In this document: positions 1 through 64,000 of the stretch, one piece after another | Layout: every line of letters begins with the position of its first letter | Position numbering within the stretch: the stretch's first letter is position 1 | Source of the DNA: an uncultured Thermoleophilia bacterium | Lineage (GTDB): Bacteria > Actinomycetota > Thermoleophilia > Gaiellales > Gaiellaceae | DNA length: 64,000 bases | Direction of reading: 5' to 3' | NCBI GenBank assembly: GCA_963758345.1 | Contig: CAVWVD010000009.1 | Location: 3,077 to 67,076, forward strand | Program-made: the position numbers and the translations under genes | The notes under the pieces: model-generated | Databases searched by the model: none | Told to the model about the DNA's origin: nothing | What the model saw: the letters and a program-made list of their open reading frames with translations, nothing else

Positions 1-1161
1 GCCGGCGGCGAGCTCCTTCGCCTTCGCGTAGTCCGGGCCCTGGAGCGGGTAGACGTTCGCCTTCTTGTAGCCGCCCATCCCGGGCGGAAGGATCTGGTCG
101 GTGAGCAGGCCGGCGTTGGCGCCGAAGGTGCGGAGCAGCGCCGGGCGGTCGATCGCGTAGTTCGCTGCCTGGCGCATGGCGACCGTCGAGAACATCGGGC
201 GCGCCGTGTTGAGCGCGATGTAGTCGGTCTCGACGAGCGGATGCACCTGGTACTGGTCCTTGTTGACGCCGTACTGGGACGCCAGCTGCGAGTGCGCGGT
301 CGGCGGCAGGCCGCCCATGTCGTAGTCGACCTGGTTCGCCTTTACCTGGAGGAGGCTCTGGTTGACGTTCGTGTTGACGTCGATCTGGATCTGGTCGACG
401 TTCTGCGGGCGGTCGCCGGTGTAGCTCGGGTTCTTCTTCAGCAGGATCGAGCGGCCGACCTGTCGGGCGGCGAAGTAGTACGGCCCCGCGGACGGGTACG
501 TGATGACGCCCTTCGAGTTGATCGGCAGGTCGGTCGGGATCGCCTGGAAGAACGGCATGCCGAGCTTCGCGAGCAGGCCGCCGTCCGCGGCTGTCAGCTT
601 GATCGTGATCTTGTTCCCCTTGACGGTGACGCCGGACGCCGTCTTGGCCTTGCCGTCGAGCACGTCCTGGGCGCCGACGATGTTCGTGATGAACGTGGCC
701 ACCGGGGACTGCATCTTCGGGCTGAGCGCCCGGTTGATCGCGTACGCGAAGTTCGCGGCCGTGACGGGCGTGCCGTCGCTGAACTTGAAGCCGTCCTTGA
801 CGGTGATCGTGTACGTCTTCCCGTCCTGCGAGATGACCGGGAAGCCGTCGGCGGCTTCGGGCACGAGCCTGCTGCCGAGTGGCGCCGGCTTGTCCGGGTA
901 GTTGTAGAGGCGGAGCGCGGTCGCGTACTCGAGCTGCCACGACACGGCGCCGTACGCCAGCGTCGGGTCCGAGTAGTCCACGTCCGTGTTCGACATGTTG
1001 AGCTTCATCGTCCCGCCGGTCGTCGCAGGTGCCGTGGTCGTGCCCCCGCTCGTGCCGGTGGTCGTGCTGGTGCCGTTGTCGCTGCCGCCGCCTCCGCAGG
1101 CGGAGAGAATCAGCAGCCCGGCGCCGAGGACGAACGCGGCTACGGAGAGCCTCAGGGTCAT
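1..1161 (-). CDS. ABC transporter substrate-binding lipoprotein, family 5 (peptide/nickel type); C-terminus lies beyond the window edge
   Basis: Own minus-strand translation from ATG 1161..1159 gives MTLRLSVAAFVLGAGLLILSACGGGGSDNG... with lipobox LSAC. The frame stays open to position 1 and has SBP family 5-like segments (DVDYSDPTLAYGAVSWQLEYATALRLYNYPDKPAP, GMPFFQAIP, KKNPSYTGDRP). It is absent from the ORF track because it runs off the edge. Confidence 0.8.
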   Translation of the reverse strand, partial: MTLRLSVAAFVLGAGLLILSACGGGGSDNGTSTTTGTSGGTTTAPATTGGTMKLNMSNTDVDYSDPTLAYGAVSWQLEYATALRLYNYPDKPAPLGSRLVPEAADGFPVISQDGKTYTITVKDGFKFSDGTPVTAANFAYAINRALSPKMQSPVATFITNIVGAQDVLDGKAKTASGVTVKGNKITIKLTAADGGLLAKLGMPFFQAIPTDLPINSKGVITYPSAGPYYFAARQVGRSILLKKNPSYTGDRPQNVDQIQIDVNTNVNQSLLQVKANQVDYDMGGLPPTAHSQLASQYGVNKDQYQVHPLVETDYIALNTARPMFSTVAMRQAANYAIDRPALLRTFGANAGLLTDQILPPGMGGYKKANVYPLQGPDYAKAKELAAG

Positions 1162-1302
1162 GATCCCTCGCCGGTCCGGTTTCATTGCGTCACGCCCCTT
1201 CCTTGCGCGTTCAAGTTTTGTCGCTGCAGGCGTATGGACGTTGTCTGCTGCCGCGGGTTAGTACGTGCTGCCACGGCCTAACACGGGTTACACATACGGC
1301 TC

Positions 1303-2427
1303 CTATGCGCGCATGCCGTGGCCCGCGGTCCGCAGGCTTCGGCCTTCCCGCCGCTCGCCGAGAGCGAACATGTCGGGGAGCTCGGCCTCTCCGCGGATCG
1401 CGGCGGCGAGCCGCTCGGCCATCGCCGGCCCGTGCTTGAAGCCGTGGCCGGAGCCGCCGCCGACCAGCCAGACGTGCTCGTGCTCGGGATGCGTGGCGGC
1501 GATGAAGTTCGTGTCGGGAGTCGTCTCGTAGCGGCAGGTGCGCGACTCGCGCAGCGGCGCGCCTGCGAGTGTGGGAAAGCGGAGCGCGAAGTAGTCGCGC
1601 ACGAGCGGCTCGGTCGTCGCGCGGTCCGGCAGCTCGGCCTCCGGGTCGAACTCGGGCCCCTCGTAGTCGGCCGCCGCTTTGGCGCCGAGCTCGTCGAGAT
1701 CGGGCGTGCCGTACGCGGCGCGGTCGTAGTCGCACCAGCCGGGCGCGCCGCGCCAGCCCGGGCCGCCGTCGAAGAAGAGCAGCTCCTGGAGCGTCACGCG
1801 GAGCGAGACGTGCTCCGGGAAGAGCCGGCCGAGCCACGGGCCGCACGCCCAGACGACCGCGTCGCCCTCGAGCGGCGTGCCGTCCTCGAGCGTGGCCGCC
1901 GCTCCGGCCGGCTCGGCGCGGCCACGAACCAAACGTGCGCCGTGGGCGGCCGCCTGCGTCGCCAGCGCCTGCACCGAGCGCTGCGCGCGCAGCACACCCG
2001 TGTGCGGCTCGAACAGCACCCAGGCGAGGTCGTCGGTGCGGAGGCTCGGGTAGAGCCGGGCCGCTGCATCCGGATCGAGGTGCTCGCACGGGATGTCGAG
2101 CTCGCGGATCGTCCGCTCGGAGTCGGCCTCCCAGCCGTCGTCGGCGTGCGCGAACCAGGCGATGCCGCACTCGACGAAGAGGTCGGCGCCGGCCTCGGCC
2201 TCGAGCTCGCGCCAGAGCGTGCGCGCTCGCCATGCCATCTCCGTGTAGTAGGCCGAGTCGCCGTGCCCGCACCGGATGAGGCGCGTCTCGCCGCCGGAAG
2301 TCGCGCGCCGGTCGCCCGGCTCGAACTGGTCGACGAGCGTCACGTCGTCGCCATCGCGGGCCAACCACCAGGCGAGCGACGCGCCGAAGGTGCCGGCTCC
2401 CACGATCACGACGTGCACGAGCGGCAC
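1303..2427 (-). CDS. FAD-dependent oxidoreductase (DAO / sarcosine-oxidase-beta-like)
   Basis: Track ORF 1303..2577. The N-terminal Rossmann motif VHVVIVGAGTFGASLAWWLARDG follows GTG 2427, and I trimmed the start to that GTG. The C-terminal GGSGHGFKHGP motif is typical of the DAO family. Confidence 0.8.
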   Translation of the reverse strand: MPLVHVVIVGAGTFGASLAWWLARDGDDVTLVDQFEPGDRRATSGGETRLIRCGHGDSAYYTEMAWRARTLWRELEAEAGADLFVECGIAWFAHADDGWEADSERTIRELDIPCEHLDPDAAARLYPSLRTDDLAWVLFEPHTGVLRAQRSVQALATQAAAHGARLVRGRAEPAGAAATLEDGTPLEGDAVVWACGPWLGRLFPEHVSLRVTLQELLFFDGGPGWRGAPGWCDYDRAAYGTPDLDELGAKAAADYEGPEFDPEAELPDRATTEPLVRDYFALRFPTLAGAPLRESRTCRYETTPDTNFIAATHPEHEHVWLVGGGSGHGFKHGPAMAERLAAAIRGEAELPDMFALGERREGRSLRTAGHGMRA

Positions 2428-2437
2428 CCTACGTGGT

Positions 2438-3290
2438 GTGTGTGCCTGGCTCGACCCTTCGGAGCTCCGCATCGGCCTCGGCTGTATGCGGCTCTCGACG
2501 GACGCTGACGCGGACCAGGAACGTGCGGCTGCGACGATCGGGGCGGCGGTCGAGGAGGGCATCACCGTCTTCGACACGGCGCGGGCCTACGGCGCGAACG
2601 AGGCGCTGGTCGCACGCGCGCTCGACGGCGCGAAGGCCCGGATCGTCACGAAGGGCGGTATGCGCCCGGACTGGGTGCCGGACGGCCGGGCGAAGACGCT
2701 TCGCGCGGACTGCGAGGCAAGCCTGCAGGCGCTCGACGGGGTGCCGATCGACCTCTACCTGATCCATGCGCCCGACCCGCGCACGTCGTGGGGGACGTCG
2801 GTGCGCGCCCTTGCGCGGATCGCCGACGAGGGGCTGGCGCAGCGGGTGGGCGTGGCGAACGTGAGCCGCGGGCAACTCGACGAGGCGCTGGAGCTCGCGC
2901 CGATTGCCGCGGTCCAGGTCGCGCTCAGCCCGTTCGACGACCGCGCCCGCCGGAGTGGAGTGCTCGAGCGTTGCGAGGACCTCGGGCTCGCGCTGATCGC
3001 CCACTCGCCCCTCGGCGGGCCGCGCCGGCGGGGGGCCGCCGCGCGCAACGCGGTGCTACGGGAGGTCGGCGACGAGCGCGGCGCGACGCCGGCGGAGATC
3101 GCGCTCGCCTGGCTGCTCGAGCTGTCGCCGGTCGTCGTCCCGATCCCGGGCGCGCGGCGCCCCGAGACCGCGCGCTCGTCCGCGCGGGCGGCGAGCCTCG
3201 ACCTGCACGCCGACGACCGCGCGGCCCTCGCGAATGCCTTCGGCGCTGCGCGGCCGGCCCGGGTCCGGCCGCGCCGAGCGAGCCGACGTC
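2438..3290 (+). CDS. Aldo/keto reductase; 3' boundary unresolved because there is no in-frame stop until 4279
   Basis: Frame of ORF 2276..4279. From GTG 2438 it reads LRIGLGCMRLS...FDTARAYG...DLYLIHAPD...VVPIPGARRPE...DLHADDRAALANAF, a complete AKR fold. After about 3290 the frame becomes Arg-rich nonsense. Confidence 0.65.
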
Positions 3291-4100
3291 GTGCTGGTCA
3301 TGGGCATTCCGGGCGCGGGCAAGAGCCGGATCGCCGCAGGCTACGAGGAGCGTGGCTACCTACGCCTGAACCGGGACGAGCGCGGCGGCTCGCTGCGCGA
3401 GCTCGGCGACGCGCTCGACGAGCTGCTCGCGCGCGGCGCGCGCCGCATTGTCCTCGACAACACGTACCTGACTCGTGCCGCGAGGAGCTACACGCTCGAT
3501 GCGGCGGCGCGGCACCGCATCGAGCCGCGCTGCGTGTGGCTCGACACCCCGCTCGCGCAGGCGCAGGTGAATCTCGTCGAGCGGGTACTCGACCGCGCCG
3601 GCCGCCTTCCGGAGCCGGAGGAGCTGAAGACGCTCGCGCGCGAGCCGGGCCTGCTCCTGCCGACGTCGCAGATGCGAGCGGTGCGCGAGCTCGAACCGCC
3701 GTCGGAGGACGAGGGCTTCGGCGCCGTCGAACGGGTCGAGTTCGAGCGCGAGCCAGGCTCGGGAGGTCACGCCGTCTTCGTCGCCGCGCTCGCGCTCGGC
3801 GGCTGGATGCCGACCGAACCGGAGGCGCCGCACCTGGTCTTCGACTGGCGCCCGGACGGCGGCGGTCTCGACGCCGAGGTCGCGAGCCTCGCGGTGTCCG
3901 GGCCGGCCGAGGGAGACGTCTGCCCGCATGGCGCAGGCCCGCCGGTCTGCTGGTGCCGGCCTCCGCTTCCCGGTCTGCTGCTCGCCTTCGCGCGGGCACA
4001 CGGTGTCGATCCGGCCCGCTCCACGCTCGTCGGCGTCAGCGCCGCGCATCGCACGCTCGCAACCACGCTCGGCGCCGCCTACGTCCAGGTGCCGGGCTGA
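3234..4100 (+). CDS. P-loop kinase (AAA_33/polynucleotide-kinase-like) with a C-terminal degenerate HAD (GmhB-like) domain
   Basis: ORF 3234..4100 has Walker A VVLVMGIPGAGKS. The C-terminal part has the GmhB-like CPHGAGPPVCWCRPPLPGLL motif but lacks the DxD nucleophile motif (AVFVAALAL in its place). Confidence 0.65.
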   Translation: MPSALRGRPGSGRAERADVVLVMGIPGAGKSRIAAGYEERGYLRLNRDERGGSLRELGDALDELLARGARRIVLDNTYLTRAARSYTLDAAARHRIEPRCVWLDTPLAQAQVNLVERVLDRAGRLPEPEELKTLAREPGLLLPTSQMRAVRELEPPSEDEGFGAVERVEFEREPGSGGHAVFVAALALGGWMPTEPEAPHLVFDWRPDGGGLDAEVASLAVSGPAEGDVCPHGAGPPVCWCRPPLPGLLLAFARAHGVDPARSTLVGVSAAHRTLATTLGAAYVQVPG

Positions 4101-4109
4101 CCGCCGCCT

Positions 4110-5447
4110 TCAGACGTGGGAGACGGCGAAAAGGCGCCATTCGCCGGGCACGCCCTTCAGCTCGTGGGCACCGCGGTCCTCGAATTCGAGGCCCGAGCCG
4201 GCCACGAGGTCCCGGACCGTGCTCGACGCGAGCACCTCGCCGGGGCCTGCCTTCGCTGCGACCCGCGCGCCGGTGTTGACTGCGATGCCGCCGATGTCAG
4301 ACCCCATGCGCTCGAGCTCGCCCGTGTGCAGGCCGAAGCGCAGCTGGAGCCCGAGCGTGCGGGCCGCGTCTCGGATCGAGACGGCACAGACGACGGCGCG
4401 GGCCGGTCCGTCGAAGATCGCGAGGAACCCGTCGCCCGCCGTGTTCAGCTCCTCGCCGCGAAACCGTGCGAGCTCCCGGCGGACGACGGCGTGGTGCTGC
4501 TCGAGCAGGTCTCCCCAGTGATGGTCGCCGAGATCGGCGGCGAGCTCGGTCGAGCCGACGATGTCGGTGAAGAGGACGGTTGCGAGCACGCGATCGAGCG
4601 CCGGGTGCGGGCGTACGCCTGTGAGGAACTCCTCGATCTCCGCGAGCGCGGGCTCGGGATCGCCGAGCCAGGGCATGTGGTCGGCGCCGGCGAGCTCCAC
4701 GACCTTCGCGGCCGGGATCCGCTCGCCGACGTCACTGCTCTGGGCGGCCATGAACTCGTCGGCCCGGTGCATCACCAGTGTTGGCACCCGGATCGCCGGC
4801 AGGACGTGGCGGATGTCGATGGTCGAGCTCATACGGTGGAACGCTGCTGCCGCCGACGGGCTCGCGGCCCGGAGAGCCGCTCGCGTGTGCGCCTCGACGA
4901 GCTCGTCGTCGTCCGCGATCGACGGTGCGATCCGCCGCATCAGCGAGCGCACCAGGTCGGTTCCCCAGTCGTCGGCGATCGAACGCTCGAGCTCGTCGAC
5001 CTCCTCGTCGGTCTCGCCGATGGGGTAGTCCGTCGCCCATCGCACCCTCGCCGTGCCACCGATCATCACGAGTGCCTGCGTCCGCTCGGGATACGTCGCG
5101 GCGAAGAGAGCGCACATCGAGGCGCCCTCGGAGTGGCCGAGCAGAGCGGCGCGTTCCGAGCCGACCGCGTCCATGACGGCCCGCATGTCGTCCATTCGCT
5201 GCTCGAGCGTCGGCAGATCGTCGAGCGCTACGCGGTCGGAGAGGCCGATGCCGCGCTTGTCGAAGACGATGAGGCGCGAAAAGGTCGCGAGCCGCCGGTA
5301 GAACCGGTCGATCGACTCGATGTCCCAGCGGGCGTCGAAGCTCTGGACCCAGCCGTGGACGACGACGAGGTCGAGCGGCTCGTCGCCCATGACCTCGTAG
5401 GCGATGTTGACGTCCCCGTTCCTCGCATAGCGCACGCCGGAAGCCAT
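4110..5447 (-). CDS. Alpha/beta-hydrolase domain fused to a class III adenylate/guanylate cyclase domain
   Basis: ORF 4110..5447. The N-terminal part shows LVVVHGW...GHSEGA (GxSxG). The C-terminal part shows LATVLFTDIVGSTELA...NTAGDGFLAIFD...GLHTGE...GIAVNTGARV, the cyclase core. Confidence 0.9.
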   Translation of the reverse strand: MASGVRYARNGDVNIAYEVMGDEPLDLVVVHGWVQSFDARWDIESIDRFYRRLATFSRLIVFDKRGIGLSDRVALDDLPTLEQRMDDMRAVMDAVGSERAALLGHSEGASMCALFAATYPERTQALVMIGGTARVRWATDYPIGETDEEVDELERSIADDWGTDLVRSLMRRIAPSIADDDELVEAHTRAALRAASPSAAAAFHRMSSTIDIRHVLPAIRVPTLVMHRADEFMAAQSSDVGERIPAAKVVELAGADHMPWLGDPEPALAEIEEFLTGVRPHPALDRVLATVLFTDIVGSTELAADLGDHHWGDLLEQHHAVVRRELARFRGEELNTAGDGFLAIFDGPARAVVCAVSIRDAARTLGLQLRFGLHTGELERMGSDIGGIAVNTGARVAAKAGPGEVLASSTVRDLVAGSGLEFEDRGAHELKGVPGEWRLFAVSHV

Positions 5448-5555
5448 TGCCTCCTTCGAGCCTAGCCGCGGTATGGCGCCGGCGCGTGCGCGCCGCGAGG
5501 AGCAGCGCGCACGGAGAACCGCCGGCCTGGAGCGGCCTGCCGCACTGACGGCCGA

Positions 5556-5816
5556 CTAGGCGGGGTCGAGGTTGCCGAGCCGCTCGCGGTACTCCTCGAC
5601 CGTGATCTCGCCGCGGGCGTAGCGCTCGGCGAGGATCGCCCGCGCATCGGACCCGTGGTGGTGGCGCCACGGGCCGCCGCGGCCGCGCCAGAAGACGAAG
5701 CGGAAGAACACGAAGAAGACAAGGAGCCAGAAGAGCGGCACCAGCGGCCAGAACCAGAACCAGCCGTGGCCGTGGTGGTAATCGGCCAGGAACGTCAGGG
5801 CGGTCATCTCGTTCAC
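5556..5816 (-). CDS. SHOCT-domain small membrane protein
   Basis: ORF 5556..5816 has an aromatic-rich TM segment (WFWFWPLVPLFWLLVFFVFF) followed by ILAERYARGEITVEEYRERL, a SHOCT-like tail. Confidence 0.75.
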   Translation of the reverse strand: MNEMTALTFLADYHHGHGWFWFWPLVPLFWLLVFFVFFRFVFWRGRGGPWRHHHGSDARAILAERYARGEITVEEYRERLGNLDPA

Positions 5817-5843
5817 CTCGTTGTGCGAGTGGACATTAGAGGA

Positions 5844-5871
5844 CTAATCATTAGCATACTAAGCGTACGCT
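5844..5871. promoter_or_regulatory. Two short perfect palindromes in the AT-rich divergent SHOCT/MarR intergenic region (candidate MarR operator)
   Basis: CTAAT-C-ATTAG at 5844..5854 and AGCGTACGCT at 5862..5871, read directly. This is the only AT-rich stretch between the two divergent starts. Confidence 0.4.
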
Positions 5872-5890
5872 ATCCGTAAAGCCTCGTACG

Positions 5891-6334
5891 ATGACTCCGA
5901 TGCGACCCGATGGACCGCCACTCGGCCTGCTGCTCGCAACCACGTCCAAGGCAGTCGGCCGCGCGTTCAATGCTGCGCTCGCCGACAACGGCGGCTCGGT
6001 CCCGATCTGGCTGGTCCTCAACGCGCTGAAGAGCGAGCCCCGGCGCACGCAGCTCGATCTGGCCCGCGCCGTCGGGATCGAGGGCCCGACGCTGACACGC
6101 CACCTCGACGGCATGGAGCAGGCGGGCCTCGTCGAGCGCAAACGCGGCGCAGTCGACCGCCGGTCGGTGCAGGTGGAGCTGACGCGCGCCGGCCACGCGC
6201 TGCACGGGCGCCTCCTGAAGGCCGTGATCGCCTTCAGCGAAGGCCTCCATGCGGGCATCACCGCCGACGAGGTGGCGACGTTGCGAGGGCTGCTCGCGCG
6301 CCTGCGCGCCAACGTGGGCGGCGCGGCCGGCTGA
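5891..6334 (+). CDS. MarR family transcriptional regulator
   Basis: ORF 5891..6334 has a winged-helix core: RTQLDLARAVGIEGPTLTRHLDGMEQAGLVERKRGAVDRRSVQVELTRAG. Confidence 0.9.
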   Translation: MTPMRPDGPPLGLLLATTSKAVGRAFNAALADNGGSVPIWLVLNALKSEPRRTQLDLARAVGIEGPTLTRHLDGMEQAGLVERKRGAVDRRSVQVELTRAGHALHGRLLKAVIAFSEGLHAGITADEVATLRGLLARLRANVGGAAG

Positions 6335-6340
6335 GGCGGC

Positions 6341-6388
6341 TTGACATGCAGCCGTGTGGCTGCGTATATTACGCAGCCAGATGGCTGC
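6341..6388 (+). promoter_or_regulatory. Sigma-70-like promoter (TTGACA-18 nt-TATATT) bracketed by two GCAGCC-N4-GGCTGC palindromes
   Basis: TTGACA at 6341..6346 and TATATT at 6365..6370. Palindrome 1 is 6348..6363 and palindrome 2 is 6373..6388; the second overlaps ATG 6381. Confidence 0.55.
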
Positions 6389-7226
6389 CTATACCGGCAT
6401 GGACGACGTGTTCAGAGCGCTCGCCGACCCGAGCCGCCGCCGGCTGCTCGACAGCCTGAACGCTCGGAACGGCCAGACCCTGCGCGAGCTCTGCTCGGAG
6501 CTGGACATGGCCCGTCAGTCCGTGAGCAAGCACCTCGCCGTCCTCGAGGCGGCGAACCTCGTGACGACCGTCCGCCGCGGCCGCGAGAAGCTCCACTACC
6601 TCAACGCGGCGCCCATCAACGAGATCGGCGAGCGCTGGATCACGAGCTACGAGCAGGCGCGCGTTGAGGCGCTTGCCGACCTGAAACGCGCACTGGAGGA
6701 GGACCCCATGTCTGAAAGGCCTTCGTTCGTCTACACGACCTACATCAAGACCACGCCCGAGCGCCTCTGGCAGGCCCTCACCGAGCCGGCGTTCACGGAG
6801 CGCTACTGGAGGACGGCATTCGAGACGGACTGGCAGGTCGGCTCGCCGATCACGTGGCACACGTACGGCGTCACGATCGCCGACCCCGAGCAGGTCGTTC
6901 TCGAGGCCGACCCCTATCGCCGCCTCGCCTACACCTGGCACACCTTCACGCGCGAGCTGGCCGAGGTCCACGACCTCGGCGACGAGGTGCTCGCCGAGGC
7001 ATCCCGGGAAGGCCGATCGAAGGTCAGGTTCGAGATCGAGCCGGTTGGCGAGCTCTGCAAGCTCACCGTCGTCCATGACGGCTTCGAGCCGGAGAGCACC
7101 GTCCTTCGGCTGATCAGCGGCGGCTGGCCGCGCGTCCTCTCGGACCTGAAGACGCTGCTCGAGACCGATGCGCCGCCTCCGAGCGCGCTCATGACGAAGA
7201 CACGACACGACGGAGCAGACACATGA
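6381..7226 (+). CDS. ArsR-family HTH fused to an SRPBCC (Aha1/START-like) domain
   Basis: ORF 6354..7226, start trimmed to ATG 6381. The ArsR core is FRALADPSRRRLLDSL...LRELCSELDMARQSVSKHLAVLEAANLV. The C-terminal part (TTPERLWQALTEPAFTERYW...) is an SRPBCC fold. Confidence 0.8.
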   Translation: MAAYTGMDDVFRALADPSRRRLLDSLNARNGQTLRELCSELDMARQSVSKHLAVLEAANLVTTVRRGREKLHYLNAAPINEIGERWITSYEQARVEALADLKRALEEDPMSERPSFVYTTYIKTTPERLWQALTEPAFTERYWRTAFETDWQVGSPITWHTYGVTIADPEQVVLEADPYRRLAYTWHTFTRELAEVHDLGDEVLAEASREGRSKVRFEIEPVGELCKLTVVHDGFEPESTVLRLISGGWPRVLSDLKTLLETDAPPPSALMTKTRHDGADT

Positions 7227-8062
7227 TCGGACGGACGATTCAGCACACGGTCGGCACGCGTGAAGAGTGGCATGCGGCCCGCGCACAGCTCCTCGACCTC
7301 GAGAAGGAGCACACGAGGCTCGGCGACGAGCTTGCGCGGAAGCGGCGGGAGCTCCCGTGGGTGCCCGTGGAGAAGGACTACCGCTTCGACACGGACGACG
7401 GCGAGCGGACGCTCGACGAGCTGTTCGAGGGGCGATCCCAGCTGCTCGTCTACCACTTCATGTTCGGCCCGAGCTACGCGGCCGGCTGCCCGGTGAACTC
7501 GTCGATCGCCGACACGATCGACGGTGTCCTCCCGCACGTGCAGGCGCGCGACGCGACCATGATCCTGGTCTCCCAGGCGCCGCTCGAGAAGCTGCAGGCC
7601 TACAAGCAACGGATGGGCTGGGCCATGCCGTGGGTCTCGTCCGCGCCGGGCGACTTCAACTTCGATCTCGGCTTCTCGCACACGCCGGAGGAAGGCCGCG
7701 AGCTGGTCGAGCAGATGACGAAGGGCGGGCTCCCGCCGATCGTCGAGCACAACGCGAGGTCGAGCGGCACAGATCCCGTCGGCTACATGACCGAGAGCCC
7801 CGGGTTCAGCACGTTCGTGCGCGCGGACGACGCCGTCTACCAGGCGTACTCGACGACGTGGCGCGGGCTGGAGTTCCTGATGGGCTACTACCCGATCCTC
7901 GACCGCGCGCCGAGGGGCCGTGACGAGGGCGAGGCGTGGCAGCTCTGGATCCGCCGCACGACGAGTACCAGACCTGGCGCGGCCCACCCTGCATCGTCTC
8001 GTCGTCTTGTGAAACCGACAGAACAACCGCAAAACGGCTGCACCGGGCGTCTAATGGCTTGA
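7223..8062 (+). CDS. DUF899 thioredoxin-like protein; possible 1-nt frameshift near its 3' end
   Basis: ORF 7223..8062 has the typical DUF899 N-terminus (REEWHAARAQLLDLEKEHTRLGDELARKRRELPWV) and YHFMFGP. Near 7955 the alternative frame reads WIRRHDEY, which I remember as the family's C-terminal signature. Confidence 0.75.
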   Translation: MIGRTIQHTVGTREEWHAARAQLLDLEKEHTRLGDELARKRRELPWVPVEKDYRFDTDDGERTLDELFEGRSQLLVYHFMFGPSYAAGCPVNSSIADTIDGVLPHVQARDATMILVSQAPLEKLQAYKQRMGWAMPWVSSAPGDFNFDLGFSHTPEEGRELVEQMTKGGLPPIVEHNARSSGTDPVGYMTESPGFSTFVRADDAVYQAYSTTWRGLEFLMGYYPILDRAPRGRDEGEAWQLWIRRTTSTRPGAAHPASSRRLVKPTEQPQNGCTGRLMA

Positions 8063-8071
8063 TGCGAGCTA

Positions 8072-8145
<74 letters not shown>

Positions 8146-8168
8146 GGGCTGTCGGAGTGTAGCCCAGT

Positions 8169-9167
8169 ATGCGGCTGAAGGCCCGCTACGCTCCCCCGGC
8201 TGTGAAGGGCCTGATTGCGGCGATCCTGCTCGTGCTCGTGGCTGCCGCCTGCGGTGGCGGTGGCGACAAGAGCGCCACCAGCACCACGAGCGCGTCCTCG
8301 GGGTCGCGCGACGGCACCGCGACGCCGGTCGAGCTCGCCTTCTACAACTACGACACGAACGCGCCCGTCGGGCTTCGCGACGCAGGCGTGATCAACAAGA
8401 ACTACCCGATCAAGTTCCACGACGTCACGTACATCAGCCCGCATGGCGGCTACGTGCCGGCGTACCTGCTCACGCCGCCGGGAAAGGGGCCGTACCCGGG
8501 CGTCATCCTGCTGCACGGCTCGGGCGGCTCGCGCACCGACCTGCTTCAGATGGCGGGCTGGCTCGCGGGCCGCGGCGCCGTGGCGATGACCATCGACTCG
8601 GCCTACACGCGCCAGGGGAACCGGCCGGTCCAGCCGGGCATCGACGGGTTCAAGGCCGACCGCCAGCTCGCCGTCCAGACCGTCGCCGACCTGCGCCGCG
8701 CGGTCGACGTGCTGCAGGCGCAGCCGCAGGTGGACAAGAAGAACATCGGCTTCCTCGGCTTCAGCGCCGGCGCGAAGAGCGGCGCGGTGCTCGTGGGCGT
8801 CGAGCCGCGGATCAAGGCGGCCGTGCTGGTCTCGGGCGGCTCGCCCTCGCTCGACGCGACCGTCGCCAAAGCGCCGGAGAACCTGCGCGGCGCGATTCGC
8901 CCGCTTCTCTCCTCGACCGATCCGACGCGGTTCATCGGGCGGACGAAGGCTGCCCTGCTCCTGCAGGCGGGGAAGCAGGACACCTACGTGCCGCAGGAAG
9001 ACCTGAAGGCGCTCGCGGACGCGGCCGGGACGACGGCCGAGTTCAAGGAGTACCAGGGCGGCCACGATCTCTTCAGCACGAAGCCGGCCGTCCACGATGC
9101 GCTCGCGTTCCTCTCGACCAAGCTCGGGTCGGGGCCGCGCATCAAGGGCGCGCAGGTAGGCCCCTGA
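8169..9167 (+). CDS. Lipoprotein alpha/beta hydrolase (dienelactone hydrolase / S9-like)
   Basis: ORF 8169..9167 has a signal peptide with lipobox LVAAACGGGG, plus HGSGGSR and the nucleophile elbow GFLGFSAGA. Confidence 0.8.
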   Translation: MRLKARYAPPAVKGLIAAILLVLVAAACGGGGDKSATSTTSASSGSRDGTATPVELAFYNYDTNAPVGLRDAGVINKNYPIKFHDVTYISPHGGYVPAYLLTPPGKGPYPGVILLHGSGGSRTDLLQMAGWLAGRGAVAMTIDSAYTRQGNRPVQPGIDGFKADRQLAVQTVADLRRAVDVLQAQPQVDKKNIGFLGFSAGAKSGAVLVGVEPRIKAAVLVSGGSPSLDATVAKAPENLRGAIRPLLSSTDPTRFIGRTKAALLLQAGKQDTYVPQEDLKALADAAGTTAEFKEYQGGHDLFSTKPAVHDALAFLSTKLGSGPRIKGAQVGP

Positions 9168-10090
9168 CCGCAGTTCGTCGTTCGCTCCTGCTCCTGCTGC
9201 TCGTCGGCCTGGCCGCGTGCGGCGGCGGCGGTGGCGACTCGAAGGATCAGTCGCCCGAGCAGTACCGCTACGACGCGGGCGCGAAGCTCGGCTACCTCGA
9301 CAAGGGCGTCGTCAGCCAGGCGGCGGGGATCACGGTGCACGACGTTTCGTTCGCCAGCCCGCGCGGCGGACGCGTCCAGGGCTACCTGACGGTTCCGCCC
9401 GGCGACGGCAAGTACCCCGCCGTGGTCTTCCTGCACGGGTCAGGCGGCTCGCGGCTCAATTTCGTGCCGGAGTCGAGCTGGCTCGCCGGGCGCCGCGTGG
9501 TCGGGTTGACGATCGACTCGCCGTTCGTCCGTCCGGGCCCCAAGCTCGAGGGCCTCGCGGGCCTGCGAAACGAGCGCAACCTGAGCGACCAGGCCGTCGT
9601 CGACGTGCGCCGCGCGATCGACGTGCTGCAGTCGCTGAAGCAGGTCGACGGCGACCGGATCGGGATCCTCGGGTTCAGCGCGGGCGCCAAGACGGCGGCC
9701 ATCGCAGCCGGCGTCGACTCCCGGGTGAAGGCAGCCGTGATCGTCTCGGGCGCCGCGCCCAACCTGAACGAGTTCGTGAACGCGTCGCCGCCGGCGGTTC
9801 GGCCGCAGGTGCGCTCGATCCTCGGGCCGACGGATCCGACGCGCTACGTCGGCGACGCCAAGGGCATGCTGCTGATCCAGATCGCCAACGGCGACACGTT
9901 CGTCCCGCGCTCCGACCTCGACCGGATGGCGAAGGCGGCCGGCGACGCCGAGGTGAAGCGCTACGACGGCGGGCACAAGCTCGTCACGTTCGCGCCGGCG
10001 ATCCACGACGAGCTCGACTTTCTCTGGGATCAGCTCGGCGCCGGGAAGGACGCCGTTCCGGGCGCGTTGACCGGGCCCGTCAACGATTAG
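9164..10090 (+). CDS. Paralogous lipoprotein alpha/beta hydrolase; probable CTG start overlapping the upstream stop (CTGA)
   Basis: The track ORF starts at GTG 9335, but the same frame upstream reads (L)TAVRRSLLLLLLVGLAACGGGGGDSK. That is a lipoprotein signal paralogous to the upstream gene. No ATG, GTG or TTG lies in frame upstream. The body has HGSGGSR and GILGFSAGA. Confidence 0.7.
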   Translation: MTAVRRSLLLLLLVGLAACGGGGGDSKDQSPEQYRYDAGAKLGYLDKGVVSQAAGITVHDVSFASPRGGRVQGYLTVPPGDGKYPAVVFLHGSGGSRLNFVPESSWLAGRRVVGLTIDSPFVRPGPKLEGLAGLRNERNLSDQAVVDVRRAIDVLQSLKQVDGDRIGILGFSAGAKTAAIAAGVDSRVKAAVIVSGAAPNLNEFVNASPPAVRPQVRSILGPTDPTRYVGDAKGMLLIQIANGDTFVPRSDLDRMAKAAGDAEVKRYDGGHKLVTFAPAIHDELDFLWDQLGAGKDAVPGALTGPVND

Positions 10091-10711
10091 CTAGCCGCGG
10101 TGAACGACCTCGCGCTCGTCGTCGCGCGCGGGATCGGCCAGCGGCAGCGCGTCGTGCGACCAGCCGGCCCGCTTCCACTGGGGCACGGGCGTCGTGCAGC
10201 CCTCCTTGGGCACGAAGCGTGAGTGGCTCACGAGCTGGTACTGGTGGATGTAGCGCGGGCAGTTCGGGAACACCTGCTCGGCGCGTACGCGGATGATCAG
10301 CTGCGCTTCGGGGTACTCCGCGAGCAGCGCGTCGTCGTCGTGGAACGAGGCGACCCCGTTGAGCCTCAGGCGGCGCCGCTCCTGGAAGTCGATGAAGAGG
10401 ATGCCGACGTGCGGGTTGACGAGCAGGTTCCCGGCCGACAGGTACATGCCGTTGCCGTCGTAGCTCGGGAAGGCGATGGTGCGCTCGTCGACCACGCGGA
10501 CGAAGCCGGGCGCGCCGCCCTTGTACGAGCAGTTCGGCCGGCCGTGGCCGTCGGCGGTGGCGAGGAAGAGCATGTCGGAGCGCTCGATGAAGGCGCGGTC
10601 GTCGGCGTCGATGTGGTCGCGCACGAGCCGCTCGTCGATCCGGTCGGCGATGCGACGTGTGTCGAACCGCGCCTGGAGCGTGCGGCTGCCCTCGTGGTAC
10701 GTCCCCGCCAT
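10091..10711 (-). CDS. Pyridoxamine 5'-phosphate oxidase family (FMN-binding split barrel) protein
   Basis: ORF 10091..10741, start trimmed to the second Met (MAGTYHEG). Motifs MLFLATADGHGRPNCSYKGG and NPHVGILFIDF are typical of the PNPOx-like fold. Confidence 0.75.
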   Translation of the reverse strand: MAGTYHEGSRTLQARFDTRRIADRIDERLVRDHIDADDRAFIERSDMLFLATADGHGRPNCSYKGGAPGFVRVVDERTIAFPSYDGNGMYLSAGNLLVNPHVGILFIDFQERRRLRLNGVASFHDDDALLAEYPEAQLIIRVRAEQVFPNCPRYIHQYQLVSHSRFVPKEGCTTPVPQWKRAGWSHDALPLADPARDDEREVVHRG

Positions 10712-10770
10712 GGAGCGATGATGGTCGCTCGCGGCCGGCACGGCAAGCCCGCCGCGTACGCTCGATTGCC

Positions 10771-11904
10771 GTGACGACGCTCGACTGGATCGCCGCCTCG
10801 GTGGCTGCGCTCGCGGCGATCGCCGGGCTGCGGCGCGGGCTGCTCGTCAGCGCACTCTCGCTTGGGGGCGTGCTCGTGGGGGCCCTGATCGGTGGGCGGA
10901 TCGCGCCGCACCTGCTGCCGTCGGGCTCGGCGTCGCCGTACACGCCGCTCGTCGCGCTCGCCGGGGCGCTCACGTTCGCGTTCCTGCTGGAGGGGGCCGG
11001 CGCAGTCGCGGGCGGCTCGCTGCGCGCCGCGCTGCCGCTCGGAATCGCGCGGCGCCTCGACTCGGCGGGTGGGCTCGTGCTCGGCGCGGTGACGGGGCTC
11101 GCGGTGGTGTGGGTGCTCGGCGCGGTGGCGCTGCAGGTGCCGGGACAGCCCGACCTGCGCCGGGCGGCGCAGCGGTCCGAGGTGCTCAGGCGCCTCAACG
11201 AGATCGTCTCGCCGCGCGCCGCCCTGCAGGTGCTCGCCCGGGTCGATCCCTTCCCGGCGCTCGCCGGGCCGGCCGTGCTCGTCGAGCCGCCGGACCCCGC
11301 CGTGCTGCAGGCACCGGGCGTGCGCAAGGCGGCGCCGAGCGTGGTGAAGGTGCTCGGAACGGCGTGTGGGCTCGGGATCGCGGGCAGCGGCTGGGTTGCG
11401 AAGGACGACACCGTCGTCACGGCTGCGCACGTGGTCGCCGGCGAGGACGACACGACGGTCGCGCCGCCGGAAGGCGCGCCGCTGCGGGCCGACGTGGTCG
11501 CCTTCGACGCGAAGAACGACGTCGCCGTGCTCCACGTGAGCGGGCTCGGCCGGCAGCCGCTCGCGATTGTCGACGCTCACCGCGGCGACCGCGTGGCGAT
11601 CCTCGGTTACCCGGGCGACGGCGCGTTCACCGCGACGCCCGGGCGGATGGGGAGCACGCTCACGGTCGCGGCCGACGACGCGTACGGCCACGGGCCGGTG
11701 GTGCGCACCGTCACGGGCTTCCGCGGCCGCGTCCAGCACGGCAACTCCGGAGGACCGGCCGTGAACGAGCGCGGCGAGGTGGAGGCGACCGTCTTCGCCG
11801 CCCGCGCGGGCAGCGACTCGGGCTACGGCGTGCCGTCCGCGATCGTCCGCAAGGCGCTCGCCGGCGCGAGCGGCCGCGTCTCGACGGGCGCCTGCGCGCC
11901 GTGA
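10771..11904 (+). CDS. CvpA-domain membrane-anchored S1 serine protease (MarP-like)
   Basis: Frame of ORF 10657..11904, start at GTG 10771. The N-terminal TM bundle is VTTLDWIAASVAALAAIAGLRRGLL... The C-terminal part is trypsin-like: TAAHVVAG (His), NDVAVL (Asp), GNSGGPAV (Ser). Confidence 0.85.
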   Translation: MTTLDWIAASVAALAAIAGLRRGLLVSALSLGGVLVGALIGGRIAPHLLPSGSASPYTPLVALAGALTFAFLLEGAGAVAGGSLRAALPLGIARRLDSAGGLVLGAVTGLAVVWVLGAVALQVPGQPDLRRAAQRSEVLRRLNEIVSPRAALQVLARVDPFPALAGPAVLVEPPDPAVLQAPGVRKAAPSVVKVLGTACGLGIAGSGWVAKDDTVVTAAHVVAGEDDTTVAPPEGAPLRADVVAFDAKNDVAVLHVSGLGRQPLAIVDAHRGDRVAILGYPGDGAFTATPGRMGSTLTVAADDAYGHGPVVRTVTGFRGRVQHGNSGGPAVNERGEVEATVFAARAGSDSGYGVPSAIVRKALAGASGRVSTGACAP

Positions 11905-11928
11905 GTCGCGGGACATGTCCGCGGGCGG

Positions 11929-12066
11929 TTAAAACCGGTGCCAGGCACCGTCCGGAGAGGCGCACGGCTCTGTAACGCATTCCGCACCGGGACGCCGCGA
12001 ACGGCTTGTGTTCGAGGTTCGCGAGCGTTGCGCGGTGCCGAACACCGGTGCCAGGCACCGGTTTAA
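11929..12066 (+). repeat. MITE-like intergenic repeat, copy A, with palindromic hairpins at both ends
   Basis: The left end is TTAAAACCGGTGCC-A-GGCACCG (hairpin 11936..11950). The right end is ACCGGTGCC-A-GGCACCGGT (perfect 19-nt palindrome 12044..12062) followed by TTAA. It aligns to the reverse complement of 34029..34169. Confidence 0.8.
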
Positions 12067-12119
12067 GGGCCGCGCGAAACTGTCGCGGCATCCGCACGGC
12101 CGGCGGGGCCGGACCGACG

Positions 12120-13926
12120 CTAGGACAGCAGCTCGAGCACCCGCAGCGGCCTGCGGTACGGGACGACGAGATAGACGCCGTCCACGCGGTCGCGCGCCTC
12201 GGCGAGCAGCTCCTTCGCGTGCGCCATGCCGACGTCCGCGGCGTCGGAGCCCGCGTCGCGCAGCGCGTTCTGCAGCGAGTCGGGCACGACGATCCCCGGC
12301 AGCTCGTTGTGGAAGCGCAGCGCGAGCCGGTAGCTCCAGAGCGGGCAGACGCCGAGCAGCAGCGGCACGGGCGACGAGCCGCCGATGCCGCTCGAGGAAG
12401 CGGTCGAGGTGCGCGAGGTCGAAGACGAGCTGCGTCATCGCGTACTGCGCGCCCGCCTCGAGCTTCTGGTGGAAGCGGTCGAGCTCCTGCTCCAGGTCGT
12501 CCGCCGACGGGTTGACGGCGACGCCGACGTAGAACGAGGTCGGTGCGTCGATCGGCCGGCCGTTCGCGTCCTCGCCGCGGTTGAGCCGCGAGATCAGCGC
12601 GGTCAGCCCGATCGAGTCGATCTCGTAGACGCCGCGCGAGCCTGGGTAGTCGCCGACCTCGGGCGGGTCGCCGGTGACGGCCAGGATGTTGCGGACGTCC
12701 TCCGCGTGCGCGCCGAAGAGCGCCGACTCGAGGCCCATCACCGTCGAGTCGCGCGTGGTCAGGTGCGGGATCGTCTCGATGCCGCACGCGCGCTGGACGA
12801 TCGCGGACGCCGTCACCGCGCTCATCCCCGCGCGGGCGCCCGCGTTGTCGTTCACGTCCACGAAGTCGACCAGGCCGGAGTCCTTGAGTGCCTGGGCGGT
12901 CTCGACAAGGCCGCTGAGGTTCGCGCCGAGCGGCGGGTCGAGCTGGGCCGACACGACCCATTCGCCCTCGCGCAGCGCGCGCGCCAGGCCGGTCTCCATG
13001 TGCTCGCCGCCGAGTGCGACCACCAGCTCACGCTCGTCGAGCACGAGCGGCCCGGGCGGCTGGCGGTCCTCGGTCACCGCCCTGCGGATCGCGGCGATCT
13101 CGGCAGGCGTCGTTCCGCAGCAGCCGCCGATGATCTTCGCGCCGAGCGATCCCGCATAGGCGGCGAACTCGGCGAAGTACTCGGGGTTCGCGTGCGGGTA
13201 GATGACGCGGCGGCCGGAGAGGCTGGCGAGACCGATGTTCGGCAGGGCGGCCAGTGGCCGGCCGTTGGCGCGCATCTCCTCGAGCGCCGTGAGCGCGGCG
13301 AGCAGGCCCGCGCCGTGGTTGGCGCCGATGGCCGCGATGTCGAGCGAGGCCAACCGCTCGGCCGCCTCGCGCGCGGTCACGCCCGCGATCGTCTCCGCGC
13401 GCTCGTCGAAGGTCAGGAGCGCCACGATGGGCAGGCTGGACACGCCCCGAACGGCCTCGATCGCGTCGACCAGCTCCTCCAGGTCGTAGAAGGTCTCGAT
13501 CATGAAGAGGTCGGCGCCGCGGCCTTCGAGCACCGACGCCTGCTCGCAGAACAGCTCGCGGCGCACGCGCGACGTCGCCTGCTCGCCGATCGGGCCGATC
13601 GAGCCGCCGATGAACACGTCGCGGCCGGTGATCTCGCGCGCGTCCCGGGCAAGCTTGACCGCCGTCGAGTTGATCCGCTCGAAGTCGTCCTCCAGGAAAT
13701 GCGTTGCCAGCTTGCGGCGGTTCGCGCCGAACGTGTTCGTCTCGATGAGGTCCGCGCCGGCGTTGATGAAGCTGACGTGCAGCGAGACGACCGCGTCGGG
13801 CGCGCGCAGGTTGGCCTCCTCGGGCGAGCGCAGGCGCGGGACGGCGCTCGTCAGCAGCGCGCCCATGCCGCCGTCGGCCACGATCACGGGACCGTCGGCA
13901 AGGCGCTGGAGGAAGGTCTCGCTCAC
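12120..13926 (-). CDS. Bifunctional homocysteine S-methyltransferase / 5,10-methylenetetrahydrofolate reductase (yitJ-like), interrupted by one frameshift near 12388
   Basis: ORF 11929..13926 carries the S-methyltransferase domain (ADLIETNTFGAN, GGCCGTTP) and most of MTHFR (VDVNDN, HLTTRD, AVTGDPP). After ...HLDRFLER the frame becomes nonsense. ORF 12120..12368 continues as IGGSSPVPLLLGVCPLWSYRLALRFHNELPGIVVP. Confidence 0.85.
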
Positions 13927-14464
13927 GCCGCAACTCTAGGCGTGGGTGAGCGCTCACCCGCCGTCCCTCGATCGAGGGTAATCGGTGAAGCAGGCTCGTC
14001 AACCTCGGAAGGGGGATTGGTGAACCGGCCCGGTGCACCCACCATGCGACTTGTAAGCGCCAGCCCCGATGCGGCGGGGGCGGTGCGAAAAGGACAGGGA
14101 ATCGGCCCCGTTGCGGCGGGGGCCGGCCCCCGGTCAGACAGTCGAAGAGCTAGGGCGGGGCCAGGGGCGGGCCCCGCTCAGCATTTAAGGGCATAGCTCG
14201 ATCGAGGGAGCCGGCGCGTCACCCACCGGCTCACCCAGGGCGAGTCCTCGCCGGGGGATGGCCCGGTGCCGGCTCCCACACGCATGAGGGCGCGGCTCTC
14301 ACACCGGGACAAGCGTCGTTCAAGCCTGCCCGGAGCGCTGCCGATGGCAGGGCCAACTCCTGTGCTGTGGGACTGACGGCAAATCGGTTCACGGCCGGAG
14401 ATGAAGCGGCGGGGCGACCCGCCGCTTCGCGTTCGGCGGATAGCGAACGTGGTATATTTATCGC
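13927..14464. other. 540-bp non-coding, highly structured GC-rich region; an unclassified leader, riboswitch or RNA candidate
   Basis: No convincing ORF in any frame. It has nested perfect helices and repeats, detailed in the findings. A strong hairpin at 14403..14428 and TATATT at 14452..14457 precede ATG 14465. Confidence 0.4.
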
Positions 14465-14881
14465 ATGCTTGCGATCTACTCGTCGCCCGAGTGGCTGACG
14501 TCGATCGTTGGGCCGTTGCTCTGGCTCATGCCTGTCGTGCTTGTCAGCGCGCTGGTGCTTGCCGCGGGCTCGGTGTTCTGGGAATCCGTTCTTAAGCTCG
14601 GGACGGTCGCTGAAGCCGCGACCGTGGCGCTCATGACCGTGGGTCTGATCGGATTCGTTGCGAGCGAAGACACATACCGTGACGACGGCACGAGTCGGTG
14701 GGACGCCTACAACTCGCACGGCCCGGTCCTGCTGGCCGTGTTCTTCGCAGCCTTCTCTGTCACGTTTCTGGTGAGCGCCTGGCGCCTGCGGCGGCGCGAC
14801 CTCGCCGTTGCCGGCTTCCTCGTCGCGAGCCTGGCGTCGGTCCTGACCTTCGCCGCCGTGCTCGCGAACGCGCTGAACTGA
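14465..14881 (+). CDS. Four-TM membrane protein of unknown function, paralog 1
   Basis: ORF 14465..14881 has four hydrophobic segments, the central loop motif SEDTYRDDGTSRWDAY and the C-terminus ANALN. Confidence 0.65.
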   Translation: MLAIYSSPEWLTSIVGPLLWLMPVVLVSALVLAAGSVFWESVLKLGTVAEAATVALMTVGLIGFVASEDTYRDDGTSRWDAYNSHGPVLLAVFFAAFSVTFLVSAWRLRRRDLAVAGFLVASLASVLTFAAVLANALN

Positions 14882-15243
14882 TGATCCTGTTCTTCGTGCT
14901 GCTGGTCGTCGCCGGGATGTCGTTTGCAGTCTCGACGTCGACGCCGTGGACACTCCGCTGCGGGACGCTCGTCCAGGCCGCCGCCCTTCTGCTGGGAGCG
15001 GTGTGGCTCGTCTGGTACGTGCAGAGCGAGGACTCGTATCGCGACGACGGCACGAGCAGGTGGGACGCCTACGGCGCGCACGACGCCACGATCACCGCAC
15101 TGATCGTCGCGGCTGCGGCGGTGCTCCTGCTCGTCGCGGCGCGCGTCCTGCAGCGGCGGTGGTTCACAATCGTCGCCTTTCTCGTCTCGATGGTGGCGGC
15201 GGGCTGGCTCGGCGCGGCGACGGCTGCGAACTCGCTGAACTAA
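14881..15243 (+). CDS. Four-TM membrane protein of unknown function, paralog 2
   Basis: Frame of ORF 14698..15243 from ATG 14881, which overlaps the upstream TGA by 1 nt. It has the same loop motif (SEDSYRDDGTSRWDAY) and the tail ANSLN. Confidence 0.65.
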   Translation: MILFFVLLVVAGMSFAVSTSTPWTLRCGTLVQAAALLLGAVWLVWYVQSEDSYRDDGTSRWDAYGAHDATITALIVAAAAVLLLVAARVLQRRWFTIVAFLVSMVAAGWLGAATAANSLN

Positions 15244-16016
15244 CCCTCGTGCAGGACGCGGCCTTCCAGGCCGCCGGCGACCGTGACGACCTGGCCGGTC
15301 ACGTGGCCCGAGAGCTCGTCCGAGGAGAGCACGACCACGACGCGCGCCACGTCCTCCGGCTGCGCGACCTTGCGCAGGGCCATCGTCCGCGTCACGCGCG
15401 CGAGTTGCTGCTCCGTGAGCGCTTCACGCGTCATCGGCGAGACCGTCCAGCCCGGCGCGACCACATTTACCCGCGCGCGCGGCGCGACGCGCACCACCTC
15501 GTTCTTCAGGCTCAGCAGCAGCCCGCCTGCGATCGCCGACTTGGCCGCCGCGTAGTCCGCATGACCCGCTTCGCCGACGAGGCCGGCGGTCGACGCGACC
15601 ATCACGAGGCTGCCGTGCCCCGAGTGGGCGACCTCGCGCAGGAAGCCGCGCGCGGTGAGGAACGTCGAGCGCAGGTTCTCGGCCAGCGTGTTCTCCCAGC
15701 GCTCGAGCGACAGCTCCCAGACGGGCACGTCCTCGCGCGGCCACACGCCTGCAACGGCGGCGCAGACGTCGATCCCGCCGAGCGCCGAACGGGCCTCGTC
15801 GAAGAGCCGGTCGGCCTCGTCCTCGCGCGTCAGGTCGGCGGCGCCCGTCGGTGCGCCGCCCAGCTCGGCGGCGACCGCGTCTGCCCGCTTGCGGCCGCGG
15901 TGGTAGTGGACGAACACGGACGCGCCCTCGGCCGCGAACGCGCGCGCGCACGCCGCGCCGATCCCGCCCGATGCGCCCGTCACGAGGACGCGCTTGCCCG
16001 CGAGGCCCGTCTCCAC
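15240..16016 (-). CDS. SDR family oxidoreductase
   Basis: ORF 15240..16016 has TGASGGIGAA (TGxxxGxG) and the YAAAK catalytic motif. Confidence 0.9.
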   Translation of the reverse strand: METGLAGKRVLVTGASGGIGAACARAFAAEGASVFVHYHRGRKRADAVAAELGGAPTGAADLTREDEADRLFDEARSALGGIDVCAAVAGVWPREDVPVWELSLERWENTLAENLRSTFLTARGFLREVAHSGHGSLVMVASTAGLVGEAGHADYAAAKSAIAGGLLLSLKNEVVRVAPRARVNVVAPGWTVSPMTREALTEQQLARVTRTMALRKVAQPEDVARVVVVLSSDELSGHVTGQVVTVAGGLEGRVLHEG

Positions 16017-16035
16017 GGGCCGAGCCTACGGACGT

Positions 16036-17466
16036 CTACGGGTTGAAGACGGCGGTAATGGTGCCGGGCGGCGAGGCAGCGTCGGCTGCGGCCTGGCAGG
16101 TGTTGCCGGCGATCGCCGGGCAGTTGTCCCAGTGGTCGAAGGTGCCGCCGCTCGCCGTTAGCGTCACGATCGTGTACGGGAAGAACAAAGACGTGCAGGT
16201 GGCGCCGCAGTCGATGCCCGCGGGCGCGCTCGTCACCCTGCCGGTGCCCGTGACGGCGACCGTCACCGGGATGCCCTTCTGGAACTCGGCCGAGACGAAC
16301 TTGACCGCGTCCATGGTGACCGTGCAGGTGGGGCTCGTCCCGGCGCTCGCGCAGTCGGCGCGCCAGCCGGCGAAGAGGTAGCCCGGCGTCGCGGCCGCGG
16401 TCAGCGTGACGACCGTGCCCGCCGGATAGGTGTACGAGCAGGTGTCGCCGCAGTCCACGCCCGGCACGTCGGCGGTGATCGTCCCGCCGGCCTGCGAGCC
16501 GGACCGCGAGACGTTCAGGCGGTTGCCCTTCCGTGAGAACGTCGCCGTGACGGTGATCTCGCCGTCGACCGGGAAGTTGCACGTGACCGACGTGCTGGTG
16601 CACTCGCCCGTCCAGCCGACGAACTTCGAGTTGCCGTCGGGCTCGGCCTTCAGGCGGACGATGTCGCCGGCCTCGAGGCTCGCGGTGCACGTTGCGCCGC
16701 ACGCGAGCGTTCCGTCGCTCGAGATCGTGCCGTCGCCCTCACCGGCCTTCTCGATCGTGACCTGGAACTGCTTCTTCACGAACTTGGCCGTGACCGTCTT
16801 GACTCCCGCGGTCTTCACGACGCAGGTCCCCTTCCCGGAGCACCTGCCGCTCCAGCCCTCGAAGGTGGAGCTCGTGTCCGGCGAAGCCGTCAGCGTCACC
16901 TTCTTGCCCGGTGCGTAGGTCTTCGCGCACGGCGCCTTGTCCGACGCGCACGTCGTCCCGCCCGGCGCGAACGTGACCGAGCCCACCCCGCCGCCGGCCA
17001 TGGCGACGTTCACGATGGCGGCCGAGCCGCCGATGCGGACGGCACACAGGATCCTCGCCGTCTTCGAGACCTTGCCCTTCTTGAAGCGGACGAGCACGTG
17101 AACCTTCTCCGCCCGGCCCTTCTTCTTGGCGAGCTTGTAGCGGAAGGACGTCTTGCCGATAAGGCTGATCGTCCGGATCTTCGTCTTCGCCTTCGTGCCG
17201 GCGAGCGAGGCCGAGACGACCGGCATCGAGCCCTTGGCCGGCTTGACGCGCAGCAGCCCGGAGCCGCCCTTCTTCAGCGTCAGCGTGCCGCACGTCGCCT
17301 TGGCGACGAGCGGCGCCGGCTTTTTCGGGGCAGGACGCGCTGTTGCCGCCGAGACGGCTGCCAGTGCGAACACCCCGAAGCTGACGGCGGCCAGCGCATA
17401 GCGCAGCCGACCCTTCCCTACGACCCCCACGGATCTCAGTGTCGTCAGTTTCGGGCGGCCTGTCAA
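16036..17466 (-). CDS. Secreted protein with a Lys-rich N-terminal region and four divergent InlB-B-repeat-like modules
   Basis: ORF 16036..17466 (TTG start; an alternative GTG lies at 17430). The signal-like segment is LRYALAAVSFGVFALAAVSAATA. A roughly 80-aa module recurs four times with the pattern G.G.V.S.P.GI.CG..C...Y..G..VTLTA.P....F.GW.G.C. Confidence 0.6.
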   Translation of the reverse strand: MTGRPKLTTLRSVGVVGKGRLRYALAAVSFGVFALAAVSAATARPAPKKPAPLVAKATCGTLTLKKGGSGLLRVKPAKGSMPVVSASLAGTKAKTKIRTISLIGKTSFRYKLAKKKGRAEKVHVLVRFKKGKVSKTARILCAVRIGGSAAIVNVAMAGGGVGSVTFAPGGTTCASDKAPCAKTYAPGKKVTLTASPDTSSTFEGWSGRCSGKGTCVVKTAGVKTVTAKFVKKQFQVTIEKAGEGDGTISSDGTLACGATCTASLEAGDIVRLKAEPDGNSKFVGWTGECTSTSVTCNFPVDGEITVTATFSRKGNRLNVSRSGSQAGGTITADVPGVDCGDTCSYTYPAGTVVTLTAAATPGYLFAGWRADCASAGTSPTCTVTMDAVKFVSAEFQKGIPVTVAVTGTGRVTSAPAGIDCGATCTSLFFPYTIVTLTASGGTFDHWDNCPAIAGNTCQAAADAASPPGTITAVFNP

Positions 17467-17501
17467 GCCGATCTCATGAAACCTTCATTGGCGCGGCCCT
17501 C

Positions 17502-19271
17502 TCAGTCGAGCAACTCCCCGGGGGCGTCGAAGTACCTGTCCCTGATCGCGTCGGCCGTTCGGTACGTGAGCGCGCCGATGGTCCCGGTCGGGTTCGCACC
17601 GGGGTTCTGCGGGAAGAGCGCTGCGCCCGTGACGAGCACGTTCGGCGTGTCCCACACCTGGCCGTACGAGTTCGTGACGGAGCTGCCGGGATCAGATCCC
17701 ATGACGCAGCCGCCCGTGGGATGCGTGCTCTGGTAGTCGTGGATGTTGTATGGCCCGAGCTCAGGCTTCTGCGCGACGATGCGCGTCGGCCTCATCGCGC
17801 GCATGATCTCCTGCGACCGGGCGTACATGAACCGCCACATCCGCTGCTCGTTGTCGTGCCAGTCGAACGTGAGCCGGAGGAGCGGGTTTCCGTAGCGGTC
17901 GCGGTAGTGGGGGTCGAGATCGAGGAAGTTGTCCTCGTACGCGATGCTCTCGCCTTCGGTGTTGATCCCCGCGTACGAGTCCCAGTTGCGGCTGATCTCG
18001 CGCTTCCAGTCGGCGCCGTACGTCGCTCCGGTCTTCGTCATCAGCCCTGTCACCGAGTTGACGGGCTCCCGCTCGCACGGCTCGGAGAAGAGCTGCATCC
18101 CGCCGATGAAGTCGAGGTTCCGGTGATCGAAGACGTCGCCGTTGTAGTCGTAGAGGATCTTGATCGTGCAGGTGTTGCCCATGTACATGTTCAGCCGCCT
18201 GCCCTCCCAGAGGCCGACCACCGTCTGCGGGTAGATCTGGTACGTGTAGTTCCGCCCGACTCGACTGCGGTCGTTGCCGACGCCGCGAGGGTGCGCACGG
18301 CTCCGTGAGAGCATGAGCAGCCGGTTGTTCTCGAGCGTGAACGCCGACACGACGACGAGCTCGGCGGGCTGGAAGTGCTCTTCGCCGTGGGCGTCGACGT
18401 AGGTCACGCCGGTCGCTCGCCCGCGGTCGTCGGTCTCGATCCGGGTCACCTTGGAGTCGGTGCGAACCTCGTACCGGCCCGTGTCGAGCGCGATCGGCAG
18501 GTGCGTGTTGACCGGGCTCGCCTTGGCGTCGACCTCGCAGCCGAAGCGCGTGCAGAACCCGCAGTACATGCAGGCGGCGTGATGGTTGCCATGGCCGTCG
18601 ACCCATGCCCGCGATGCGATGCCCGCCGGCTGCGTGAACGGGTGCAGCCCGAGCTGCCCGGACGCGTCGGCGAACATCTGCGCGAACGTGTTCACCTCGA
18701 GCGGCGGATGCCGGAAGCCGCGGCTGCGCGGCGCCTCGAACGGATTGCCGCCGGGGATCTTCCGGCCGCGGACGTTGCCGGCCTGGCCGGAGGCGCCGAT
18801 GTCCCACTCGAACGCGTCGTAGTAGGGCTCGAGCTCGTCGTAGGTCACCGGCCAGTCCTGAACCGTCGAGCCGGCGGGGAGCTTGCCCTCGCCGTAGCGC
18901 TCGATGACGTGCGAGCGGTAGCGGAAGTCGGTCTCGAGGTAGCGCCAGAGCTGCGCCGACCAGTGGATCGCCGAGCCGCCGAGGCCCTCTCCCGGGTTGA
19001 ACGACCCGTACTGGCGCATTGGCAGGGCCGGCGCGCGCACGTTCGGCCGCCACGTCCACGTCTCGCGCGCGAGGTCGACCATCATCGCGTAGCGCACGGA
19101 GTAGCGAAGGCTGTCGTGGTTGTGGGCAAACTCCGGGTACGTCCAGCGCGACGAGCCCTGCTCGATCGACACGACGCTGTGGCCGGCGGGGCAGAGCTTC
19201 GCCGCGAGGATCGCGGCTGTCCAGCCCCCGCCGACCGTGACCACGTCGACGCTCGGATGCTTTCTCGCCAT
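17502..19271 (-). CDS. GMC family FAD-dependent dehydrogenase (gluconate 2-dehydrogenase flavoprotein-subunit-like)
   Basis: Intact 589-aa ORF. The N-terminus is VDVVTVGGGWTAAILAAKL and the length and C-terminal region are GMC-type. Confidence 0.85.
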   Translation of the reverse strand: MARKHPSVDVVTVGGGWTAAILAAKLCPAGHSVVSIEQGSSRWTYPEFAHNHDSLRYSVRYAMMVDLARETWTWRPNVRAPALPMRQYGSFNPGEGLGGSAIHWSAQLWRYLETDFRYRSHVIERYGEGKLPAGSTVQDWPVTYDELEPYYDAFEWDIGASGQAGNVRGRKIPGGNPFEAPRSRGFRHPPLEVNTFAQMFADASGQLGLHPFTQPAGIASRAWVDGHGNHHAACMYCGFCTRFGCEVDAKASPVNTHLPIALDTGRYEVRTDSKVTRIETDDRGRATGVTYVDAHGEEHFQPAELVVVSAFTLENNRLLMLSRSRAHPRGVGNDRSRVGRNYTYQIYPQTVVGLWEGRRLNMYMGNTCTIKILYDYNGDVFDHRNLDFIGGMQLFSEPCEREPVNSVTGLMTKTGATYGADWKREISRNWDSYAGINTEGESIAYEDNFLDLDPHYRDRYGNPLLRLTFDWHDNEQRMWRFMYARSQEIMRAMRPTRIVAQKPELGPYNIHDYQSTHPTGGCVMGSDPGSSVTNSYGQVWDTPNVLVTGAALFPQNPGANPTGTIGALTYRTADAIRDRYFDAPGELLD

Positions 19272-19272
19272 G

Positions 19273-20268
19273 TCAGCCGCTCGCCGTCTGGCGCGTGCCG
19301 GCGAGCGGCAGCACTGCGCCGTCCTGGGGATGGCCCGGGTGCATCGACGGCATGTCGCGCAGGCTCTGCACTACGACGGCGCGCCCCGTGTTGCAGCTCG
19401 TATGCCGTGTACGCGCGCTGGGCGCCCGGGTAGCCGATCAGCCGCCATCCGGCGAGATCGCGGTTCCCGCCGTAGATCGGGTCGGAGAACATGCCCTCGT
19501 TGACGTCCGCCTGCAGCATCGACAGGAACGCCGACGGCGATGGATCCTTGAAGAAGCGCTTGAGCCGCTTGCCCATGTTCTTCGCGGCGGCCGAGGGCGG
19601 CTTCGCGCCAGGCGCCTTCGAGGCTGTCGGCGACGGCGTCTTCGTCGCTGCCATCCCCTCCAGGATCGCGTCCTGCACCGTGTCGCCGAGTGCGGCGAAC
19701 GGCTTCCCGTAGAGTCGCCCGCGAGAACTTCTCGAGCGCGCGCAGCCCCTCGCGGTACGACTTCTGCGGCGTCGCTCGGACTGGAACCCGTAGCGGGGCA
19801 GCTCCTTCATCGCGACGTAGGGCGTGCCGCCGTGGAAGCCCGGCGCCCGCCGCGCCCTTCGCCGGCTTGGCGAACGGCTCGCGGAAGTAGGTCTTCGTCG
19901 CGAACGACGAGAAGCGCGCGAGCTTCGCGTCGATGTAGGTCGTGACGCAGGCCTCGCGCGCGCCGGGTCGGCAGCAGTCCCCGGGATGAGCCGCGCGGCG
20001 AAGGCGTCCACGTCCTGCGCTTCGGGCGCGGTGAAGAAGCTAAGTAGATGTGGCATAAGAGCGGCCGCTGCGACGGGCGGCAGCGGATGGGAAGCCCTCA
20101 CGCCGACAGTGTCGACCCGATAGAGCGCGACCGCCTGCTCATCCTCGCCGCACGACGGCGAGCGGCCCCGCGACGCGCGACGGTGGCGGCGAGCGTGCCG
20201 GCGCGGCCGAAGGAACCGCTTCCTGGGCAACATCGCGTTCGATTAATGCGGGGCTCGGTGTCGTCCAT
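19273..20268 (-). pseudogene. Gluconate 2-dehydrogenase subunit 3 (gamma, Tat-signal) family gene, readable only across at least 7 frame switches
   Basis: Hand translation in alternating frames gives MDDTEPRINRT / LPRKRFL / GRAGTLAATVA ... MPHLLSFFTAPEAQDVDAFAARLIPGTAAD / PGAREACVTTYIDAKLARFSSFATKTYFREPFAKPAKGAAGAG / FHGGTPYVAMKELPRYGFQSE / TPQKSYREGLRALEKFSRA / LYGKPFAALGDTVQDAILEGM...GYPGAQRAYTAYELQH / RAVVVQSLRDMPSMHPGHPQDGAVLPLAGTRQTASG-stop. Confidence 0.7.
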
Positions 20269-20290
20269 GGCGCTCCTGTTCGATCAGTGG

Positions 20291-20649
20291 CTACAGCAGG
20301 TAGGCGGCGATGTCGCGAGCCTGCGTCTCGCACGAGGCCGAGATTCGGCATCAGCGTGTTCGGGGACGATCGCCTGGGGGTCCCGGATCCAGGCGACGAG
20401 GTTCGCGGGCGTGTTGGGGAGGCTCCGGCGATCGTTCGCGCGTCGGCGAGGTGCGACGAGGGACGGGCCGACGTGCGCGTCGGCGCCGTCGATCCCCGCG
20501 ATCGTGTGGCACGCACCGCACCCGTAGGCCTCGATCAGCGGCCGGCGCGCGCGAGGCGTCTCCGCCGGGAACGTCGACCGTCGTGCTCGCTCCCGCCGCA
20601 GCCGGCGGCGAGCGAGGAGAGCGGCGAGCAGGATCAGCGTCGCCCTCAT
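20291..20649 (-). pseudogene. Class I c-type cytochrome (lipoprotein), readable only across about 7 frame switches
   Basis: MRATLILLAALL / SLAAGCGGSEHD / VDVPGGDASR / PLIEAYGCGACHTIAGIDGADAHVGPSL / SHLADARTIAG / SLPNTPANLVAWIRDPQAI / PNTLMPNLGL / SCETQARDIAAYLL-stop. CxxCH heme motif is present. Confidence 0.7.
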
Positions 20650-21013
20650 CCGCTTCGGCAGGTGTCGACCGACGAAGGACGCCCGCTCCGCCCATGAGGA
20701 TGAGCGAGCAGGAAGAGCAGGCTCGCGAGCGAGCCGAGGCGACGCCTGCGAACTGGATGGAGCGCGTCGCTCCGCGCCGACCGACGCGGAGGACCCCGAA
20801 CGACGCGCGAGCGCGCCGAGCGCCGCCGAGAGGCGGCGACGACGGTGATCGCGAGCGCATACGTGCGCGAGCCCGGAGTCCCAGAGCGACGCTGTCGCGC
20901 GGCCGTCTGAGCAGCGCCGCTTCCGCGACCCCGTAGCCGGCGAGCAGCTGGAACGATCCACGCGAGCGCCCCGCCGAAGACGGCGTAGAGCGACGACCGC
21001 GCTGCGTGTCCAT
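20646..21013 (-). pseudogene. Small membrane protein (possible oxidase subunit IV-like), frame-shifted
   Basis: ATG 21013 lies just after the oxidase stop. Hydrophobic pieces occur in alternating frames (LYAVFGGALAWIVQLLAGYGVAEAA, ALAITVVAAS, LLFLLAHPHG). The TGA overlaps the cytochrome c ATG (ATGA). The function call is weak. Confidence 0.35.
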
Positions 21014-21020
21014 GCGGTCG

Positions 21021-23555
21021 TCACAGGTGCGGCGAGAGGTAGACGAACAGGTAGACGAAGAGCCATAGCGACGGTGACGAAATGCCAGTAGAGCGCCGTC
21101 GCTCTCGACGGCCTCGTGGCGCTCGCGGCGATAGAGCACCGCGCCAGAGCGAAGAACTGCGTCCACGCGAGCAGCAGCAGGCCGGCCGACCACGTGCAGG
21201 AAACGTGGATGGTGACGATCGTGTAGAAGAGCGATCCGTACGCGTCGGTCTGCGGACGGAACGAACGTCGAGGTATCTCGCGGTACTCGAAGCGCCTGCG
21301 TTCCGGGAAGCCGAGCGACGAGCACGAACGTGCAGGCGAGCATGATCCGCAGGCGCCGTCGACTTGTCGCTGCGGATCCCGCGCTCGGCGGCGTGTACAC
21401 CGTGCACGCTACGCAGCGAGGAGGAGCAGCGTCATAGACGTGTCGCCTTCAGCGAGCTTCGGGTCGGCGATGCCGTCGGGCGGCCAGGCACCGCGCGGTC
21501 TGAAGCGAGAGGTAGAAGTACGAGCACGATAAGAACGCGCGAAGAGCGTCGCCTCGGTAGCGATCGCGAGCAGCCATGCCCCAGAAGGCGGTCGAGCAGC
21601 GTGATCGGCGATAAGCCGGGCGCGCGACGGCTACGTCATGCAGCTCACGGCTGACTCCTCGCGCGGGCGGTGCCACGAGATGCGCCGGCCGCGAACGACA
21701 CCGGCCACCGCCGCCAGCGCCGAGCGCCCGTCGAACTCGACCATCAGCGCCGACGGCAGACGAGCGACAGCGCGAGCGCGACGAGCAGCGGCGACCAGGA
21801 GCTCTCCGGGCATCGCGCAGCGACCCGCGACGTCGGCCGGCGAGCACGGCGTGGTCGCCATCGTCCGTGCTGTGTCCCTCCGGGCAGCACCGCGCCACGC
21901 TCGCGGTCGAAGCGCGTCCCAGACCGGCGTCGGCGCTGTGCACGATCGGGATGCGCGCGAAGTTGTAGGCGGGCGGCGGCGAGCGACGTCGCCCACTCGA
22001 GCGTGTCGCCGCCCCAGGGGTCGTCGCCGGCGGGCGCGCCCGCGACGCAGGCTCCACGACGACGTTCGCGACGATCGACGAACGAGCCCGACGCGCGAGC
22101 ACGAACGCGCCGATCGTCGAGAGCAGGTTGCAGCATGTCCCAGCCCATCGCCGGTCGGATACGTGTAGACGCGCCGCGGCATCCCGAGCAGGCCCGACGA
22201 TGTGCATCGGGAAGAAGGTGAGGTTGAAGCCGACGAAGACGAGCCAGAAGCTCGACGACGCCGAGCGCGCTCGTCGAGCATGCCGGCCGGTGATCTTCGG
22301 CAACCAGTAGTGGATCGCCGCGAAGATCGGGAACACGGCGCCGCCGAAGAGCACGTAGTGGAAGTGCGCGACGACGAAGTACGAGTCGGTCACCTGCTGG
22401 TCGAACGGGACCGCGGCGAACATCACGCCGGTCAACCCGCCGATCACGAACGACGACGATGAAGCCGAGCACGAACAGGAACGGCGTCCGCAGCACGGGG
22501 CGCCCGCCGAGCATCGTCGCGAGCCAGGCGAAGACCTGGATCCCGCTCGGGATGGCGATCACCAGTGCTCGCCGCCGCGAAGAACGCTCAGCGAGACCTG
22601 CGGCAGCCCGACGGCGAACATGTGGTGCACCCAGACGCCGAAGCTGATGAACGCCGGTCGCCATCGTCGCGAGCGCGACCCACGTGCTGCGCGACGATCG
22701 GCCGCCGGGAGAAGACCGGGATGATCGTGCGAGACGATCCCGACCGCCGGCAGGAAGATGATGTAGACGTCGGGGTGCCCGAAGATCCAGAAGAGGTGCT
22801 GCCAGAGGAGCGGGTCGCCGCCGCGCGGCGACGTCGAAGAAGTGGAAGCCGAAGTGGCGCTCCAGCTCGAGCAGGAGGCAGGCGGCAGTGAGCGCCGGCA
22901 TCGCGAAGACGATCGCGAACGACGTGGCGAGCATCGCCCAGCAGAAGAGCGGCATGCGGTTGAGCGACATCCCCGGCGCGCGCAGCTTGAGGATCGTGAC
23001 GATGAAGTTGATCGCGCCCGCCGTCGTCGAGATCCCGAGGAAGATCAGCCCGAGCGCCGTAGAAGTCGATGTTCGGCCCGCGCGGAACGCCTGCGCTCGA
23101 CAGCGGCGCGTAGGTGAACCAGCCGGCGTCGGGCGCCGTGCCGATCGAGCAAGCTCGAGTACATGAACAGGCCCGCGGCGAGGAAGACCCAGTAGCCGAA
23201 GGCGTTCAGCCGCGGGAAGGCCATGTCGCGCGCGCCGATCATGCAGCGGCACGAAGTAGTTGCCGAAGCCGGACAGCATCGGCGTGACGAAGAGGAAGAT
23301 CATCGTGATGCCGTGCATCGAGAAGAGCTGGTTGTAGGCCTCGGGCGACGAGCACGTCGCTCGTTCGGGCGCGGCGAGCTGGACGCGCATGACGCAGCGC
23401 CTCGATGCCCGCCGGCGAGGAAGAAGAGCGAACGCGGTCACGCAGGTAGCGCACGCCGATGCGCTTGTGGTCGACGGTGGCGAGCGCCGTCGACGAGCGT
23501 CTCCCGGCTCTGCCCACGATGCGCGCAGCCGCTCGACGCTCGCACCGACGGTCAT
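21021..23555 (-). pseudogene. Cytochrome c oxidase subunit I followed by, or fused to, subunit III (caa3-type), heavily frame-shifted
   Basis: COX1 signatures are scattered over all three minus frames: ATVDHKRIGVRYL, YNQLFSMHGITMIFLFVTPMLSGFGNYFVPL, MIGARDMAFPRLNAFGYWVF, AINFIVTILKLRAPGMSLNRMPLFCWAML, LFWIFGHPDVYIIFLP, GVWVHHMF, VAHFHYVLFGG, LLGMPRRVYTYP. The COX3-like tail is LYWHF...WLFVYLFVYLSPHL. Confidence 0.8.
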
Positions 23556-24585
23556 CAGCGCAGGCTCTCGAGGTAGTCGAGGAGCGCCTGCAACTGCGGC
23601 GCCGCGGCAGGTCGGTGCCGGGCATCTTGTTGCCGGGCTTCAGATGCTGCGGGTCGAGGATCCAGCCGGCGAGATAGCCGCGCGAGTTCGGGATCGTTCC
23701 GGCCGCGAGCGTCAGGCGGCTCGCGATGTGCGTCAGGTCGGGCCCGACCTTGCCCGTCGCGTTCGTGCCGGCGATCGTGTGGCAGTAGACGCAGGCCGAG
23801 CTCGATGAAGCACTTGCTCGCCGCTGCTCCAACCGCGCGGGGGAGGACCTGCAGCGCCGGCTCGCCGTGCGCCGGTGGCCCACCGCGTCGTAGTCGGCGG
23901 GCCGCTGCGCGACGACCCAGAGCGCCATCTTCGCGTGCTGGATGCCACAGAACTCGGCGCACTGCCCGCGGTAGCGGCCGGGATGCTCGGCCCGGAACGT
24001 CACGACGTTCGTACGACCCGGGATGACGTCCATCTTGCGGTTGAGCTCCGGCACCCAGAGCGAGTGGACGACGTCGCCGCTCTGCAGGCGGACGTTCACG
24101 GTCTGGCCGACCGGGAGGTGGATCTCGTTTGCGTCCCGGATGCCCTCGTTCGGGTAGACGACGTCCCAGAACCACTGGCGCGCCGTCACGTCGATCGTCA
24201 TGTCGGCCGCCCGGGCGCCTGCCGGCGCAGTCTCGGGGATGGTGGCGAGCGTGAGGGCGAAGAGAACGATCAGCGCGAGGGCGGGAACGCCCGCGCCGCC
24301 GATGGCGACGAGCGCCCTACCCGATCCGAGCCGGGACGGCGCAGCACCGCGCCGAACCACGAGTGCGGCGAGCAGCAGCAAGAGGACGACGGCGACGACG
24401 ACCACCGACCCGGCGAACATGACCCACCAGAGCGTTGCGATCGAGCGTGCCGCGTGACTCTCCGGATGCGTCGCCGCCTGCTCGTTCCCGCCGCAGCCGG
24501 CGGCCGCGAGCAGAGCGGGCGCCGCCGCGGGTGCGAGCCACCGGATGTTCGCTCTCGCCGCCGTAACGGTCGGCCATCTCACCAC
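23555..24585 (-). pseudogene. Cytochrome c oxidase subunit II with a C-terminal cytochrome c domain; N-terminal 234 codons intact, at least 4 frame switches in the last 330 bp
   Basis: ORF 23239..24585 has lipobox LAAAGC and the CuA site HSLWVPELNRKMD...CAEFCGIQHAKM. The cytochrome c domain is split between frames: PPRGWSSGEQVL / FIELG / CVYCHTIAGTNATGKVGPDL...KPGNKMPGTDLP / AAAPQLQALLDYLESLR-stop. Confidence 0.8.
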
Positions 24586-24889
24586 ATCGGGTTGCGATGC
24601 GATCGCTTTGTGAACGAATCCTCACCGACGTTTACGCGTTGTCGAACAGAGCGAGCAACGCCCCGCGTTCCGGCCCCAGCTCCACACGTGCGCCGGCGAG
24701 TCGTTGCTCGCCCAGCGTCGTGAGGCGAAGGTGAGCCACCCGGGCGTCGTCGGCCGAGATCTCCCGTTCGAGCAGGCTCGCGCGCTCCGCAGTAGTCGTC
24801 CGGCGCAGGCGTGGGCAGCACGACCTGGATCACGAAAGGTCGGCGCCCGTCTCGACTGCGCTCTAGCGGCGCACTGGCATCCTGCGGCG

Positions 24890-25781
24890 GTGGAGCGTTC
24901 GCTCGCCATTTGCCTGCGCGGTGTCGTCAAGCGCTACGGGCCGATCACCGCCGTGGGCGGGCTCGACCTCGACGTGCCGACCGGGACCTGCGTGGGCCTG
25001 CTCGGCCCGAACGGCGCGGGCAAGTCGACGACGATGCGGCTGCTCACGGCGCAGTCGATCGCGGACGAGGGCGAGCTGGAGGTGCTCGGCTTCACCCTCC
25101 CCGGCGAGTCGAAGCAGGCCCGCGCCCGCTGCGGCGTCTCGCCGCAGCTCGACAACCTCGACGTCACGCTGACCGTCGAGCAGAACCTGCTCGTCTTCGC
25201 GCACCTCTACCGGATCCCCCGCAACGAGCGGCACGCGGCGATCGAGCGCGCGCTCGAGATCGCGAACCTGGGTGACCGGCGCGACACGCGGGTCGACAAG
25301 CTCTCGGGCGGGATGCGGCGGCGCCTGCTGATCGCCCGGTCGCTCGTGCACCGGCCCGCAGCTCCTACTACTCGACGAGCCGACCGTCGGGCTCGACCCA
25401 CAGGTGCGGCAGGAGCTCTGGGCGCTCATCGATCTCCTCCGCGCCGAGGGCACGACCATCCTGATGTCGACGCACTACATCGAGGAGGCGCAGCGCCTCG
25501 CCGACACGGTGCTGATCATGTCGCACGGCAAGTCCGTCGCAGCGGGCGCCCCGGCCGACCTGGTCGCCGAGCATGCGGGCCGCGACGCGGTCGAGGTGTA
25601 CGGGACGCCGGCGCGCCTGGCCGAGGTCGAGGCCGAAGCGGCCGCGGCCGGCTGGCGCACGCGGCGCACCGGCACGAGCGTCGCGGTTCTCGGCGCGGAC
25701 GGCAACGCCCCGCCCGGCGAGCGGCGGCCCGCAAATCTCGAGGACGTGTTCGTGCTCCTCACCGGGGAGCAGATCGACTGA
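24890..25781 (+). CDS. ABC transporter ATP-binding protein (NodI/DrrA-like), one frameshift near 25358
   Basis: The frame of ORF 24704.. from GTG 24890 has Walker A GLLGPNGAGKST and signature LSGGMRRR, ending ...SLVHRP. ORF 25404..25781 continues with (LLLLDEPTVGLDPQV)RQELWALIDLLRAEGTTILMSTHYIEEA. Confidence 0.8.
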
Positions 25782-26575
25782 TGGCCGTCGCCACGCAGGA
25801 GCGCCGACTTCGCCGCCTCGAGCGGCCCGCCATCGCCGGCGTGCTCGTCCGCGAGGTCATCAACTTCTCGTCCTACTGGCGCTCGGCGACCTTCTCGTCG
25901 ACCGTCGAGCCGACCATCTACCTGCTCGCGTTCGGCTTCGGGTTTGGCTCACTCGTCTCCACGGTCGGCGGGTACGACTACGTGCAGTTCATCGGGACGG
26001 GCACGGTCGCGACCGCCGTGCTCTTCTCGAGCGCCTTCCCGGCCATGTTCGGGACGTTCGTGAAGTACCAGTTCCAGCACACCTACGACGCGATCCTGGC
26101 CGCGCCGGTCGACACCGAGGAGCTCGTCACGGCGGAGGCGCTCTGGATCGCAGCGCGCGCGGGCGTGTACGGCTGCGTCCCGATGATCGTGTCGATGTTC
26201 TTCGGCCTCGACCCCCGCTGGACGATGATCTTCGTCCCGTTCATCGGCTTCCTCTGCGGCTACGGCTGGGCGTGCTTCGGGATCGCGATCGCGGGCCACG
26301 CCAAGTCGATCGAGAACTTCAGCTACATCATCAGTGCTGTTCTCACGCCGCTGTTCCTCGTGGCGGGCACGTTCTTCCCGATCTCGGCGCTGCCGCACTG
26401 GGCGGAGGTCATCGCCGCCTTCAACCCGCTGCACCAGTGCGTCGTGCTGGTGCGCGGCGCGGCGTTCGGGTTCAACGGCTGGAGCGACCTGCTGCGCGTG
26501 CTCTACCTGATCGGCTTCGGCGTCCTGATGTGGCGCGTCGCGATCCGCGCGATGCAGCGCAAGCTCGTCAACTAG
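25781..26575 (+). CDS. ABC-2 type transporter permease (NodJ-like)
   Basis: The ATG overlaps the upstream TGA. The sequence MAVATQERRLRRLERPAIAGVLVREVINFSSYWRS... has 6 hydrophobic segments typical of ABC-2 permeases. Confidence 0.8.
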   Translation: MAVATQERRLRRLERPAIAGVLVREVINFSSYWRSATFSSTVEPTIYLLAFGFGFGSLVSTVGGYDYVQFIGTGTVATAVLFSSAFPAMFGTFVKYQFQHTYDAILAAPVDTEELVTAEALWIAARAGVYGCVPMIVSMFFGLDPRWTMIFVPFIGFLCGYGWACFGIAIAGHAKSIENFSYIISAVLTPLFLVAGTFFPISALPHWAEVIAAFNPLHQCVVLVRGAAFGFNGWSDLLRVLYLIGFGVLMWRVAIRAMQRKLVN

Positions 26576-26627
26576 CCGCGGCCCCGCCCGACGCCTTGTA
26601 ACAGTCTGTTACTTGGGTTGGAAGGCG

Positions 26628-27326
26628 CTACGAGCCGAGGATGTTCACGGCTCGCGCGGCGACGAGCAGCACGGCCACCACGGAGATCGCCGACTCGGCA
26701 GCCATGAGCGCCTTCGACCAGCGGGTCAGCGGCATCGTGTCGGTCGGGCTGAACGCGATCGCGTTCGTCAACGCGACGTACTCGTAGTCCTCGAGCCGCG
26801 GGTACCAGTCCGCGCCGTCGCGTGCCAGCTCGCGGTTCTCGTCCTGCGGGAACTGGAAGTCGGGCTTGCGTTCCCAGCGGTTGGTAATGGCGCGCTCAAC
26901 CGGGCCGCCGTCGTCGAGCGTCCAGAACCAGAGGCCGAAGACGATGACGTCGGTGAGCCAGAGCACGGCTCCGCTCATGAGCAGCTGCGCGCCGGTCAGG
27001 TCGGACTTGCTCTCGGTGATGAGCCCCGCGACGAGGATCAGCAGGCCGAGGGCGTTCCCGAGGACCACGATGCCGATGAAGACCTGGAGCACCCGGTGGC
27101 TGGCGCGGCGGTCGGGCATCCGCGAGCTGAGCAGCATCGCGACCGCGAGGCTCAACTCGGGGAGGCAGAGCACCAGCCATACCCAGCCGTGGAGTCCGAG
27201 TAGCTCCCAGTCGGCTGCGAGGCTGACGACGGCGAGGGCGACGAGCAGCACGACGGCGACCGCGAGGAAGATCAGCGCGTCGACGCGGGCCTCGTGTCGC
27301 GCCTCCCGGATGCGCGCGTCGCTCAT
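26628..27326 (-). CDS. DUF1345-like integral membrane protein
   Basis: This is the C-terminal 232 codons of ORF 26628..28250, starting at ATG 27326 (MSDARIREARHEARVDALIF...). It has multiple TM segments and AFSPTDTMPL. The family name is from memory. Confidence 0.6.
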   Translation of the reverse strand: MSDARIREARHEARVDALIFLAVAVVLLVALAVVSLAADWELLGLHGWVWLVLCLPELSLAVAMLLSSRMPDRRASHRVLQVFIGIVVLGNALGLLILVAGLITESKSDLTGAQLLMSGAVLWLTDVIVFGLWFWTLDDGGPVERAITNRWERKPDFQFPQDENRELARDGADWYPRLEDYEYVALTNAIAFSPTDTMPLTRWSKALMAAESAISVVAVLLVAARAVNILGS

Positions 27327-27365
27327 GAGCGAGCATTCGGCGGGCCGGGACGGCACCCTGCCGGG

Positions 27366-28049
27366 ATGAAGGCGGTCGTCGTGCTCGTCGCGCTCGCGTT
27401 GGCGCTGCCGGCGCAGGCGGGGACGCGCATGCTCGGCCGCTCGTGGCAGGGGCGGCCGATCACCGTCACGCGCGTTGGCGACCCGCGCGGGACGCCGGTG
27501 CTCGTGGTCGGCTCGATCCACGGGAACGAGACGGGCGGGATGGCGGTCGCGCGTTCGCTCGCGCGGCTGTCGCCACACGGGATCGACCTCTGGGTGGTGC
27601 CGACGCTGAACCCGGACGGCGTCGCGGCCGGGACGCGCGGCAACGCGCGCGGGGTCGACCTGAACCGCAACTACCCGTGGCGGTGGCGGCCGCTCGGCGG
27701 GCCGTTCGAGTCGGGCACGGGACCCCTCTCCGAGCGCGAGGCGCGGATCGGCCGGACGCTCGTCCTGCGCGTGCGGCCGCGGCTGACGGTCTGGTTCCAC
27801 CAGCACCTGAACCTCGTGTGGGCGTCCGGCGGCGACCCGCGGGTCGAGCGCGTCTTTGCCCGCGTCTCCGGCCTGCCGTTCCGCCCGCGGCCGAAGCTGC
27901 CCGGGAGCGCGATCGAGTGGGAGAACGCGACCTTCCCCGGCACGACCGCGTTCGCCGCGGAGCTGCCGGTGGGCCGGCCCGGCTCCGCTGCGGTTGCCTG
28001 CTACGTGCGCGCCGTGCTCGCCGCCGCCCGCGCATCTGCGCCGAGATAG
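27366..28049 (+). CDS. M14-family zinc carboxypeptidase/amidase (MpaA-like), secreted
   Basis: From ATG 27366 it reads MKAVVVLVALALALPAQAG (signal). Motifs SIHGNETGG, LNPDG and ARGVDLNRNY follow. Confidence 0.8.
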   Translation: MKAVVVLVALALALPAQAGTRMLGRSWQGRPITVTRVGDPRGTPVLVVGSIHGNETGGMAVARSLARLSPHGIDLWVVPTLNPDGVAAGTRGNARGVDLNRNYPWRWRPLGGPFESGTGPLSEREARIGRTLVLRVRPRLTVWFHQHLNLVWASGGDPRVERVFARVSGLPFRPRPKLPGSAIEWENATFPGTTAFAAELPVGRPGSAAVACYVRAVLAAARASAPR

Positions 28050-29020
28050 TCGGCGAGCCGGGCCAGTGCCTCGTCGAGCCGCGAGGTGTCGCCCCAGGCG
28101 CCGAGCAGCTCGAGCGTCTTCGTCTTGCGGTCGAAGCGCGGCTCCGCGCGGCCGACGATCTGGTCGCCGGCGAGCAGCGGCAGCACGTAGTAGCCGTACT
28201 CGCGCTTGGATGCCGGCACGTACATCTCGAGCCGGTAGTGGAAGTCCCACAGCGCCTCGGCGCGGTCGCGGTCGTGGATCAGCCGGTCGAACGGCGAGAG
28301 CAGCACGGCGCGGTCCGGCACCGGGCCGTCCCTGGCGTCCGGATGCGCGACCCAGGCGCCCTGCTCGAGGCGCACGCCCAGAGCCCGTGCGCGCTGCTCC
28401 GCGAAGATCCGCTCGGCCTCGCGCGCCGGCACGACCTCGGTCTCCGGGTACCAGCGCTCGGCGAGGTCCCAGACGCGCTGCTTGCCGCGCCGCCCGGCCA
28501 CTGCGACGTAGCCGTTGACGTGGAGGATGCCGAGCATGATCCCCACGTAGCGGCTGCCGTACCAGCGGTGCTCGAGGCGCGCGTCCACGGAGCGGTCCTC
28601 GAGCTCGCGGGACAGGAGCGGGCCGCGCCGCTCGAGCTCGCGCAGCACGTAGCGCTTGAAGGCCGCGTTGCGCTGCATGAACTCCCGCTGCCAGCGGTGC
28701 CGCTCGAGCTTCAGCGACCGCCGGTGCGCGCGCATGCGCGCGCGCAGGAGCGGCAGCGACTCAATCGGGTAGACGAACGCGTTGAACTCGACGAGCTTGC
28801 GGTCCTGCCAGAGCAGCCGGTCGAGCTCGGCCGGGTCGAAGGAGCCGAGCCGCGCCTGCAGCACCAGCTCCTGCGGCGTGGCGACGGTGGCGATCGGGTC
28901 GAGCTGCAGGAAGCCGAGCCGGCGCACCGTGTCGAGGACGTTCCGCGCCGAGCCGTCGAGGAGCTGCGCGCGCACGGCGATCCGCCGCGCTTCCTCCACG
29001 CTCACGACCGTCCCCCGCAC
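28001..29020 (-). CDS. Winged-helix DNA glycosylase-like protein (YcaQ/DUF1006 family)
   Basis: ORF 28001..29302. The start is uncertain, with in-frame GTGs at 29020, 29005 and 28999. Motifs are EEARRIAVRAQLL, LGFLQLDP, EMYVPASKREYGYYVLPLL. Confidence 0.7.
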   Translation of the reverse strand: MRGTVVSVEEARRIAVRAQLLDGSARNVLDTVRRLGFLQLDPIATVATPQELVLQARLGSFDPAELDRLLWQDRKLVEFNAFVYPIESLPLLRARMRAHRRSLKLERHRWQREFMQRNAAFKRYVLRELERRGPLLSRELEDRSVDARLEHRWYGSRYVGIMLGILHVNGYVAVAGRRGKQRVWDLAERWYPETEVVPAREAERIFAEQRARALGVRLEQGAWVAHPDARDGPVPDRAVLLSPFDRLIHDRDRAEALWDFHYRLEMYVPASKREYGYYVLPLLAGDQIVGRAEPRFDRKTKTLELLGAWGDTSRLDEALARLADYLGADARAAASTART

Positions 29021-29038
29021 GCCGCCTATTCTCTCGAT

Positions 29039-29383
29039 GTGACCGACCCGCAGGTCGTTCCCTTCGATGAGATCGGCAAGACGTCCACGGGGCGCAGCCG
29101 CCGCTTCCTCGGCGAGCGCTACGGCTCGTCCGTCTCGTTCTTCGTCGTGAACGGCCATGAGGGAGACGGGCCGGGGCCGCAGACGCACCCGTACGACGAG
29201 ACGTTCGTGGTGCTCGAGGGCTCCGCGACGTTCACCGTCGACGGCCAGGACGTCGAGGCCGTCGCCGGCACCGTGATCGTCGTCCCGGCGGGTGCGGTGC
29301 ACGGCTTCACCATCGGGTCAGCCGGAATGAGGTCGGTGAACATCCATCCGCGCCCGCGGATGGAGCAGCTAGATCTTCCGTAA
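29039..29383 (+). CDS. Cupin domain protein
   Basis: Tail of ORF 27443..29383 from GTG 29039, with HPYDETFVVLEGSATFTVDG...VVPAGAVHGF. Confidence 0.7.
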   Translation: MTDPQVVPFDEIGKTSTGRSRRFLGERYGSSVSFFVVNGHEGDGPGPQTHPYDETFVVLEGSATFTVDGQDVEAVAGTVIVVPAGAVHGFTIGSAGMRSVNIHPRPRMEQLDLP

Positions 29384-29450
29384 CGCGGCGAAGCCCGGCT
29401 TGCCCGGGCGGGAGCCACGTCGCGCGAAGTCGCGTCTGACTGGCAGTTGT

Positions 29451-29489
29451 CCGTTGAAAGTCGTCATGGCGCAGCCGGACTTTCAACGG
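29451..29489 (+). promoter_or_regulatory. 12-bp perfect inverted repeat in the antiporter leader
   Basis: CCGTTGAAAGTC (29451..29462), a 15-nt spacer, then GACTTTCAACGG (29478..29489). It ends 20 nt upstream of ATG 29510. Confidence 0.4.
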
Positions 29490-29509
29490 GAACGGGAAGA
29501 TGCCGGCTG

Positions 29510-30964
29510 ATGGACGAAGGCGTCGTGCTCCTCCTCGTCGGCCTGATCCTCGCCGCCAGCCTGATCGTGGCGCTGGTCGCGTCGCGCAAGGGCGTGCCCG
29601 CGCTGGTCGCGTTCCTCGCGCTCGGGATGCTGCTCGGCTCGGACGGGCCGGGCGGGATCGATTTCGACGACGCGGACCTCGCCCGCTCGGTCGGGATCGT
29701 CGGGCTGGTCGCGATCCTCTACGAGGGCGGGCTCTCCACCTCGTGGCGGCGGCTGCGGGAGGTCGCAGTCCCGGCCGCGCTGCTCAGCACGGTCGGCGTC
29801 GTCGTCACCGCGGCGTTGACCGGGCTCGTCGCGCAGGCGGTCTTCGACCTCTCGTGGCTCGAGGCGATCCTGCTGGGCGCCGTCGTCGCGTCCACGGATG
29901 CGGCGGCGGTCTTCGCCACGCTGCGCTTCACGAACGTCCGCCGGCGGCTCGCGCGCACGCTCGAGGCCGAGACGGGCGGCAACGATCCGATGGCGATCGC
30001 CCTGACGGTCGGCCTGATCGCCTGGATCGAGCACTCGGACTACGGGTTCGGAGACCTCGTGCTCGAGGTGGTGCGCGAGATCGGCCTCGGGCTGGCCGTC
30101 GGTGCCGCGCTCGGCGTGGGGGCGATGTGGCTGTTCGCGCGCATCCCGCCGTCGATCGGTGCCTTCGCCCCGGTCGCGTCGGTCGCCGCGGCGGCGCTGT
30201 CGTTCGGAGTTGCGGACGTGCTCGGCGGGAGCGGGTTCCTCGCCGTCTACCTGGTCGGGCTCGCGGTCGGGAGCACGCCGTCGCGCTATCGCCGCCAGCT
30301 GGTCTCGTTCCACGAGGGGCTGGCGTTCGTCGCGCAGGTGGCGATGTTCGTCGTGCTCGGGCTGCTCGTCTTCCCGAGCGACCTGCCCGACGTGGCACTC
30401 GCCGGGCTGTGCGTCGCGGCGGCGCTCACGTTCGTGATCCGCCCGGTCGCGGTCTGGGCCTCGACGGCGTTCAGCGACTTCACCAACCGGGAGCGGGCGC
30501 TGCTCGGCTGGGCCGGCCTGCGCGGCGCGGTGCCGATCGTGCTCGGCACGTTCGTCCTGTCGTCGCACGTCGGCGAGCGGGAGACGATCTTCAACGCGGT
30601 GTTCTTCGTCGTCGTCGTGTCGGCGCTGGTGCAGGGGACGACGCTCGAGCGGGTGGCCACGGCGCTTCGCGTGACGTCACCGGCGCCGGCTCGCGCTGCG
30701 CCGCCGATCGCGGTCGACCATCTCGGCTCGATCGACCTCGTCGACTTCGCGGTCGGCGCCGACCACGCGATTGCCGGCTCACACGTGCGTGAGCTCGGCC
30801 TGCCGCGCACCGCCCTCATCGCCGTGGTCGCGCGCGGCGAGGAGACGATCCCGCCGCGCGGCAGCACGGTCGTCCAGCCGGGCGACCGGCTCTTCGTCCT
30901 CGTCCCGCACGCGAAGCGCGCGGACCTCGAGGACGTGTTCACCCGCTGGCGCCGGCGGATCTAG
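29510..30964 (+). CDS. K+/H+ (cation:proton) antiporter, CPA1/NhaP2-like, with a C-terminal TrkA-C domain
   Basis: ORF 29447..30964 from ATG 29510. It has multi-TM segments with VVASTDAAAV and ETGGNDPMAI, and the C-terminal part is RELGLPRTALIAVVARGEETIPPRGSTVVQPGDRLFVLV. Confidence 0.85.
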   Translation: MDEGVVLLLVGLILAASLIVALVASRKGVPALVAFLALGMLLGSDGPGGIDFDDADLARSVGIVGLVAILYEGGLSTSWRRLREVAVPAALLSTVGVVVTAALTGLVAQAVFDLSWLEAILLGAVVASTDAAAVFATLRFTNVRRRLARTLEAETGGNDPMAIALTVGLIAWIEHSDYGFGDLVLEVVREIGLGLAVGAALGVGAMWLFARIPPSIGAFAPVASVAAAALSFGVADVLGGSGFLAVYLVGLAVGSTPSRYRRQLVSFHEGLAFVAQVAMFVVLGLLVFPSDLPDVALAGLCVAAALTFVIRPVAVWASTAFSDFTNRERALLGWAGLRGAVPIVLGTFVLSSHVGERETIFNAVFFVVVVSALVQGTTLERVATALRVTSPAPARAAPPIAVDHLGSIDLVDFAVGADHAIAGSHVRELGLPRTALIAVVARGEETIPPRGSTVVQPGDRLFVLVPHAKRADLEDVFTRWRRRI

Positions 30965-31407
30965 GCGGCGAGCGCCAGGTCGCCTGCGATCTCGACGTGG
31001 AGCACGGGCAGGCCGAAGCGGCTGCGCGCGCGGTCGACGACGTCCCGGCTGAGCCAGTGGGAGCTTCGCCCCGGGTGGGTCGCGATCACGAGCTCGTCCG
31101 CCGGGAAGCCGTGCAGCGCATCGGCGATCGCCTGCAGCGGGTCGGCGTCGCCCACGACGCCGTCCGCGTCGACGCCGTCGCCCTGGAGGAGCGCGAGGCA
31201 GCGGCGCAGCCGTGCCTCGGCCTCGGTGCGCGCCCGGTCCTCGTCGGAGGTCCAGTGGCGGAGCCGGCTGTTCAGCGCCGGCGCGACGACGAGCACCTCG
31301 GTGGGGCCGGAGCGAAGCCGACGGCGCACGCGGCCGTTGAGGACCGCGCCGCCGGCCGTCGCGTTCGCGACGAGGATCACGCGGCGGGTGTGCAGGTTGG
31401 TTGTCAT
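30961..31407 (-). CDS. USP-like (adenine-nucleotide alpha-hydrolase-fold) hypothetical protein
   Basis: ORF 30961..31407 shows an alternating beta-alpha pattern (RVILVANATAG...VLVVAPAL...ELVIATHPG). The function call is tentative. Confidence 0.45.
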   Translation of the reverse strand: MTTNLHTRRVILVANATAGGAVLNGRVRRRLRSGPTEVLVVAPALNSRLRHWTSDEDRARTEAEARLRRCLALLQGDGVDADGVVGDADPLQAIADALHGFPADELVIATHPGRSSHWLSRDVVDRARSRFGLPVLHVEIAGDLALAA

Positions 31408-31522
31408 CTCGTCTCCTTTCGGGTGGCCTCACCGCAGGAGACCGCACGCACCTATGAGCCGTCTGAGATGCGGCTGAACGCGTGCTGAAAGGGTGATTCG
31501 ACGCCGGAAAACACCGCGGGCG

Positions 31523-31783
31523 ATGTACCCTGTCAACAGGGGAAGTGGCCGATCAGCGGATGACATCGTGACCACCGACGCCAGTGTGATTGGCAAGGTC
31601 GGACGGGTCACAGGCCGAGTCGCACGCGGGAGCGTCGGTGAGGTCATGGTTGGCGTTCGCGGCGGCAGCGAGGCGTTCTTCGCGTACCCGTACGACACCG
31701 GCGAGACGTTCGACGTGGGCGACCGCGTGGTGATCGTCGAGTACGAGCCTCCTCGCACCGTGCTGATCAGCCGCTTCGAATGA
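31523..31783 (+). CDS. NfeD-like OB-fold protein (flotillin partner); start uncertain
   Basis: ORF 31493..31783 has GKVGRVTGRVARGSVGEVMVGVRGGSEAFFAY...GDRVVIVEY. It lies immediately upstream of the flotillin gene. Confidence 0.6.
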   Translation: MYPVNRGSGRSADDIVTTDASVIGKVGRVTGRVARGSVGEVMVGVRGGSEAFFAYPYDTGETFDVGDRVVIVEYEPPRTVLISRFE

Positions 31784-31807
31784 CGTGAGTCCGAAAGGAG
31801 CCCGTTG

Positions 31808-33265
31808 ATGGGCCTCGGTTTCCTGATCGTCGCTGCAGTCGTTGTGGCGTTGGTCTTCCTGCTCCTGCTCGCCTTCAAGTCGATGTACAAGGTGGCCGAG
31901 CCGAACGAGGCGCTCGTCGTCTCCGGCTTCGGCGCCTACCGGCAGAACAACAACCCGGCCGAAGCGTCGACGCTCGGCTTCAAGATCGTCGTCGGCAAGG
32001 GCGTGTTCGTGTTCCCGCTGGTGCAGAGCGTGCGCCGGCTGTCGCTGGCATTGCACAAGGCCGAGCTGATCGTGGACTGCGTCACCACCCAGGGCATTCC
32101 CGTGCACGTGCGCGGCGTCGTCGTCTACAAGGTCGGCGACGACTTCGCCGAGATCGCGAACGCGGCGCGGCGGTTCCTCGACAAGGAGAGCGAGATGGAC
32201 GCGAACGTCCACGAGGTGTTCGCGGGCCACCTGCGCCAGATCGTCGGCTCGCTGACCGTCGAGGACATGATTCGCGCCCGCGAGAAGCTCGCCGCGGAGA
32301 CGCGCAACTCGTCTGCGATCGAGATGGAGAAGCTCGGGCTCGTCATCGACTCGCTGCAGATCCAGCAGGTCGAGGACCCGACCGGCTACATCGAGAACCT
32401 CGCCAAGCCGTTCCAGGCCGCTGTCGCGGCCGAGGCGCGCATCGCCGCCGCCGAGCGCGACCGCGAGGCGACCGAGCGCGAGCAGGCCGCCGCGGCGCAG
32501 AAGGCGAAGGCCGTCTCGACGTCGTCGGTCGAGCAGGCACGGCTGCAAGCGGAGGCCGACCGCGCGCGGGCGGTGGCCGCCCAGGCCGGGCCGCTCTCGG
32601 ACGCGGAGGCGCGCAAGGCGGTCGTCGTCCAGGAGACGGAGGTCGCGCAGCTCGAGGCGCAGCGCACCGAGCAGCGCCTGCAGACGGAGGTCGTCAAGCC
32701 GGCGCAGGCCGAGCGCGACGCGCGCGTCGCAGGAGCCGAGGCGGCGCGTCAGGAGGTCGAGCTGCGGGCTGCGGCCGACGCGGCGCGGGTCCGGACCGAG
32801 GCGGCGGCGGCCGCAGAGCAGCGCAAGCTGCTGGCCGAGGCCGAGGGGTTCGCTACGGAGCGCACCGGCGAGGCCCAGGCGAAGTCGACGCGGATGCGCG
32901 GCGAGGCCGAGGGGGCGGCGATCAACGCGAAGCTCACCGCCGAGGCGGAGGGCATCCAGAAGCGGGCCGACGCACTCCGCGAGAACCAGGAAGCGGTCAT
33001 CAACCAGTCGATCGCCGAGCAGCTGCCGCAGATCGTCGAGGCGGCTGCCGGGGCGTACAAGGGCGTCGACCACATGATCGTGCTGAACGGCGCCGAGGGC
33101 ATGGGCGGGATCACGGGCCAGGTGCTCGGCACGGGCCTGGCGGTCATCCCGATGATCCGCGAGGCGTTCGCAAACAGCGCAAACGGCGGTCGCGCGTCGG
33201 CGAGCGAGAACGGCGAGAAGCCCGCCCCTCGCGATCCTGCCAAGCGGACGGAGCCGAAGCAGTGA
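31808..33265 (+). CDS. Flotillin / SPFH (band 7) family protein
   Basis: ORF 31805..33265 has an N-terminal TM segment, an SPFH core (EPNEALVVSG...IPVHVRGVVVYKV) and a long Ala/Glu/Arg-rich coiled coil. Confidence 0.9.
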   Translation: MGLGFLIVAAVVVALVFLLLLAFKSMYKVAEPNEALVVSGFGAYRQNNNPAEASTLGFKIVVGKGVFVFPLVQSVRRLSLALHKAELIVDCVTTQGIPVHVRGVVVYKVGDDFAEIANAARRFLDKESEMDANVHEVFAGHLRQIVGSLTVEDMIRAREKLAAETRNSSAIEMEKLGLVIDSLQIQQVEDPTGYIENLAKPFQAAVAAEARIAAAERDREATEREQAAAAQKAKAVSTSSVEQARLQAEADRARAVAAQAGPLSDAEARKAVVVQETEVAQLEAQRTEQRLQTEVVKPAQAERDARVAGAEAARQEVELRAAADAARVRTEAAAAAEQRKLLAEAEGFATERTGEAQAKSTRMRGEAEGAAINAKLTAEAEGIQKRADALRENQEAVINQSIAEQLPQIVEAAAGAYKGVDHMIVLNGAEGMGGITGQVLGTGLAVIPMIREAFANSANGGRASASENGEKPAPRDPAKRTEPKQ

Positions 33266-33975
33266 AGCGGCTCTGGCTGATCATCCAGGCGAAACTGAAT
33301 CGCCTGCTGGACCGCGCCGAGAAGCCCGACGAGCTGCTCGACTACTCCTACGAGCGTCAGCACGGGATGCTGCAGGAGGTGCGGCGCGGGCTGACGAGCG
33401 TCGTCGCGTCGAAGAAGCAGCTCGAGATGCAGGCCGACCGGCTCTCCAAGCAGGAGCAGAAGCTGGACGGGCAGGCGCGGCAGGCGCTCGGGCTCGGGCG
33501 CGAGGACCTCGCCCGCGCCGCGCTCGAGCGGAAGGCCGGCGTCGGCGTGCAGCTCACCGATCTGCAGGGGCAGATCGGCGAGCTCCAGACGCAGCAGGCG
33601 AAGCTCGAGGCCTCGCAGAAGGAGTTCGCCGAGCGGCTCGCCAGGTTCCGCTCCGAGAAGGAGGTCACGAAGGCGCGCTACCGCGCCGCCGAGGCGATGG
33701 TCAAGATCGGCGAGGCCACGACCGGGCTCGGCGAGGACATGGCCAGCGCCGGGCGCGCGCTCGAGCGTGCCAACGAGAAGACGCAGGGGATGGAGGCGCG
33801 CGCCGCGGCGCTCGACGAGCTGATCGCGACGGGCGGCCTCGAGGACATCTCGGGCGAGACGCAGCTCGATCGCGAGCTGCGCCAGATGGCGCAGACGTCG
33901 CAGGTGGACGCCGAGCTCGCCCGCATGAAGGCCGAGCTCGAGCCGGCCAGGGAACCGCCCGCGATCGAGGCCTGA
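33262..33975 (+). CDS. pspA: PspA/IM30 family protein
   Basis: ORF 33262..33975 (GTGA overlap) reads MKRLWLIIQAKLNRLLDRAEKPDELLDYSYERQ... and is coiled coil throughout. Confidence 0.9.
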   Translation: MKRLWLIIQAKLNRLLDRAEKPDELLDYSYERQHGMLQEVRRGLTSVVASKKQLEMQADRLSKQEQKLDGQARQALGLGREDLARAALERKAGVGVQLTDLQGQIGELQTQQAKLEASQKEFAERLARFRSEKEVTKARYRAAEAMVKIGEATTGLGEDMASAGRALERANEKTQGMEARAAALDELIATGGLEDISGETQLDRELRQMAQTSQVDAELARMKAELEPAREPPAIEA

Positions 33976-34028
33976 GCCGCGGGCGAGCGGACCCGCCGCG
34001 TGCAAATCGCGGCGCACATTCGTGCGCC

Positions 34029-34169
34029 TTTAACACCGGTGCCTGGCACCGGCGGAACTCGAGCGGCGGCTCCGCGGATCCCTTTCCCAGAGCGGTCTCG
34101 CGCGGTCCGCGTGCGAATCGCGTTACGAAGCCGCGCGCCTCTGCGGACGGTGCCTGGCACCGGTTGAAA
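34029..34169 (-). repeat. MITE-like intergenic repeat, copy B (inverted relative to copy A)
   Basis: Hairpins are CCGGTGCC-T-GGCACCGG (34036..34052) and CGGTGCC-T-GGCACCG (34148..34162). The reverse complement aligns with 11929..12066, most strongly over the first ~60 nt (AACCGGTGCCAGGCACCGTCCG.AGAGGCGC.CGGCT..GTAACGC). Confidence 0.8.
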
Positions 34170-34243
34170 CGGCGCGCGGACACGTCGCCCCCGGGCGTGT
34201 CACCTCGTCGCGGAGCGAGGCAAACGTGGGAGGGTCGTCCTGC

Positions 34244-35029
34244 GTGTCGTCGACCAGCCAGGAGCAGAGATCCGCCGCCTTCCGCGCGCTGCACGAGGGC
34301 GAGCCGTTCGTCATCCCGAACCCGTGGGACGCCGGGTCGGCGCGCGTGCTCGAGTCGCTTGGGTTCAAGGCCCTGGCCACGACGAGCTCCGGCTTCGCGT
34401 TCACGCTCGGGCGGGCCGACGGCGGCGCGACGCTCGATGACGTCGCCGTCCACGTGGCGGCGCTGAACGACGCCACCGGCCTGCCGGTCTCGGCCGACCT
34501 CGAGAACGGCTACGGCCCGGATCCCGAGACGGCGGCACGAGCGATCATCCGCATCGCCGAAGCCGGCGCCGTCGGCGGCTCGATCGAGGACTGGGATCCA
34601 GGCGGCCGGCTCTACGACCTGCCGCACGCGACCGAGCGGGTGGCCGCGGCGGTCGAGGCGTCCCGCGCGCTGCCGTTCCCGTTCACGCTCACCGCGCGCG
34701 CCGAGAACCACATCCGCGACAACCCGAACCTCGACGACACGATCATGCGCCTCCAGGCCTTCGAGGTTGCCGGCGCGGACGTCCTCTACGCGCCCGGTCT
34801 TGCGAGCGCCGACGAGATCCGCGCGGTCTGCTCTGCCGTGACGAAGCCGGTCAACGTGCTCGCGCTTCCACACCTCACGTTCGCCGAGATCACAGGAGCC
34901 GGCGCGCAGCGCGTCAGCGTCGGCGGCTCGCTGACGTGGAGCGCCGTGCAGGGGCTGGCCGCGGCCGCGACGGCGATTCGCGACCGCGGCGACTTCTCGC
35001 TGCTCGGCAAGGGCGGCTGGCTCGGTTAG
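34244..35029 (+). CDS. Isocitrate lyase / PEP mutase family enzyme (2-methylisocitrate-lyase-like)
   Basis: ORF 34226..35029. GTG 34244 is preferred because GGGAGG lies 10 nt upstream. Motifs are FVIPNPWDAGSARVLESLGFKALATTS and GGSIED. Confidence 0.8.
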   Translation: MSSTSQEQRSAAFRALHEGEPFVIPNPWDAGSARVLESLGFKALATTSSGFAFTLGRADGGATLDDVAVHVAALNDATGLPVSADLENGYGPDPETAARAIIRIAEAGAVGGSIEDWDPGGRLYDLPHATERVAAAVEASRALPFPFTLTARAENHIRDNPNLDDTIMRLQAFEVAGADVLYAPGLASADEIRAVCSAVTKPVNVLALPHLTFAEITGAGAQRVSVGGSLTWSAVQGLAAAATAIRDRGDFSLLGKGGWLG

Positions 35030-35829
35030 CGCACTTCCAGATTCCGCGTGTCGATGGTCGCCGCGACGCCGTGCCGTGTCCGGATCGTCAGCGTCGCCTC
35101 GTCCTGCGACAGCGTCATCTGCGAGTTCCAGTCCACCCGGGTCGCATCGGGCAGATCGATGCAGAAGGCAGCACGGTGATTCGCATCGAGTGCATGGACG
35201 AACGGAGCGCCCTGTATCCGCTGGTAGAGCGTGTACACCCAGCCGCCGGTCGCGGTCGCCGCGCGAGACACGGGCCAGCCGACCATCTTCTCGTCGGGCT
35301 CGCGCTTGTCGACGATCACGCGCCCCACGAGCCGGCTCGCCTTGAGGTCGTAGGCGCGCACGAGGTACTGGAAGAGGTCGCTTCGGTTCGCGTGCTGAAG
35401 CAGGTACAGCGTGCGCCCGTCGGGCGAGAGCGCGTCGTAGCCGAACTCGCCGTCGAGCGCGATCGTCCGTGCCGGACGCAGGCCTGCGGTCGAGAGGACG
35501 ACAAAGTGGCTCTGGCGTCGCAACAGCTGGTAGTTCGGTGGCTCGACGAGGACCAGCCGCTTGCCGTCGGGCGAGAGCCCGCCGCCTCCGCCGCCCATCG
35601 TGATGGCCGGGATGCCCCACTCGCCCTTGATCGTCCGCGACGCGACGAGTGTGTCGCCGCGCAACGCGCGCACCGTCGTCTTGCCGCTCGCACGGCCGGC
35701 CACGTAGCGAACATCGCCGTTCGAGACGCTCCGGGCAAGGCCCGGCCACGGGGCCGCTGCCACGGCGGTTCCGACGAGGACGAGAGCCGCGGCGACCGTC
35801 ACGCCGCGGAGCAGGGAGTGCCTGCGCAT
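35026..35829 (-). CDS. Secreted hypothetical protein (beta-rich)
   Basis: The last 267 codons of ORF 35026..36102, from ATG 35829 with GGAGG upstream. The signal peptide is MRRHSLLRGVTVAAALVLVGTAVAAA. I recognise no family. Confidence 0.6.
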   Translation of the reverse strand: MRRHSLLRGVTVAAALVLVGTAVAAAPWPGLARSVSNGDVRYVAGRASGKTTVRALRGDTLVASRTIKGEWGIPAITMGGGGGGLSPDGKRLVLVEPPNYQLLRRQSHFVVLSTAGLRPARTIALDGEFGYDALSPDGRTLYLLQHANRSDLFQYLVRAYDLKASRLVGRVIVDKREPDEKMVGWPVSRAATATGGWVYTLYQRIQGAPFVHALDANHRAAFCIDLPDATRVDWNSQMTLSQDEATLTIRTRHGVAATIDTRNLEVR

Positions 35830-35965
35830 GTCCACCTCCTTGGCTGCAGCCATTACACCGGACAGGAGCCAGGCGTTCCCGCGGGGAATAGCGTTCCCAC
35901 GGCGGTCGCTTATCCGTAGTGTTGACGGACGCACCAGACCCCGACCACGTCGGGAGGGAGGACAT

Positions 35966-36655
35966 ATGGGTTTGCAGCTAGGAAACACCGCACCCGACTT
36001 CGAGGCCGACACCACGGAAGGGCGCATCAAGTTCCACGACTGGATCGGCGACTCGTGGACGGTTCTCTTCTCGCACCCGAAGGACTTCACGCCCATCTGC
36101 ACGACCGAGCTCGGCTACATGGCGAAGATCAAGCCCGAGTTCGACCGGCGCGGCGTCAAGATCATCGGCCTCTCGGTCGACCCGATGGACCGGCACGAGA
36201 GCTGGGCCGACGACATCGAGGAGACCCAGGGCACCCGCCCGAACTACCCGATCATCGCCGACCCGACCTTCGAGATCTCGAAGGCCTACGGGATGCTCCC
36301 GGCGGAGACCTCGGGCGACCCGCTGGCCCGCACCCCCGTGGACAACCAGACCGTCCGCAACGTGTTCGTCATCGCCCCGGACCAGACGATCAAGCTGATC
36401 CTCGTCTACCCGATGACCACCGGGCGCAACTTCGACGAGGTGCTGCGCGTGATCGACTCGCTGAAGCTGACCGCCTCGCACAAGGTCTCGACGCCGGTGA
36501 ACTGGCAGCCGGGCGAGGACGTCATCATCGCCGGCTCCGTGACCGACGACGCGGCGAAGGAGCTCTGGCCCGAGGGCTGGGAGTCGCCGAAGCCGTACAT
36601 CCGGATCGTCCCGGACCCGGTCGGCGCGAAGCAGGCCACCGGCGTCTCGAGCTGA
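35966..36655 (+). CDS. 1-Cys peroxiredoxin (Prx6-type)
   Basis: From ATG 35966 (GGGAGGGAGG upstream): MGLQLGNTAPDFEADTTEGRIKFHDWIGDSWTVLFSHPKDFTPICTTELG. Confidence 0.92.
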   Translation: MGLQLGNTAPDFEADTTEGRIKFHDWIGDSWTVLFSHPKDFTPICTTELGYMAKIKPEFDRRGVKIIGLSVDPMDRHESWADDIEETQGTRPNYPIIADPTFEISKAYGMLPAETSGDPLARTPVDNQTVRNVFVIAPDQTIKLILVYPMTTGRNFDEVLRVIDSLKLTASHKVSTPVNWQPGEDVIIAGSVTDDAAKELWPEGWESPKPYIRIVPDPVGAKQATGVSS

Positions 36656-36661
36656 TCTTCG

Positions 36662-36689
36662 GAAGGGCCGTCCGCGTGGGCGGCCCTTC
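36662..36689 (+). terminator. Hairpin downstream of the peroxiredoxin gene
   Basis: GAAGGGCCG (36662..36670), a 10-nt loop, then CGGCCCTTC (36681..36689), followed by TCTC. The U-tract is weak. Confidence 0.45.
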
Positions 36690-37060
36690 TCTCAGCGGCG
36701 AAAGCTGCCGCTCCAAGGCGCTTTTCAGCCACTTCTAATGAACCTCTCAGGTTCGTCATAAGGCTGGCTTAGGCGCCGCTGGTTCGCTGGAGGGCATGAG
36801 CGAACGGCCCCCGTGCGATGGAGAGCTAGCAGTGCGTCCCGCAGAGGACGCCGTCAGCGGCGAACCCGACGACATCGGTGGACGGACGGGGATCGCCCAG
36901 CGCTTCCACCGCCCGGCGGGCCTCGCTCATGAGGAGAGCCCCTCCTCCGTGCGCGTGCCGGGACGACCGCAGCCCGGGCGCGCTCCTCTCCGGGGAGGGC
37001 CGCCGGCGCGGCCTTCCCCGGCCTCCCTCTCCCTCTGACCACGCACGAAAGGACTCTCCG

Positions 37061-38083
37061 TTGACCGACACCCCGACCATCCGACCCATTCGCGAGGGGG
37101 ACGTGAAGGACCTTGCGATCGAGCGCGCCGCCTACGAGATCAGGCGCGTGATCGCGGGCCAGGACACGCTCCTGGAGCGCACCTTCGTCGCCCTGCTCGC
37201 CGGCGGGCACCTCCTCATCGAGGGCGTCCCCGGCCTGGCGAAGACGCTCACGATCAAGACGACCGCCGCCGTCCTCGGCGGCACATTCCAGCGCATCCAG
37301 TTCACGCCCGACCTCGTCCCCTCGGACCTCGTCGGCACGCGCGTCTACCGGCCCGACCACGCGGAGTTCGACACCGAGCTTGGCCCCGTCTTCTGCAACT
37401 TCCTGCTCGCCGACGAGATCAACCGCGCGCCGGCGAAGGTGCAGTCGGCGCTGCTCGAGGTGATGCAGGAGCGCACCGTCACGCTCGGCAAGCAGACCCA
37501 CCCCGTGCCGTCGCCGTTCCTCGTGATGGCGACCCAGAACCCGATCGAGTCGGAGGGCACGTACCAGCTGCCCGAGGCGCAGCTCGACCGCTTCATGCTC
37601 AAGGTGCTCGTCGACTACCCGTCCCCCGAGGACGAGTACGTCGTCATCGACCGCGCGCTCGCGGGCGCCGTCGAGGTCGAGGAGACGCTGACGCTCGAGG
37701 AGCTCGCGCGCCTGCAGGAAGCCGTCCGGCGCGTGTACGTCGACCCGGCGCTCGTCCGCTACGCGCAGTGGCTCGCCTATGCGACGCGGCACATGGAGCA
37801 TGCGGGCCTCGGCGAGCTCGACCACTACGTCGAGTACGGCGTCAGCCCTCGCGGGCCGATCAACCTCGCGCTCGCCGCCCGTGCGCTCGCGCTGCTGCGC
37901 GGCCGCTCGTACGTGGTCGCGCAGGACATGCGCGAGCTGATGAAGGACGTGTTCCGCCACCGGCTCGTGCTCAGCTACGAGGCGATCGCGGACGACGTCT
38001 CGCCGGACACGGTGCTCGACCGCGTGCTGGCGGCCGTTCCCGTGCCCGAGCAGGACTTCGTCCGGCAGGAGGCCGCGTCGTGA
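37061..38083 (+). CDS. MoxR-family AAA+ ATPase
   Basis: Frame of ORF 36878..38083 from TTG 37061, with LLIEGVPGLAKT (Walker A), FLLADEINRAP (Walker B) and VMATQNP. Confidence 0.9.
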   Translation: MTDTPTIRPIREGDVKDLAIERAAYEIRRVIAGQDTLLERTFVALLAGGHLLIEGVPGLAKTLTIKTTAAVLGGTFQRIQFTPDLVPSDLVGTRVYRPDHAEFDTELGPVFCNFLLADEINRAPAKVQSALLEVMQERTVTLGKQTHPVPSPFLVMATQNPIESEGTYQLPEAQLDRFMLKVLVDYPSPEDEYVVIDRALAGAVEVEETLTLEELARLQEAVRRVYVDPALVRYAQWLAYATRHMEHAGLGELDHYVEYGVSPRGPINLALAARALALLRGRSYVVAQDMRELMKDVFRHRLVLSYEAIADDVSPDTVLDRVLAAVPVPEQDFVRQEAAS

Positions 38084-39012
38084 GCGTCGTCCAGCTCACC
38101 CGCCGCGAGCGGACACCGGAGCGCCCGGGCCCCGGCCCGCTGCGCGACGGGCATCTCCGCAAGCTCGACCTGACCGTCCGCCGGCGCGTGGACGGGATCC
38201 TGCTCGGCGACCACCGGGCGACGATGCTCGGCGACGGCACCGAGCTCGCCCAGGTGCGGCCGTACGAGGTCGGCGACGACGTTCGCAAGATCGACTGGAA
38301 CGTCACCGCGCGGACGGGCGAGGCGCATGTGCGCGCGCACGTCGCCGAGCGATCCGTCCGCACCTGGCTGATGCTCGACACGTCGCCCTCGATGACGTTC
38401 GGGACGGCCGACCGGCGCAAGTGGGACGTCGCCGAGGGCGTCGCGCTGGCGGTCGGCCACGTGGCGACTCGCCGCGGCAACCGCCTCGCGATCGCGACGT
38501 TCGGCGACCACACCCCGCTCGTCTACCCGGACCGGCAGGGCCGGCGCGGCCTGCTCGGACTGCTTCACGCGCTGCGCAACGAGCCGGGCGACGAGCCGAC
38601 CGGGCCCACGTCGTTCGCGGCCGCCTGCGACCGTGCGGCGCGGCTCGTGCGCCGCCGCTCGCTCGTGGTCGCGGTCTCGGACTTCCGCGGCCCGCTCGAC
38701 TGGCGCAAGGCGCTGCTCCGGCTTGCGGCCCGCCACGATGTCGTCGCGGTGGAGATCCGCGACCAGCGCGAGCAGGAGCTGCCGGACGTCGGGACGATCT
38801 GGATGGTCGATCCCGAGACGCGGCAGCAGCTCCAGGTCGACACGCGCGACAAGCGCATGCGCGAGCGGTTCGCCGAGACGGCCGCGGCCGAGCGCGAGGA
38901 GCTCGCGCACACGTTCAAGGCGGCCGGCGTGCCGCACGTGGTCGTGTCCACCTCGGGCGACTGGCTCAAGACGCTCGTCCGCTTCCTGGAGATGGAGAGG
39001 AGGCGGCGATGA
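38080..39012 (+). CDS. DUF58 domain protein (MoxR partner)
   Basis: GTGA overlap with moxR. The motif is VRPYEVGDDVRKIDWNVTARTGEAHV. Confidence 0.85.
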   Translation: MSVVQLTRRERTPERPGPGPLRDGHLRKLDLTVRRRVDGILLGDHRATMLGDGTELAQVRPYEVGDDVRKIDWNVTARTGEAHVRAHVAERSVRTWLMLDTSPSMTFGTADRRKWDVAEGVALAVGHVATRRGNRLAIATFGDHTPLVYPDRQGRRGLLGLLHALRNEPGDEPTGPTSFAAACDRAARLVRRRSLVVAVSDFRGPLDWRKALLRLAARHDVVAVEIRDQREQELPDVGTIWMVDPETRQQLQVDTRDKRMRERFAETAAAEREELAHTFKAAGVPHVVVSTSGDWLKTLVRFLEMERRRR

Positions 39013-39977
39013 CCTTCGCGACTCCCATCGCGCTGGCGGCGCTCGTCCTCGTCCCCGCGCTGCTGGTGGCCTACCTGGTCGTCCAGCGCCGCCGGGTCAA
39101 GTACGCCGTGCGCTTCACGAACCTCGCGCTGCTCGCCAACGTGGTGGATCGCTCGCCGCGCTGGCGGCGGCACGTGCCGCCGCTCCTGATCCTCGTGGCG
39201 CTCGCCGCGCTGATCGCCGGGATCGCACGGCCGCAGTGGGCGCACGCGGTGCCGCGCAAGCAGGGCACGGTCATCCTGACCATCGACCGGTCGGGCTCCA
39301 TGCTCGCGACCGACGTGTCGCCGAACCGCATGGCGGCTGCAAAGGCCGCAGCGGCCACCTTCATCAAGGGGCTGCCGAGCGGCTTCAAGGTCGGTCTCGT
39401 CTCGTTCTCCGACAAGGCGGACGTCAACCTGCCGCCAACCTCGGACCACGAGGAGGCGCTGCGGGCGCTCAACTCCATCCAGGCCGAGAACGGCACGGCG
39501 CTCGGCGACGCGATCTCGCGCTCGGTGAACGTCGGGCTCGCGACCATCAACGCCAAGATCGCGCCGAAGGGGACGCCGCTCGTGGTGGTCGTCCTGTCCG
39601 ACGGCGCCAGCACGACGGGCGACCAGACGCCGCTCCAGGCGGCCGACCAGGCGAAGACGGCGAAGGTGCCGGTCTACACGGTCGCGCTCGGCACCCAGAA
39701 CGGCACGATCACGATCAACGGGCCGAACGGCGACACGCGCGTCTACAACGTGCCGCCCGATCCGACGACGCTGCGCGCCGTCGCCCAGACGACCGGCGGG
39801 AAGTTCTTCGAGGCGGCAGACGCCAAATCGCTGAAGAGCATCTACAGCGGCATCGGCAAGACGGTCGGCACGAAGATCGAGAAGCGCGAGCTGTCCTCCG
39901 CCTTCACCGGCGCCGGCGCGGTCGTGCTGCTGCTCGGCTCGGCCCTCTCGCTCGCCTGGTTCAACAGGCTGCCGTAG
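39009..39977 (+). CDS. VWA domain membrane protein (BatA-like)
   Basis: ATGA overlap with the upstream gene. It has N- and C-terminal TM segments and a MIDAS-type motif, LTIDRSGSM. Confidence 0.85.
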   Translation: MTFATPIALAALVLVPALLVAYLVVQRRRVKYAVRFTNLALLANVVDRSPRWRRHVPPLLILVALAALIAGIARPQWAHAVPRKQGTVILTIDRSGSMLATDVSPNRMAAAKAAAATFIKGLPSGFKVGLVSFSDKADVNLPPTSDHEEALRALNSIQAENGTALGDAISRSVNVGLATINAKIAPKGTPLVVVVLSDGASTTGDQTPLQAADQAKTAKVPVYTVALGTQNGTITINGPNGDTRVYNVPPDPTTLRAVAQTTGGKFFEAADAKSLKSIYSGIGKTVGTKIEKRELSSAFTGAGAVVLLLGSALSLAWFNRLP

Positions 39978-40060
39978 CTCGCAGGTGATTCACAGCCGGC
40001 CCTGACGCCTCGCGCAGGGCCGGCTTGCACCCTTTCCACGACACGAGAAAGGAGGCATGC

Positions 40061-40378
40061 ATGAACGAAGCCGAGTCCCCCGAGACTGCCGAAGCCGTCG
40101 AGCCGAGGCCCGGCCTTCCGGTGATCTGGTTCGCGGTGCTCGCTGCGCTCATCGCCGCAGGGATCTGGGCGACGGTGGCGATGGCGGCAGGCGGCTCCGG
40201 CTCGAGCGGGTCGAGCGGGTCGAGCCCGCCGGCCGCGTACTCGCCGTACGCCGCCGACAGCGCCACCCGGGGCGACTGCCCCGACCACAACGGCGGCGGT
40301 GGCGGTGGATCGACGACGCCGAACTCGGCACCGGCGACGCCGTCACAGCAGGACGGGTCGTCGAACCCGTCGCTCTAG
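40061..40378 (+). CDS. Small single-TM protein with Gly/Ser-rich tail
   Basis: ATG 40061 lies 5 nt after GGAGG. The TM segment is VIWFAVLAALIAAGIWATVAMAA and the tail is low complexity (GSGSSGSSGSS, GGGGGG). Confidence 0.5.
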   Translation: MNEAESPETAEAVEPRPGLPVIWFAVLAALIAAGIWATVAMAAGGSGSSGSSGSSPPAAYSPYAADSATRGDCPDHNGGGGGGSTTPNSAPATPSQQDGSSNPSL

Positions 40379-40530
40379 ATCACCACGCTCCACCGGCCGG
40401 CGCCGGACGGCCGGTGGCTCCTCGTCGCCCGGCACAACACAGCCTGTACGCGCCGCCTCGTGGTCAGCGACGCCGTAGGCTCGCTTCGGGCGGTTCGACT
40501 CGTCCGCCAGCCGAAGGAAAGGATGCCCCG

Positions 40531-40827
40531 ATGCTCTTTCACGTCACCTGGGAATTCGTCGACACGAGCGAGGACGGCATTCGCCGGTCGCTCGAAGTCT
40601 TCTCGAACTGGCAGCCGCCGGCCGGCGCGGAGTTCAAGGGCTTCTACGGCTTCGTGGATGGTCGCGGAGGTGTGGCCCTGATCGAGGCGGATGGTGCTGC
40701 GAGTCTCGCCCGCACGACTGCGCCCTGGTCGCCGTGGCTGCGCTTCACGATGACTCCGATCGTGCCGATCGAGGAGTCGTCCGCGATCGCCGGAGAGGCA
40801 GTCGGCTTCCGCGATTCGGTCGGCTAG
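40531..40827 (+). CDS. DUF3303-like small protein
   Basis: ATG 40531 follows GAAGGAAAGGA. It reads MLFHVTWEFVDTSEDGIRRSLEVFSNWQPPAGAEFKGFYGFVDG. The family name is from memory. Confidence 0.6.
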   Translation: MLFHVTWEFVDTSEDGIRRSLEVFSNWQPPAGAEFKGFYGFVDGRGGVALIEADGAASLARTTAPWSPWLRFTMTPIVPIEESSAIAGEAVGFRDSVG

Positions 40828-40904
40828 GCAGCGGATGCGTGCGTAGGCAAACACGCGCCGCCGGCCGGCCGGCCGGCGCGGCCGGCCGGTGGCGAGCATC
40901 CTGG

Positions 40905-42614
40905 TCAGCCCACGACGTCGAAGCTGAACATCATCCCGCTCTCGTGATGCTCGGCGATGTGGCAGTGCGCCATCCAGCGGCCCTCGTTCGTGACGTCGAG
41001 GAGGATGTCCACCGTCTCGCCGGCCCGCAGGAGCACCGTGTCTTTCCAGACCAGGTTCTGCTCGGGCACGCCGTCCCGCGCGAGGATCACGAACCGCCCC
41101 GCGCCGTGGATGTGGAACGGATGGTGCATCGGGTGATCGCCCTCCATCGCGTTCACCAGGCGCAGCTTCACGCGGTCGCCGACCCGGAACTGCCAGGCGA
41201 TCTCGTGGTTGGCGGCTCCCGTGTCGCGGTCGACGATGCTCCAGCGCGTGTTCGCCGAGGTCGTCATCCGGTTGACGTCGACCATGTCGTCCTCCCACTC
41301 GATGCCGTCGCCGGCGTCGTGCGACTCGTGCTCGTGATGACCGTGATCGTGCTCGTGGTGCCCGCCCGACTGCTGCACGACCGACTCGGGCAGCAGCTTC
41401 ATGCCGCACTTCGGGCAGGTGTCCGGCGTCTCGCTGACCACGTCCGGGTGCATGGGGCACACGTACCGCTGCGGCGCCGCCGTCGCGAGCAGCTTCATCC
41501 CGCACTTGGGACAGCTGCCCTGCTCGTCGCTCACGACCTCGGGGTGCATCGGGCACGCGTAGACGACCGGGCCGTCCGGGACGCCCAGGTTCAGCTCGGC
41601 GACGAAGCCCAGCGTCCTGTCGGGAGCCGCGTCGACGTACGGAGCCAGCCGCTCCCGCTCGGCGGCCCATTCCGGGTTCTCGCGCAGCGTCTCGAAGTCG
41701 AGCGGCTCCACCTGCTCGGCTGAGACCTCCACGCGCGCCAGGTCGTACGTCCGCCCGGGCGTGCGATGCTCGAGCATCACGACGCCGGGTTCCGCGAAGA
41801 GCACGTCCACCACGGCCCGCTCCGACGGCGCGAGCACGACCGACTCGACGAGCTCGTCTCGCTCGCAGCGGCCGCTGTCGCCCCCGACGAGCTTCATGCG
41901 CGCGCCGGCAAGAGCGACGTTGAACACCCGCGTGTTGGCGGTGTTCGTGAGGAAGAAGCGCACGACCTCGCCGGCCCGCGCCGCGAGCGCCGGCTCGCTC
42001 TCGCCGCCGACGAGGAAGACATTCCCGAACCGCCCCATGGCGGCGTGCGTCGTCTCGTCCGGGCTGAACGGCGCGATCTTGCCGTCCTCGATCAGGACGT
42101 CGTCGAGCGTGAGCGTGACCTCGCGGTGCGCCGGCGGCCAGTAGCCTGCCTCGGCCGGCTCGACGACGATGTTCCCGTAGAGGCCGAGCTCCTGGCCGTA
42201 GTCCTCGCGGACGTGCGGGTGGTACCAGTAGACGCCCGGGTCGGGAAACGTCAGCTCGTACGCGAACGAGCCGCCGACGGGGATCGGTGCCTGCGTCTCG
42301 TGCGTGCCGTCGTAGCGGTTGTCGAGCCGCAGCCCGTGCCAGTGGACGGTGTTCGCGAGGTCGCCCTCGTTCGTCACGTTCACGGTGATGCGCGAGCCCT
42401 CGCGGACCCTCAGCGTCGGGCCGGGGATGGAGCCGTTGTACGCGAGCATCCGCAACGTGTCGTCGCCGATTCGCTTGGCGACCGGCTCGATCGTGAGGTC
42501 GACGCTGCCGCCCTCGGCGACGGTCACGTCGCCGGTCGCGCGCGCCGTGTCGAGGCCGGCCGTCTCGGTGGGGAAGGTCGCGGCCGCGTGGTGGTCGTGA
42601 TCGTGATGATCCAT
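40905..42614 (-). CDS. Multicopper oxidase with two inserted CPMHPxV...CPKCGMKL metal-binding modules and a His-rich tract
   Basis: From ATG 42614 (AAGGAG upstream). Copper sites are HWHG, HPFHIHG and HCHIAEHHESGMM. The insert at 41394..41561 is YACPMHPEVVSDEQGSCPKCGMKL followed by YVCPMHPDVVSETPDTCPKCGMKL. The His tract is GGHHEHDHGHHEHESHD. The N-terminus MDHHDHDHH has no signal peptide. Confidence 0.85.
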   Translation of the reverse strand: MDHHDHDHHAAATFPTETAGLDTARATGDVTVAEGGSVDLTIEPVAKRIGDDTLRMLAYNGSIPGPTLRVREGSRITVNVTNEGDLANTVHWHGLRLDNRYDGTHETQAPIPVGGSFAYELTFPDPGVYWYHPHVREDYGQELGLYGNIVVEPAEAGYWPPAHREVTLTLDDVLIEDGKIAPFSPDETTHAAMGRFGNVFLVGGESEPALAARAGEVVRFFLTNTANTRVFNVALAGARMKLVGGDSGRCERDELVESVVLAPSERAVVDVLFAEPGVVMLEHRTPGRTYDLARVEVSAEQVEPLDFETLRENPEWAAERERLAPYVDAAPDRTLGFVAELNLGVPDGPVVYACPMHPEVVSDEQGSCPKCGMKLLATAAPQRYVCPMHPDVVSETPDTCPKCGMKLLPESVVQQSGGHHEHDHGHHEHESHDAGDGIEWEDDMVDVNRMTTSANTRWSIVDRDTGAANHEIAWQFRVGDRVKLRLVNAMEGDHPMHHPFHIHGAGRFVILARDGVPEQNLVWKDTVLLRAGETVDILLDVTNEGRWMAHCHIAEHHESGMMFSFDVVG

Positions 42615-42619
42615 GTCAG

Positions 42620-43283
42620 GCTCCTTGGGGGACAGGCTCGCGCTTCGGAGCGCGAGCCGCAATCTGGTCTGCGATGAACTCGGCGTCGTCCTCGACGAAG
42701 CCGATGAGGGCCGACCGGTCGCCCAGATGACGGCGTCGACGGCCAGCTCGGAGCCGTCGGCGAAGGTGACGGTGCGCCCGCTTGCGGGGCCGGTCTCGAT
42801 CCGCTCGAAGCCGAGACGTTCCAGGGGTTCGACGTACGCTGCTTCCAGCCGGCGCTGGCCGGCGCCGATCACGGCGACGTCCAGGTGCTCGCCGCCCGTG
42901 TCATGGGTGCGTCGCATCAGGTTGTGACCCTTTCGATTGTCGCGGGTGGGCTGCAGTGCGCGCCCCGTGGCCGCTGCCTGCGCATGCCAGGGTAACGCGG
43001 GGTGACGTTCCGGGAGGTTTGCGTACGCTGCTTCCAGCAGCGCGGCGATTCAGCCGGTCCACAGGCCGATGTTGCGCCGGCCCTCGCTCACCGGACGCTG
43101 GATCGTGACGTCGGCGATCTGCAGCCGGCCGCCCGGCACGAGAACGCGGTGCAGCTTGGAGAACACCGCGTCCTTGTCGGGGACCATGATGAAGTCGCGC
43201 TCCGGCTCGGCGGAGACGGTCGAGTAGGTCTTCTTGATCTCGCTCTCGAGCAGCGCGACGCCGATGTCGGCGTCCACGGCCAT
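42620..43283 (-). pseudogene. Rearranged ArsM-like SAM-methyltransferase remnant(s) with an in-frame TGA at a conserved Cys position
   Basis: ATG 43283 (TGATG coupling to dsrE) reads MAVDADIGVALLESEIKKTYSTVSAEPERDF-IMVPDKDAVFSKLHRVLVPGGRLQIADV...GLWTG-TGA(43050..43052)-IAALLEAAYANL... The SAM-binding motif I is missing. A second partial copy reads ...VIGAGQRRLEAAYVEPLERLGFERIETG...AVDAVIWATGRP. A 35-nt direct repeat occurs at 42815..42849 and 43004..43038. Confidence 0.55.
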
Positions 43284-43657
43284 CAGTAGCTGAACACGGT
43301 CGCAGCACCGTCGCCGATCCAGTCCCAGAGCGGCGTCGCTCCGGCCAGGCGCGCGTTGGAGACCAGCGCGCTCTCGTCGAGCTTCCTCGAGTTGAAGCAG
43401 ATCGGGCAGACGAGCAGCTCGCCGCCGCCGTCTGCGTACTGCTGGAACAGCCGTGCAAGCGGCGGGCACCCCTCGCACGCGACCCCGTCGGCGTAGCCCG
43501 GGAGGCCGACTCGCACCGCTTCCTTGGTGAGGAACATCGCGACCTGCTTCCCCTTCTCGACGGCAGCGCCGCCGACGAGGAACGCGATCATCACGCGCTC
43601 GGTGTCCTCGAGCCCCGTTGCCAGGTTGATCACGACCTTGTCTGTGTTGACGGGCAT
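43283..43657 (-). CDS. DsrE/DsrF-like sulfur-relay family protein
   Basis: ORF 43283..43657 reads MPVNTDKVVINLATGLEDTERVMIAFLVGGAA...LLVCPICF. Confidence 0.75.
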   Translation of the reverse strand: MPVNTDKVVINLATGLEDTERVMIAFLVGGAAVEKGKQVAMFLTKEAVRVGLPGYADGVACEGCPPLARLFQQYADGGGELLVCPICFNSRKLDESALVSNARLAGATPLWDWIGDGAATVFSY

Positions 43658-43819
43658 TGCGCGCTCCTTTCGTCAGAGGACATCGCCGGCCGGGATCGGG
43701 TCTGCCGGCGCCGTGCGTACGCGCTGCAGCTGTGCGGGGAGGCGTGCGAGCCGCGCCTGCGGCCACTCCCAGGCGGCAGAACCTCGTACGCGTCTTGCAT
43801 CGCTCGACTCCTTCCTGGG

Positions 43820-43924
43820 TTAGGTGACCGAGACAGGATGCAGGGCGGTTCGACGCCACGGCGTCGCGGCGACGGCGAGCCCACCACAGGAGCCGGCGTC
43901 GTTCAGGAACGGGCGCAGCAGCAT
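43820..43924 (-). pseudogene. Possible remnant of an MBL-fold (persulfide-dioxygenase-like) gene
   Basis: A 34-codon ORF starts 10 nt after the ArsR-rhodanese stop: MLLRPFLNDAGSC GGLAVAATPW... It resembles only the first ~25 residues of MBL hydrolases that commonly follow ArsR/BigR-type regulators. The evidence is weak. Confidence 0.25.
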
Positions 43925-43934
43925 CGCTCACCCC

Positions 43935-44597
43935 TCAGCTCGCGACCTCGACGGGCAGCCCGGCGCGTCGCCATTCGGGAAAGCCGACGTCGAGCCGGCG
44001 CGCTTCGCGCCCACGTGCGCGCAGCAGGCGGACGGCGTCGTCGGCGTAGACGCAGTAGGGGCCGCGGCAGTACGCGACGATCTCGCTCCGCCGGAGCTCG
44101 GAGACGAGGGATTCGAGCGCCGTCAGGGGCGCCGACCGCGCGCCCGCGATGTGACCGGCCCGGTACTCCGCCTCCGGCCGCACGTCGAGGACGACGACCT
44201 CGCCGCGCTCGATCCGCTCGTGCAGCTCGGCCGCGGAGAGGCGCTCGGTCCCGTCGCGGTCGCCGAGGTACTCGTCGGCGAGCACGTTGACGTCCGCGAC
44301 GTGGCGCACTGCCACCTCGCGCACCGCCGCCCAGAGGTCGCCGACCCGGTCGCTCGCGAGGCGGTAGAAGACGCGCGTCCCGTCGCGCCGCGTGTGGACC
44401 AGGCCCGCGCGCGCGAGCACCTGGAGGTGCTGCGAGGTGTTCGCAGAGCTGTGCGAGATCTCGGCGGCGATCTCCTCGACCGAGCGCTCGCCCTGCGCGA
44501 GCACGTCGACGATCTCAGCGCGGCGGCCGCTTCCGAGAGCCTGCGCTACCGACGCCAGTGCATCGAAGAGCGCTGCCCTGGCTGTGGTGCTCGCCAC
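43935..44597 (-). CDS. ArsR-family HTH fused to a rhodanese domain
   Basis: ORF 43935..44597. The HTH is RAEIVDVLAQGERSVEEIAAEISHSSANTSQHLQVLARAGLV. The rhodanese part has VVVLDVRPEAEYRAGHIAGA and the active-site loop AYCRGPYC. Confidence 0.85.
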   Translation of the reverse strand: MASTTARAALFDALASVAQALGSGRRAEIVDVLAQGERSVEEIAAEISHSSANTSQHLQVLARAGLVHTRRDGTRVFYRLASDRVGDLWAAVREVAVRHVADVNVLADEYLGDRDGTERLSAAELHERIERGEVVVLDVRPEAEYRAGHIAGARSAPLTALESLVSELRRSEIVAYCRGPYCVYADDAVRLLRARGREARRLDVGFPEWRRAGLPVEVAS

Positions 44598-44720
44598 CTA
44601 TTCAAGTTATCGCTTGACGAATTGAGATGTCAGGCCCTCGGGAACGCGCCGAACGGTTCTAGGGTCGGTCCAGGGTCATTCCGGATTGCCCGGGCCGGCT
44701 GTGACCGGCAGGCTCGTGGC

Positions 44721-45560
44721 ATGAGCGAACACACCACACATATCCAGAGCATCAAGCGGCTCGAGCGTCCATCCGACGGCGGCATGATCGCCGGCGTCTC
44801 CGCGGGCCTCGGCCGGTACTTCGACATCACTCCGACCGTCTTCCGGCTCGCGTTCGTCGTCCTGGCTTTGCTCGGCGGCGCGGGCATCCTCGTCTACATC
44901 GCGGCGGCCCTCGTCATGCCGAGGGAGGGCGAGGCGCAGTCCTTCGCCGAGCAGGCGCTGTCGCAGCGGCGCGAGCATCCCTGGCGACTCGTCGCCCTCG
45001 GGCTGATCGCCATCGCGATCCTCTCCGTGCTGTCCCGGGCGGACACCTGGCCGAGCGCCGGGACCGCCTGGTTCATCGCCGTCGTCGGCCTGATCGTCCT
45101 GGCCGTCACCAGCGTGCGGCGCTGGCGGCCGCTCGTCGTCGCGATCGTGGCCACCGTGGCCGCGCTGGCGGCGCTCACCGCGGCCGCCGTCGCGATTGCG
45201 TTCTCCATGTTCGACGTGTCGCTGAACGACGGCGTCGGCGACCGCAGCTACCGGCCCGCGACCGTCGTCGGTGTTCACGACCGCTACGAGCTCGGCATCG
45301 GCAAGCTCCAGATCGACCTCTCGAACCTGCCGGCGAACCGGCACGTCGAGATGACGGCGAAGGTCGGCATGGGCGACCTGAAGGTCATCGTCCCGCGCGA
45401 CGCTTCCGTGGCCGTCGACGCGAGCGCCAGGGCGGGCTCGATCGACGTGCTCGGCGAGGAGGACGACGGCAGCCACGCGCACGTCGTCACGGGCGAGGGC
45501 GGCTACGTGCTCGACCTGCACGTGGGTGCGGGCAAGGTGCTCGTCGAGCGGGCACCGTGA
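44721..45560 (+). CDS. PspC domain-containing membrane protein
   Basis: Tail of ORF 43824..45560 from ATG 44721, with RPSDGGMIAGVSAGLGRYFDITPTVFRLAFVVLALLGGAGILVYIAAALVMP. Confidence 0.85.
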   Translation: MSEHTTHIQSIKRLERPSDGGMIAGVSAGLGRYFDITPTVFRLAFVVLALLGGAGILVYIAAALVMPREGEAQSFAEQALSQRREHPWRLVALGLIAIAILSVLSRADTWPSAGTAWFIAVVGLIVLAVTSVRRWRPLVVAIVATVAALAALTAAAVAIAFSMFDVSLNDGVGDRSYRPATVVGVHDRYELGIGKLQIDLSNLPANRHVEMTAKVGMGDLKVIVPRDASVAVDASARAGSIDVLGEEDDGSHAHVVTGEGGYVLDLHVGAGKVLVERAP

Positions 45561-46630
45561 GCCGCATCCCGGCGCTGCCGTTCGAGCGCAGCGAGCAGGA
45601 TCGCGTCGTCGCCGGCGTCTGTGGCGGAATCGCCCAGGCGCTCGGCGTCGACGCGACGCTCGTCCGGCTCGTCTTCGCCTTCCTCGCGCTGGCGGGCGGC
45701 GCCGGGATCCTCCTCTACCTCGCCCTCTGGGTCTGGACGAGCGGGCGGCGCCCGGTCGTCGGCGTGGCGCTCGTCGCGCTGTCGGCGATGGCGATCTTGT
45801 TCGCGCTCGGCCTGCCGGGCGAGGTCGTGCTCGGCATCGGGCTGATCGTCGCCGGGATCGTCCTGCTCGTCCGCCGCGGCGCGTCGCTGCGGCCGGGCGG
45901 GTCGTTCACGATCCCGGGCGTCGCGCTGACGATGGGCGGCGCCGTGGTGATGCTGGGCGGGCTCGGCTCGTCGCCTGCCTTCGTCGCGCCGGGCGCCCTC
46001 GCCGGCGCGCTGCTGCTCGTCCTCCTCCCGTGGACGTGGCAGGTCGTCTCGGAGCGCAGCGAGCGGATCCGGCTGGCGGAGCGGGCCGAGGTCGCCGCGC
46101 GCATCCACGACTCCGTGCTGCAGACGCTCGCGCTGATCCAGCGGCACGCGGGCGACCAGCAGCGGGTCACCTCGCTGGCCCGCCGGCAGGAGCGCGACCT
46201 GCGCCGGTGGCTCTACGGCAGCGGCTACGGGAGCTCCGTCACGCTCGTCGACGCCCTGGCCGACGCGGCGGCAGACGTGGAGGACGCCCACGACGTGCGC
46301 ATCGAGGTCGCGAGCTCCGGCGATGCGCCGCTCGACGAGCCGCTCTCCCAGCTCGTGCTCGCCGCCCGCGAGGCGCTGGCCAACGCGGCCAAGCACTCGG
46401 GGAGCGACGAGATCGCCGTCTACGCCGAGGCCGGGCGGGCCGAGATCGCCGTCTTCGTCCGCGACCGCGGCACCGGCTTCGACCGCGCGCAGGTCGGCGC
46501 GGACCGCCGCGGGATCGCCGAGTCGATCGAGGCGCGCATGCTGCGTGCCGGCGGCCGTGCCACGATCACGTCCTCGCCCGGCGACGGGACCGAGGTCGAG
46601 CTGACGATTCCCAGAGAGGACGAGGCCTGA
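45557..46630 (+). CDS. PspC-domain sensor histidine kinase (HisKA_3 type)
   Basis: ORF 45557..46630 (GTGA overlap). The PspC motif is VVAGVCGGIAQALGVDATLVRLVFAFLALAGGAGILLY, the H-box is RIHDSVLQTLA, and the ATPase motifs are NAAKHSG and DRGTGF. Confidence 0.85.
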   Translation: MSRIPALPFERSEQDRVVAGVCGGIAQALGVDATLVRLVFAFLALAGGAGILLYLALWVWTSGRRPVVGVALVALSAMAILFALGLPGEVVLGIGLIVAGIVLLVRRGASLRPGGSFTIPGVALTMGGAVVMLGGLGSSPAFVAPGALAGALLLVLLPWTWQVVSERSERIRLAERAEVAARIHDSVLQTLALIQRHAGDQQRVTSLARRQERDLRRWLYGSGYGSSVTLVDALADAAADVEDAHDVRIEVASSGDAPLDEPLSQLVLAAREALANAAKHSGSDEIAVYAEAGRAEIAVFVRDRGTGFDRAQVGADRRGIAESIEARMLRAGGRATITSSPGDGTEVELTIPREDEA

Positions 46631-47259
46631 TGCGCATCGTGCTGGTCGACGATCACGAGCTGTTCCGCGCAGGAGTGCGCGGCGAGCTCGGCGCGCGCTT
46701 CGAGATCGCCGGCGAGGCCGGCAGCGTCGCGGAGGCGGTGCCGCTGATCCGCGAGACCGACCCGGACGTCGTGCTGCTCGACGTGCACCTCCCCGACGGC
46801 GGCGGCGAGGCTGTGATCGCAGCCGTCGCGCCCGAGCGGCCCGGCGTGAAGTTCCTCGCGCTGTCCGTCTCCGACGCGGCCGAGGACGTGATCAGCGTCA
46901 TCCGCGCGGGCGCGCGCGGGTACGTGACGAAGACGATCTCGAGCGACGAGCTCGCCGACGCGGTCGTGCGGGTCGGCGACGGCGACGCCGTCTTCTCGCC
47001 GCGGCTGGCCGGGTTCGTGCTCGACGCGTTCCGCTCGGGCGAGCCGGTCGGCGCCGACCCGGAGCTCGAGACGCTCACCCCCCGCGAGCGCGAGGTCCTG
47101 CAGCTGATCGCGCGCGGCTACCGCTACAAGGAGATCGCCGCGCGCCTGCACCTCTCGGTGAAGACGGTCGAGGCGCACGTCTCGAGCGTGCTCCGCAAGC
47201 TCCAGCTCTCCTCGCGCCACGAGCTGACGCGCTGGGCGCACGAACGGCGCCTCATCTGA
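46630..47259 (+). CDS. LuxR/NarL-family response regulator
   Basis: The ATG overlaps the TGA. It reads MRIVLVDDHELFRAG...VVLLDVHLPDG, and the C-terminal HTH is LTPREREVLQLIARGYRYKEIAARLHLSVKTVEAHVSSVLRKL. Confidence 0.92.
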   Translation: MRIVLVDDHELFRAGVRGELGARFEIAGEAGSVAEAVPLIRETDPDVVLLDVHLPDGGGEAVIAAVAPERPGVKFLALSVSDAAEDVISVIRAGARGYVTKTISSDELADAVVRVGDGDAVFSPRLAGFVLDAFRSGEPVGADPELETLTPREREVLQLIARGYRYKEIAARLHLSVKTVEAHVSSVLRKLQLSSRHELTRWAHERRLI

Positions 47260-47321
47260 GTCTTCATCCGCGGGCGCTCGCCGAGGGACCACCGAACCTC
47301 GGCGAGCGCGCGTGGCATGGA

Positions 47322-47831
47322 TCAGGTGAAGATGATCTGGCCGCCGGCGGCCTGCTCGAAGAACTCGCCGACGCTGATGATGTCCTCGACCTGCGGGACG
47401 AAGTCGTCCATGGCCAGGCCGAACATGTCCACGCTGGCCTTGCACGCGTACAGGTGCACGCCCGAGTCGGCGAGCAGCTCGACGAACTCGGGGATCGGCG
47501 GGATGTCGATCTTCTCCATCTGCCGCCTCATCATCCTGGTGGCCAGCGCAGAGAAGCCGGGGAGCGCGCCGAGCAGCGTCGGCAGATGCATGCCGGGATT
47601 GCCCACCGTGGCGACCTTGATCTTCTCGTAGCGGTCCTTGCGAATGGCGTCGATGCCGAAGAACGTGAAGAAGAGGTCGGCCTCGATGCCTTCCATGCGG
47701 GCCCCGTTGGCCATGATCAGGCCGGGGTAGATGCCCTCGAGCGAGCCCTTTGAGATGACGATCGCGACTTTCTCGATCGTCTTCGGCTCGGCGTGGAGAG
47801 CGGCGTGCGGCTGTTCCATCAACTCGGTCAT
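47322..47831 (-). CDS. DsrE/DsrF/DrsH-like family protein
   Basis: The last 169 codons of ORF 47322..48938, from ATG 47831 (GAGAGGAG upstream). Motifs are KVAIVISKGSLEGIYPGLIMANGA and VHLYACKASVDMFG. Confidence 0.75.
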   Translation of the reverse strand: MTELMEQPHAALHAEPKTIEKVAIVISKGSLEGIYPGLIMANGARMEGIEADLFFTFFGIDAIRKDRYEKIKVATVGNPGMHLPTLLGALPGFSALATRMMRRQMEKIDIPPIPEFVELLADSGVHLYACKASVDMFGLAMDDFVPQVEDIISVGEFFEQAAGGQIIFT

Positions 47832-47842
47832 GTCGCTCCTCT

Positions 47843-48160
47843 CTAGATGCAGCCCTTGGGCTTGGGAATGCCGCCGATCCTGGCCGCGAGCTTCGCCGGC
47901 CCCTTCGGGAACAGCTGGTACAGCTCCTTGACGGGCACGCCCGACTCCTTGCCGAGCGCGCGGATCGAGGGCGCGCTGCCGCTCGCGAGGTAGCGCTCGC
48001 GCATGAAGCGGACGACAAGCCAGTGCCTGTCGGTCAGCTCGGGAATGCCGTTCTCCGCGGCGATGGCGTGCGCGATCTGCTCGTTCCACTGCCCGGGATC
48101 GGTGAGGAAGCCTTCCGCGTCGACGTCGACCGGCGCGTCGGCGATCAGGGTCATGGTCAC
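47843..48160 (-). CDS. TusE/DsrC/DsvC family sulfur-relay protein
   Basis: ORF 47843..48160 has EGFLTDPGQWNEQIA, LTDRHWLVVRFMRERY and the C-terminal PKPKGCI (terminal Cys). Confidence 0.85.
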   Translation of the reverse strand: MTMTLIADAPVDVDAEGFLTDPGQWNEQIAHAIAAENGIPELTDRHWLVVRFMRERYLASGSAPSIRALGKESGVPVKELYQLFPKGPAKLAARIGGIPKPKGCI

Positions 48161-48172
48161 TTCGGTCCTCCT

Positions 48173-49417
48173 TTACGCATGAACGGCGTCGAGCTTCTTG
48201 CCCGCCGTCGGCATCGTCGGGCCGATGCCGGGCAGCGGCCGCCCGGGGAGCAGGGCGTGCCAGTAGAGCCATTGGAACCCGAGCTTGCCCAGGTGGTTGA
48301 GCCGGGATTGCCGCAGGAGCGGCAGCCCGAAGACACCGGGATAGCGGCCGGGAAGCGGCTCGGTGTCGTAGTTGAAGTCGATGAGCAGCGCCTTGTGGAA
48401 CCCCGTCTCGACGAAGCAGTTGGCGTGCCCGTCGTACCCGGCGGCGAGCTCCTCGTCGCGGAAGTACCGTGCGACGTTCTCCGCCAGGATCTCGGCCTCG
48501 AAATGCGTGACCGAGCCGGCCTTGGAGGTCGGCAGGTCGGTCGCGTCGCCGAGTGCGAAGACGTTGGGGCTCGCGCCGGCCTGGAGCGTGTGCTTGTCGG
48601 TGGGGACGAAGCCCAACGCGTCGCCTAGGCCCGGCGAGCGCTCGATGTACGGCGCACCGCCGTGGAGCGGCACGGTGACGAGCAGGTCGAAGTCGAGCTC
48701 GCGCCCGTCGTAGGACACGAGCTTCCCGCCGGCCGCATCGACCTCGTCCGCATTGAACTCGGTGACGAGCTCGATCTCCTTCTCGGCGAGCAGCGAGCCG
48801 AGCTGCTCCGATGCGATCGGCTTGGTGAAGGCGCCGTCGAGCGGCGTCGAGTACACGAGCTCCGTGCGGCTGCGGACTCCGCGCTCGCGCAGGTACCAGT
48901 CGGCGAGGAAAGCCAGCTCGAGCGGCGCGACCGGGCACTTGATCGGCATGTCGACGATGTTCACGACGATGCGTCCCCCGTCGAATTCTTCGAACGCGCC
49001 GTGCAGCGCCGCGGCGCCTTCCGGCGTGTAGAACGTGAACGCTCGCTCGTTCCAGCCTGCGCCGGTCAGACCCTCGGTCTCCTGCGGCTGCAGGTGCGTC
49101 CCCGTCGCGACGACGAGGACGTCGTACGGCAGCGTCACGCCGCCTGCGAGGAGGACCTCGTTGCGGTGAAGTGCGACCGATTCGACCTCCCGCTCGTGGA
49201 AGGTCACGCCGCGCCGGAACTGCCGGCGGCGTGGACGGACGATCTCCTCGATGCCGGCGAGGCCGAACGGGACGAACACAAGTCCCGGCTGGTAGACGTG
49301 CCGGTCGTCGCGATCGACGACGTGGATGTCAGCGTCGCCGTCGAGCTCGCGGTCCAGACGGTTGGCGACCATCGTCCCGCCGGTTCCGCCGCCCAGGATC
49401 ACGACCTGTTTCTTCAG
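48173..49417 (-). CDS. Sulfide:quinone oxidoreductase-type FAD-dependent oxidoreductase; probable CTG start
   Basis: The track ORF starts at GTG 49402 (MILGGGTGG). The same frame 15 nt upstream reads CTG-AAG-AAA-CAG-GTC (KKQVVILGGGTGG). GGAGG (49424..49428) lies 6 nt before the CTG, and the CTG overlaps the OsmC stop (CTGA). Body motifs are IKCPVAPLE and ALGDATD. Confidence 0.8.
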   Translation of the reverse strand: MKKQVVILGGGTGGTMVANRLDRELDGDADIHVVDRDDRHVYQPGLVFVPFGLAGIEEIVRPRRRQFRRGVTFHEREVESVALHRNEVLLAGGVTLPYDVLVVATGTHLQPQETEGLTGAGWNERAFTFYTPEGAAALHGAFEEFDGGRIVVNIVDMPIKCPVAPLELAFLADWYLRERGVRSRTELVYSTPLDGAFTKPIASEQLGSLLAEKEIELVTEFNADEVDAAGGKLVSYDGRELDFDLLVTVPLHGGAPYIERSPGLGDALGFVPTDKHTLQAGASPNVFALGDATDLPTSKAGSVTHFEAEILAENVARYFRDEELAAGYDGHANCFVETGFHKALLIDFNYDTEPLPGRYPGVFGLPLLRQSRLNHLGKLGFQWLYWHALLPGRPLPGIGPTMPTAGKKLDAVHA

Positions 49418-49857
49418 GCTGCACCTCCTGCGGGGGCCAGCGCGTCATCAGGCCGGCCGCCGGTCGCCTCGATCGTCTCGGAGAACGAGAAGCCGGCGTC
49501 GATCGCGCGCCGGAGGGGGCAGGCGCGGGCGACCTGCTCGAGCCGCGCCAGCTGCTCCTCGCTCAGCGCGCCGTCCAGCGAGATCGTCACGTCGAAGGCG
49601 CGTGGCGTCGCCTTGTGGTCGTAGTCGACGGCGACCTCGACGTTGCCGATCTCCCACTTTTTCGTGCGGGCGTACATCACGAGCGTGGTCGCCGTGCACG
49701 CGGCGAGCGCCGCGGGGAAGAGCTCGTGCGGCGCCGGGCCGCTGTCGTCGCCGCCCAGATGCTCCGGCTCGTCCGTGATCAGGCGGTGCTTACCCGCGAT
49801 GACGACCTGCTGGCGCAGCGTCCCTGGGATCGACCGGGCTGTGGCGGTGAGAGCCAT
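49414..49857 (-). CDS. OsmC family peroxiredoxin
   Basis: ORF 49414..49857 has GPAPHELFPAALAACTATTL and ARACPL, the two OsmC cysteines. Confidence 0.85.
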   Translation of the reverse strand: MALTATARSIPGTLRQQVVIAGKHRLITDEPEHLGGDDSGPAPHELFPAALAACTATTLVMYARTKKWEIGNVEVAVDYDHKATPRAFDVTISLDGALSEEQLARLEQVARACPLRRAIDAGFSFSETIEATGGRPDDALAPAGGAA

Positions 49858-50156
49858 CTAGCCGCAGCCTGGTCGCGCTCGGGCGGCGCGCCATCGGGGC
49901 GGGCGCGGAGCCTCGAACCGGACAACTACGGGGACTGCAGCGGCACGCCGACGCCCAGGCCGACGTGCTCGCGCGCGTAGGCGTGTGATGCTCGGGCTGT
50001 TCCAGACCAGGGTGGTGCCCGGCCTCGTGGAGCGGGCGGCCACCAGCCAGGTGACCGGCCCCTGACGGGCCTCCACGAGTTGACCCGCGGGGCGCACGAG
50101 CGCCGCCTGACCTGATAGCGACGTAGCTCCTGCGCTCACAGGTACGTTCGCCGGAC

Positions 50157-51062
50157 GTGCGCGTCTACCGCCCCTCCCGGTGGCGACGGCGTCTTTTCGT
50201 CGCCGCGGTGATCGTCCTCCTCGTCGTCGGAGCGGTCGCCGGCACCTACCTGGGCAGGGCGGCCGGCGACGACGTGGCGGCTCCCTCCACCACCCCGTCG
50301 ACCACGACGACGACGACCACCACCACGACGCCGCCCGAGCCGCCGCCGACCACGACGACACCGCTCGAGCCGTATATCGTCGTCGGCCGCTTCTCGACGC
50401 CGTACGACTGCTGCCCTCCGCGCGTCACGAACATCAAGCGGGCGGCGCGCGATCTGGACGGCATGTCGATCCCGCCGGGCGGCCGCTTCTCGCTGAACGA
50501 GGCGCTCGGGGAGCGGACGGTCGAGAACGGCTACGTGGCGGCGCCGAGCATCTCGGGCGGCGAGCTCGTCGACTCGGTCGGCGGCGGGATCAGCCAGGTA
50601 TCGACAACGCTCTACAACGCGGCGTTCTTCGCCGGCCTGCGCCTCGTCGCGCACACGCCTCACTCGTTCTACATCTCGCGCTACCCGCCCGGGCGCGAGG
50701 CGACGATCTCCTGGGGCGGGCCCGAGATGGTCTTCGTCAACGACTGGGACGCGCCGCTCGTCATCCGCGTCTCGGCGCGGGACACGTCCATCGAGGTTCG
50801 GTTCGTCTCCCGGCGGCTCGGCCGGCGCGTGACGTCCTGGCTCGGCAAGCCGCACGACGAGGTTCAGCCGACGACGATCGTCCGGCCGACGCTTGCGCTG
50901 CGGGTCGGCGAGCGCCGCGTCGTCCAGTCGGCGGGCTCGGCCGGCTTCACGATCGAGTACGGCCGGAAGGTGTACGACGGCGACACGCTGCGCAGTGCCG
51001 AGAGCTGGCGCTGGAGGTACGAGCCCGAGAACGAGATCATCGAGATCGGCCAGCCCGACTGA
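50157..51062 (+). CDS. VanW family protein (membrane-anchored, Thr/Pro linker)
   Basis: ORF 50157..51062 has the TM segment LFVAAVIVLLVVGAVAG, a poly-T/P linker and the VanW core GGGISQVSTTLYNAAFFAGL. Confidence 0.8.
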   Translation: MRVYRPSRWRRRLFVAAVIVLLVVGAVAGTYLGRAAGDDVAAPSTTPSTTTTTTTTTTPPEPPPTTTTPLEPYIVVGRFSTPYDCCPPRVTNIKRAARDLDGMSIPPGGRFSLNEALGERTVENGYVAAPSISGGELVDSVGGGISQVSTTLYNAAFFAGLRLVAHTPHSFYISRYPPGREATISWGGPEMVFVNDWDAPLVIRVSARDTSIEVRFVSRRLGRRVTSWLGKPHDEVQPTTIVRPTLALRVGERRVVQSAGSAGFTIEYGRKVYDGDTLRSAESWRWRYEPENEIIEIGQPD

Positions 51063-51091
51063 CGCCGCAGCCGCGCAAGTACGGTTCTGCG

Positions 51092-51841
51092 GTGACGGCC
51101 ACGACGCTCACGGTCGCCGGCGTCGAGGTCGCCCGCATCGGCCTCGGCACCAACAAGCTCACGCCCGAGCACGTCGCGCTCGTCCGCGAGGCCCCGGCGG
51201 CCGGCCTCGGCGTGATCGACACCGCCCACGTCTACACGGGGGGCCAGAGCGAGGCGACGATCGGCGAGGCCCAGCCCGACGGATGCGTGGTGGCGACGAA
51301 AGGCGGGTGCAATTCGGGCAGCCCGGACGTGATCCGGGCCGAGCTCGACGAGAGCATGCAACGGCTCCAGGTCGACGAGATCGCCCTCTACTACCTGCAC
51401 CGGGTCGCTCCGGACACGCCGATCGAGGAGAGCCTCGCGCCGATCGGCGAGGCGGTCGATGAGGGGAGGATCCGCAGCGTCGGGCTCTCCAACGTGACGG
51501 TCGAGCAGATCGAGCGGGCTCGGGCGGTCGTCCCGGTGTCCGTCGTGCAGAACCACTACAGCTACGTCGAGCGCGGCGAGGACGAGGTTCTCGACCACTG
51601 CGCCCGCGAGGGGTTGGTGTTCGTCCCGTACTTCCCGCTGCGCGGGGTGGGCGGCGGGGCGGTCGCCGAGGTTGCGGCGCGGCACGGAGCGACCGAGGCG
51701 CAGATCGCGCTCGCCTGGCTCCTGCACCGCGCACCGGTGACGTTGCCGATCCCCGGCACGCTCTCCGCGGAGCACCTGCGCGAGAACCTCGCCGCACTGG
51801 ACATCGAGCTCGGCGAGGACGACCTCCGCACACTCGCCTGA
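51092..51841 (+). CDS. Aldo/keto reductase
   Basis: Tail of ORF 50180..51841 from GTG 51092, with RIGLGTNKL, IDTAHVYTGG, LYYLHRV and VTLPIPGTLSAEHLRENL. Confidence 0.85.
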   Translation: MTATTLTVAGVEVARIGLGTNKLTPEHVALVREAPAAGLGVIDTAHVYTGGQSEATIGEAQPDGCVVATKGGCNSGSPDVIRAELDESMQRLQVDEIALYYLHRVAPDTPIEESLAPIGEAVDEGRIRSVGLSNVTVEQIERARAVVPVSVVQNHYSYVERGEDEVLDHCAREGLVFVPYFPLRGVGGGAVAEVAARHGATEAQIALAWLLHRAPVTLPIPGTLSAEHLRENLAALDIELGEDDLRTLA

Positions 51842-53333
51842 TCTGATATGGAGGCGTTGAAGTCAAGGGTCCAGGCCGCGTCGCCCGGTCGTTGATCGGG
51901 GCGGTTTGCTGTTCGGGTGGGCGTCGGGCGCTGCGACGACGGTCGCTTCGCTGTCAGTCTGATCATGCGGGGGTTGGGTACCCCATGGCCCTGCTTGCGT
52001 GGCCGGCGTGCGCTGTCTAGGAGCGGGCGTGGCTGTTTCGGGTTGCCCATAGATCAATCGCGCGTGCCGGCAGCGTGTGGCCCGGCGCCCGCCCGAGCAG
52101 GCGGCTGTTGTCGGGGGTCAGTCGGCCACGGCGGCTGCCCAGCAGAAGCAGGCGAGTTCGCGGGCGACGGCCACGGTGGTGACGTTGCCCGGCTTTCCGC
52201 GTGCGCGTAGGCGTTGGTAGAGGCGGTGCAGCCGCGCTTGCGCGCGCAGCGCGATCTGGATGACATGGTCGGGCTGGCCGGCGCGTCGCTCGGCGAGCGC
52301 GACGCCGCCGCCGGGTCGGGGCAGGTAGTGCCAGGCCGACTCGACCAGCAGGCGGCGTGCGTAGCCGGAGCCGGTCTTGGTGATCGGCCCCTGGCGGCGG
52401 CTTTCGCCCGACTGGTCGAGCGACGGGACGAGGCCGAGCCAGGCCGCGAGTTGGGCCGGCCGCTGGAAGCGCGTCCAGTCGCCGATCTCGAGGCAGAGCA
52501 CGAAGGCGGTCAGGGTGTCGATGCCGCGGAAGCAGCGCAGCCGCGCGACCGTCGGCCACCAGTCGCCCTCGTGGGCGAGCCGGGAGAGTCGCTCGTCGAG
52601 TGCTTGCTTGCGTGCCACGAGGCCGTCGACGGCGGCGAGCGAGTCGGCGTAGGCGAGCTCGGTCGCGGGCTGGTCAAAGCGCTGGGTGCCCAGCCAGCCA
52701 TGGTGTCGCTTTGTCCAGGCGTTTCCGTCGTAGACGCGCCCGTGCAGGAGCAGCAGCTTCGAGACGCGGTGCCGGCAGCGCATGAGATCGCCGCGCACCT
52801 GCTCGCGTGCGCGGGCGAGGTGGCGTGCGGCCTCGAACGGGGGCGGCGGGACGGCCACCGCCGTCAGCTGGCCGGCGAGCAGCAGCCGAGCCAACAGCTC
52901 GGCGTCCTTGCGGTCGCTCTTGATCCGGTCGCCGGGTGCCCGCGGCGTCTTTGACGGGGCGACGACGTCGATCCGCAAGCCCGCCGTCTCGGCAGTCCGG
53001 TAGAGGGCGAAGCCGGTCGGGCCGGCCTCGTAGCAGCCCTTGAGCGGCTGCGGCAACGTCTGCAGCCAATCGATCACCTCGTCGCTGCCGCCGCCGAAGC
53101 GAGCACGACGCAGCTCACCACTTGAGACATCGATCGCGGCGGCGTGGGTCGAGCGGGCGTGGACATCCAGGCCCACGTACGTCATCGTTGCGGTCACGGC
53201 CGGACCCTCCTTCCGTTACATGGGGTCAGCCGGAGCCGGTCTCCGGCCAGACAAACCCCCGATCTGTAACCGGAGGATCCGGCCTCTTCCTCGCTCGCGG
53301 CTACTCAGCCGCCATAGGGTCTAGCGTTGACCT
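51842..53333 (-). mobile_element. IS110-family insertion sequence; boundaries approximate (the whole 1.49-kb intergenic segment is given)
   Basis: A single DEDD-type transposase gene is flanked by about 275 nt (3' side, 51842..52117) and about 135 nt (5' side, 53198..53333) of non-coding sequence. There are no obvious terminal inverted repeats, as is typical for IS110. Confidence 0.75.
52118..53197 (-). CDS. IS110 family transposase (DEDD recombinase)
   Basis: ORF 52118..53197 has YVGLDVHARSTHAA, CYEAGPTGF, KSDRKDAELLARL, FRGIDTLTAFVLCLEIGDWTRF and LDQSGESRRQGPITKTGSGYARRLLVESAW. Confidence 0.92.
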   Translation of the reverse strand: MTATMTYVGLDVHARSTHAAAIDVSSGELRRARFGGGSDEVIDWLQTLPQPLKGCYEAGPTGFALYRTAETAGLRIDVVAPSKTPRAPGDRIKSDRKDAELLARLLLAGQLTAVAVPPPPFEAARHLARAREQVRGDLMRCRHRVSKLLLLHGRVYDGNAWTKRHHGWLGTQRFDQPATELAYADSLAAVDGLVARKQALDERLSRLAHEGDWWPTVARLRCFRGIDTLTAFVLCLEIGDWTRFQRPAQLAAWLGLVPSLDQSGESRRQGPITKTGSGYARRLLVESAWHYLPRPGGGVALAERRAGQPDHVIQIALRAQARLHRLYQRLRARGKPGNVTTVAVARELACFCWAAAVAD

Positions 53334-54086
53334 GTGGAGCGGCTTGCGATCACGGGCGCCGGCGGGCTGATCGGGACGATTCTGCGCGAGGCGCTCGCCG
53401 ACCGCTACGCGATCACGGCGATCGACATCAGCCCGGGCGACGGCATCGACGTCGTCGCGGACATGACCGCCGCCGACGCGGCCGAGGCGGCCCTCGCGGG
53501 CGCCGATCTGGTCGTCGACCTCGCCGCGAACCCGGCGGCGGACACGCCGTGGTCGTTGGTGCGAGCGAACAACATCCCGTCGACCCTGAACGCACTCGAG
53601 GCGGCGCACCGGGCCGGCGCGCGCCGGCTCGTGTTCGCGAGCTCCAACCACGTCACCGGCCTATACGAGGACGACGAGCCGTACGCCTCGGTCGTCGCGG
53701 GCCGGCTCGACGGGCTCGACCCGGAGCAGCTGCCGCGCCTCACTTCTGCCGTCCCGATCCGCCCGGACGGGCCGTACGGTGTCGGCAAGGCGCTCGGCGA
53801 GGCCGCCGGCCGCTACTACGCGGACGCGCACGGGCTCTCGGTCGTCTGCCTCCGCATCGGCACGGTCAACCGTGAGAACCACCCGCAGGACGAGCGCCAC
53901 CACGCGACGCTCCTCTCGCATCGCGACCTCGTGCAGCTGGTGGAGCGGTCGCTCGCCGCGCCCGCCTCCGTCGGCTTCGCGATCCTCTACGGCGTCTCGG
54001 CAAACACGTGGCGGTTCTGGGACATCGAGGACGCCCGCACGCTGATCGGCTACGAGCCGGCCGACGACGCGGAGCGGTTTCGCTGA
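53334..54086 (+). CDS. NAD-dependent epimerase/dehydratase family protein
   Basis: ORF 53334..54086 has ITGAGGLIG and the YGVGK catalytic motif. Confidence 0.85.
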   Translation: MERLAITGAGGLIGTILREALADRYAITAIDISPGDGIDVVADMTAADAAEAALAGADLVVDLAANPAADTPWSLVRANNIPSTLNALEAAHRAGARRLVFASSNHVTGLYEDDEPYASVVAGRLDGLDPEQLPRLTSAVPIRPDGPYGVGKALGEAAGRYYADAHGLSVVCLRIGTVNRENHPQDERHHATLLSHRDLVQLVERSLAAPASVGFAILYGVSANTWRFWDIEDARTLIGYEPADDAERFR

Positions 54087-55271
54087 TCAGACGCCCGCCG
54101 AGGGGTACGGGAACCCGTTCGGAGGCGGGGCGTCCTTGACGTGCTTTCGGATCGCGGCGTCGCAGACCGCGTAGCCCCAGTTCATGAGCCGCTGCTGCGT
54201 CAGCAGTGGCATCCTCGAGAACCTGGTCCCGAGGTTCGCGAGACGAATCGTCTCGTCGAACGGCGCGGGGAGCGAGCCGTCGGCTCCGTATTTCGTGATG
54301 TCGGTCCGGATCCCCCAGTACGCACCGTCGCGGATCTTGGCGATGTACGACTCGACCGCCTGGCGCTTGCGGAGGCTGCGGACCTGGTTGTCGGTCACGT
54401 CGAGCACGCGGAGCAGCTGCAGCGGCCAGAGGCTCCGGGGCCGCGGTTCCGGCCCCATGAGGCCGCCGCCGTCGCTGATGAGGATGGTGCGGTACTCCTT
54501 CCAGGCGGTTTCGAGGCCGAGGTTGTCGTAGATGCCTCCATCCGACAGGACCATCCTCGTCGTGTAGGGCGGGACCTCCAGGTTCGGCTGCTCGCCGCCG
54601 TCGTCCGAGCCACTGCCGGGGACGTGGGCGTGCGGGGGCACGTCGAGCCGCAGGGGGCCGAGCGTCGGCGGGAACGCCGCCGACGCCGCGACGACGACGG
54701 CGAGCTCGAAGGTAGGTTCCTCGACCTTCCCGACGCGGTAATCCCAGGCGTACTCCTTCGAGAAGCGCATCAGGACGCCCGATTGCAGGTTCGTTGCGTT
54801 GAAGACGAAGGACGGGGCGTCGGGGAGGTCCTGGAGCGTGGCCCCGGCGAATAGATGCTTGCGATAGGCGGCCGCAGCGCGCCTGGCGGGGCCGCCCGGC
54901 AGGATCAGGCCGAGCAGGATGGCCGGAATGTCGATCGTCTTTCCGGCGAGTCGCTGCAACGGCTCGACCACGAGGCTCTCGAAGTTGGTCGCCGCGTGGG
55001 TCTCGTCGTCGAAGGTGAGCTGCCGCCAGGCGCTGCCGAGCACGCCGGCGGTGATCGAGCCGCCAGAGACGCTGGAGACACGATCGAGCTGGCGCAGCCA
55101 GCCGAGCTCGTTGAGCCTGCGGAGCGCTCCGGTGTGAAAGAGCATCGCGCGGTAGCCTCCGCCGGAGAGACAGAGCGCGATCCCAGTCGTCGGCTGGGGT
55201 GCCGTCGGGGGCCCTACGTCGACGACGGGAGACGCCGCTCGCGCCGCCGCTGTGCCGGCAGGCATGTCCAT
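54087..55271 (-). CDS. Patatin-like phospholipase
   Basis: ORF 54087..55271 has LSGGGYRA (oxyanion hole), VSGGS (GxSxG) and SDGGIYDNLG (catalytic Asp). Confidence 0.9.
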   Translation of the reverse strand: MDMPAGTAAARAASPVVDVGPPTAPQPTTGIALCLSGGGYRAMLFHTGALRRLNELGWLRQLDRVSSVSGGSITAGVLGSAWRQLTFDDETHAATNFESLVVEPLQRLAGKTIDIPAILLGLILPGGPARRAAAAYRKHLFAGATLQDLPDAPSFVFNATNLQSGVLMRFSKEYAWDYRVGKVEEPTFELAVVVAASAAFPPTLGPLRLDVPPHAHVPGSGSDDGGEQPNLEVPPYTTRMVLSDGGIYDNLGLETAWKEYRTILISDGGGLMGPEPRPRSLWPLQLLRVLDVTDNQVRSLRKRQAVESYIAKIRDGAYWGIRTDITKYGADGSLPAPFDETIRLANLGTRFSRMPLLTQQRLMNWGYAVCDAAIRKHVKDAPPPNGFPYPSAGV

Positions 55272-55353
55272 CGCGCCGCGAGTGTCCGGCGTTTCCGGGG
55301 AGATTGCAACACCCGGGCCCTACCGGGCCCGCACACGTCAGGATCCTCCGGTC

Positions 55354-56130
55354 ATGGCCAGCTCCTTCTACGAGTTGCTGGGCGACGGCCGCTACCGCTC
55401 GACCGAGCACACCGTCGGCCCGTGGGACGAGCGCTCCCAGCACGGCGGCCCGCCCGCCGCGCTGCTCGCCCGGGCGCTGGCGGCCGAGTCGCCGTCGTGG
55501 CCGGCGGCGTTCGTGCGCTTCACGTTCGACATCCTCAGCCCGGTGCCCGTCGCGGAGCTGACCGTGCGCAGCCGCGTCCTGCGGCCGGGGCGCAGCGTCG
55601 AGCTCGTGGAGGCGGAGCTCGAGGCTGGCGAGCGGGTCGTCATGCGCGCGCAGGCGTGGCGGGTGCGCGAGGCCGAGCTCGAGCTGCCGGCGCTTCCGCC
55701 GGACGGCGAGGCAGTGCCCGCCTTCCCGGACGCGTCGTCGGCATGGCCGCGCTCGCCCGGCGGCTACCTGAACGCGATGGAGTGGCGCTACGTCGCGGGC
55801 GAGCCCGCGCTGCCCGGGCCGGCGACCGTCTGGGGTCGTATGCGGTACCCGCTCCTTCCTGGCGAGAAGGTGACGGGCCTGCAGCGGATGCTGATCCTCG
55901 CGGACTCCGGCAACGGCGTCTCGAGCGTCCTGCCGTGGACCGAGTGGCTCTTCATCAACCCGGAGCTGACCGTCCACGTCGCCGCCGTGCCCGCAGGCGA
56001 GTGGATCTGCCTGGACGCGCAGAGCCGCGTCGACAGCCGCGGCTTCGGGCTCGCCGCGTCGCGGCTCTTCGACCGCGAACGCCTGGTCGGCCGCGGCGCG
56101 CAGTCGCTGTACATCGGGCCGCGCTCGTGA
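55354..56130 (+). CDS. Acyl-CoA thioesterase-like (double hotdog) protein
   Basis: ORF 55252..56130 from ATG 55354: MASSFYELLGDGRYRSTEHTVGPWDERSQHGGPPAALL. Confidence 0.7.
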   Translation: MASSFYELLGDGRYRSTEHTVGPWDERSQHGGPPAALLARALAAESPSWPAAFVRFTFDILSPVPVAELTVRSRVLRPGRSVELVEAELEAGERVVMRAQAWRVREAELELPALPPDGEAVPAFPDASSAWPRSPGGYLNAMEWRYVAGEPALPGPATVWGRMRYPLLPGEKVTGLQRMLILADSGNGVSSVLPWTEWLFINPELTVHVAAVPAGEWICLDAQSRVDSRGFGLAASRLFDRERLVGRGAQSLYIGPRS

Positions 56131-56870
56131 GCGTCCGCTCCGAGCGGGCCGGCCCGGTGACCACGGTTGTGATCGACCGGCCGGAGGCGCGGAACGCCGT
56201 CGACCGCGAGACGGCCGCGGCGCTCGCGGACGCGTTCCGCGAGTTCGACGCCGACCCGGACGCGGCGGTCGCCGTCCTCTGGGGCGCGGGCGGGACGTTC
56301 TGCGCCGGCGCCGACCTGAAGCGGATGGACAACCGCGTCGAGCCCGACGGCGACGGCCCGATGGGACCGTCGCGGCTCGTGCTGTCGAAGCCGGTGATCG
56401 CGGCCGTCGCGGGTCACGCGGTGGCGGGCGGGCTCGAGCTGGCCTGCTGGTGCGACCTGCGCGTCGTCGAGGAGGACGCCGTGCTCGGCGTCTTCTGCCG
56501 CCGCTTCGGCGTGCCGCTGATCGACGGCGGCACCGTGCGCCTGCCGCTGATCGTCGGGCTCGGCCGCGCGCTCGACCTGATCCTCACCGGCCGCGCCGTC
56601 GGGGCCGAGGAGGCGCTGCGGATCGGCCTCGCCGACCGCGTCGTCCCGCGCGGCGCGTCGCGCGCCGCCGCCGAGGAGCTCGGCCGCCAGCTGGCCGAGT
56701 TCCCTCAGCCGACCATGCGCGCGGACCGGCTCTCGGTCTACGGCGGGCTCGGCCTTCCGGTGGGCGACGCGCTGGCGCAGGAGCTCGAGCGCGGCGCACA
56801 GGTGCTCGAGGAGGCGCGCCGCGGCGCCGAGCGCTTCGCCCGCGGCCACGGCCGGCACGGCGCGTTCTAG
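56127..56870 (+). CDS. Enoyl-CoA hydratase/isomerase (crotonase) family protein
   Basis: GTGA overlap with the upstream gene. Motifs are VVIDRPEARNAVD, FCAGADLK and AVAGHAVAGGLELACWCDLRV. Confidence 0.9.
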   Translation: MSVRSERAGPVTTVVIDRPEARNAVDRETAAALADAFREFDADPDAAVAVLWGAGGTFCAGADLKRMDNRVEPDGDGPMGPSRLVLSKPVIAAVAGHAVAGGLELACWCDLRVVEEDAVLGVFCRRFGVPLIDGGTVRLPLIVGLGRALDLILTGRAVGAEEALRIGLADRVVPRGASRAAAEELGRQLAEFPQPTMRADRLSVYGGLGLPVGDALAQELERGAQVLEEARRGAERFARGHGRHGAF

Positions 56871-56875
56871 GCGGA

Positions 56876-56907
56876 TCGCGGGCCCGGCCGAGCAGCCGGG
56901 CCCGCGA
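56876..56907. terminator. Bidirectional GC hairpin between convergent genes
   Basis: TCGCGGGCCCGGC, loop CGAGCA, then GCCGGGCCCGCGA. The 13-bp stem is perfect. Confidence 0.55.
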
Positions 56908-56914
56908 CACGCGT

Positions 56915-58036
56915 TCAGTCGAGGGCGAATAGCAGGAACTGCGTGAACTGGCTCGCCGCGAAGTTGTTGTCGCTGACGAGCACCAGGGACCGCCGCCCGT
57001 CCGGCAGGCGCGGGCCGAGCGTCATGCCTTCGATGTTGTCGAGCGGGATCCCGAGCGTGTCGAGGTTCAGGAGCAGCGTCTTCCGCACGGGCCGGATGCT
57101 GCCGAGCTCGCCCAGGATGCTGTCGGCGCCGTTCACGTCGTCCGCGCCGGCGAACGCGTCGAAGTAGAGCTTGATCGTGTTCCCCGTCCCGGGGACGCCG
57201 ACCGAGAACGACCGCTCCATCGAGAGCATGAACTCGTCGTTGAAGGGCAGCAGCTCCACGAGGCCGCTGACTGCGAACTGCGTCGGCGGAACCGGCGCCT
57301 GGGCGATCGGGTCGGTGAAGTAGACGAACTGCCGCTCCAGGCGTCCCGACGCGAGGTTGTAGCGCAGGATGCGCGAGGCGCTGCCGTTCGTGACCGTCGC
57401 GGCGGGGCCGTCCTGCGCGAGCGCGCCCTCCATCCCGACGAACAGGTGCCGGCCGTCGGGGGCGACGGCGGCGGCCTCGAACGCGAGGTTCTGCCGCACG
57501 CCGTGCGTGGGACTGGTCGGCTGGAAGGCCTGCGGCACCGGCAGGTCGCCGAGGAAGGTGCCGTCGAGCGCGTACCGGCGCACCCACGGCGCGATTCCCT
57601 GGGCGGCGATCCCCTCCGACGTGACGATCAGCTCGCCGTGCTTCGCCAGTGTCAGGCCCTCCGGATCGAGGCTGAACGGCGCGTACGGATGGCCGTCGGG
57701 CGCGAGCAGCGTCGTGACGCCGGTGAAGTGGACGTCACCGCTGCCGAGGTTCCCGTCCGAGAGGTCGAGGCGAACGGTGTAGAAGCGCGCCGGATTGAAC
57801 TGGCTCGGGTCGTCCGAGAGGACGTAGTAGTCGCCGTGCCGCGCGTCGTACGTGATGCTCGACAGTCCGCCGACGGTCGTTTCCGCAAAGGTCGTGCCCG
57901 TCGGGACGATCGCCTGTCCGAGGAACTGCAGGCTCGGCGGCTTTGCCCTGCCGCTCCACGTCGTCCCGGCGGCGACGGTCGCGGCGAGCGCCAGAGCGGC
58001 CGTGACCGCGATCAGCGACGCAAGAAGTCTGCGCAT
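56915..58036 (-). CDS. Secreted esterase-like activity of phytase family protein
   Basis: ORF 56915..58036 has the signal MRRLLASLIAVTAALALAATVAA and GGLSSITYDARHGDYYVLSDD. The family name is from memory (PF13449-like). Confidence 0.65.
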   Translation of the reverse strand: MRRLLASLIAVTAALALAATVAAGTTWSGRAKPPSLQFLGQAIVPTGTTFAETTVGGLSSITYDARHGDYYVLSDDPSQFNPARFYTVRLDLSDGNLGSGDVHFTGVTTLLAPDGHPYAPFSLDPEGLTLAKHGELIVTSEGIAAQGIAPWVRRYALDGTFLGDLPVPQAFQPTSPTHGVRQNLAFEAAAVAPDGRHLFVGMEGALAQDGPAATVTNGSASRILRYNLASGRLERQFVYFTDPIAQAPVPPTQFAVSGLVELLPFNDEFMLSMERSFSVGVPGTGNTIKLYFDAFAGADDVNGADSILGELGSIRPVRKTLLLNLDTLGIPLDNIEGMTLGPRLPDGRRSLVLVSDNNFAASQFTQFLLFALD

Positions 58037-58114
58037 ATCACCCTCCGATCTCTTGTCGGTTGGGATGCCTACCCGCGAGTGGGAAAACCTAGCCTCGAAC
58101 CGGCCGGGTAGTTG

Positions 58115-58717
58115 TCAGGCGGCGAGCTGCGCGAACGCCCGGCGGAAGACGTCGAGCGGCTGGGCGCCGAGCACGAGCAGGCGGCTGTCGAGGACGAACG
58201 CCGGGATCGCGTGGATCCCGGCCGACGTCGCCTGGCGCGTCGAGCCCTCCACGGTGTCGAGATACGCGGACGGGGTCGCGATGACGTGCTCGACGTCCCC
58301 CGCTCCGAGCCCGGCCTCGGCGGCCAGGCGGCGCAGCTCGTCCGGGTCGCCGATGTTCACCGCCTCCGCCCAGTAGGCGTCCATGAGCCGGTCGTGGAAC
58401 GGCCCGTGCAGGCCGCGCTCCCGCGCCAGCTCGGTCATCCGCAGCGCGAGCCGCGTGTTCGGCACGACGTCGGACCGGTTGTACTCGAGCCCGGCGCCGG
58501 CGAAGCGGTCGTGCAGCGGGTCGCGGCCCTCGATGCCGTACCGGCGGTGCAGCTCCGCGAGCGGGATGCCCTCCGGCGGGTACTCGGGGTGCAGGTCGAA
58601 CGGGAGCCAGGCCACGTCGGCGTCGAACTCGCGCCGCGCCTGCTCGGCCGTCACCTGGCCGAGCCGGCAGAACGGTCAGATGTAGTCGCTCCAGATGACG
58701 ATCGAGTGCTCGGCCAC
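58115..58717 (-). CDS. DsbA/FrnE-like thiol oxidoreductase with an in-frame TGA at the first redox-motif Cys; candidate selenoprotein, alternatively a nonsense pseudogene
   Basis: GTG 58717 reads VAEHSIVIWSDYI-TGA(58676..58678)-PFCRLGQVTAEQARREFDADVAWLPFDLHPEYPPEG... and continues as track ORF 58115..58654. This matches the family pattern ...IWSD..CP.C..G. Confidence 0.6.
58637..58669 (-). promoter_or_regulatory. SECIS-like hairpin downstream of the in-frame UGA
   Basis: The mRNA sequence is UGCCGGCUCGGCC-AGGUGAC-GGCCGAGCAGGCG. It has 13 stem positions with one G.A mismatch, and a 7-nt loop containing GGU that starts 19 nt after the UGA. Confidence 0.45.
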
Positions 58718-58759
58718 AGTGCATCATGACCACCTCGCAACCAGCGCGGAGGTGGGATC

Positions 58760-59732
58760 ATGAACGCGTTCGAGAGTCTCTATCTCGGCACGGAGGGCGT
58801 CGTCCCATCGCTCGACGGCGCCACGACGTGGCTCAACTCCGAGCCGCTGACGCCAGAGGCGCTGCGCGGCCGCGTCGTCGCCTTCGACTTCTGCACGTAC
58901 ACCTGCATCAACTGGCTCCGCACGCTCCCGTACGTGCGCGCATGGAGCGAGAAGTACGGCTCGCAGGGCTTCGTGGTCGTCGGCGTCCACACGCCCGAGT
59001 TCCCGTTCGAGCACGAGCTCGACTACATCCGCCCGCAGCTCGCACGCCGCGGCATCGCCTACCCGGTCGCGGTCGACAACGACTACGGCGTCTGGCAGGC
59101 GTTCGCCAACCAGTACTGGCCGGCCCTCTACCTCGCCGACGCCGACGGCGAGATTCGCTACCACCACTTCGGCGAGGGCGCGTACGAGGACTCCGAGCGG
59201 GCGATCCAGCGCCTGCTCGGCGTCGAGGACGAGCTGGTGGACGTCGAGCCGAGCGGCGACGAGGTGCCCGCCGTCTGGGAGGACGTGCGGTCGCCGGAGA
59301 CGTACCTCGGCTACGAGCGAGCCGGCAACCTCGCGTCCCCGGGCGGCGCGACGCTCGAGAGCCGGGCGTACGCGCTGCCGCCGCGGCTCGAGCTCAACCA
59401 GTGGGCCCTGTCCGGCCGGTGGACGCTCGCAGCAGGGCCACGTCTCCCTCGACGAGGCCGGCGGCCGGCTCGCGTTCCGTTTCCACGCGCGTGACGTGAA
59501 CCTGGTCATGGGCTCGGGCGAGCCCGGACGGGACGTCGCCTTCCGTGTCACGATCGACGGCGAGCAGCCCGGCGCGTCGCACGGCGTGGACGCCGACGAG
59601 GGCGGCAACGGGACCGTGCGCGAGCCGCGCATGTACCAGCTCGTCCGTTGGTCGGGCGCGGTCGAGGAGCGCACGTTCGAGATCGAGCTCGCCGACGCGA
59701 GGCCGGCCGCGTACTGCTTCACGTTCGGCTAA
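58760..59732 (+). CDS. Thioredoxin-fold (DipZ C-terminal-like) protein, one frameshift near 59430
   Basis: ORF 58760..59494 has FCTYTCINWLRTLPYVRAW, VVGVHTPEFPFE and NQYWPALYLAD. After ...GRWTLA the frame fails and ORF 59496..59732 continues as QQGHVSLDEAGGRLAFRFHARDVNLVMG...AAYCFTFG. Confidence 0.75.
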
Positions 59733-59751
59733 AGGCCGGTAGCGTTGACCC

Positions 59752-60078
59752 GTGGACGACGATCGCGCCCGCCAGCTGCTGAGCGCCGAGCGCACCCGGC
59801 TCGAGCTCGCGCTTGCTGGGCTCGCGCCCGTGGACACGGGCGAGGAGGCGGACGACCAGGACCCGGCCAATCTGGCCTCGGAGCTCGCGCAGCAGGAGCT
59901 CGACGAGGGCCTCTCCGACCAGCTCCGCGCCGAGCTCGAGGCGATCGAGCGCGCCGAGGCGAGGCTGGCCGCCGGCACGTACGGGCTCTCGGTCGAGAGC
60001 GGCGAGCCGATCCCGGACGACCGGCTCGAGGCGTTCCCGGCGGCCGAGCGAACCGTCGAGGAAGAGTCCCGCCGCTAG
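59752..60078 (+). CDS. DksA/TraR-like protein lacking the zinc-finger cysteines
   Basis: ORF 59752..60078 has a coiled-coil N-terminus. GTYGLSVESGEPIPDDRLEAFPAAERTVEE aligns with the G.YG.C..CG..I...RL.A.P.A..C pattern, but every Cys is replaced. Confidence 0.65.
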   Translation: MDDDRARQLLSAERTRLELALAGLAPVDTGEEADDQDPANLASELAQQELDEGLSDQLRAELEAIERAEARLAAGTYGLSVESGEPIPDDRLEAFPAAERTVEEESRR

Positions 60079-60187
60079 CCCGGTGCGCCTGGCGTCTCAG
60101 GGCGCGCAGGAGTAGAAGTGCCCCTGAATGGACGACGTCGTGCAGATGCAGCAGGACGAGATCGGCCTGATCTCCTGAGGGGCATGG

Positions 60188-60685
60188 ATGCCGCCTGGAA
60201 GCGCGGGCCTGACTAAGTCCGTTCGCGCACACCCGCGCAACACGGTGCCGTGGCTGCTGGCGGTGCCGGCGGTCCTGGCGCTGCTGCTCTTCCACTTCCT
60301 GCCGATCGGCGTCGGCGCCTACTTCGCCTTCACCGACTGGGACGGGCTCTCCCATGCGAACTGGGTCGGCCTGCAGAACTTCCGCGGCATCGCCCACGAC
60401 GCGACGGCGCGCCACGCGCTCTCGCACACGCTCGAGCTCGCGTTCTGCTTCGTCGTCCTCGAGGGGGAGCGGCTGCGCGGCCGTGCCCCCTCGGTCGAGC
60501 TGCTCGGGGCGGAGCAGCTCGTCCACGTCGAGCTGCCAGTGACGCTCGCGGAACGGCAGGACGGGCTCGTGACCGCACGCTTCGACGCGCAGACCCGGGT
60601 GGCTCCCGGCGACCTCGTCGAGCTGTCCGTCAACACCCCGCGCCTGCGCTTCTTCGACCTGGCCACCGGTCGCGCCATCTCTTGA
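60188..60685 (+). pseudogene. Chimeric remnant: N-terminus of a sugar ABC permease fused in frame to the C-terminus of a MalK/UgpC-like ATPase
   Basis: Residues 1..~90 (PWLLAVPAVLALLLFHFLPIGVGAYFAFTDWDGLSHANWVGLQNF) are MalF/UgpA-like. The rest (VELLGAEQLVHVELP...LVTARFDAQTRVAPGDLVELSVNTPRLRFFDLATGRAI) is the regulatory domain of the ATPase. Confidence 0.6.
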
Positions 60686-61452
60686 TCCCGCTCGGCGACC
60701 TGGGCGGCCTCGAGTTCCGGCCGGCAACGTTTGCCGCGCTCGCGGTTGCCGTCGTCGCGGCGTACTTCCTCAAGGGCTTCAGCGGGTTCGGCCCGGCGCT
60801 GATCTTCATGCCGGTCGCGTCCGTCGTCTACGGGCCGCGACTGGCGCTCGCGACCTCTGCCGTCGTCGACATCGTGGTCGGGGCCGGGTTCCTGCTCGCG
60901 CTCCACTACAGCAGCGAGGAGAAGCGGATGGTCGCGCGCATGACCGCCTACGTCGCGGCGGGCGCGGTTGCCGGCGCGAGCCTCGCCGGCGTGCTGCCGA
61001 CGGATGTCCTGCTCGCGCTGATCGCGATCGTCGTGTTCGTCCTCGGCGTGCGCCTATGGCTGGCGGCGGGGCGGCAGGTGGCCGCCGGCCTCGTCGCCCG
61101 CCGCTCGACCGCGATCGCGTGCATCGCGGGCGGCGTCTCCGGCGGCCTGACCGGGATCAGCGGGCCCTTCGTCGTGGCGGGCGCCGCGCAGCTGGACAAG
61201 GGCGCGTTCCGGCGGATCCTCGTCGCCGTGTTCCTGGTGGAGAGCATCGTGAAGACGGTCGTCTACGGCCTGACCGGGATTCCGTTCGGCGAGGTCCTGG
61301 CGCTGTCGCTGGCGATCGCGCCGTTCATCGCGGTCGGGCTCGCGCTGGGCGCCGTGGCCCACTTCCACGTGAGCCAGCGGCGGTTCTTCCAGGTGACGGG
61401 CGCGGTGCTGGTCGCGCTGGCGCTCGAGACCGTGGTCGCGCTCCAACGCTGA
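60682..61452 (+). CDS. Sulfite exporter TauE/SafE family membrane protein
   Basis: Frame of ORF 60250..61452 from TTG 60682 (TTGA overlap). It has FLKGFSGFGPALIFMP and GGVSGGLTGISGP, and is multi-TM. Confidence 0.75.
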   Translation: MIPLGDLGGLEFRPATFAALAVAVVAAYFLKGFSGFGPALIFMPVASVVYGPRLALATSAVVDIVVGAGFLLALHYSSEEKRMVARMTAYVAAGAVAGASLAGVLPTDVLLALIAIVVFVLGVRLWLAAGRQVAAGLVARRSTAIACIAGGVSGGLTGISGPFVVAGAAQLDKGAFRRILVAVFLVESIVKTVVYGLTGIPFGEVLALSLAIAPFIAVGLALGAVAHFHVSQRRFFQVTGAVLVALALETVVALQR

Positions 61453-61457
61453 GCTCG

Positions 61458-62591
61458 TCAGCCCGCGAACCAGCGGGCGCGGCGGCTCGAGCCGAAGTGC
61501 TGCTTCTCGGCGACCAGGGCGGCCGACGGCTCTTGCAGCGTGCCGGTCGGCTTCGCCCCTGACAGGAAGTCGATGTCGACGCGCCCGACGCGGCCGGCGC
61601 CGAACTCGATGTAGCAGGAACCGAGACCGTCGTAGCCTGCCGGCCGCGGGCCTCCCTGCAGCCGCGCGATCAGCGTCTCGGCGACGACGCGCGCCTCCCG
61701 CTCGGAGAACACGCCCGCCTTCGGGACGCCGACGGTCGCGACGTCGCCGACCGCGTAGACGTCCGGGAACCGCGTCGCGAGCGTCCGCGAGTCGACGGGG
61801 ATGTAGCCGTTCTCGGCCATGCCGCTCTCGAGCACGACGCGCGGGGCGCGGTGCTTCGGCACGCCGAGGAAAAGGTCGTAGGGCACCTCCTCGCCGCCTT
61901 CGAGCACGGCGACGCTGCGACCTGGGTCGAGCGAGGCGACGCGCCGGCCGGGGACGAACTCGATGCCGCGTTCGGCGAACGCCTCGAGGAGTGCCGCCGA
62001 GGTGTCGGGCGACGGTGGAATGGGCGTGCCGAACGGCATGACGAGCGAGATCTCGCAGTCAGAGCGGATGCCGCGCTCGTTCAGGTAGTCGTGCAGAAGG
62101 AGCGCGGCCTCGCTCGGCGCCGGCGGGCACTTGAACGGCGCCCCGCAGACGCCGACGACCGCGCGGCCGCGGGTGAAGGCCGGCAGCACCTCCCGGACAC
62201 GCTCGGCGCCGGCGACCGAGTAGAACTCCGTCCCGGCCTCGGCAAGCCCGGGCGTCGCGTCGAAGTCGTAGTCCGCGCCGAGCGCGACGACCAGGATGTC
62301 GGCGTCGTGCACGCCGCGGTCCGTGGTCACGCGCCGCGCGTCCGGGTCGATCGCGGTCACCGTCTCCCGCAGGAAGCGCACCCCTGGCTTGGCGAAGTCT
62401 GCGTAGTTGAGCCGCACCGCGGCGGGCGCAGCCTTGCCGAACATCACGTCGAGCTTCGAGTAGCCGAAGACGAACGCGTCGCCCGCCTCGATCAGCGTGA
62501 CGCCGGCGTCCTCGCCGAGCGCCTCGGACAGCGTGGTCGCGAGCTCGAGGCCGCCGAAGCCGGCACCGAGGATGAGGATGCGTGCCTCCAC
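61458..62591 (-). CDS. NAD(P)/FAD-dependent oxidoreductase, SQR-like
   Basis: ORF 61458..62591 has RILILGAGFGGLE, FKCPPAPSE and AVGDVA. Confidence 0.8.
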   Translation of the reverse strand: MEARILILGAGFGGLELATTLSEALGEDAGVTLIEAGDAFVFGYSKLDVMFGKAAPAAVRLNYADFAKPGVRFLRETVTAIDPDARRVTTDRGVHDADILVVALGADYDFDATPGLAEAGTEFYSVAGAERVREVLPAFTRGRAVVGVCGAPFKCPPAPSEAALLLHDYLNERGIRSDCEISLVMPFGTPIPPSPDTSAALLEAFAERGIEFVPGRRVASLDPGRSVAVLEGGEEVPYDLFLGVPKHRAPRVVLESGMAENGYIPVDSRTLATRFPDVYAVGDVATVGVPKAGVFSEREARVVAETLIARLQGGPRPAGYDGLGSCYIEFGAGRVGRVDIDFLSGAKPTGTLQEPSAALVAEKQHFGSSRRARWFAG

Positions 62592-62654
62592 GGGCCGACC
62601 CTACGCGCAGGAAGCCGGTCCCACCGGCCGCCCGTCGAGGCCTAGACTCGTGCC

Positions 62655-63497
62655 GTGGCGCCGGCGCTCCTGGTCACCGACGTCGCGAAGCGCTACGGCC
62701 GCCTGGAGGCACTGAAGGGGGTCGCGCTCGAGGTCGCTCCGGGTGAGCTGATGGGCCTGCTCGGCCCGAACGGCGCGGGCAAGTCGACGCTCGTGAAGAT
62801 CGCGTGCGGGCTGATCAGGGCGTCGCGCGGGCGCGTGGAGATCTGCGGCGCGCCGGCCGGCTCGCCACCCGCGCGCGCGTCGCTCGGCTACCTGGCCGAG
62901 CTCTTCCGCTTCCCCGGCTGGTTCTCCGCCGACGAGGTGCTGCGGCTCCACCAGCGGCTCGCCTCCTCGACGGGCGGCGAGGCCGAGCGCACCCGCCTGC
63001 TCGAGCTCGTCGGCCTGCTCGACGCGCGCGCCGTGCCCGTCGACCAGATGTCGAAGGGCATGCAGCAGCGGCTCGGGATCGCGCAGGCGCTGATCGGCTC
63101 GCCGCCACTGCTCCTGCTGGACGAGCCCACGAGCGCCCTCGACCCGGCGGGGCGGCGCACCGTTCGCGGGCTGCTCGAGCAGCTGCGCGAGCAGGGGATC
63201 GCCGTGCTGCTGAACTCGCATCTGCTCGGCGAGATCGAGCTCGTGTGCGACCGGGTCACGATCATCTCGCACGGCGAGGTGGTCGCCGCGGGCACCCCGG
63301 CCGAGCTGTCGCGGCCGCGCGGTGTGGAGATCGAGACGGAGGGCGGCGTCGTGCGCTACCCGGAGGCGTCCAGGGACGACACGCCCGGCCTGGTCGAATC
63401 GCTCGTGCGCGACGGCAAACGCGTCTACGGCGTCCGCGTCGTTGCCACGACGCTGGAGGAGGCGTACCTCGAGGCCGTCGGCGGGGACGAGGCGTGA
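62655..63497 (+). CDS. ABC transporter ATP-binding protein
   Basis: ORF 62655..63497 has GLLGPNGAGKST, MSKGMQQRL and LLLLDEPTSALD. Confidence 0.9.
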   Translation: MAPALLVTDVAKRYGRLEALKGVALEVAPGELMGLLGPNGAGKSTLVKIACGLIRASRGRVEICGAPAGSPPARASLGYLAELFRFPGWFSADEVLRLHQRLASSTGGEAERTRLLELVGLLDARAVPVDQMSKGMQQRLGIAQALIGSPPLLLLDEPTSALDPAGRRTVRGLLEQLREQGIAVLLNSHLLGEIELVCDRVTIISHGEVVAAGTPAELSRPRGVEIETEGGVVRYPEASRDDTPGLVESLVRDGKRVYGVRVVATTLEEAYLEAVGGDEA

Positions 63498-64000
63498 GGG
63501 CGGTCTTCATCATCGCCGGCTACGCGCTCCAGGAGGCGCTCCGGCGGCGCATCTTCCACGTCGTCCTGCTGCTGACGCTGCTCTATCTGGGGCTCTACTG
63601 GCTCGGCACCCGCACGGCGTTCGACGAGGTCTCGCAGCGGGCGGGGCAACTACCGGTCGACGACCAGGAGCTGACCGGCGGGACGCTGTTCGGGCTCTCG
63701 ATGTTCGGCACGCTGTTCCTCGGAGCGGTCCTCGCGGCGTTCCTGACGCTCGGCGTCGTTCGGGGAGACGCGGAGCGCGGGCTCCTGCAGCCGCTCGTGG
63801 TTCGCCCGGTCGGACGCGGAGCGCTGATCGCCGGGCGGATGCTCGGGGCGGCCGCGGTGTGCTGCCCGTACGTGCTCGTCGTCTACGTGGCCTGCGCGCT
63901 GATCACGAAAGCAGAGGGCGGCTGGTGGCCCGACGAGTTCGTCCGTCCGGGACTGCAGCTCGCCGCCGGCGTCCTGATCATCGCCGCGCTCGGCCTGCTC
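63494..64000 (+). CDS. ABC-2-like transporter permease; 3' end beyond the window
   Basis: GTGA overlap with the upstream gene. My own translation reads VRAVFIIAGYALQEALRRRIFHVVLLLTLLYLGLYW... It is hydrophobic and open to the window end. Confidence 0.7.
   Translation, partial: MRAVFIIAGYALQEALRRRIFHVVLLLTLLYLGLYWLGTRTAFDEVSQRAGQLPVDDQELTGGTLFGLSMFGTLFLGAVLAAFLTLGVVRGDAERGLLQPLVVRPVGRGALIAGRMLGAAAVCCPYVLVVYVACALITKAEGGWWPDEFVRPGLQLAAGVLIIAALGLL

Follow-up and report, generated by a model that had tools for sequence, protein, structure and literature searches.

Genes at the Oxidase Locus

The window analyzed here is a 64,000-nucleotide stretch of a contig from an uncultured Thermoleophilia bacterium of the Gaiellaceae. 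Its minus strand carries an oxidase gene cluster that runs into the genes of a dehydrogenase. The ctaC gene (23558..24585) encodes COX2 with a C-terminal cytochrome c domain (Pfam COX2, 70.9 bits; Cytochrom_C, 31.2 bits) and contains the motifs CAEFCGIQHAKM and CVYCH. Its codons 1-234 are clean, and three to six frameshifts follow between 23,606 and 23,886. The neighboring ctaD gene (COX1; 21649..23555) holds at least 26 frameshifts, 20 of type +1, six of type +2 and none of type -1, in addition to two shifts at 22,284 and 22,258 that compensate each other. When the frame is corrected, its product covers Pfam COX1 from position 1 to 436 of 436 at 522 bits, compared with 144 bits for the longest raw open reading frame. 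The ctaE gene (COX3; 21024..21618) has at least 10 frameshifts with its middle part incompletely resolved, and its corrected product scores 70.7 bits against COX3. A subunit II that combines a cupredoxin/CuA domain with a fused C-terminal cytochrome c (CxxCH) marks the predicted oxidase as caa3-type; after frame correction the COX1 and COX3 genes lie adjacent on one strand, while in the sequence as given their frames are interrupted.

Three further genes follow on the same strand. A gene for a small membrane protein of no Pfam family (20708..21078) has at least two frameshifts, probably more, as it aligns poorly; it is kept in the operon of relatives. A small cytochrome c gene with the CGACH haem motif (20290..20645) has about six frameshifts, and its corrected product matches Pfam Cytochrom_C. 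The gamma subunit gene (Gluconate_2-dh3; 19279..20271) has about nine, and its frame-corrected product matches PF13618 at 88.7 bits. Next to it lies the gene of a GMC oxidoreductase resembling the gluconate 2-dehydrogenase alpha subunit (17502..19271), an intact open reading frame of 589 codons with the Pfam domains GMC_oxred_N and GMC_oxred_C, whose product is identical to a database protein (P0001). The Pfam results agree with the gene identities proposed in the initial annotation, from the caa3 genes ctaC, ctaD and ctaE through cytochrome c to a broken gamma gene beside an intact alpha gene, and the genes are arranged as in four related loci (L001, L003, L005, and L010).

Extent and Borders of the Indel Block

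Frameshifts were counted with a purpose-written frameshift-aware protein-to-DNA alignment, using the intact orthologous proteins of locus L003 as queries. The indel-dense block spans 19372..23886 (~4.5 kb) and contains at least 58 frame-disrupting indels, or ~13 per kb, with the leftmost event at 19,372 in the gamma gene and the rightmost at ~23,886 in ctaC. All minus-strand genes in this interval, namely gamma, cytochrome c, the small membrane protein, ctaE, ctaD and, over its final ~330 bp, ctaC, can be read solely by hopping between frames. Plain tblastn likewise splits ctaD and gamma across several frames. The events lie 79 nt apart on average (coefficient of variation 0.93, Poisson-like), and the GC content of the block is normal (0.68-0.72).

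The same picture was obtained independently of homology. In a phase plot of GC at third codon positions (GC3), one coding phase persists for over 1 kb in each flank, and between 19.3 and 23.9 kb the phase flips at intervals of a few dozen to a few hundred bases. A three-state phase HMM placed 40 of the 120 phase switches of the window in kb 19-24, at 6, 10, 9, 9, and 6 per kb compared with 0-5 elsewhere. The initial annotation, made from the sequence by eye, had described frame hopping from about 19.38 to 23.88 kb with more than twenty switches in about 4.5 kb, and both the phase plot and the alignment bear this out, the alignment with a higher count.

The block has sharp borders and divides an operon pair, with gamma broken and the GMC alpha gene intact. 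The GMC gene served as the left-flank control and showed zero gaps against seven orthologues; together with the undamaged first 234 codons of ctaC, it confirms the clean flanks reported earlier. In the remaining 59 kb of the window, two frameshifts were confirmed (~12,390 and ~25,348) and one junction was ambiguous (~3,246), against the five or so isolated frameshifts estimated before. One confirmed lesion (12380..12400, minus strand) lies in the MTHFR domain of a homocysteine S-methyltransferase/MTHFR gene, and Pfam MTHFR spans the junction once the parts are stitched. The other (25338..25352, plus strand) lies in an ABC transporter ATPase gene, at the junction between LIARSLV and (H)xPQLLLLDEPT, which is spanned by Pfam ABC_tran. 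These isolated lesions strike unrelated housekeeping genes and are of the same +1 type as those in the block. Lesions are concentrated ~250-fold in the 4.5-kb patch (~13 vs. ~0.05 frameshifts per kb).

Indel Spectrum and Sequence Context

A multiple alignment with six orthologues was used to separate the indels specific to the window. Insertions comprise 48 of one nucleotide and 13 of two, and deletions comprise six of one nucleotide and one of two. The ratio is therefore ~61:7 (~9:1), and ~90% of events are window-specific insertions of 1-2 nt. Insertion counts per 300-nt bin in the conserved core of ctaD were identical whichever orthologue was used.

None of 33 insertions is of the homopolymer type, vs. 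27% in a simulation of random insertions on intact orthologues. The inserted base differs from both of its neighbors in the window, and simulated insertions avoid both in only 48% of cases. A placement in short C or G runs had been suggested for several sites; it holds for the few deletions (for example GACCC-GGC at 19,968), and most events are non-homopolymer insertions. In 31 aligned event contexts, neither a shared motif nor a slippery site was found. The codon phase of the insertions is roughly uniform, and random insertion fits these phase data nearly as well as a mixed-haplotype origin does. A synonymous third-position doublet of two different bases is feasible in 23 of the 33 events, compared with 47% under the null (p ~0.008).

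Apart from the indels, the genes look well preserved. No in-frame stop codon occurs in frame-corrected ctaC, ctaD, or gamma, in line with the earlier remark that the segments between switches are free of stops. Corrected ctaD shares 65-71% identity with its orthologues, which share 64-73% among themselves when close pairs are excluded, and its GC3 is 0.958, within the 0.89-0.97 of the orthologues. Neither excess amino-acid divergence nor GC3 erosion was thus found in corrected ctaD relative to intact orthologues, and corrected ctaD and intact GMC each have a best database match of 80%.

Orthologous Loci in Related Genomes

The oxidase operon is essentially intact in nine Gaiellaceae MAGs, the exception being one Nanopore MAG (MFD08700.bin.3.300, locus L012) of the MFD-LR catalogue. 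Four Illumina-assembled loci (L002, L007, L009, and L011) have no frameshifts in ctaD, ctaE, cytochrome c, or gamma. Locus L010 has three frameshifts, and a further three Nanopore loci show little or no damage. The comparison with related loci that had been recommended with the initial annotation fits an artefact.

In L012, a 2-kb stretch of ctaC and ctaD contains 26 frameshifts, at the density and with the +1 bias seen in the window. The borders and the frameshift positions differ between the two, and sites coincide no more often than by chance. Of the 11 events that could be resolved in L012, nine fit the doublet reading. Three Gaiellaceae bins of sample MFD08700 hold the oxidase locus. The catalogue was assembled with Flye 2.9.2 in --meta mode followed by one round of Medaka (PMC12313526).

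Origin of the Block

Several observations indicate that the block is, with high probability, a consensus error confined to one stretch of a long-read metagenome contig and not the biological state of the genome. An error patch would leave damage in long-read assemblies that is absent from short-read relatives, and this is the pattern among the loci compared; it would also leave indel-only damage together with isolated lesions elsewhere on the contig, and both are present. The preference of the initial annotation for a consensus or assembly problem over pseudogene decay is supported by the insertion bias, the lack of other damage and the clean short-read orthologues. Residual errors of MAGs assembled with Flye and Medaka resemble the block in being confined to indels, in splitting conserved genes and in producing isolated frameshifts elsewhere, as well as in the second block in L012. 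They differ in that the block is concentrated in one patch and consists of insertions that avoid homopolymers, not of deletions. The textbook residual error of Nanopore sequencing is the homopolymer deletion, and the non-homopolymer insertions, being atypical, count against reading the block as an artefact. In the MFD-LR catalogue itself, errors were linked to low coverage and to long homopolymers, and fragmented genes were screened for (PMC12313526). The window would presumably stem from such a Nanopore, Flye and Medaka pipeline, as P0001 is recorded from the same kinds of source (NCBI and ENA) as the MFD MAG proteins.

Under a local consensus error, assembly or polishing would have written ~60 spurious single bases, with a few doubles, into 4.5 kb; the adjoining sequence would have been called almost perfectly. 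The consensus was probably built from mixed reads, either of two co-existing haplotypes or of close populations sharing conserved oxidase genes, and where reads disagreed both alternative bases may have been retained side by side. Collapsed strain or haplotype heterogeneity would go with the sharp borders, with a conserved operon common to co-occurring relatives and with the third-position doublet excess, which in the window and in L012 together is suggestive of this mechanism. On the other side, the codon-phase signal of the window is weak. Since retention of both alleles also predicts some events that look like homopolymer insertions, the further assumption of a separate homopolymer correction is needed; separate correction of homopolymer length or a run-length-encoded consensus would explain why no spurious base extends a run. 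A possible though less favored technical variant is that one or a few noisy reads bridged a stretch of thin coverage and their errors outlived polishing. The lengths of the blocks (4.5 kb, and 2 kb in L012) are of the order of a read, and sharp borders, Poisson spacing, absence of a motif and a roughly uniform codon phase would all be expected. Raw long-read noise, however, brings mismatches and homopolymer errors, and the block has neither homopolymer-type insertions nor excess substitutions. Thin coverage would also leave unexplained why two MAGs are affected in the same conserved genes, and the MFD pipeline, if it is the source of the window, demands a minimum read coverage of 8 for large data sets (PMC12313526).

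The biological explanations have to account for the same indel spectrum. Very recent pseudogenisation, in which the lineage lost its caa3 oxidase together with the gamma subunit of the dehydrogenase and the cluster decays through small indels, would take the frameshifts of the deposited sequence at face value, and the breakage of ctaC and ctaD in L012 could signal a tendency of the lineage. Like the block, neutral bacterial pseudogenes contain multiple frameshifts in once-functional genes. They average ~4.6 indels each with accumulated substitutions, the insertion:deletion ratio is ~0.76 by count in curated Burkholderia pseudogenes, and slipped-strand mispairing acts mostly in homopolymer runs and short repeats (PMC6054270). 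The block, in contrast, has up to 26 indels per gene without a substitution signal and an insertion:deletion ratio of ~9:1, compared with ~0.76-0.94 in curated pseudogenes and mutation-accumulation data, and no inserted base extends a run as slippage habitually does (PMC6054270). Decay is disfavored because the deletions, slippage contexts, stops and extra substitutions that it predicts are all unseen: insertions outnumber deletions, ~60 indels come without nonsense codons, excess divergence or GC3 erosion, and lesions are shared with the broken relative no more than by chance. Sharp borders that split an operon pair and the same +1 lesions in unrelated housekeeping genes of the contig speak against it as well, and we regard pseudogenisation as improbable. 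Were the extra bases real here and, independently, in L012, either an insertion-specific, homopolymer-avoiding mutation of a kind not known would have to be aimed at the oxidase operon, or expression would depend on large-scale removal or bypass of nucleotides; this is very improbable.

The latter route would be genuine recoding, with the extra bases removed or bypassed by deletional RNA editing or serial +1 frameshifting and the oxidase still made. Insertion/deletion editing classically targets mitochondrial cox genes, and the cox cryptogenes of kinetoplastids and Physarum are edited at heritable, conserved sites by dedicated machinery. The block resembles them in that its oxidase genes become legible after many single-nucleotide corrections, with in-frame segments that are perfectly conserved and stop-free and nearly all events of one sign, +1. 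The likeness ends at this resemblance, as the host is bacterial and the sites carry no common motif. Programmed frameshifting takes place at a conserved site marked by a slippery or stimulatory sequence, and here the positions are unconserved in the closest relative and absent from the orthologues of nine other genomes, with random codon phase. Moreover, at least 26 sites in one gene exceed any known bacterial precedent by far, and lesions of this type turn up sporadically in genes unrelated to the oxidase. Recoding is accordingly the least credible of these explanations.

Implications for Genome Interpretation

The block is of little biological importance and useful for quality control. Long-read MAG contigs that seem clean, at ~0.05 frameshifts per kb, can conceal kilobase patches at ~13 per kb. 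Such patches can fall in one and the same conserved operon of separate MAGs and could pass for lineage-specific gene loss in studies of comparative metabolism. Their signature, namely insertions only, an inserted base that never equals its neighbor, Poisson spacing and intact GC3, can be used for automatic flagging. Gene callers will yield about a dozen fragments in the block, which should be merged. Under a consensus error, the true genome most likely carries, like its relatives, an intact cluster of ctaC, ctaD, ctaE, the small membrane protein gene, cytochrome c, gamma and alpha, and neither an aerobic terminal oxidase nor the three-subunit dehydrogenase should be recorded as absent from the organism.

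Extent of the frame-broken block

The GC content of the window is ~70% and its third codon positions are ~93–96% G+C, so that the reading frame can be followed without homology. The GC3 phase stays unchanged over the 1.77-kb GMC gene (17,502–19,271), the intact dehydrogenase alpha-subunit gene that adjoins the block, and over the first 700 nt of ctaC, while from ~19.3 to 23.9 kb it shifts at intervals of a few dozen to a few hundred bases. By a three-state phase HMM, kb 19–24 hold 40 of the 120 phase switches of the window (6, 10, 9, 9, and 6 per kb), and 0–5 per kb are found elsewhere, mostly at ordinary gene boundaries. The block extends from 19,372 to 23,886 and its base composition is normal. 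Its borders were searched for repeats that might betray a mobile element or a template switch; the matches were no better than chance, and both ideas were rejected. An RNA element was also discarded as an explanation, since the sole Rfam match in the window is a tRNA gene (8,072–8,145, minus strand), far from the block.

The intact proteins of the reference locus L003, from another MAG, were aligned to the window with our own frameshift-aware protein-to-DNA dynamic programme. This alignment placed 26 frameshifts in ctaD, 10 in ctaE, 9 in the gene of the dehydrogenase gamma subunit, 6 in the cytochrome c gene, and at least 2 in that of a small membrane protein. The ctaC gene has 3–6 frameshifts, every one within 23,606–23,886; two further calls, at 24,564 and 24,538 in the poorly conserved N-terminus, are put down to the alignment, since neither the ORF nor the GC3 phase is interrupted at these sites. 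Standard tblastn splits the window genes across frames as well. After frame correction, ctaC matches the Pfam families COX2 and Cytochrom_C, ctaE matches COX3, the small cytochrome c gene Cytochrom_C, and the gamma subunit Gluconate_2-dh3, while corrected ctaD covers COX1 from position 1 to 436 of 436 with 522 bits, compared with 144 bits for the longest raw ORF. The initial annotation had reported a frame-broken block here and had named its genes; the former is confirmed by the GC3 phase, both kinds of alignment, and the Pfam matches of the corrected products, and the gene assignments are borne out by these families.

Orthologous loci

The intact GMC protein matched 13 loci at 71–77% identity in Gaiellaceae/Gaiella and unclassified actinobacterial MAGs. 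The gene order ctaC, ctaD, ctaE, small membrane protein, cytochrome c, gamma, and GMC alpha is kept in several of them, and in these relatives each operon gene is one open frame. The comparison with orthologues that the initial annotation had proposed was carried out with the same programme as a control: ctaD, ctaE, cytochrome c, and gamma have no frameshift in four Illumina-assembled MAG loci (L002, L007, L009, and L011), and none or one was found in each of three Nanopore MAG loci. Near-identical DNA from which the insertions could be read directly was sought and none was found, the nearest ctaD and the closest other GMC protein (on a 2.8-kb contig) both being 80% identical. A search for a second copy of COX1 within the window was also negative. 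Several metagenomic relatives of ctaD (P0123, P0131, P0136, P0230, and P0238) are COX1-COX3 fusions of 808–837 residues, unlike the separate ctaD and ctaE genes of the window and the loci examined. The ctaD product has a C-terminal extension of ~90 residues with additional hydrophobic segments.

Kind of lesion

In a MAFFT alignment with six orthologous loci, the insertions specific to the window in the block comprise 48 of one nt and 13 of two nt, and the deletions 6 of one nt and 1 of two nt; some longer window-specific indels lie in variable regions. In pairwise alignments, all seven orthologues gave an equal number of insertions per 300-nt bin over the conserved ctaD core (bins 22,500 and 22,200, for example, have +5 and +4), and the GMC gene has zero gaps against all seven. 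For 33 “+1” events, every frame-restoring single-base deletion was enumerated and scored against the orthologue profile; the null came from scoring, in the same way, simulated random insertions into undamaged orthologues. The extra base hardly ever equals an adjacent one. None of the 33 is of homopolymer type, against 27% in the simulation, and 3 of 33 are ambiguous in this respect, against 26.5%; only 48% of the simulated insertions differ from both neighbours. The initial annotation had placed several sites in short C or G runs. This holds for the few deletions, which lie within short runs (including the GACCC-GGC at 19,968 that it had noticed), but most events are insertions outside homopolymers. 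Slipped-strand mispairing mostly affects homopolymer runs and short repeats (PMC6054270), so that the complete avoidance of runs by the extra bases points to software rather than a polymerase as their source.

The extra base is C in 11 cases, G in 14, T in 6, and A in none, and no shared motif was found in the event contexts. Events are spaced by 79 nt on average with a coefficient of variation of 0.93, which is near Poisson. With a tolerance of 1.5 score units, 23 of 33 events, against 47% in the null (p about 0.008), can be read as a synonymous third position written as a pair of unlike bases; the size of the enrichment varies with the tolerance. The codon phase is approximately uniform, and the best placement falls in the second codon slot for 12 of 33 events, matching random insertion. 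The strict idea that both alleles of a synonymous SNP were kept would leave the junction of codon positions 1 and 2 almost free of events and was rejected on these 12, most of which have small score margins; only the weaker third-position-doublet enrichment survives of it.

Damage in other contigs and elsewhere in the window

A comparable block was found in L012 (CAVWLK010000024.1, MFD08700.bin.3.300, 5,191–7,250), a locus from an independent Nanopore MAG whose source is a related member of the Gaiellaceae. Its 26 frameshifts, 20 of them “+1”, are spread over 2.06 kb: ctaC carries 8, and the first 465 codons of ctaD carry 18. Their density of ~12 per kb equals that of the window block. In L012 no damage is seen in the remainder of ctaD or in ctaE, cytochrome c, and the small membrane protein gene, and gamma and GMC have single frameshifts. 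The block borders differ from those in the window, and the frameshift positions overlap at chance level (one exact, about six within 3 residues). Nine of the L012 events were typed as synonymous third-position doublets, 4 as homopolymer, 4 as ambiguous, and 2 as other. For the MFD-LR MAGs, Nanopore data were assembled by Flye 2.9.2 (--meta --nano-hq) and the result was polished once with Medaka 1.8.0; the authors of these MAGs also tested for errors linked to Nanopore sequencing (PMC12313526). The window may have a similar origin, since the database entry of its GMC protein, which occurs once, follows the pattern of the MFD MAG proteins.

The density of GC3 phase switches was also tried as a finder of further blocks. 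It gave a false positive at 17–22 kb of the orthologous locus L004, the method being invalid at low GC, and in L010 and L012 the switch-dense regions mix short or repeated genes and could not be interpreted, with tblastx finding no orthologues for them; we therefore do not claim that such blocks are common. The L004 stretch (17,000–21,767) has a GC of 0.59–0.63 compared with about 0.70 and no GC3 signal, and is probably foreign DNA. The start of the L010 contig (CAWKEV010000009.1, MFD08700.bin.2.86, ~8,900–17,181) is duplicated against itself in both inverted and direct orientation: the GMC 3′ end recurs inverted at 16,774–17,177, and peptide-coding segments are repeated on both strands. An assembly artefact by fold-back or duplication is the apparent cause. 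The ctaD gene of L010 has three −1 frameshifts.

Within the window, isolated +1-type frameshifts lie at about 12,390 (12,380–12,400, minus strand), in the MTHFR domain of a bifunctional homocysteine S-methyltransferase/MTHFR gene, and at about 25,348 (25,338–25,352, plus strand), in an ABC transporter ATPase gene directly upstream of its permease. Pfam matches span both junctions in the stitched proteins, and the extra base of the ATPase gene, at CCC|G|CAG, may be a surplus G or a surplus C in the C-run. These two sites show that the contig consensus is error-prone in general. Near 3,246 (plus strand), aldo/keto reductase and AAA_33 P-loop kinase domains lie in adjacent frames, the former open for about 1 kb; either a fusion protein is frameshifted here too, or a stop codon has been lost.

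Origin of the block

The block is very probably not a real biological feature; taken as a whole, the data are best explained by a local consensus artefact. Real pseudogenisation is improbable and recoding scarcely credible, both being at odds with the indel spectrum, the absent substitutions, the non-conservation of the sites, and the lack of any motif. The preference of the initial annotation for artefact over decay is supported. Curated bacterial pseudogenes average ~4.6 indels each, with an insertion:deletion ratio of ~0.76 (0.94 in mutation-accumulation data), and are dated by their accumulated substitutions (PMC6054270). In the block, by contrast, insertions outnumber deletions by ~9:1, single genes carry as many as 26 or more indels, and substitutions leave no signal. 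Wherever codons of ctaC, ctaD, and gamma could be aligned, none is a stop, and corrected ctaD is 65–71% identical to its orthologues (mean 68.9), where intact orthologues average 67–73% among themselves. For the undamaged GMC gene, the window ranks likewise among the orthologues, and a database search gave top matches of 80% identity with corrected ctaD and with the intact GMC protein alike. Once corrected, the ctaD codons have a GC3 of 0.958, where the orthologues have 0.89–0.97. Identities of ctaE, gamma, and ctaC are lower, at least partly from stretches that the alignment did not re-frame.

As the technical cause, a patch of thin coverage would explain the Poisson spacing and the phase-blindness, but would account neither for the absence of mismatches and homopolymer errors nor for the same operon being hit twice. 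A heterogeneous read set behind the consensus, with the added assumption that homopolymer lengths were corrected separately, would account for the sharp borders, for the third-position doublet excess, and for the damage in both affected MAGs falling on the conserved COX2/COX1 core, which the two blocks have in common. Such an artefact is chiefly of use in the quality control of long-read MAGs, as a warning and through a signature by which it can be recognised. Unless reads show the contrary, an intact caa3-type oxidase and a three-subunit GMC dehydrogenase should be assumed for this genome.

Follow-up and report, generated by a model that had tools for sequence, protein, structure and literature searches.

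DsbA-like proteins with a UxxC motif (COG2761, PF01323) form one of the selenoprotein families that a study of the Sargasso Sea defined in 2005 (Zhang, Fomenko and Gladyshev, PMC1088965), and in 2006 DsbA-like selenoproteins were reported in Anaeromyxobacter, Desulfovibrio and Desulfotomaculum (Zhang et al., PMC1794560). By 2016 the count had reached 45 DsbA-like selenoproteins in 41 organisms (Peng et al., PMC5029168), and a 2026 review names them 'DsbA-like protein form 1' (PMC13188914). The gene described here lies in a stretch of 64 kb (64,000 nucleotides, hereafter the window) from an uncultured bacterium of the Thermoleophilia (Gaiellales, Gaiellaceae). Compared by description, it shares with the form 1 family the PF01323 domain, a UxxC motif with selenocysteine (Sec) as the predicted first residue, a UGA directly followed by a stem-loop whose small apical loop contains G, and the existence of widespread Cys-containing homologs. 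By contrast, the hosts differ: the earlier members come from marine metagenomes, Deltaproteobacteria and Clostridia, whereas the gene of the window belongs to the Thermoleophilia/Gaiellales, that is, to soil Actinomycetota. Judged by sequence-level features, all of which it displays, the gene would be a member of the DsbA-like form 1 family. Full-text searches brought up no paper that goes beyond a passing mention of selenocysteine or selenoproteins in Gaiella, Gaiellales or Thermoleophilia.

On the minus strand of the window, the frame opened by GTG 58717-58715 reads VAEHSIVIWSDYI, meets TGA 58678-58676, continues with PFCRLGQVTAEQ... and is then open to the terminal TGA 58117-58115. The interruption is the only internal in-frame TGA of this 200-codon frame, which encodes a DSBA domain, and a scan of the window for other in-frame TGA codons with coding-like GC3 on both sides revealed nothing convincing besides this gene. 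The ORF finder lists just a 179-aa ORF (58115..58654, minus strand), which starts at GTG 58654. The positions of the features discussed below are collected in Table 1.

Table 1. Features of the candidate selenoprotein gene, in window coordinates.
Feature	Position	Strand	Remarks
Full candidate selenoprotein gene	58115..58717	-	200 codons including the proposed Sec codon; DSBA/FrnE-like; without signal peptide
In-frame TGA stop upstream of the start	58724-58726	-	2 codons upstream of the GTG start; from the sequence
GTG start	58715..58717	-	13 codons ahead of the TGA
In-frame TGA, proposed selenocysteine codon	58676..58678	-	Residue 14, the U of U-P-F-C; homologous codon compared across genomes
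TGC, resolving Cys of UxxC	58667..58669	-	Sole Cys codon of the gene; first 3 bases of the hairpin 5' arm
SECIS-like hairpin	58637..58669	-	5' arm 58657-58669, 3' arm 58637-58649, G.A mismatch 58665/58641
Apical loop AGGUGAC	58650..58656	-	Contains GTG 58652-58654
Terminal stop TGA	58115..58117	-	From the sequence

With Cys written for the internal TGA, residues 6-195 of the window protein matched positions 2-190 of the 191 positions of the Pfam DSBA profile (PF01323; E 9.5e-26, 91.2 bits, cut-off 25.6). Since the match begins at residue 6, the 13 codons ahead of the TGA belong to the DSBA domain, and the stretch that they encode is predicted to be its first beta-strand and not a leader. Among solved structures, the best matches, nearly full length, were SCO1869 of Streptomyces coelicolor (3gl5, E 2e-22) and FrnE of Deinococcus radiodurans (5cnw, E 4e-21), which have in common with the window protein a cytoplasmic DsbA fold without signal peptide and a segment, IWSD-x-x-CPWC (IWSD-IA-CPWC), that aligns with IWSDYI-U-PFC. 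In this alignment the TGA falls on the first Cys of CPWC in both proteins, and the UxxC redox motif, U-P-F-C, occupies residues 14-17 at the N-terminus of helix 1. SCO1869 and FrnE differ from the window protein in carrying Cys at the first redox position and in their length of 239-260 residues; the window protein has 200 residues and a single Cys, at the second Cys position of the redox motif. FrnE has an extra C-terminal Cys pair, and the tail that bears it is absent from the window protein. These results agree with the first-pass annotation, made from the DNA letters and a list of open reading frames, on three points: the frame from GTG 58717 through the TGA, which is seen in the sequence, into the 179-codon ORF, which is in the ORF list; the place of the TGA in a DsbA/FrnE-family protein, where CPxC has its first Cys, which both the PF01323 match and the SCO1869/FrnE alignment bear out; and the statement that DsbA-like selenoproteins had already been predicted, which was correct (PMC1088965, PMC5029168, PMC13188914).

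Periplasmic DsbA of E. coli shares with the window protein a CPxC-type motif and a thioredoxin fold into which a helical domain is inserted, but it is a disulfide-forming oxidase, whereas the window protein lacks the export signal of such enzymes, having no N-terminal extension and an in-frame stop 2 codons upstream of its start. Since there is no signal peptide and the start lies 13 codons ahead of the redox residue, a cytoplasmic FrnE-like role is likelier than periplasmic disulfide formation; the best PDB matches, SCO1869 and FrnE, together with the absence of an export signal, place the protein in the FrnE subfamily (COG2761-type, cytoplasmic).

To compare the codon among relatives, one genome per GTDB species was scanned, which gave 80 loci, nearly all of them in MAGs of the Thermoleophilia/Gaiellales/Gaiellaceae. 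TGA occupied exactly the homologous codon in 58 of the 80 loci (species-level genomes of Thermoleophilia/Gaiellales, with 50-78% protein identity to the window), within the motif WSDY[ILT]-TGA-P[FWY]-C; the closest relative was a Thermoleophilia MAG (L001, 78%), and three metagenome contigs (L084-L086) had the TGA form too. TGC or TGT was found at this codon in 20 more distant loci, including those of Miltoncostaeaceae, Corynebacterium and Trueperella. In an NJ tree the TGA forms made up one large clade, sister to the Cys forms of Miltoncostaeaceae, with a few Cys forms nested within it beside the branch of the window itself. Of the forms nested there without a TGA, two keep the hairpin described below, namely L083 with TGC and the singleton contig L081 with GGA, and two others, L082 and L024, have lost it, which is the pattern that would be expected of recent and of older loss of Sec.

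The TGA forms, for which a set of 60 (59 loci and the window) was used, were compared around the codon. The residues W-S-D-Y ahead of the TGA are invariant, while the codon of their Ser varies between AGC (36), TCG (19) and TCC (5), and in 46/60 the distance from an ATG, GTG or TTG start to the TGA is exactly 13 codons, often with an in-frame stop right before the start; the 13 upstream codons are thus under protein-level selection. Behind the TGA, P-x-C is invariant or nearly so, with synonymous variation, and the codon of the resolving Cys is TGC or TGT in all 60. A clean frame of 170-260 codons was missing in six of these genes; at least three of the six end early, and for four, the length of the match on the contig is not divisible by 3. 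Moreover, the terminal stop is TGA in 43/60 genes, that of the window included. Since TGA is the usual terminal stop in the same genes, UGA is an ordinary terminator there and the internal UGA needs a local signal; recoding of the internal UGA would accordingly be a local event, with no change of the code.

A structure suited to be such a signal is present in the window, where, if the U of UGA is numbered 1, U10-C22 can pair with G30-G42 in a 13-position stem that leaves a loop at positions 23-29; below the 8 pairs of its upper part the stem has a G14.A38 mismatch, followed by 4 lower pairs, one of which is U.G. The bacterial SECIS model allows a loop of 3-9 nt, an upper stem of 4-16 bp, a spacing of 16-37 nt and an energy of -7.5 kcal/mol or lower, with a G within the first two loop positions, then G or U (PMC13188914, Fig. 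2). The window hairpin falls within all these constraints, with a 7-nt loop, an 8-bp upper stem of -15.8 kcal/mol, G at loop position 2 and a spacing of 19 nt from the UGA. Its stability was compared with two null models. Dinucleotide shuffles of the 76-nt stretch gave z = -0.97, a weak value because the genome has 71% GC, and 300 synonymous-codon resamplings of the same peptide gave z = -2.67, with an equally stable fold in 4/300. As a background, 16.7% of the 1104 TGA triplets of the window had some hairpin that passed the model, and 1.8% reached an upper stem of -15.8 kcal/mol. Taken alone, the hairpin therefore looks moderately unusual for a 71% GC genome, and it is the relatives, not the single sequence, that settle the matter. 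The 13-position stem with one G.A mismatch and the loop AGGUGAC had been described at first reading and were reproduced by folding, and the SECIS geometry ascribed to them then is that of the published model; the further claim was that a stop on the one redox Cys, followed by such a hairpin, is unlikely to arise by chance, and for the hairpin by itself the outcome is mixed: its stability is unusual against synonymous resampling and the TGA background, and unremarkable against dinucleotide shuffling.

Every TGA form folds a hairpin, which starts about +10 to +16 from the U and lies about 19-23 nt downstream of the TGA. The 48 nt behind the codon had a mean MFE of -23.8 kcal/mol in the TGA forms versus -14.8 in the Cys forms, and the mean z against synonymous resampling was -1.44 in the former (57/60 negative) and +0.10 in the latter. 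Under a strict bSECIS model (our own implementation of PMC13188914), 42/60 TGA forms passed and 0/20 Cys forms; the 18 TGA forms that failed did so by interior mismatches or because loop positions 1 and 2 both lack G. The window element thus shares with the SECIS of E. coli fdhF/fdnG and with the bSECISearch consensus a stem-loop directly 3' of the UGA and all consensus constraints, but it does not resemble the E. coli elements in sequence, and 18 of the 60 TGA forms depart from the strict model.

The sequences of the arms vary by clade yet remain complementary (GGCUCGGCC/GGCCGAGC, GUCGGCCAG/CUGGCCGA, GCGUGGCG/CGCCACCU and GGUGGCCC/GGGCCGC). In 56 sequences the native pairs of 5' and 3' arms averaged -21.5 kcal/mol versus -18.9 for chimeras between sequences, and the exchange of 3' halves cost on average 3.2 kcal/mol for divergent pairs. 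None of 2000 arm permutations matched the native mean stability, a test that is inflated by the kinship of the sequences, and for this reason we take the co-variation of the arms as support for the hairpin and not as proof. On a codon-register alignment (A1), RNAalifold gave just 5 pairs and no single consensus structure, and the window's own structure was 60.6% paired, with covariation not above that of shuffles or slid controls. The lack of a consensus on A1 is due to stems that slip by 1-2 nt between clades, and register-free tests (resampling, the bSECIS model and arm swaps) were therefore used instead; a covariance model (R1) built on A1 recovered all homologous sites and aligned them without indels, and did not bring the stems into register. 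Three expectations set out at first reading can be judged on these data: homologs do carry either TGA (58/80) or, in the 20 distant loci, Cys codons at the aligned position; the TGA of relatives is accompanied in all TGA forms by a hairpin at the same distance, which is missing from the Cys forms, none of which passes the model; and unrelated disruptions in relatives, named as the mark of a decaying pseudogene, were not seen as a pattern, the genes without a clean frame being the six mentioned above.

A search at the protein level gave 2986 homologs with E <= 1e-10, of which the best 120 (68-91% identity) were examined. In 117 of these best 120, only about 90% of the query was covered, and the shortened proteins that were read back start at V/MTAEQ/E, just behind the position of the TGA. 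The 3 full-length entries among the best 120 have Cys (P0073 and P0103) or Gly (P0047) at this position. In the DNA of two shortened entries, P0067 and P0120, the start that had been called is preceded by WSDYI-TGA-PFC and by the same hairpin. Gene callers halt at the UGA and restart at the GTG inside the hairpin loop.

As to the machinery for Sec insertion, no tRNA-Sec was found by ARAGORN or Rfam in the 64-kb window, nor by ARAGORN on all loci. An 8/4-type tRNA-Sec has been reported from Actinobacteria, a form that both ARAGORN and Rfam would miss. Neither the window nor about 1.3 Mb of flanking DNA of the relatives yielded selA, selB or selD; tblastn with approximate E. coli sequences as probes gave no match for SelD and SelA and only weak GTPase-domain matches for SelB. 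Since Sec genes need not be linked to the genes that they serve, their absence from the window and the flanks is uninformative. On nine related contigs, the DsbA-like gene has at a distance of about 9.4 kb a second gene with an in-frame TGA. This gene is a member of the iodothyronine-deiodinase family (PF00837, E 1.1e-30) and reads FGSYT-TGA-PPF, followed by a hairpin. The TGA stands at what we take to be the position of the catalytic Sec in deiodinases. Deiodinase-like proteins are an established family of bacterial selenoproteins (PMC1088965), and SelD, SelA and SelB are on record for isolates of the window's class, namely Solirubrobacter, Patulibacter and Conexibacter woesei Iso977N (Peng 2016, Table S1, PMC5029168). 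The deiodinase-like candidate and the Sec genes at the level of the class support a Sec trait in the lineage.

The neighbourhood of the gene in the window is as the first-pass annotation had it: a divergent gene with a thioredoxin fold (58760-59494, plus strand), matching Thioredoxin_10 and Redoxin, and sulfur- or thiol-handling genes, namely DsrE, a DsrC-like gene, two SQR-like flavoproteins, OsmC and TauE. Across the 60 loci no neighbour family was common to more than 18, and the immediate neighbours in the window were not syntenic with those of the relatives. Since this neighbourhood is not conserved, we draw no functional conclusion from the sulfur genes. In 10 loci of one subclade, a gene for a 1-Cys peroxiredoxin lies directly behind the DsbA-like gene on the same strand and starts 590-660 nt after the TGA; in the window its homolog is 22 kb off (35708-36652). 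The 1-Cys peroxiredoxin is a possible client of the oxidoreductase, because one subclade has its gene directly downstream.

Several other explanations of the internal TGA have to be weighed. An error of sequencing or assembly that made TGA out of TGC or TGT in the window would take a single base; that 58 independent species-level assemblies, produced in many studies, and additional metagenome contigs have the same TGA makes this practically negligible. The TGA could also be a true stop, leaving a 13-residue peptide and/or a 179-aa product from GTG 58654 without beta-1 and redox motif, which would be decaying or neo-functionalised. Gene callers take this view for 117 of the best 120 homologs, the 179-aa ORF does have a GTG start, and six of 60 TGA-form genes have no clean full-length frame. 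On the other hand, the 13 upstream codons remain in frame in 58 species, with an ATG/GTG start at a fixed distance and WSDY kept through switches between Ser codon families, and Pfam places them at the beginning of the DSBA profile; a pseudogene would gather varied lesions and not one identical TGA, and the GTG in the loop need not be a start, as CCG, GGG and similar triplets stand there in other clades (alignment A1). We consider termination at this codon very improbable. Stop-codon read-through can be favoured by downstream structures in some systems, and a hairpin that made near-cognate tRNAs insert Trp, Arg, Cys or Gly, without dedicated Sec machinery, might look similar; the contig L081, with GGA (Gly) at the position and an intact hairpin, would fit. 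This contig is a singleton, however, and the homologous loci show only Cys at the position of the catalytic nucleophile, where Trp, Arg or Gly would inactivate a CxxC enzyme. Since, in addition, the geometry fits the bacterial SECIS model and a second TGA gene, of a classical selenoprotein family, occurs on related contigs, near-cognate read-through is also a highly unlikely explanation.

The alternative closest to Sec is that the UGA is recoded to cysteine, either through a tRNA-Cys(UCA) of SelC* type and a SelB paralog or through Sec machinery loaded with sulfur at low selenium, the hairpin being the signal in either case. A tRNA-Cys(UCA) with a SelB* partner is known in some bacteria, and UGA was read as Cys in a test system (PMC5389517); moreover, a TGA with a hairpin and Cys homologs cannot, as sequence evidence, tell Sec from Cys. 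Nevertheless, the reports of selC* are confined to anaerobic Firmicutes, Thermodesulfobacteria, Nitrospirae and Proteobacteria and do not include Actinobacteria, and every isolate genome with selC* had a full Sec apparatus as well (PMC5389517); moreover, a plain TGC would yield the same protein at no cost, reversions of this kind having occurred in the clade (L082, L083). Since TGA has been retained over the long term in 58 species though TGC was within reach, we argue that the decoded residue differs from Cys, and recoding to cysteine seems to us most improbable. Taken more broadly, the idea that the Gaiellales decode this conserved UGA in a non-canonical way, as Cys or as a Sec/Cys mixture by a SelB-like factor, or by a divergent tRNA-Sec system, is only slightly less remote. 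It is much more probable that an abundant soil order runs a selenium-dependent thiol system of FrnE type, which in one subclade would form an operon with a 1-Cys peroxiredoxin.

SelB- and SECIS-dependent insertion of Sec at codon 14, giving a cytoplasmic oxidoreductase of the FrnE/DsbA family with U14-P-F-C17, is very probably the correct reading. A DsbA/FrnE selenoprotein candidate with Sec in place of Cys is what had been proposed at the outset, and the codon comparison, the hairpins and the conservation of the upstream residues at the protein level all speak in its favour. By analogy with known bacterial selenoprotein genes, translation would start at GTG 58717, and the hairpin at 58637-58669 would act as bacterial SECIS for the UGA at 58676-58678: SelB.GTP.Sec-tRNA(Sec) would dock on the apical hairpin and supply Sec when the UGA occupies the ribosomal A site, after which translation would run on to the ordinary terminator TGA at 58115. 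In the protein, as in CxxC enzymes of the thioredoxin fold, the selenolate would act as nucleophile on the disulfide or sulfenic acid of a substrate, Cys17 would resolve the mixed intermediate into an intramolecular selenenylsulfide, and a cellular reductant would then reduce the latter.

Since the DsbA-like selenoprotein family has been known since 2005, the gene adds a well-supported member to it and does not found a new kind; the new points are the host clade, in which the gene is near-universal, and its systematic mis-annotation. How selenoproteins work is understood no differently after these data, and their practical message concerns annotation: 117 of the best 120 homologs are recorded as 'DsbA family' proteins of 176-207 residues without active site, and, if the reading given here is true, the selenium-dependent FrnE-type thiol system of the Gaiellales is wholly hidden by current annotation. 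For the evolution of the family, the picture is that of one Sec clade with nested reversions to Cys, one of them with a 'fossil' hairpin, and of arms that co-vary inside a coding sequence. For the Gaiellales and related Thermoleophilia, Actinomycetota that are common in soil, the finding points to a Sec-using trait that would comprise at least two families, the DsbA/FrnE-like and the deiodinase-like.

The hairpin that follows the TGA codon of the DsbA-like gene carries, within its apical loop, a GTG that gene-calling software treats as the start codon of a truncated product of 179 aa; among the 120 top-ranking database homologs (of 2986 protein-search matches), 117 are on record in the truncated form. 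Four non-TGA forms are found inside the Sec clade, the tree clade of the TGA-bearing homologs. In L083, the hairpin preserved beside a TGC codon is a 'fossil SECIS', and the Gly codon of L081 stems from an error or else from a mutation that arose very recently.

Six of the TGA forms (L023, L057, L065, L070, L074 and L076), five of them from Microflora Danica (MFD) assemblies, gave no clean product of 170–260 codons, with early stops at 96 codons in L057, 129 in L070 and 76 in L076. Since the match lengths in L057, L070, L074 and L076 are not multiples of 3, they point to frameshifts, whether assembly indels or real decay.

On nine related Gaiellaceae contigs we observed a second selenoprotein candidate, a deiodinase-family protein (PF00837) whose gene has an in-frame TGA within FGSYT-TGA-PPF, followed by a hairpin; the DsbA-like gene lies ~9.4 kb upstream of it.

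As for the neighbourhood in the window, sulfur-handling genes form a loose cluster of six coordinate ranges between 43286 and 62600, encoding DsrE-like, DsrC/TusE-like (C-terminal ...PKPKGCI) and OsmC-like proteins, two SQR-like flavoproteins and a TauE/SafE exporter. Synteny of this cluster with the DsbA-like gene was not found in relatives; an IS110-family transposase, ~5 kb from the DsbA-like gene, may be the cause of a local gene order unlike theirs.

Coordinates of the features in the window and at related loci
Feature	Position	Strand	Remarks
GTG, called start	window 58652-58654	-
Sulfur-handling genes	window 43286-43672, 47846-48172, 48176-49444, 49417-49857, 61461-62600	-
Sulfur-handling gene	window 60217-61449	+
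IS110-family transposase	window 52121-53215	-	DEDD_Tnp_IS110 + Transposase_20
Multicopper oxidase	window 40908-43049	-	two heavy-metal-binding (HMBD) repeats, His-rich stretches
1-Cys peroxiredoxin homolog	window 35708-36652	+
1-Cys peroxiredoxin gene	~590-660 nt after TGA		L036, L038, L043, L044, L046, L047, L051, L052, L055, L076
Deiodinase-family candidate TGA	L010:19406, L011:19584, L015:19418, L016:10066, L019:19583, L023:19386, L025:19468, L057:19375, L070:19472	+
Non-TGA form	L083:1033-1086		TGC, hairpin kept
Non-TGA form	L082:999-1052		TGT, hairpin lost
Non-TGA form	L024:10040-10093		TGT, hairpin lost
Non-TGA form	L081:654-707		GGA, hairpin intact, singleton contig

In the window, the peroxiredoxin homolog lies 22 kb from the Sec-DsbA gene. 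Ten loci of one subclade have a gene for a 1-Cys peroxiredoxin immediately 3' of the Sec-DsbA gene and on the same strand, an arrangement which suggests that the two proteins are a redox pair.
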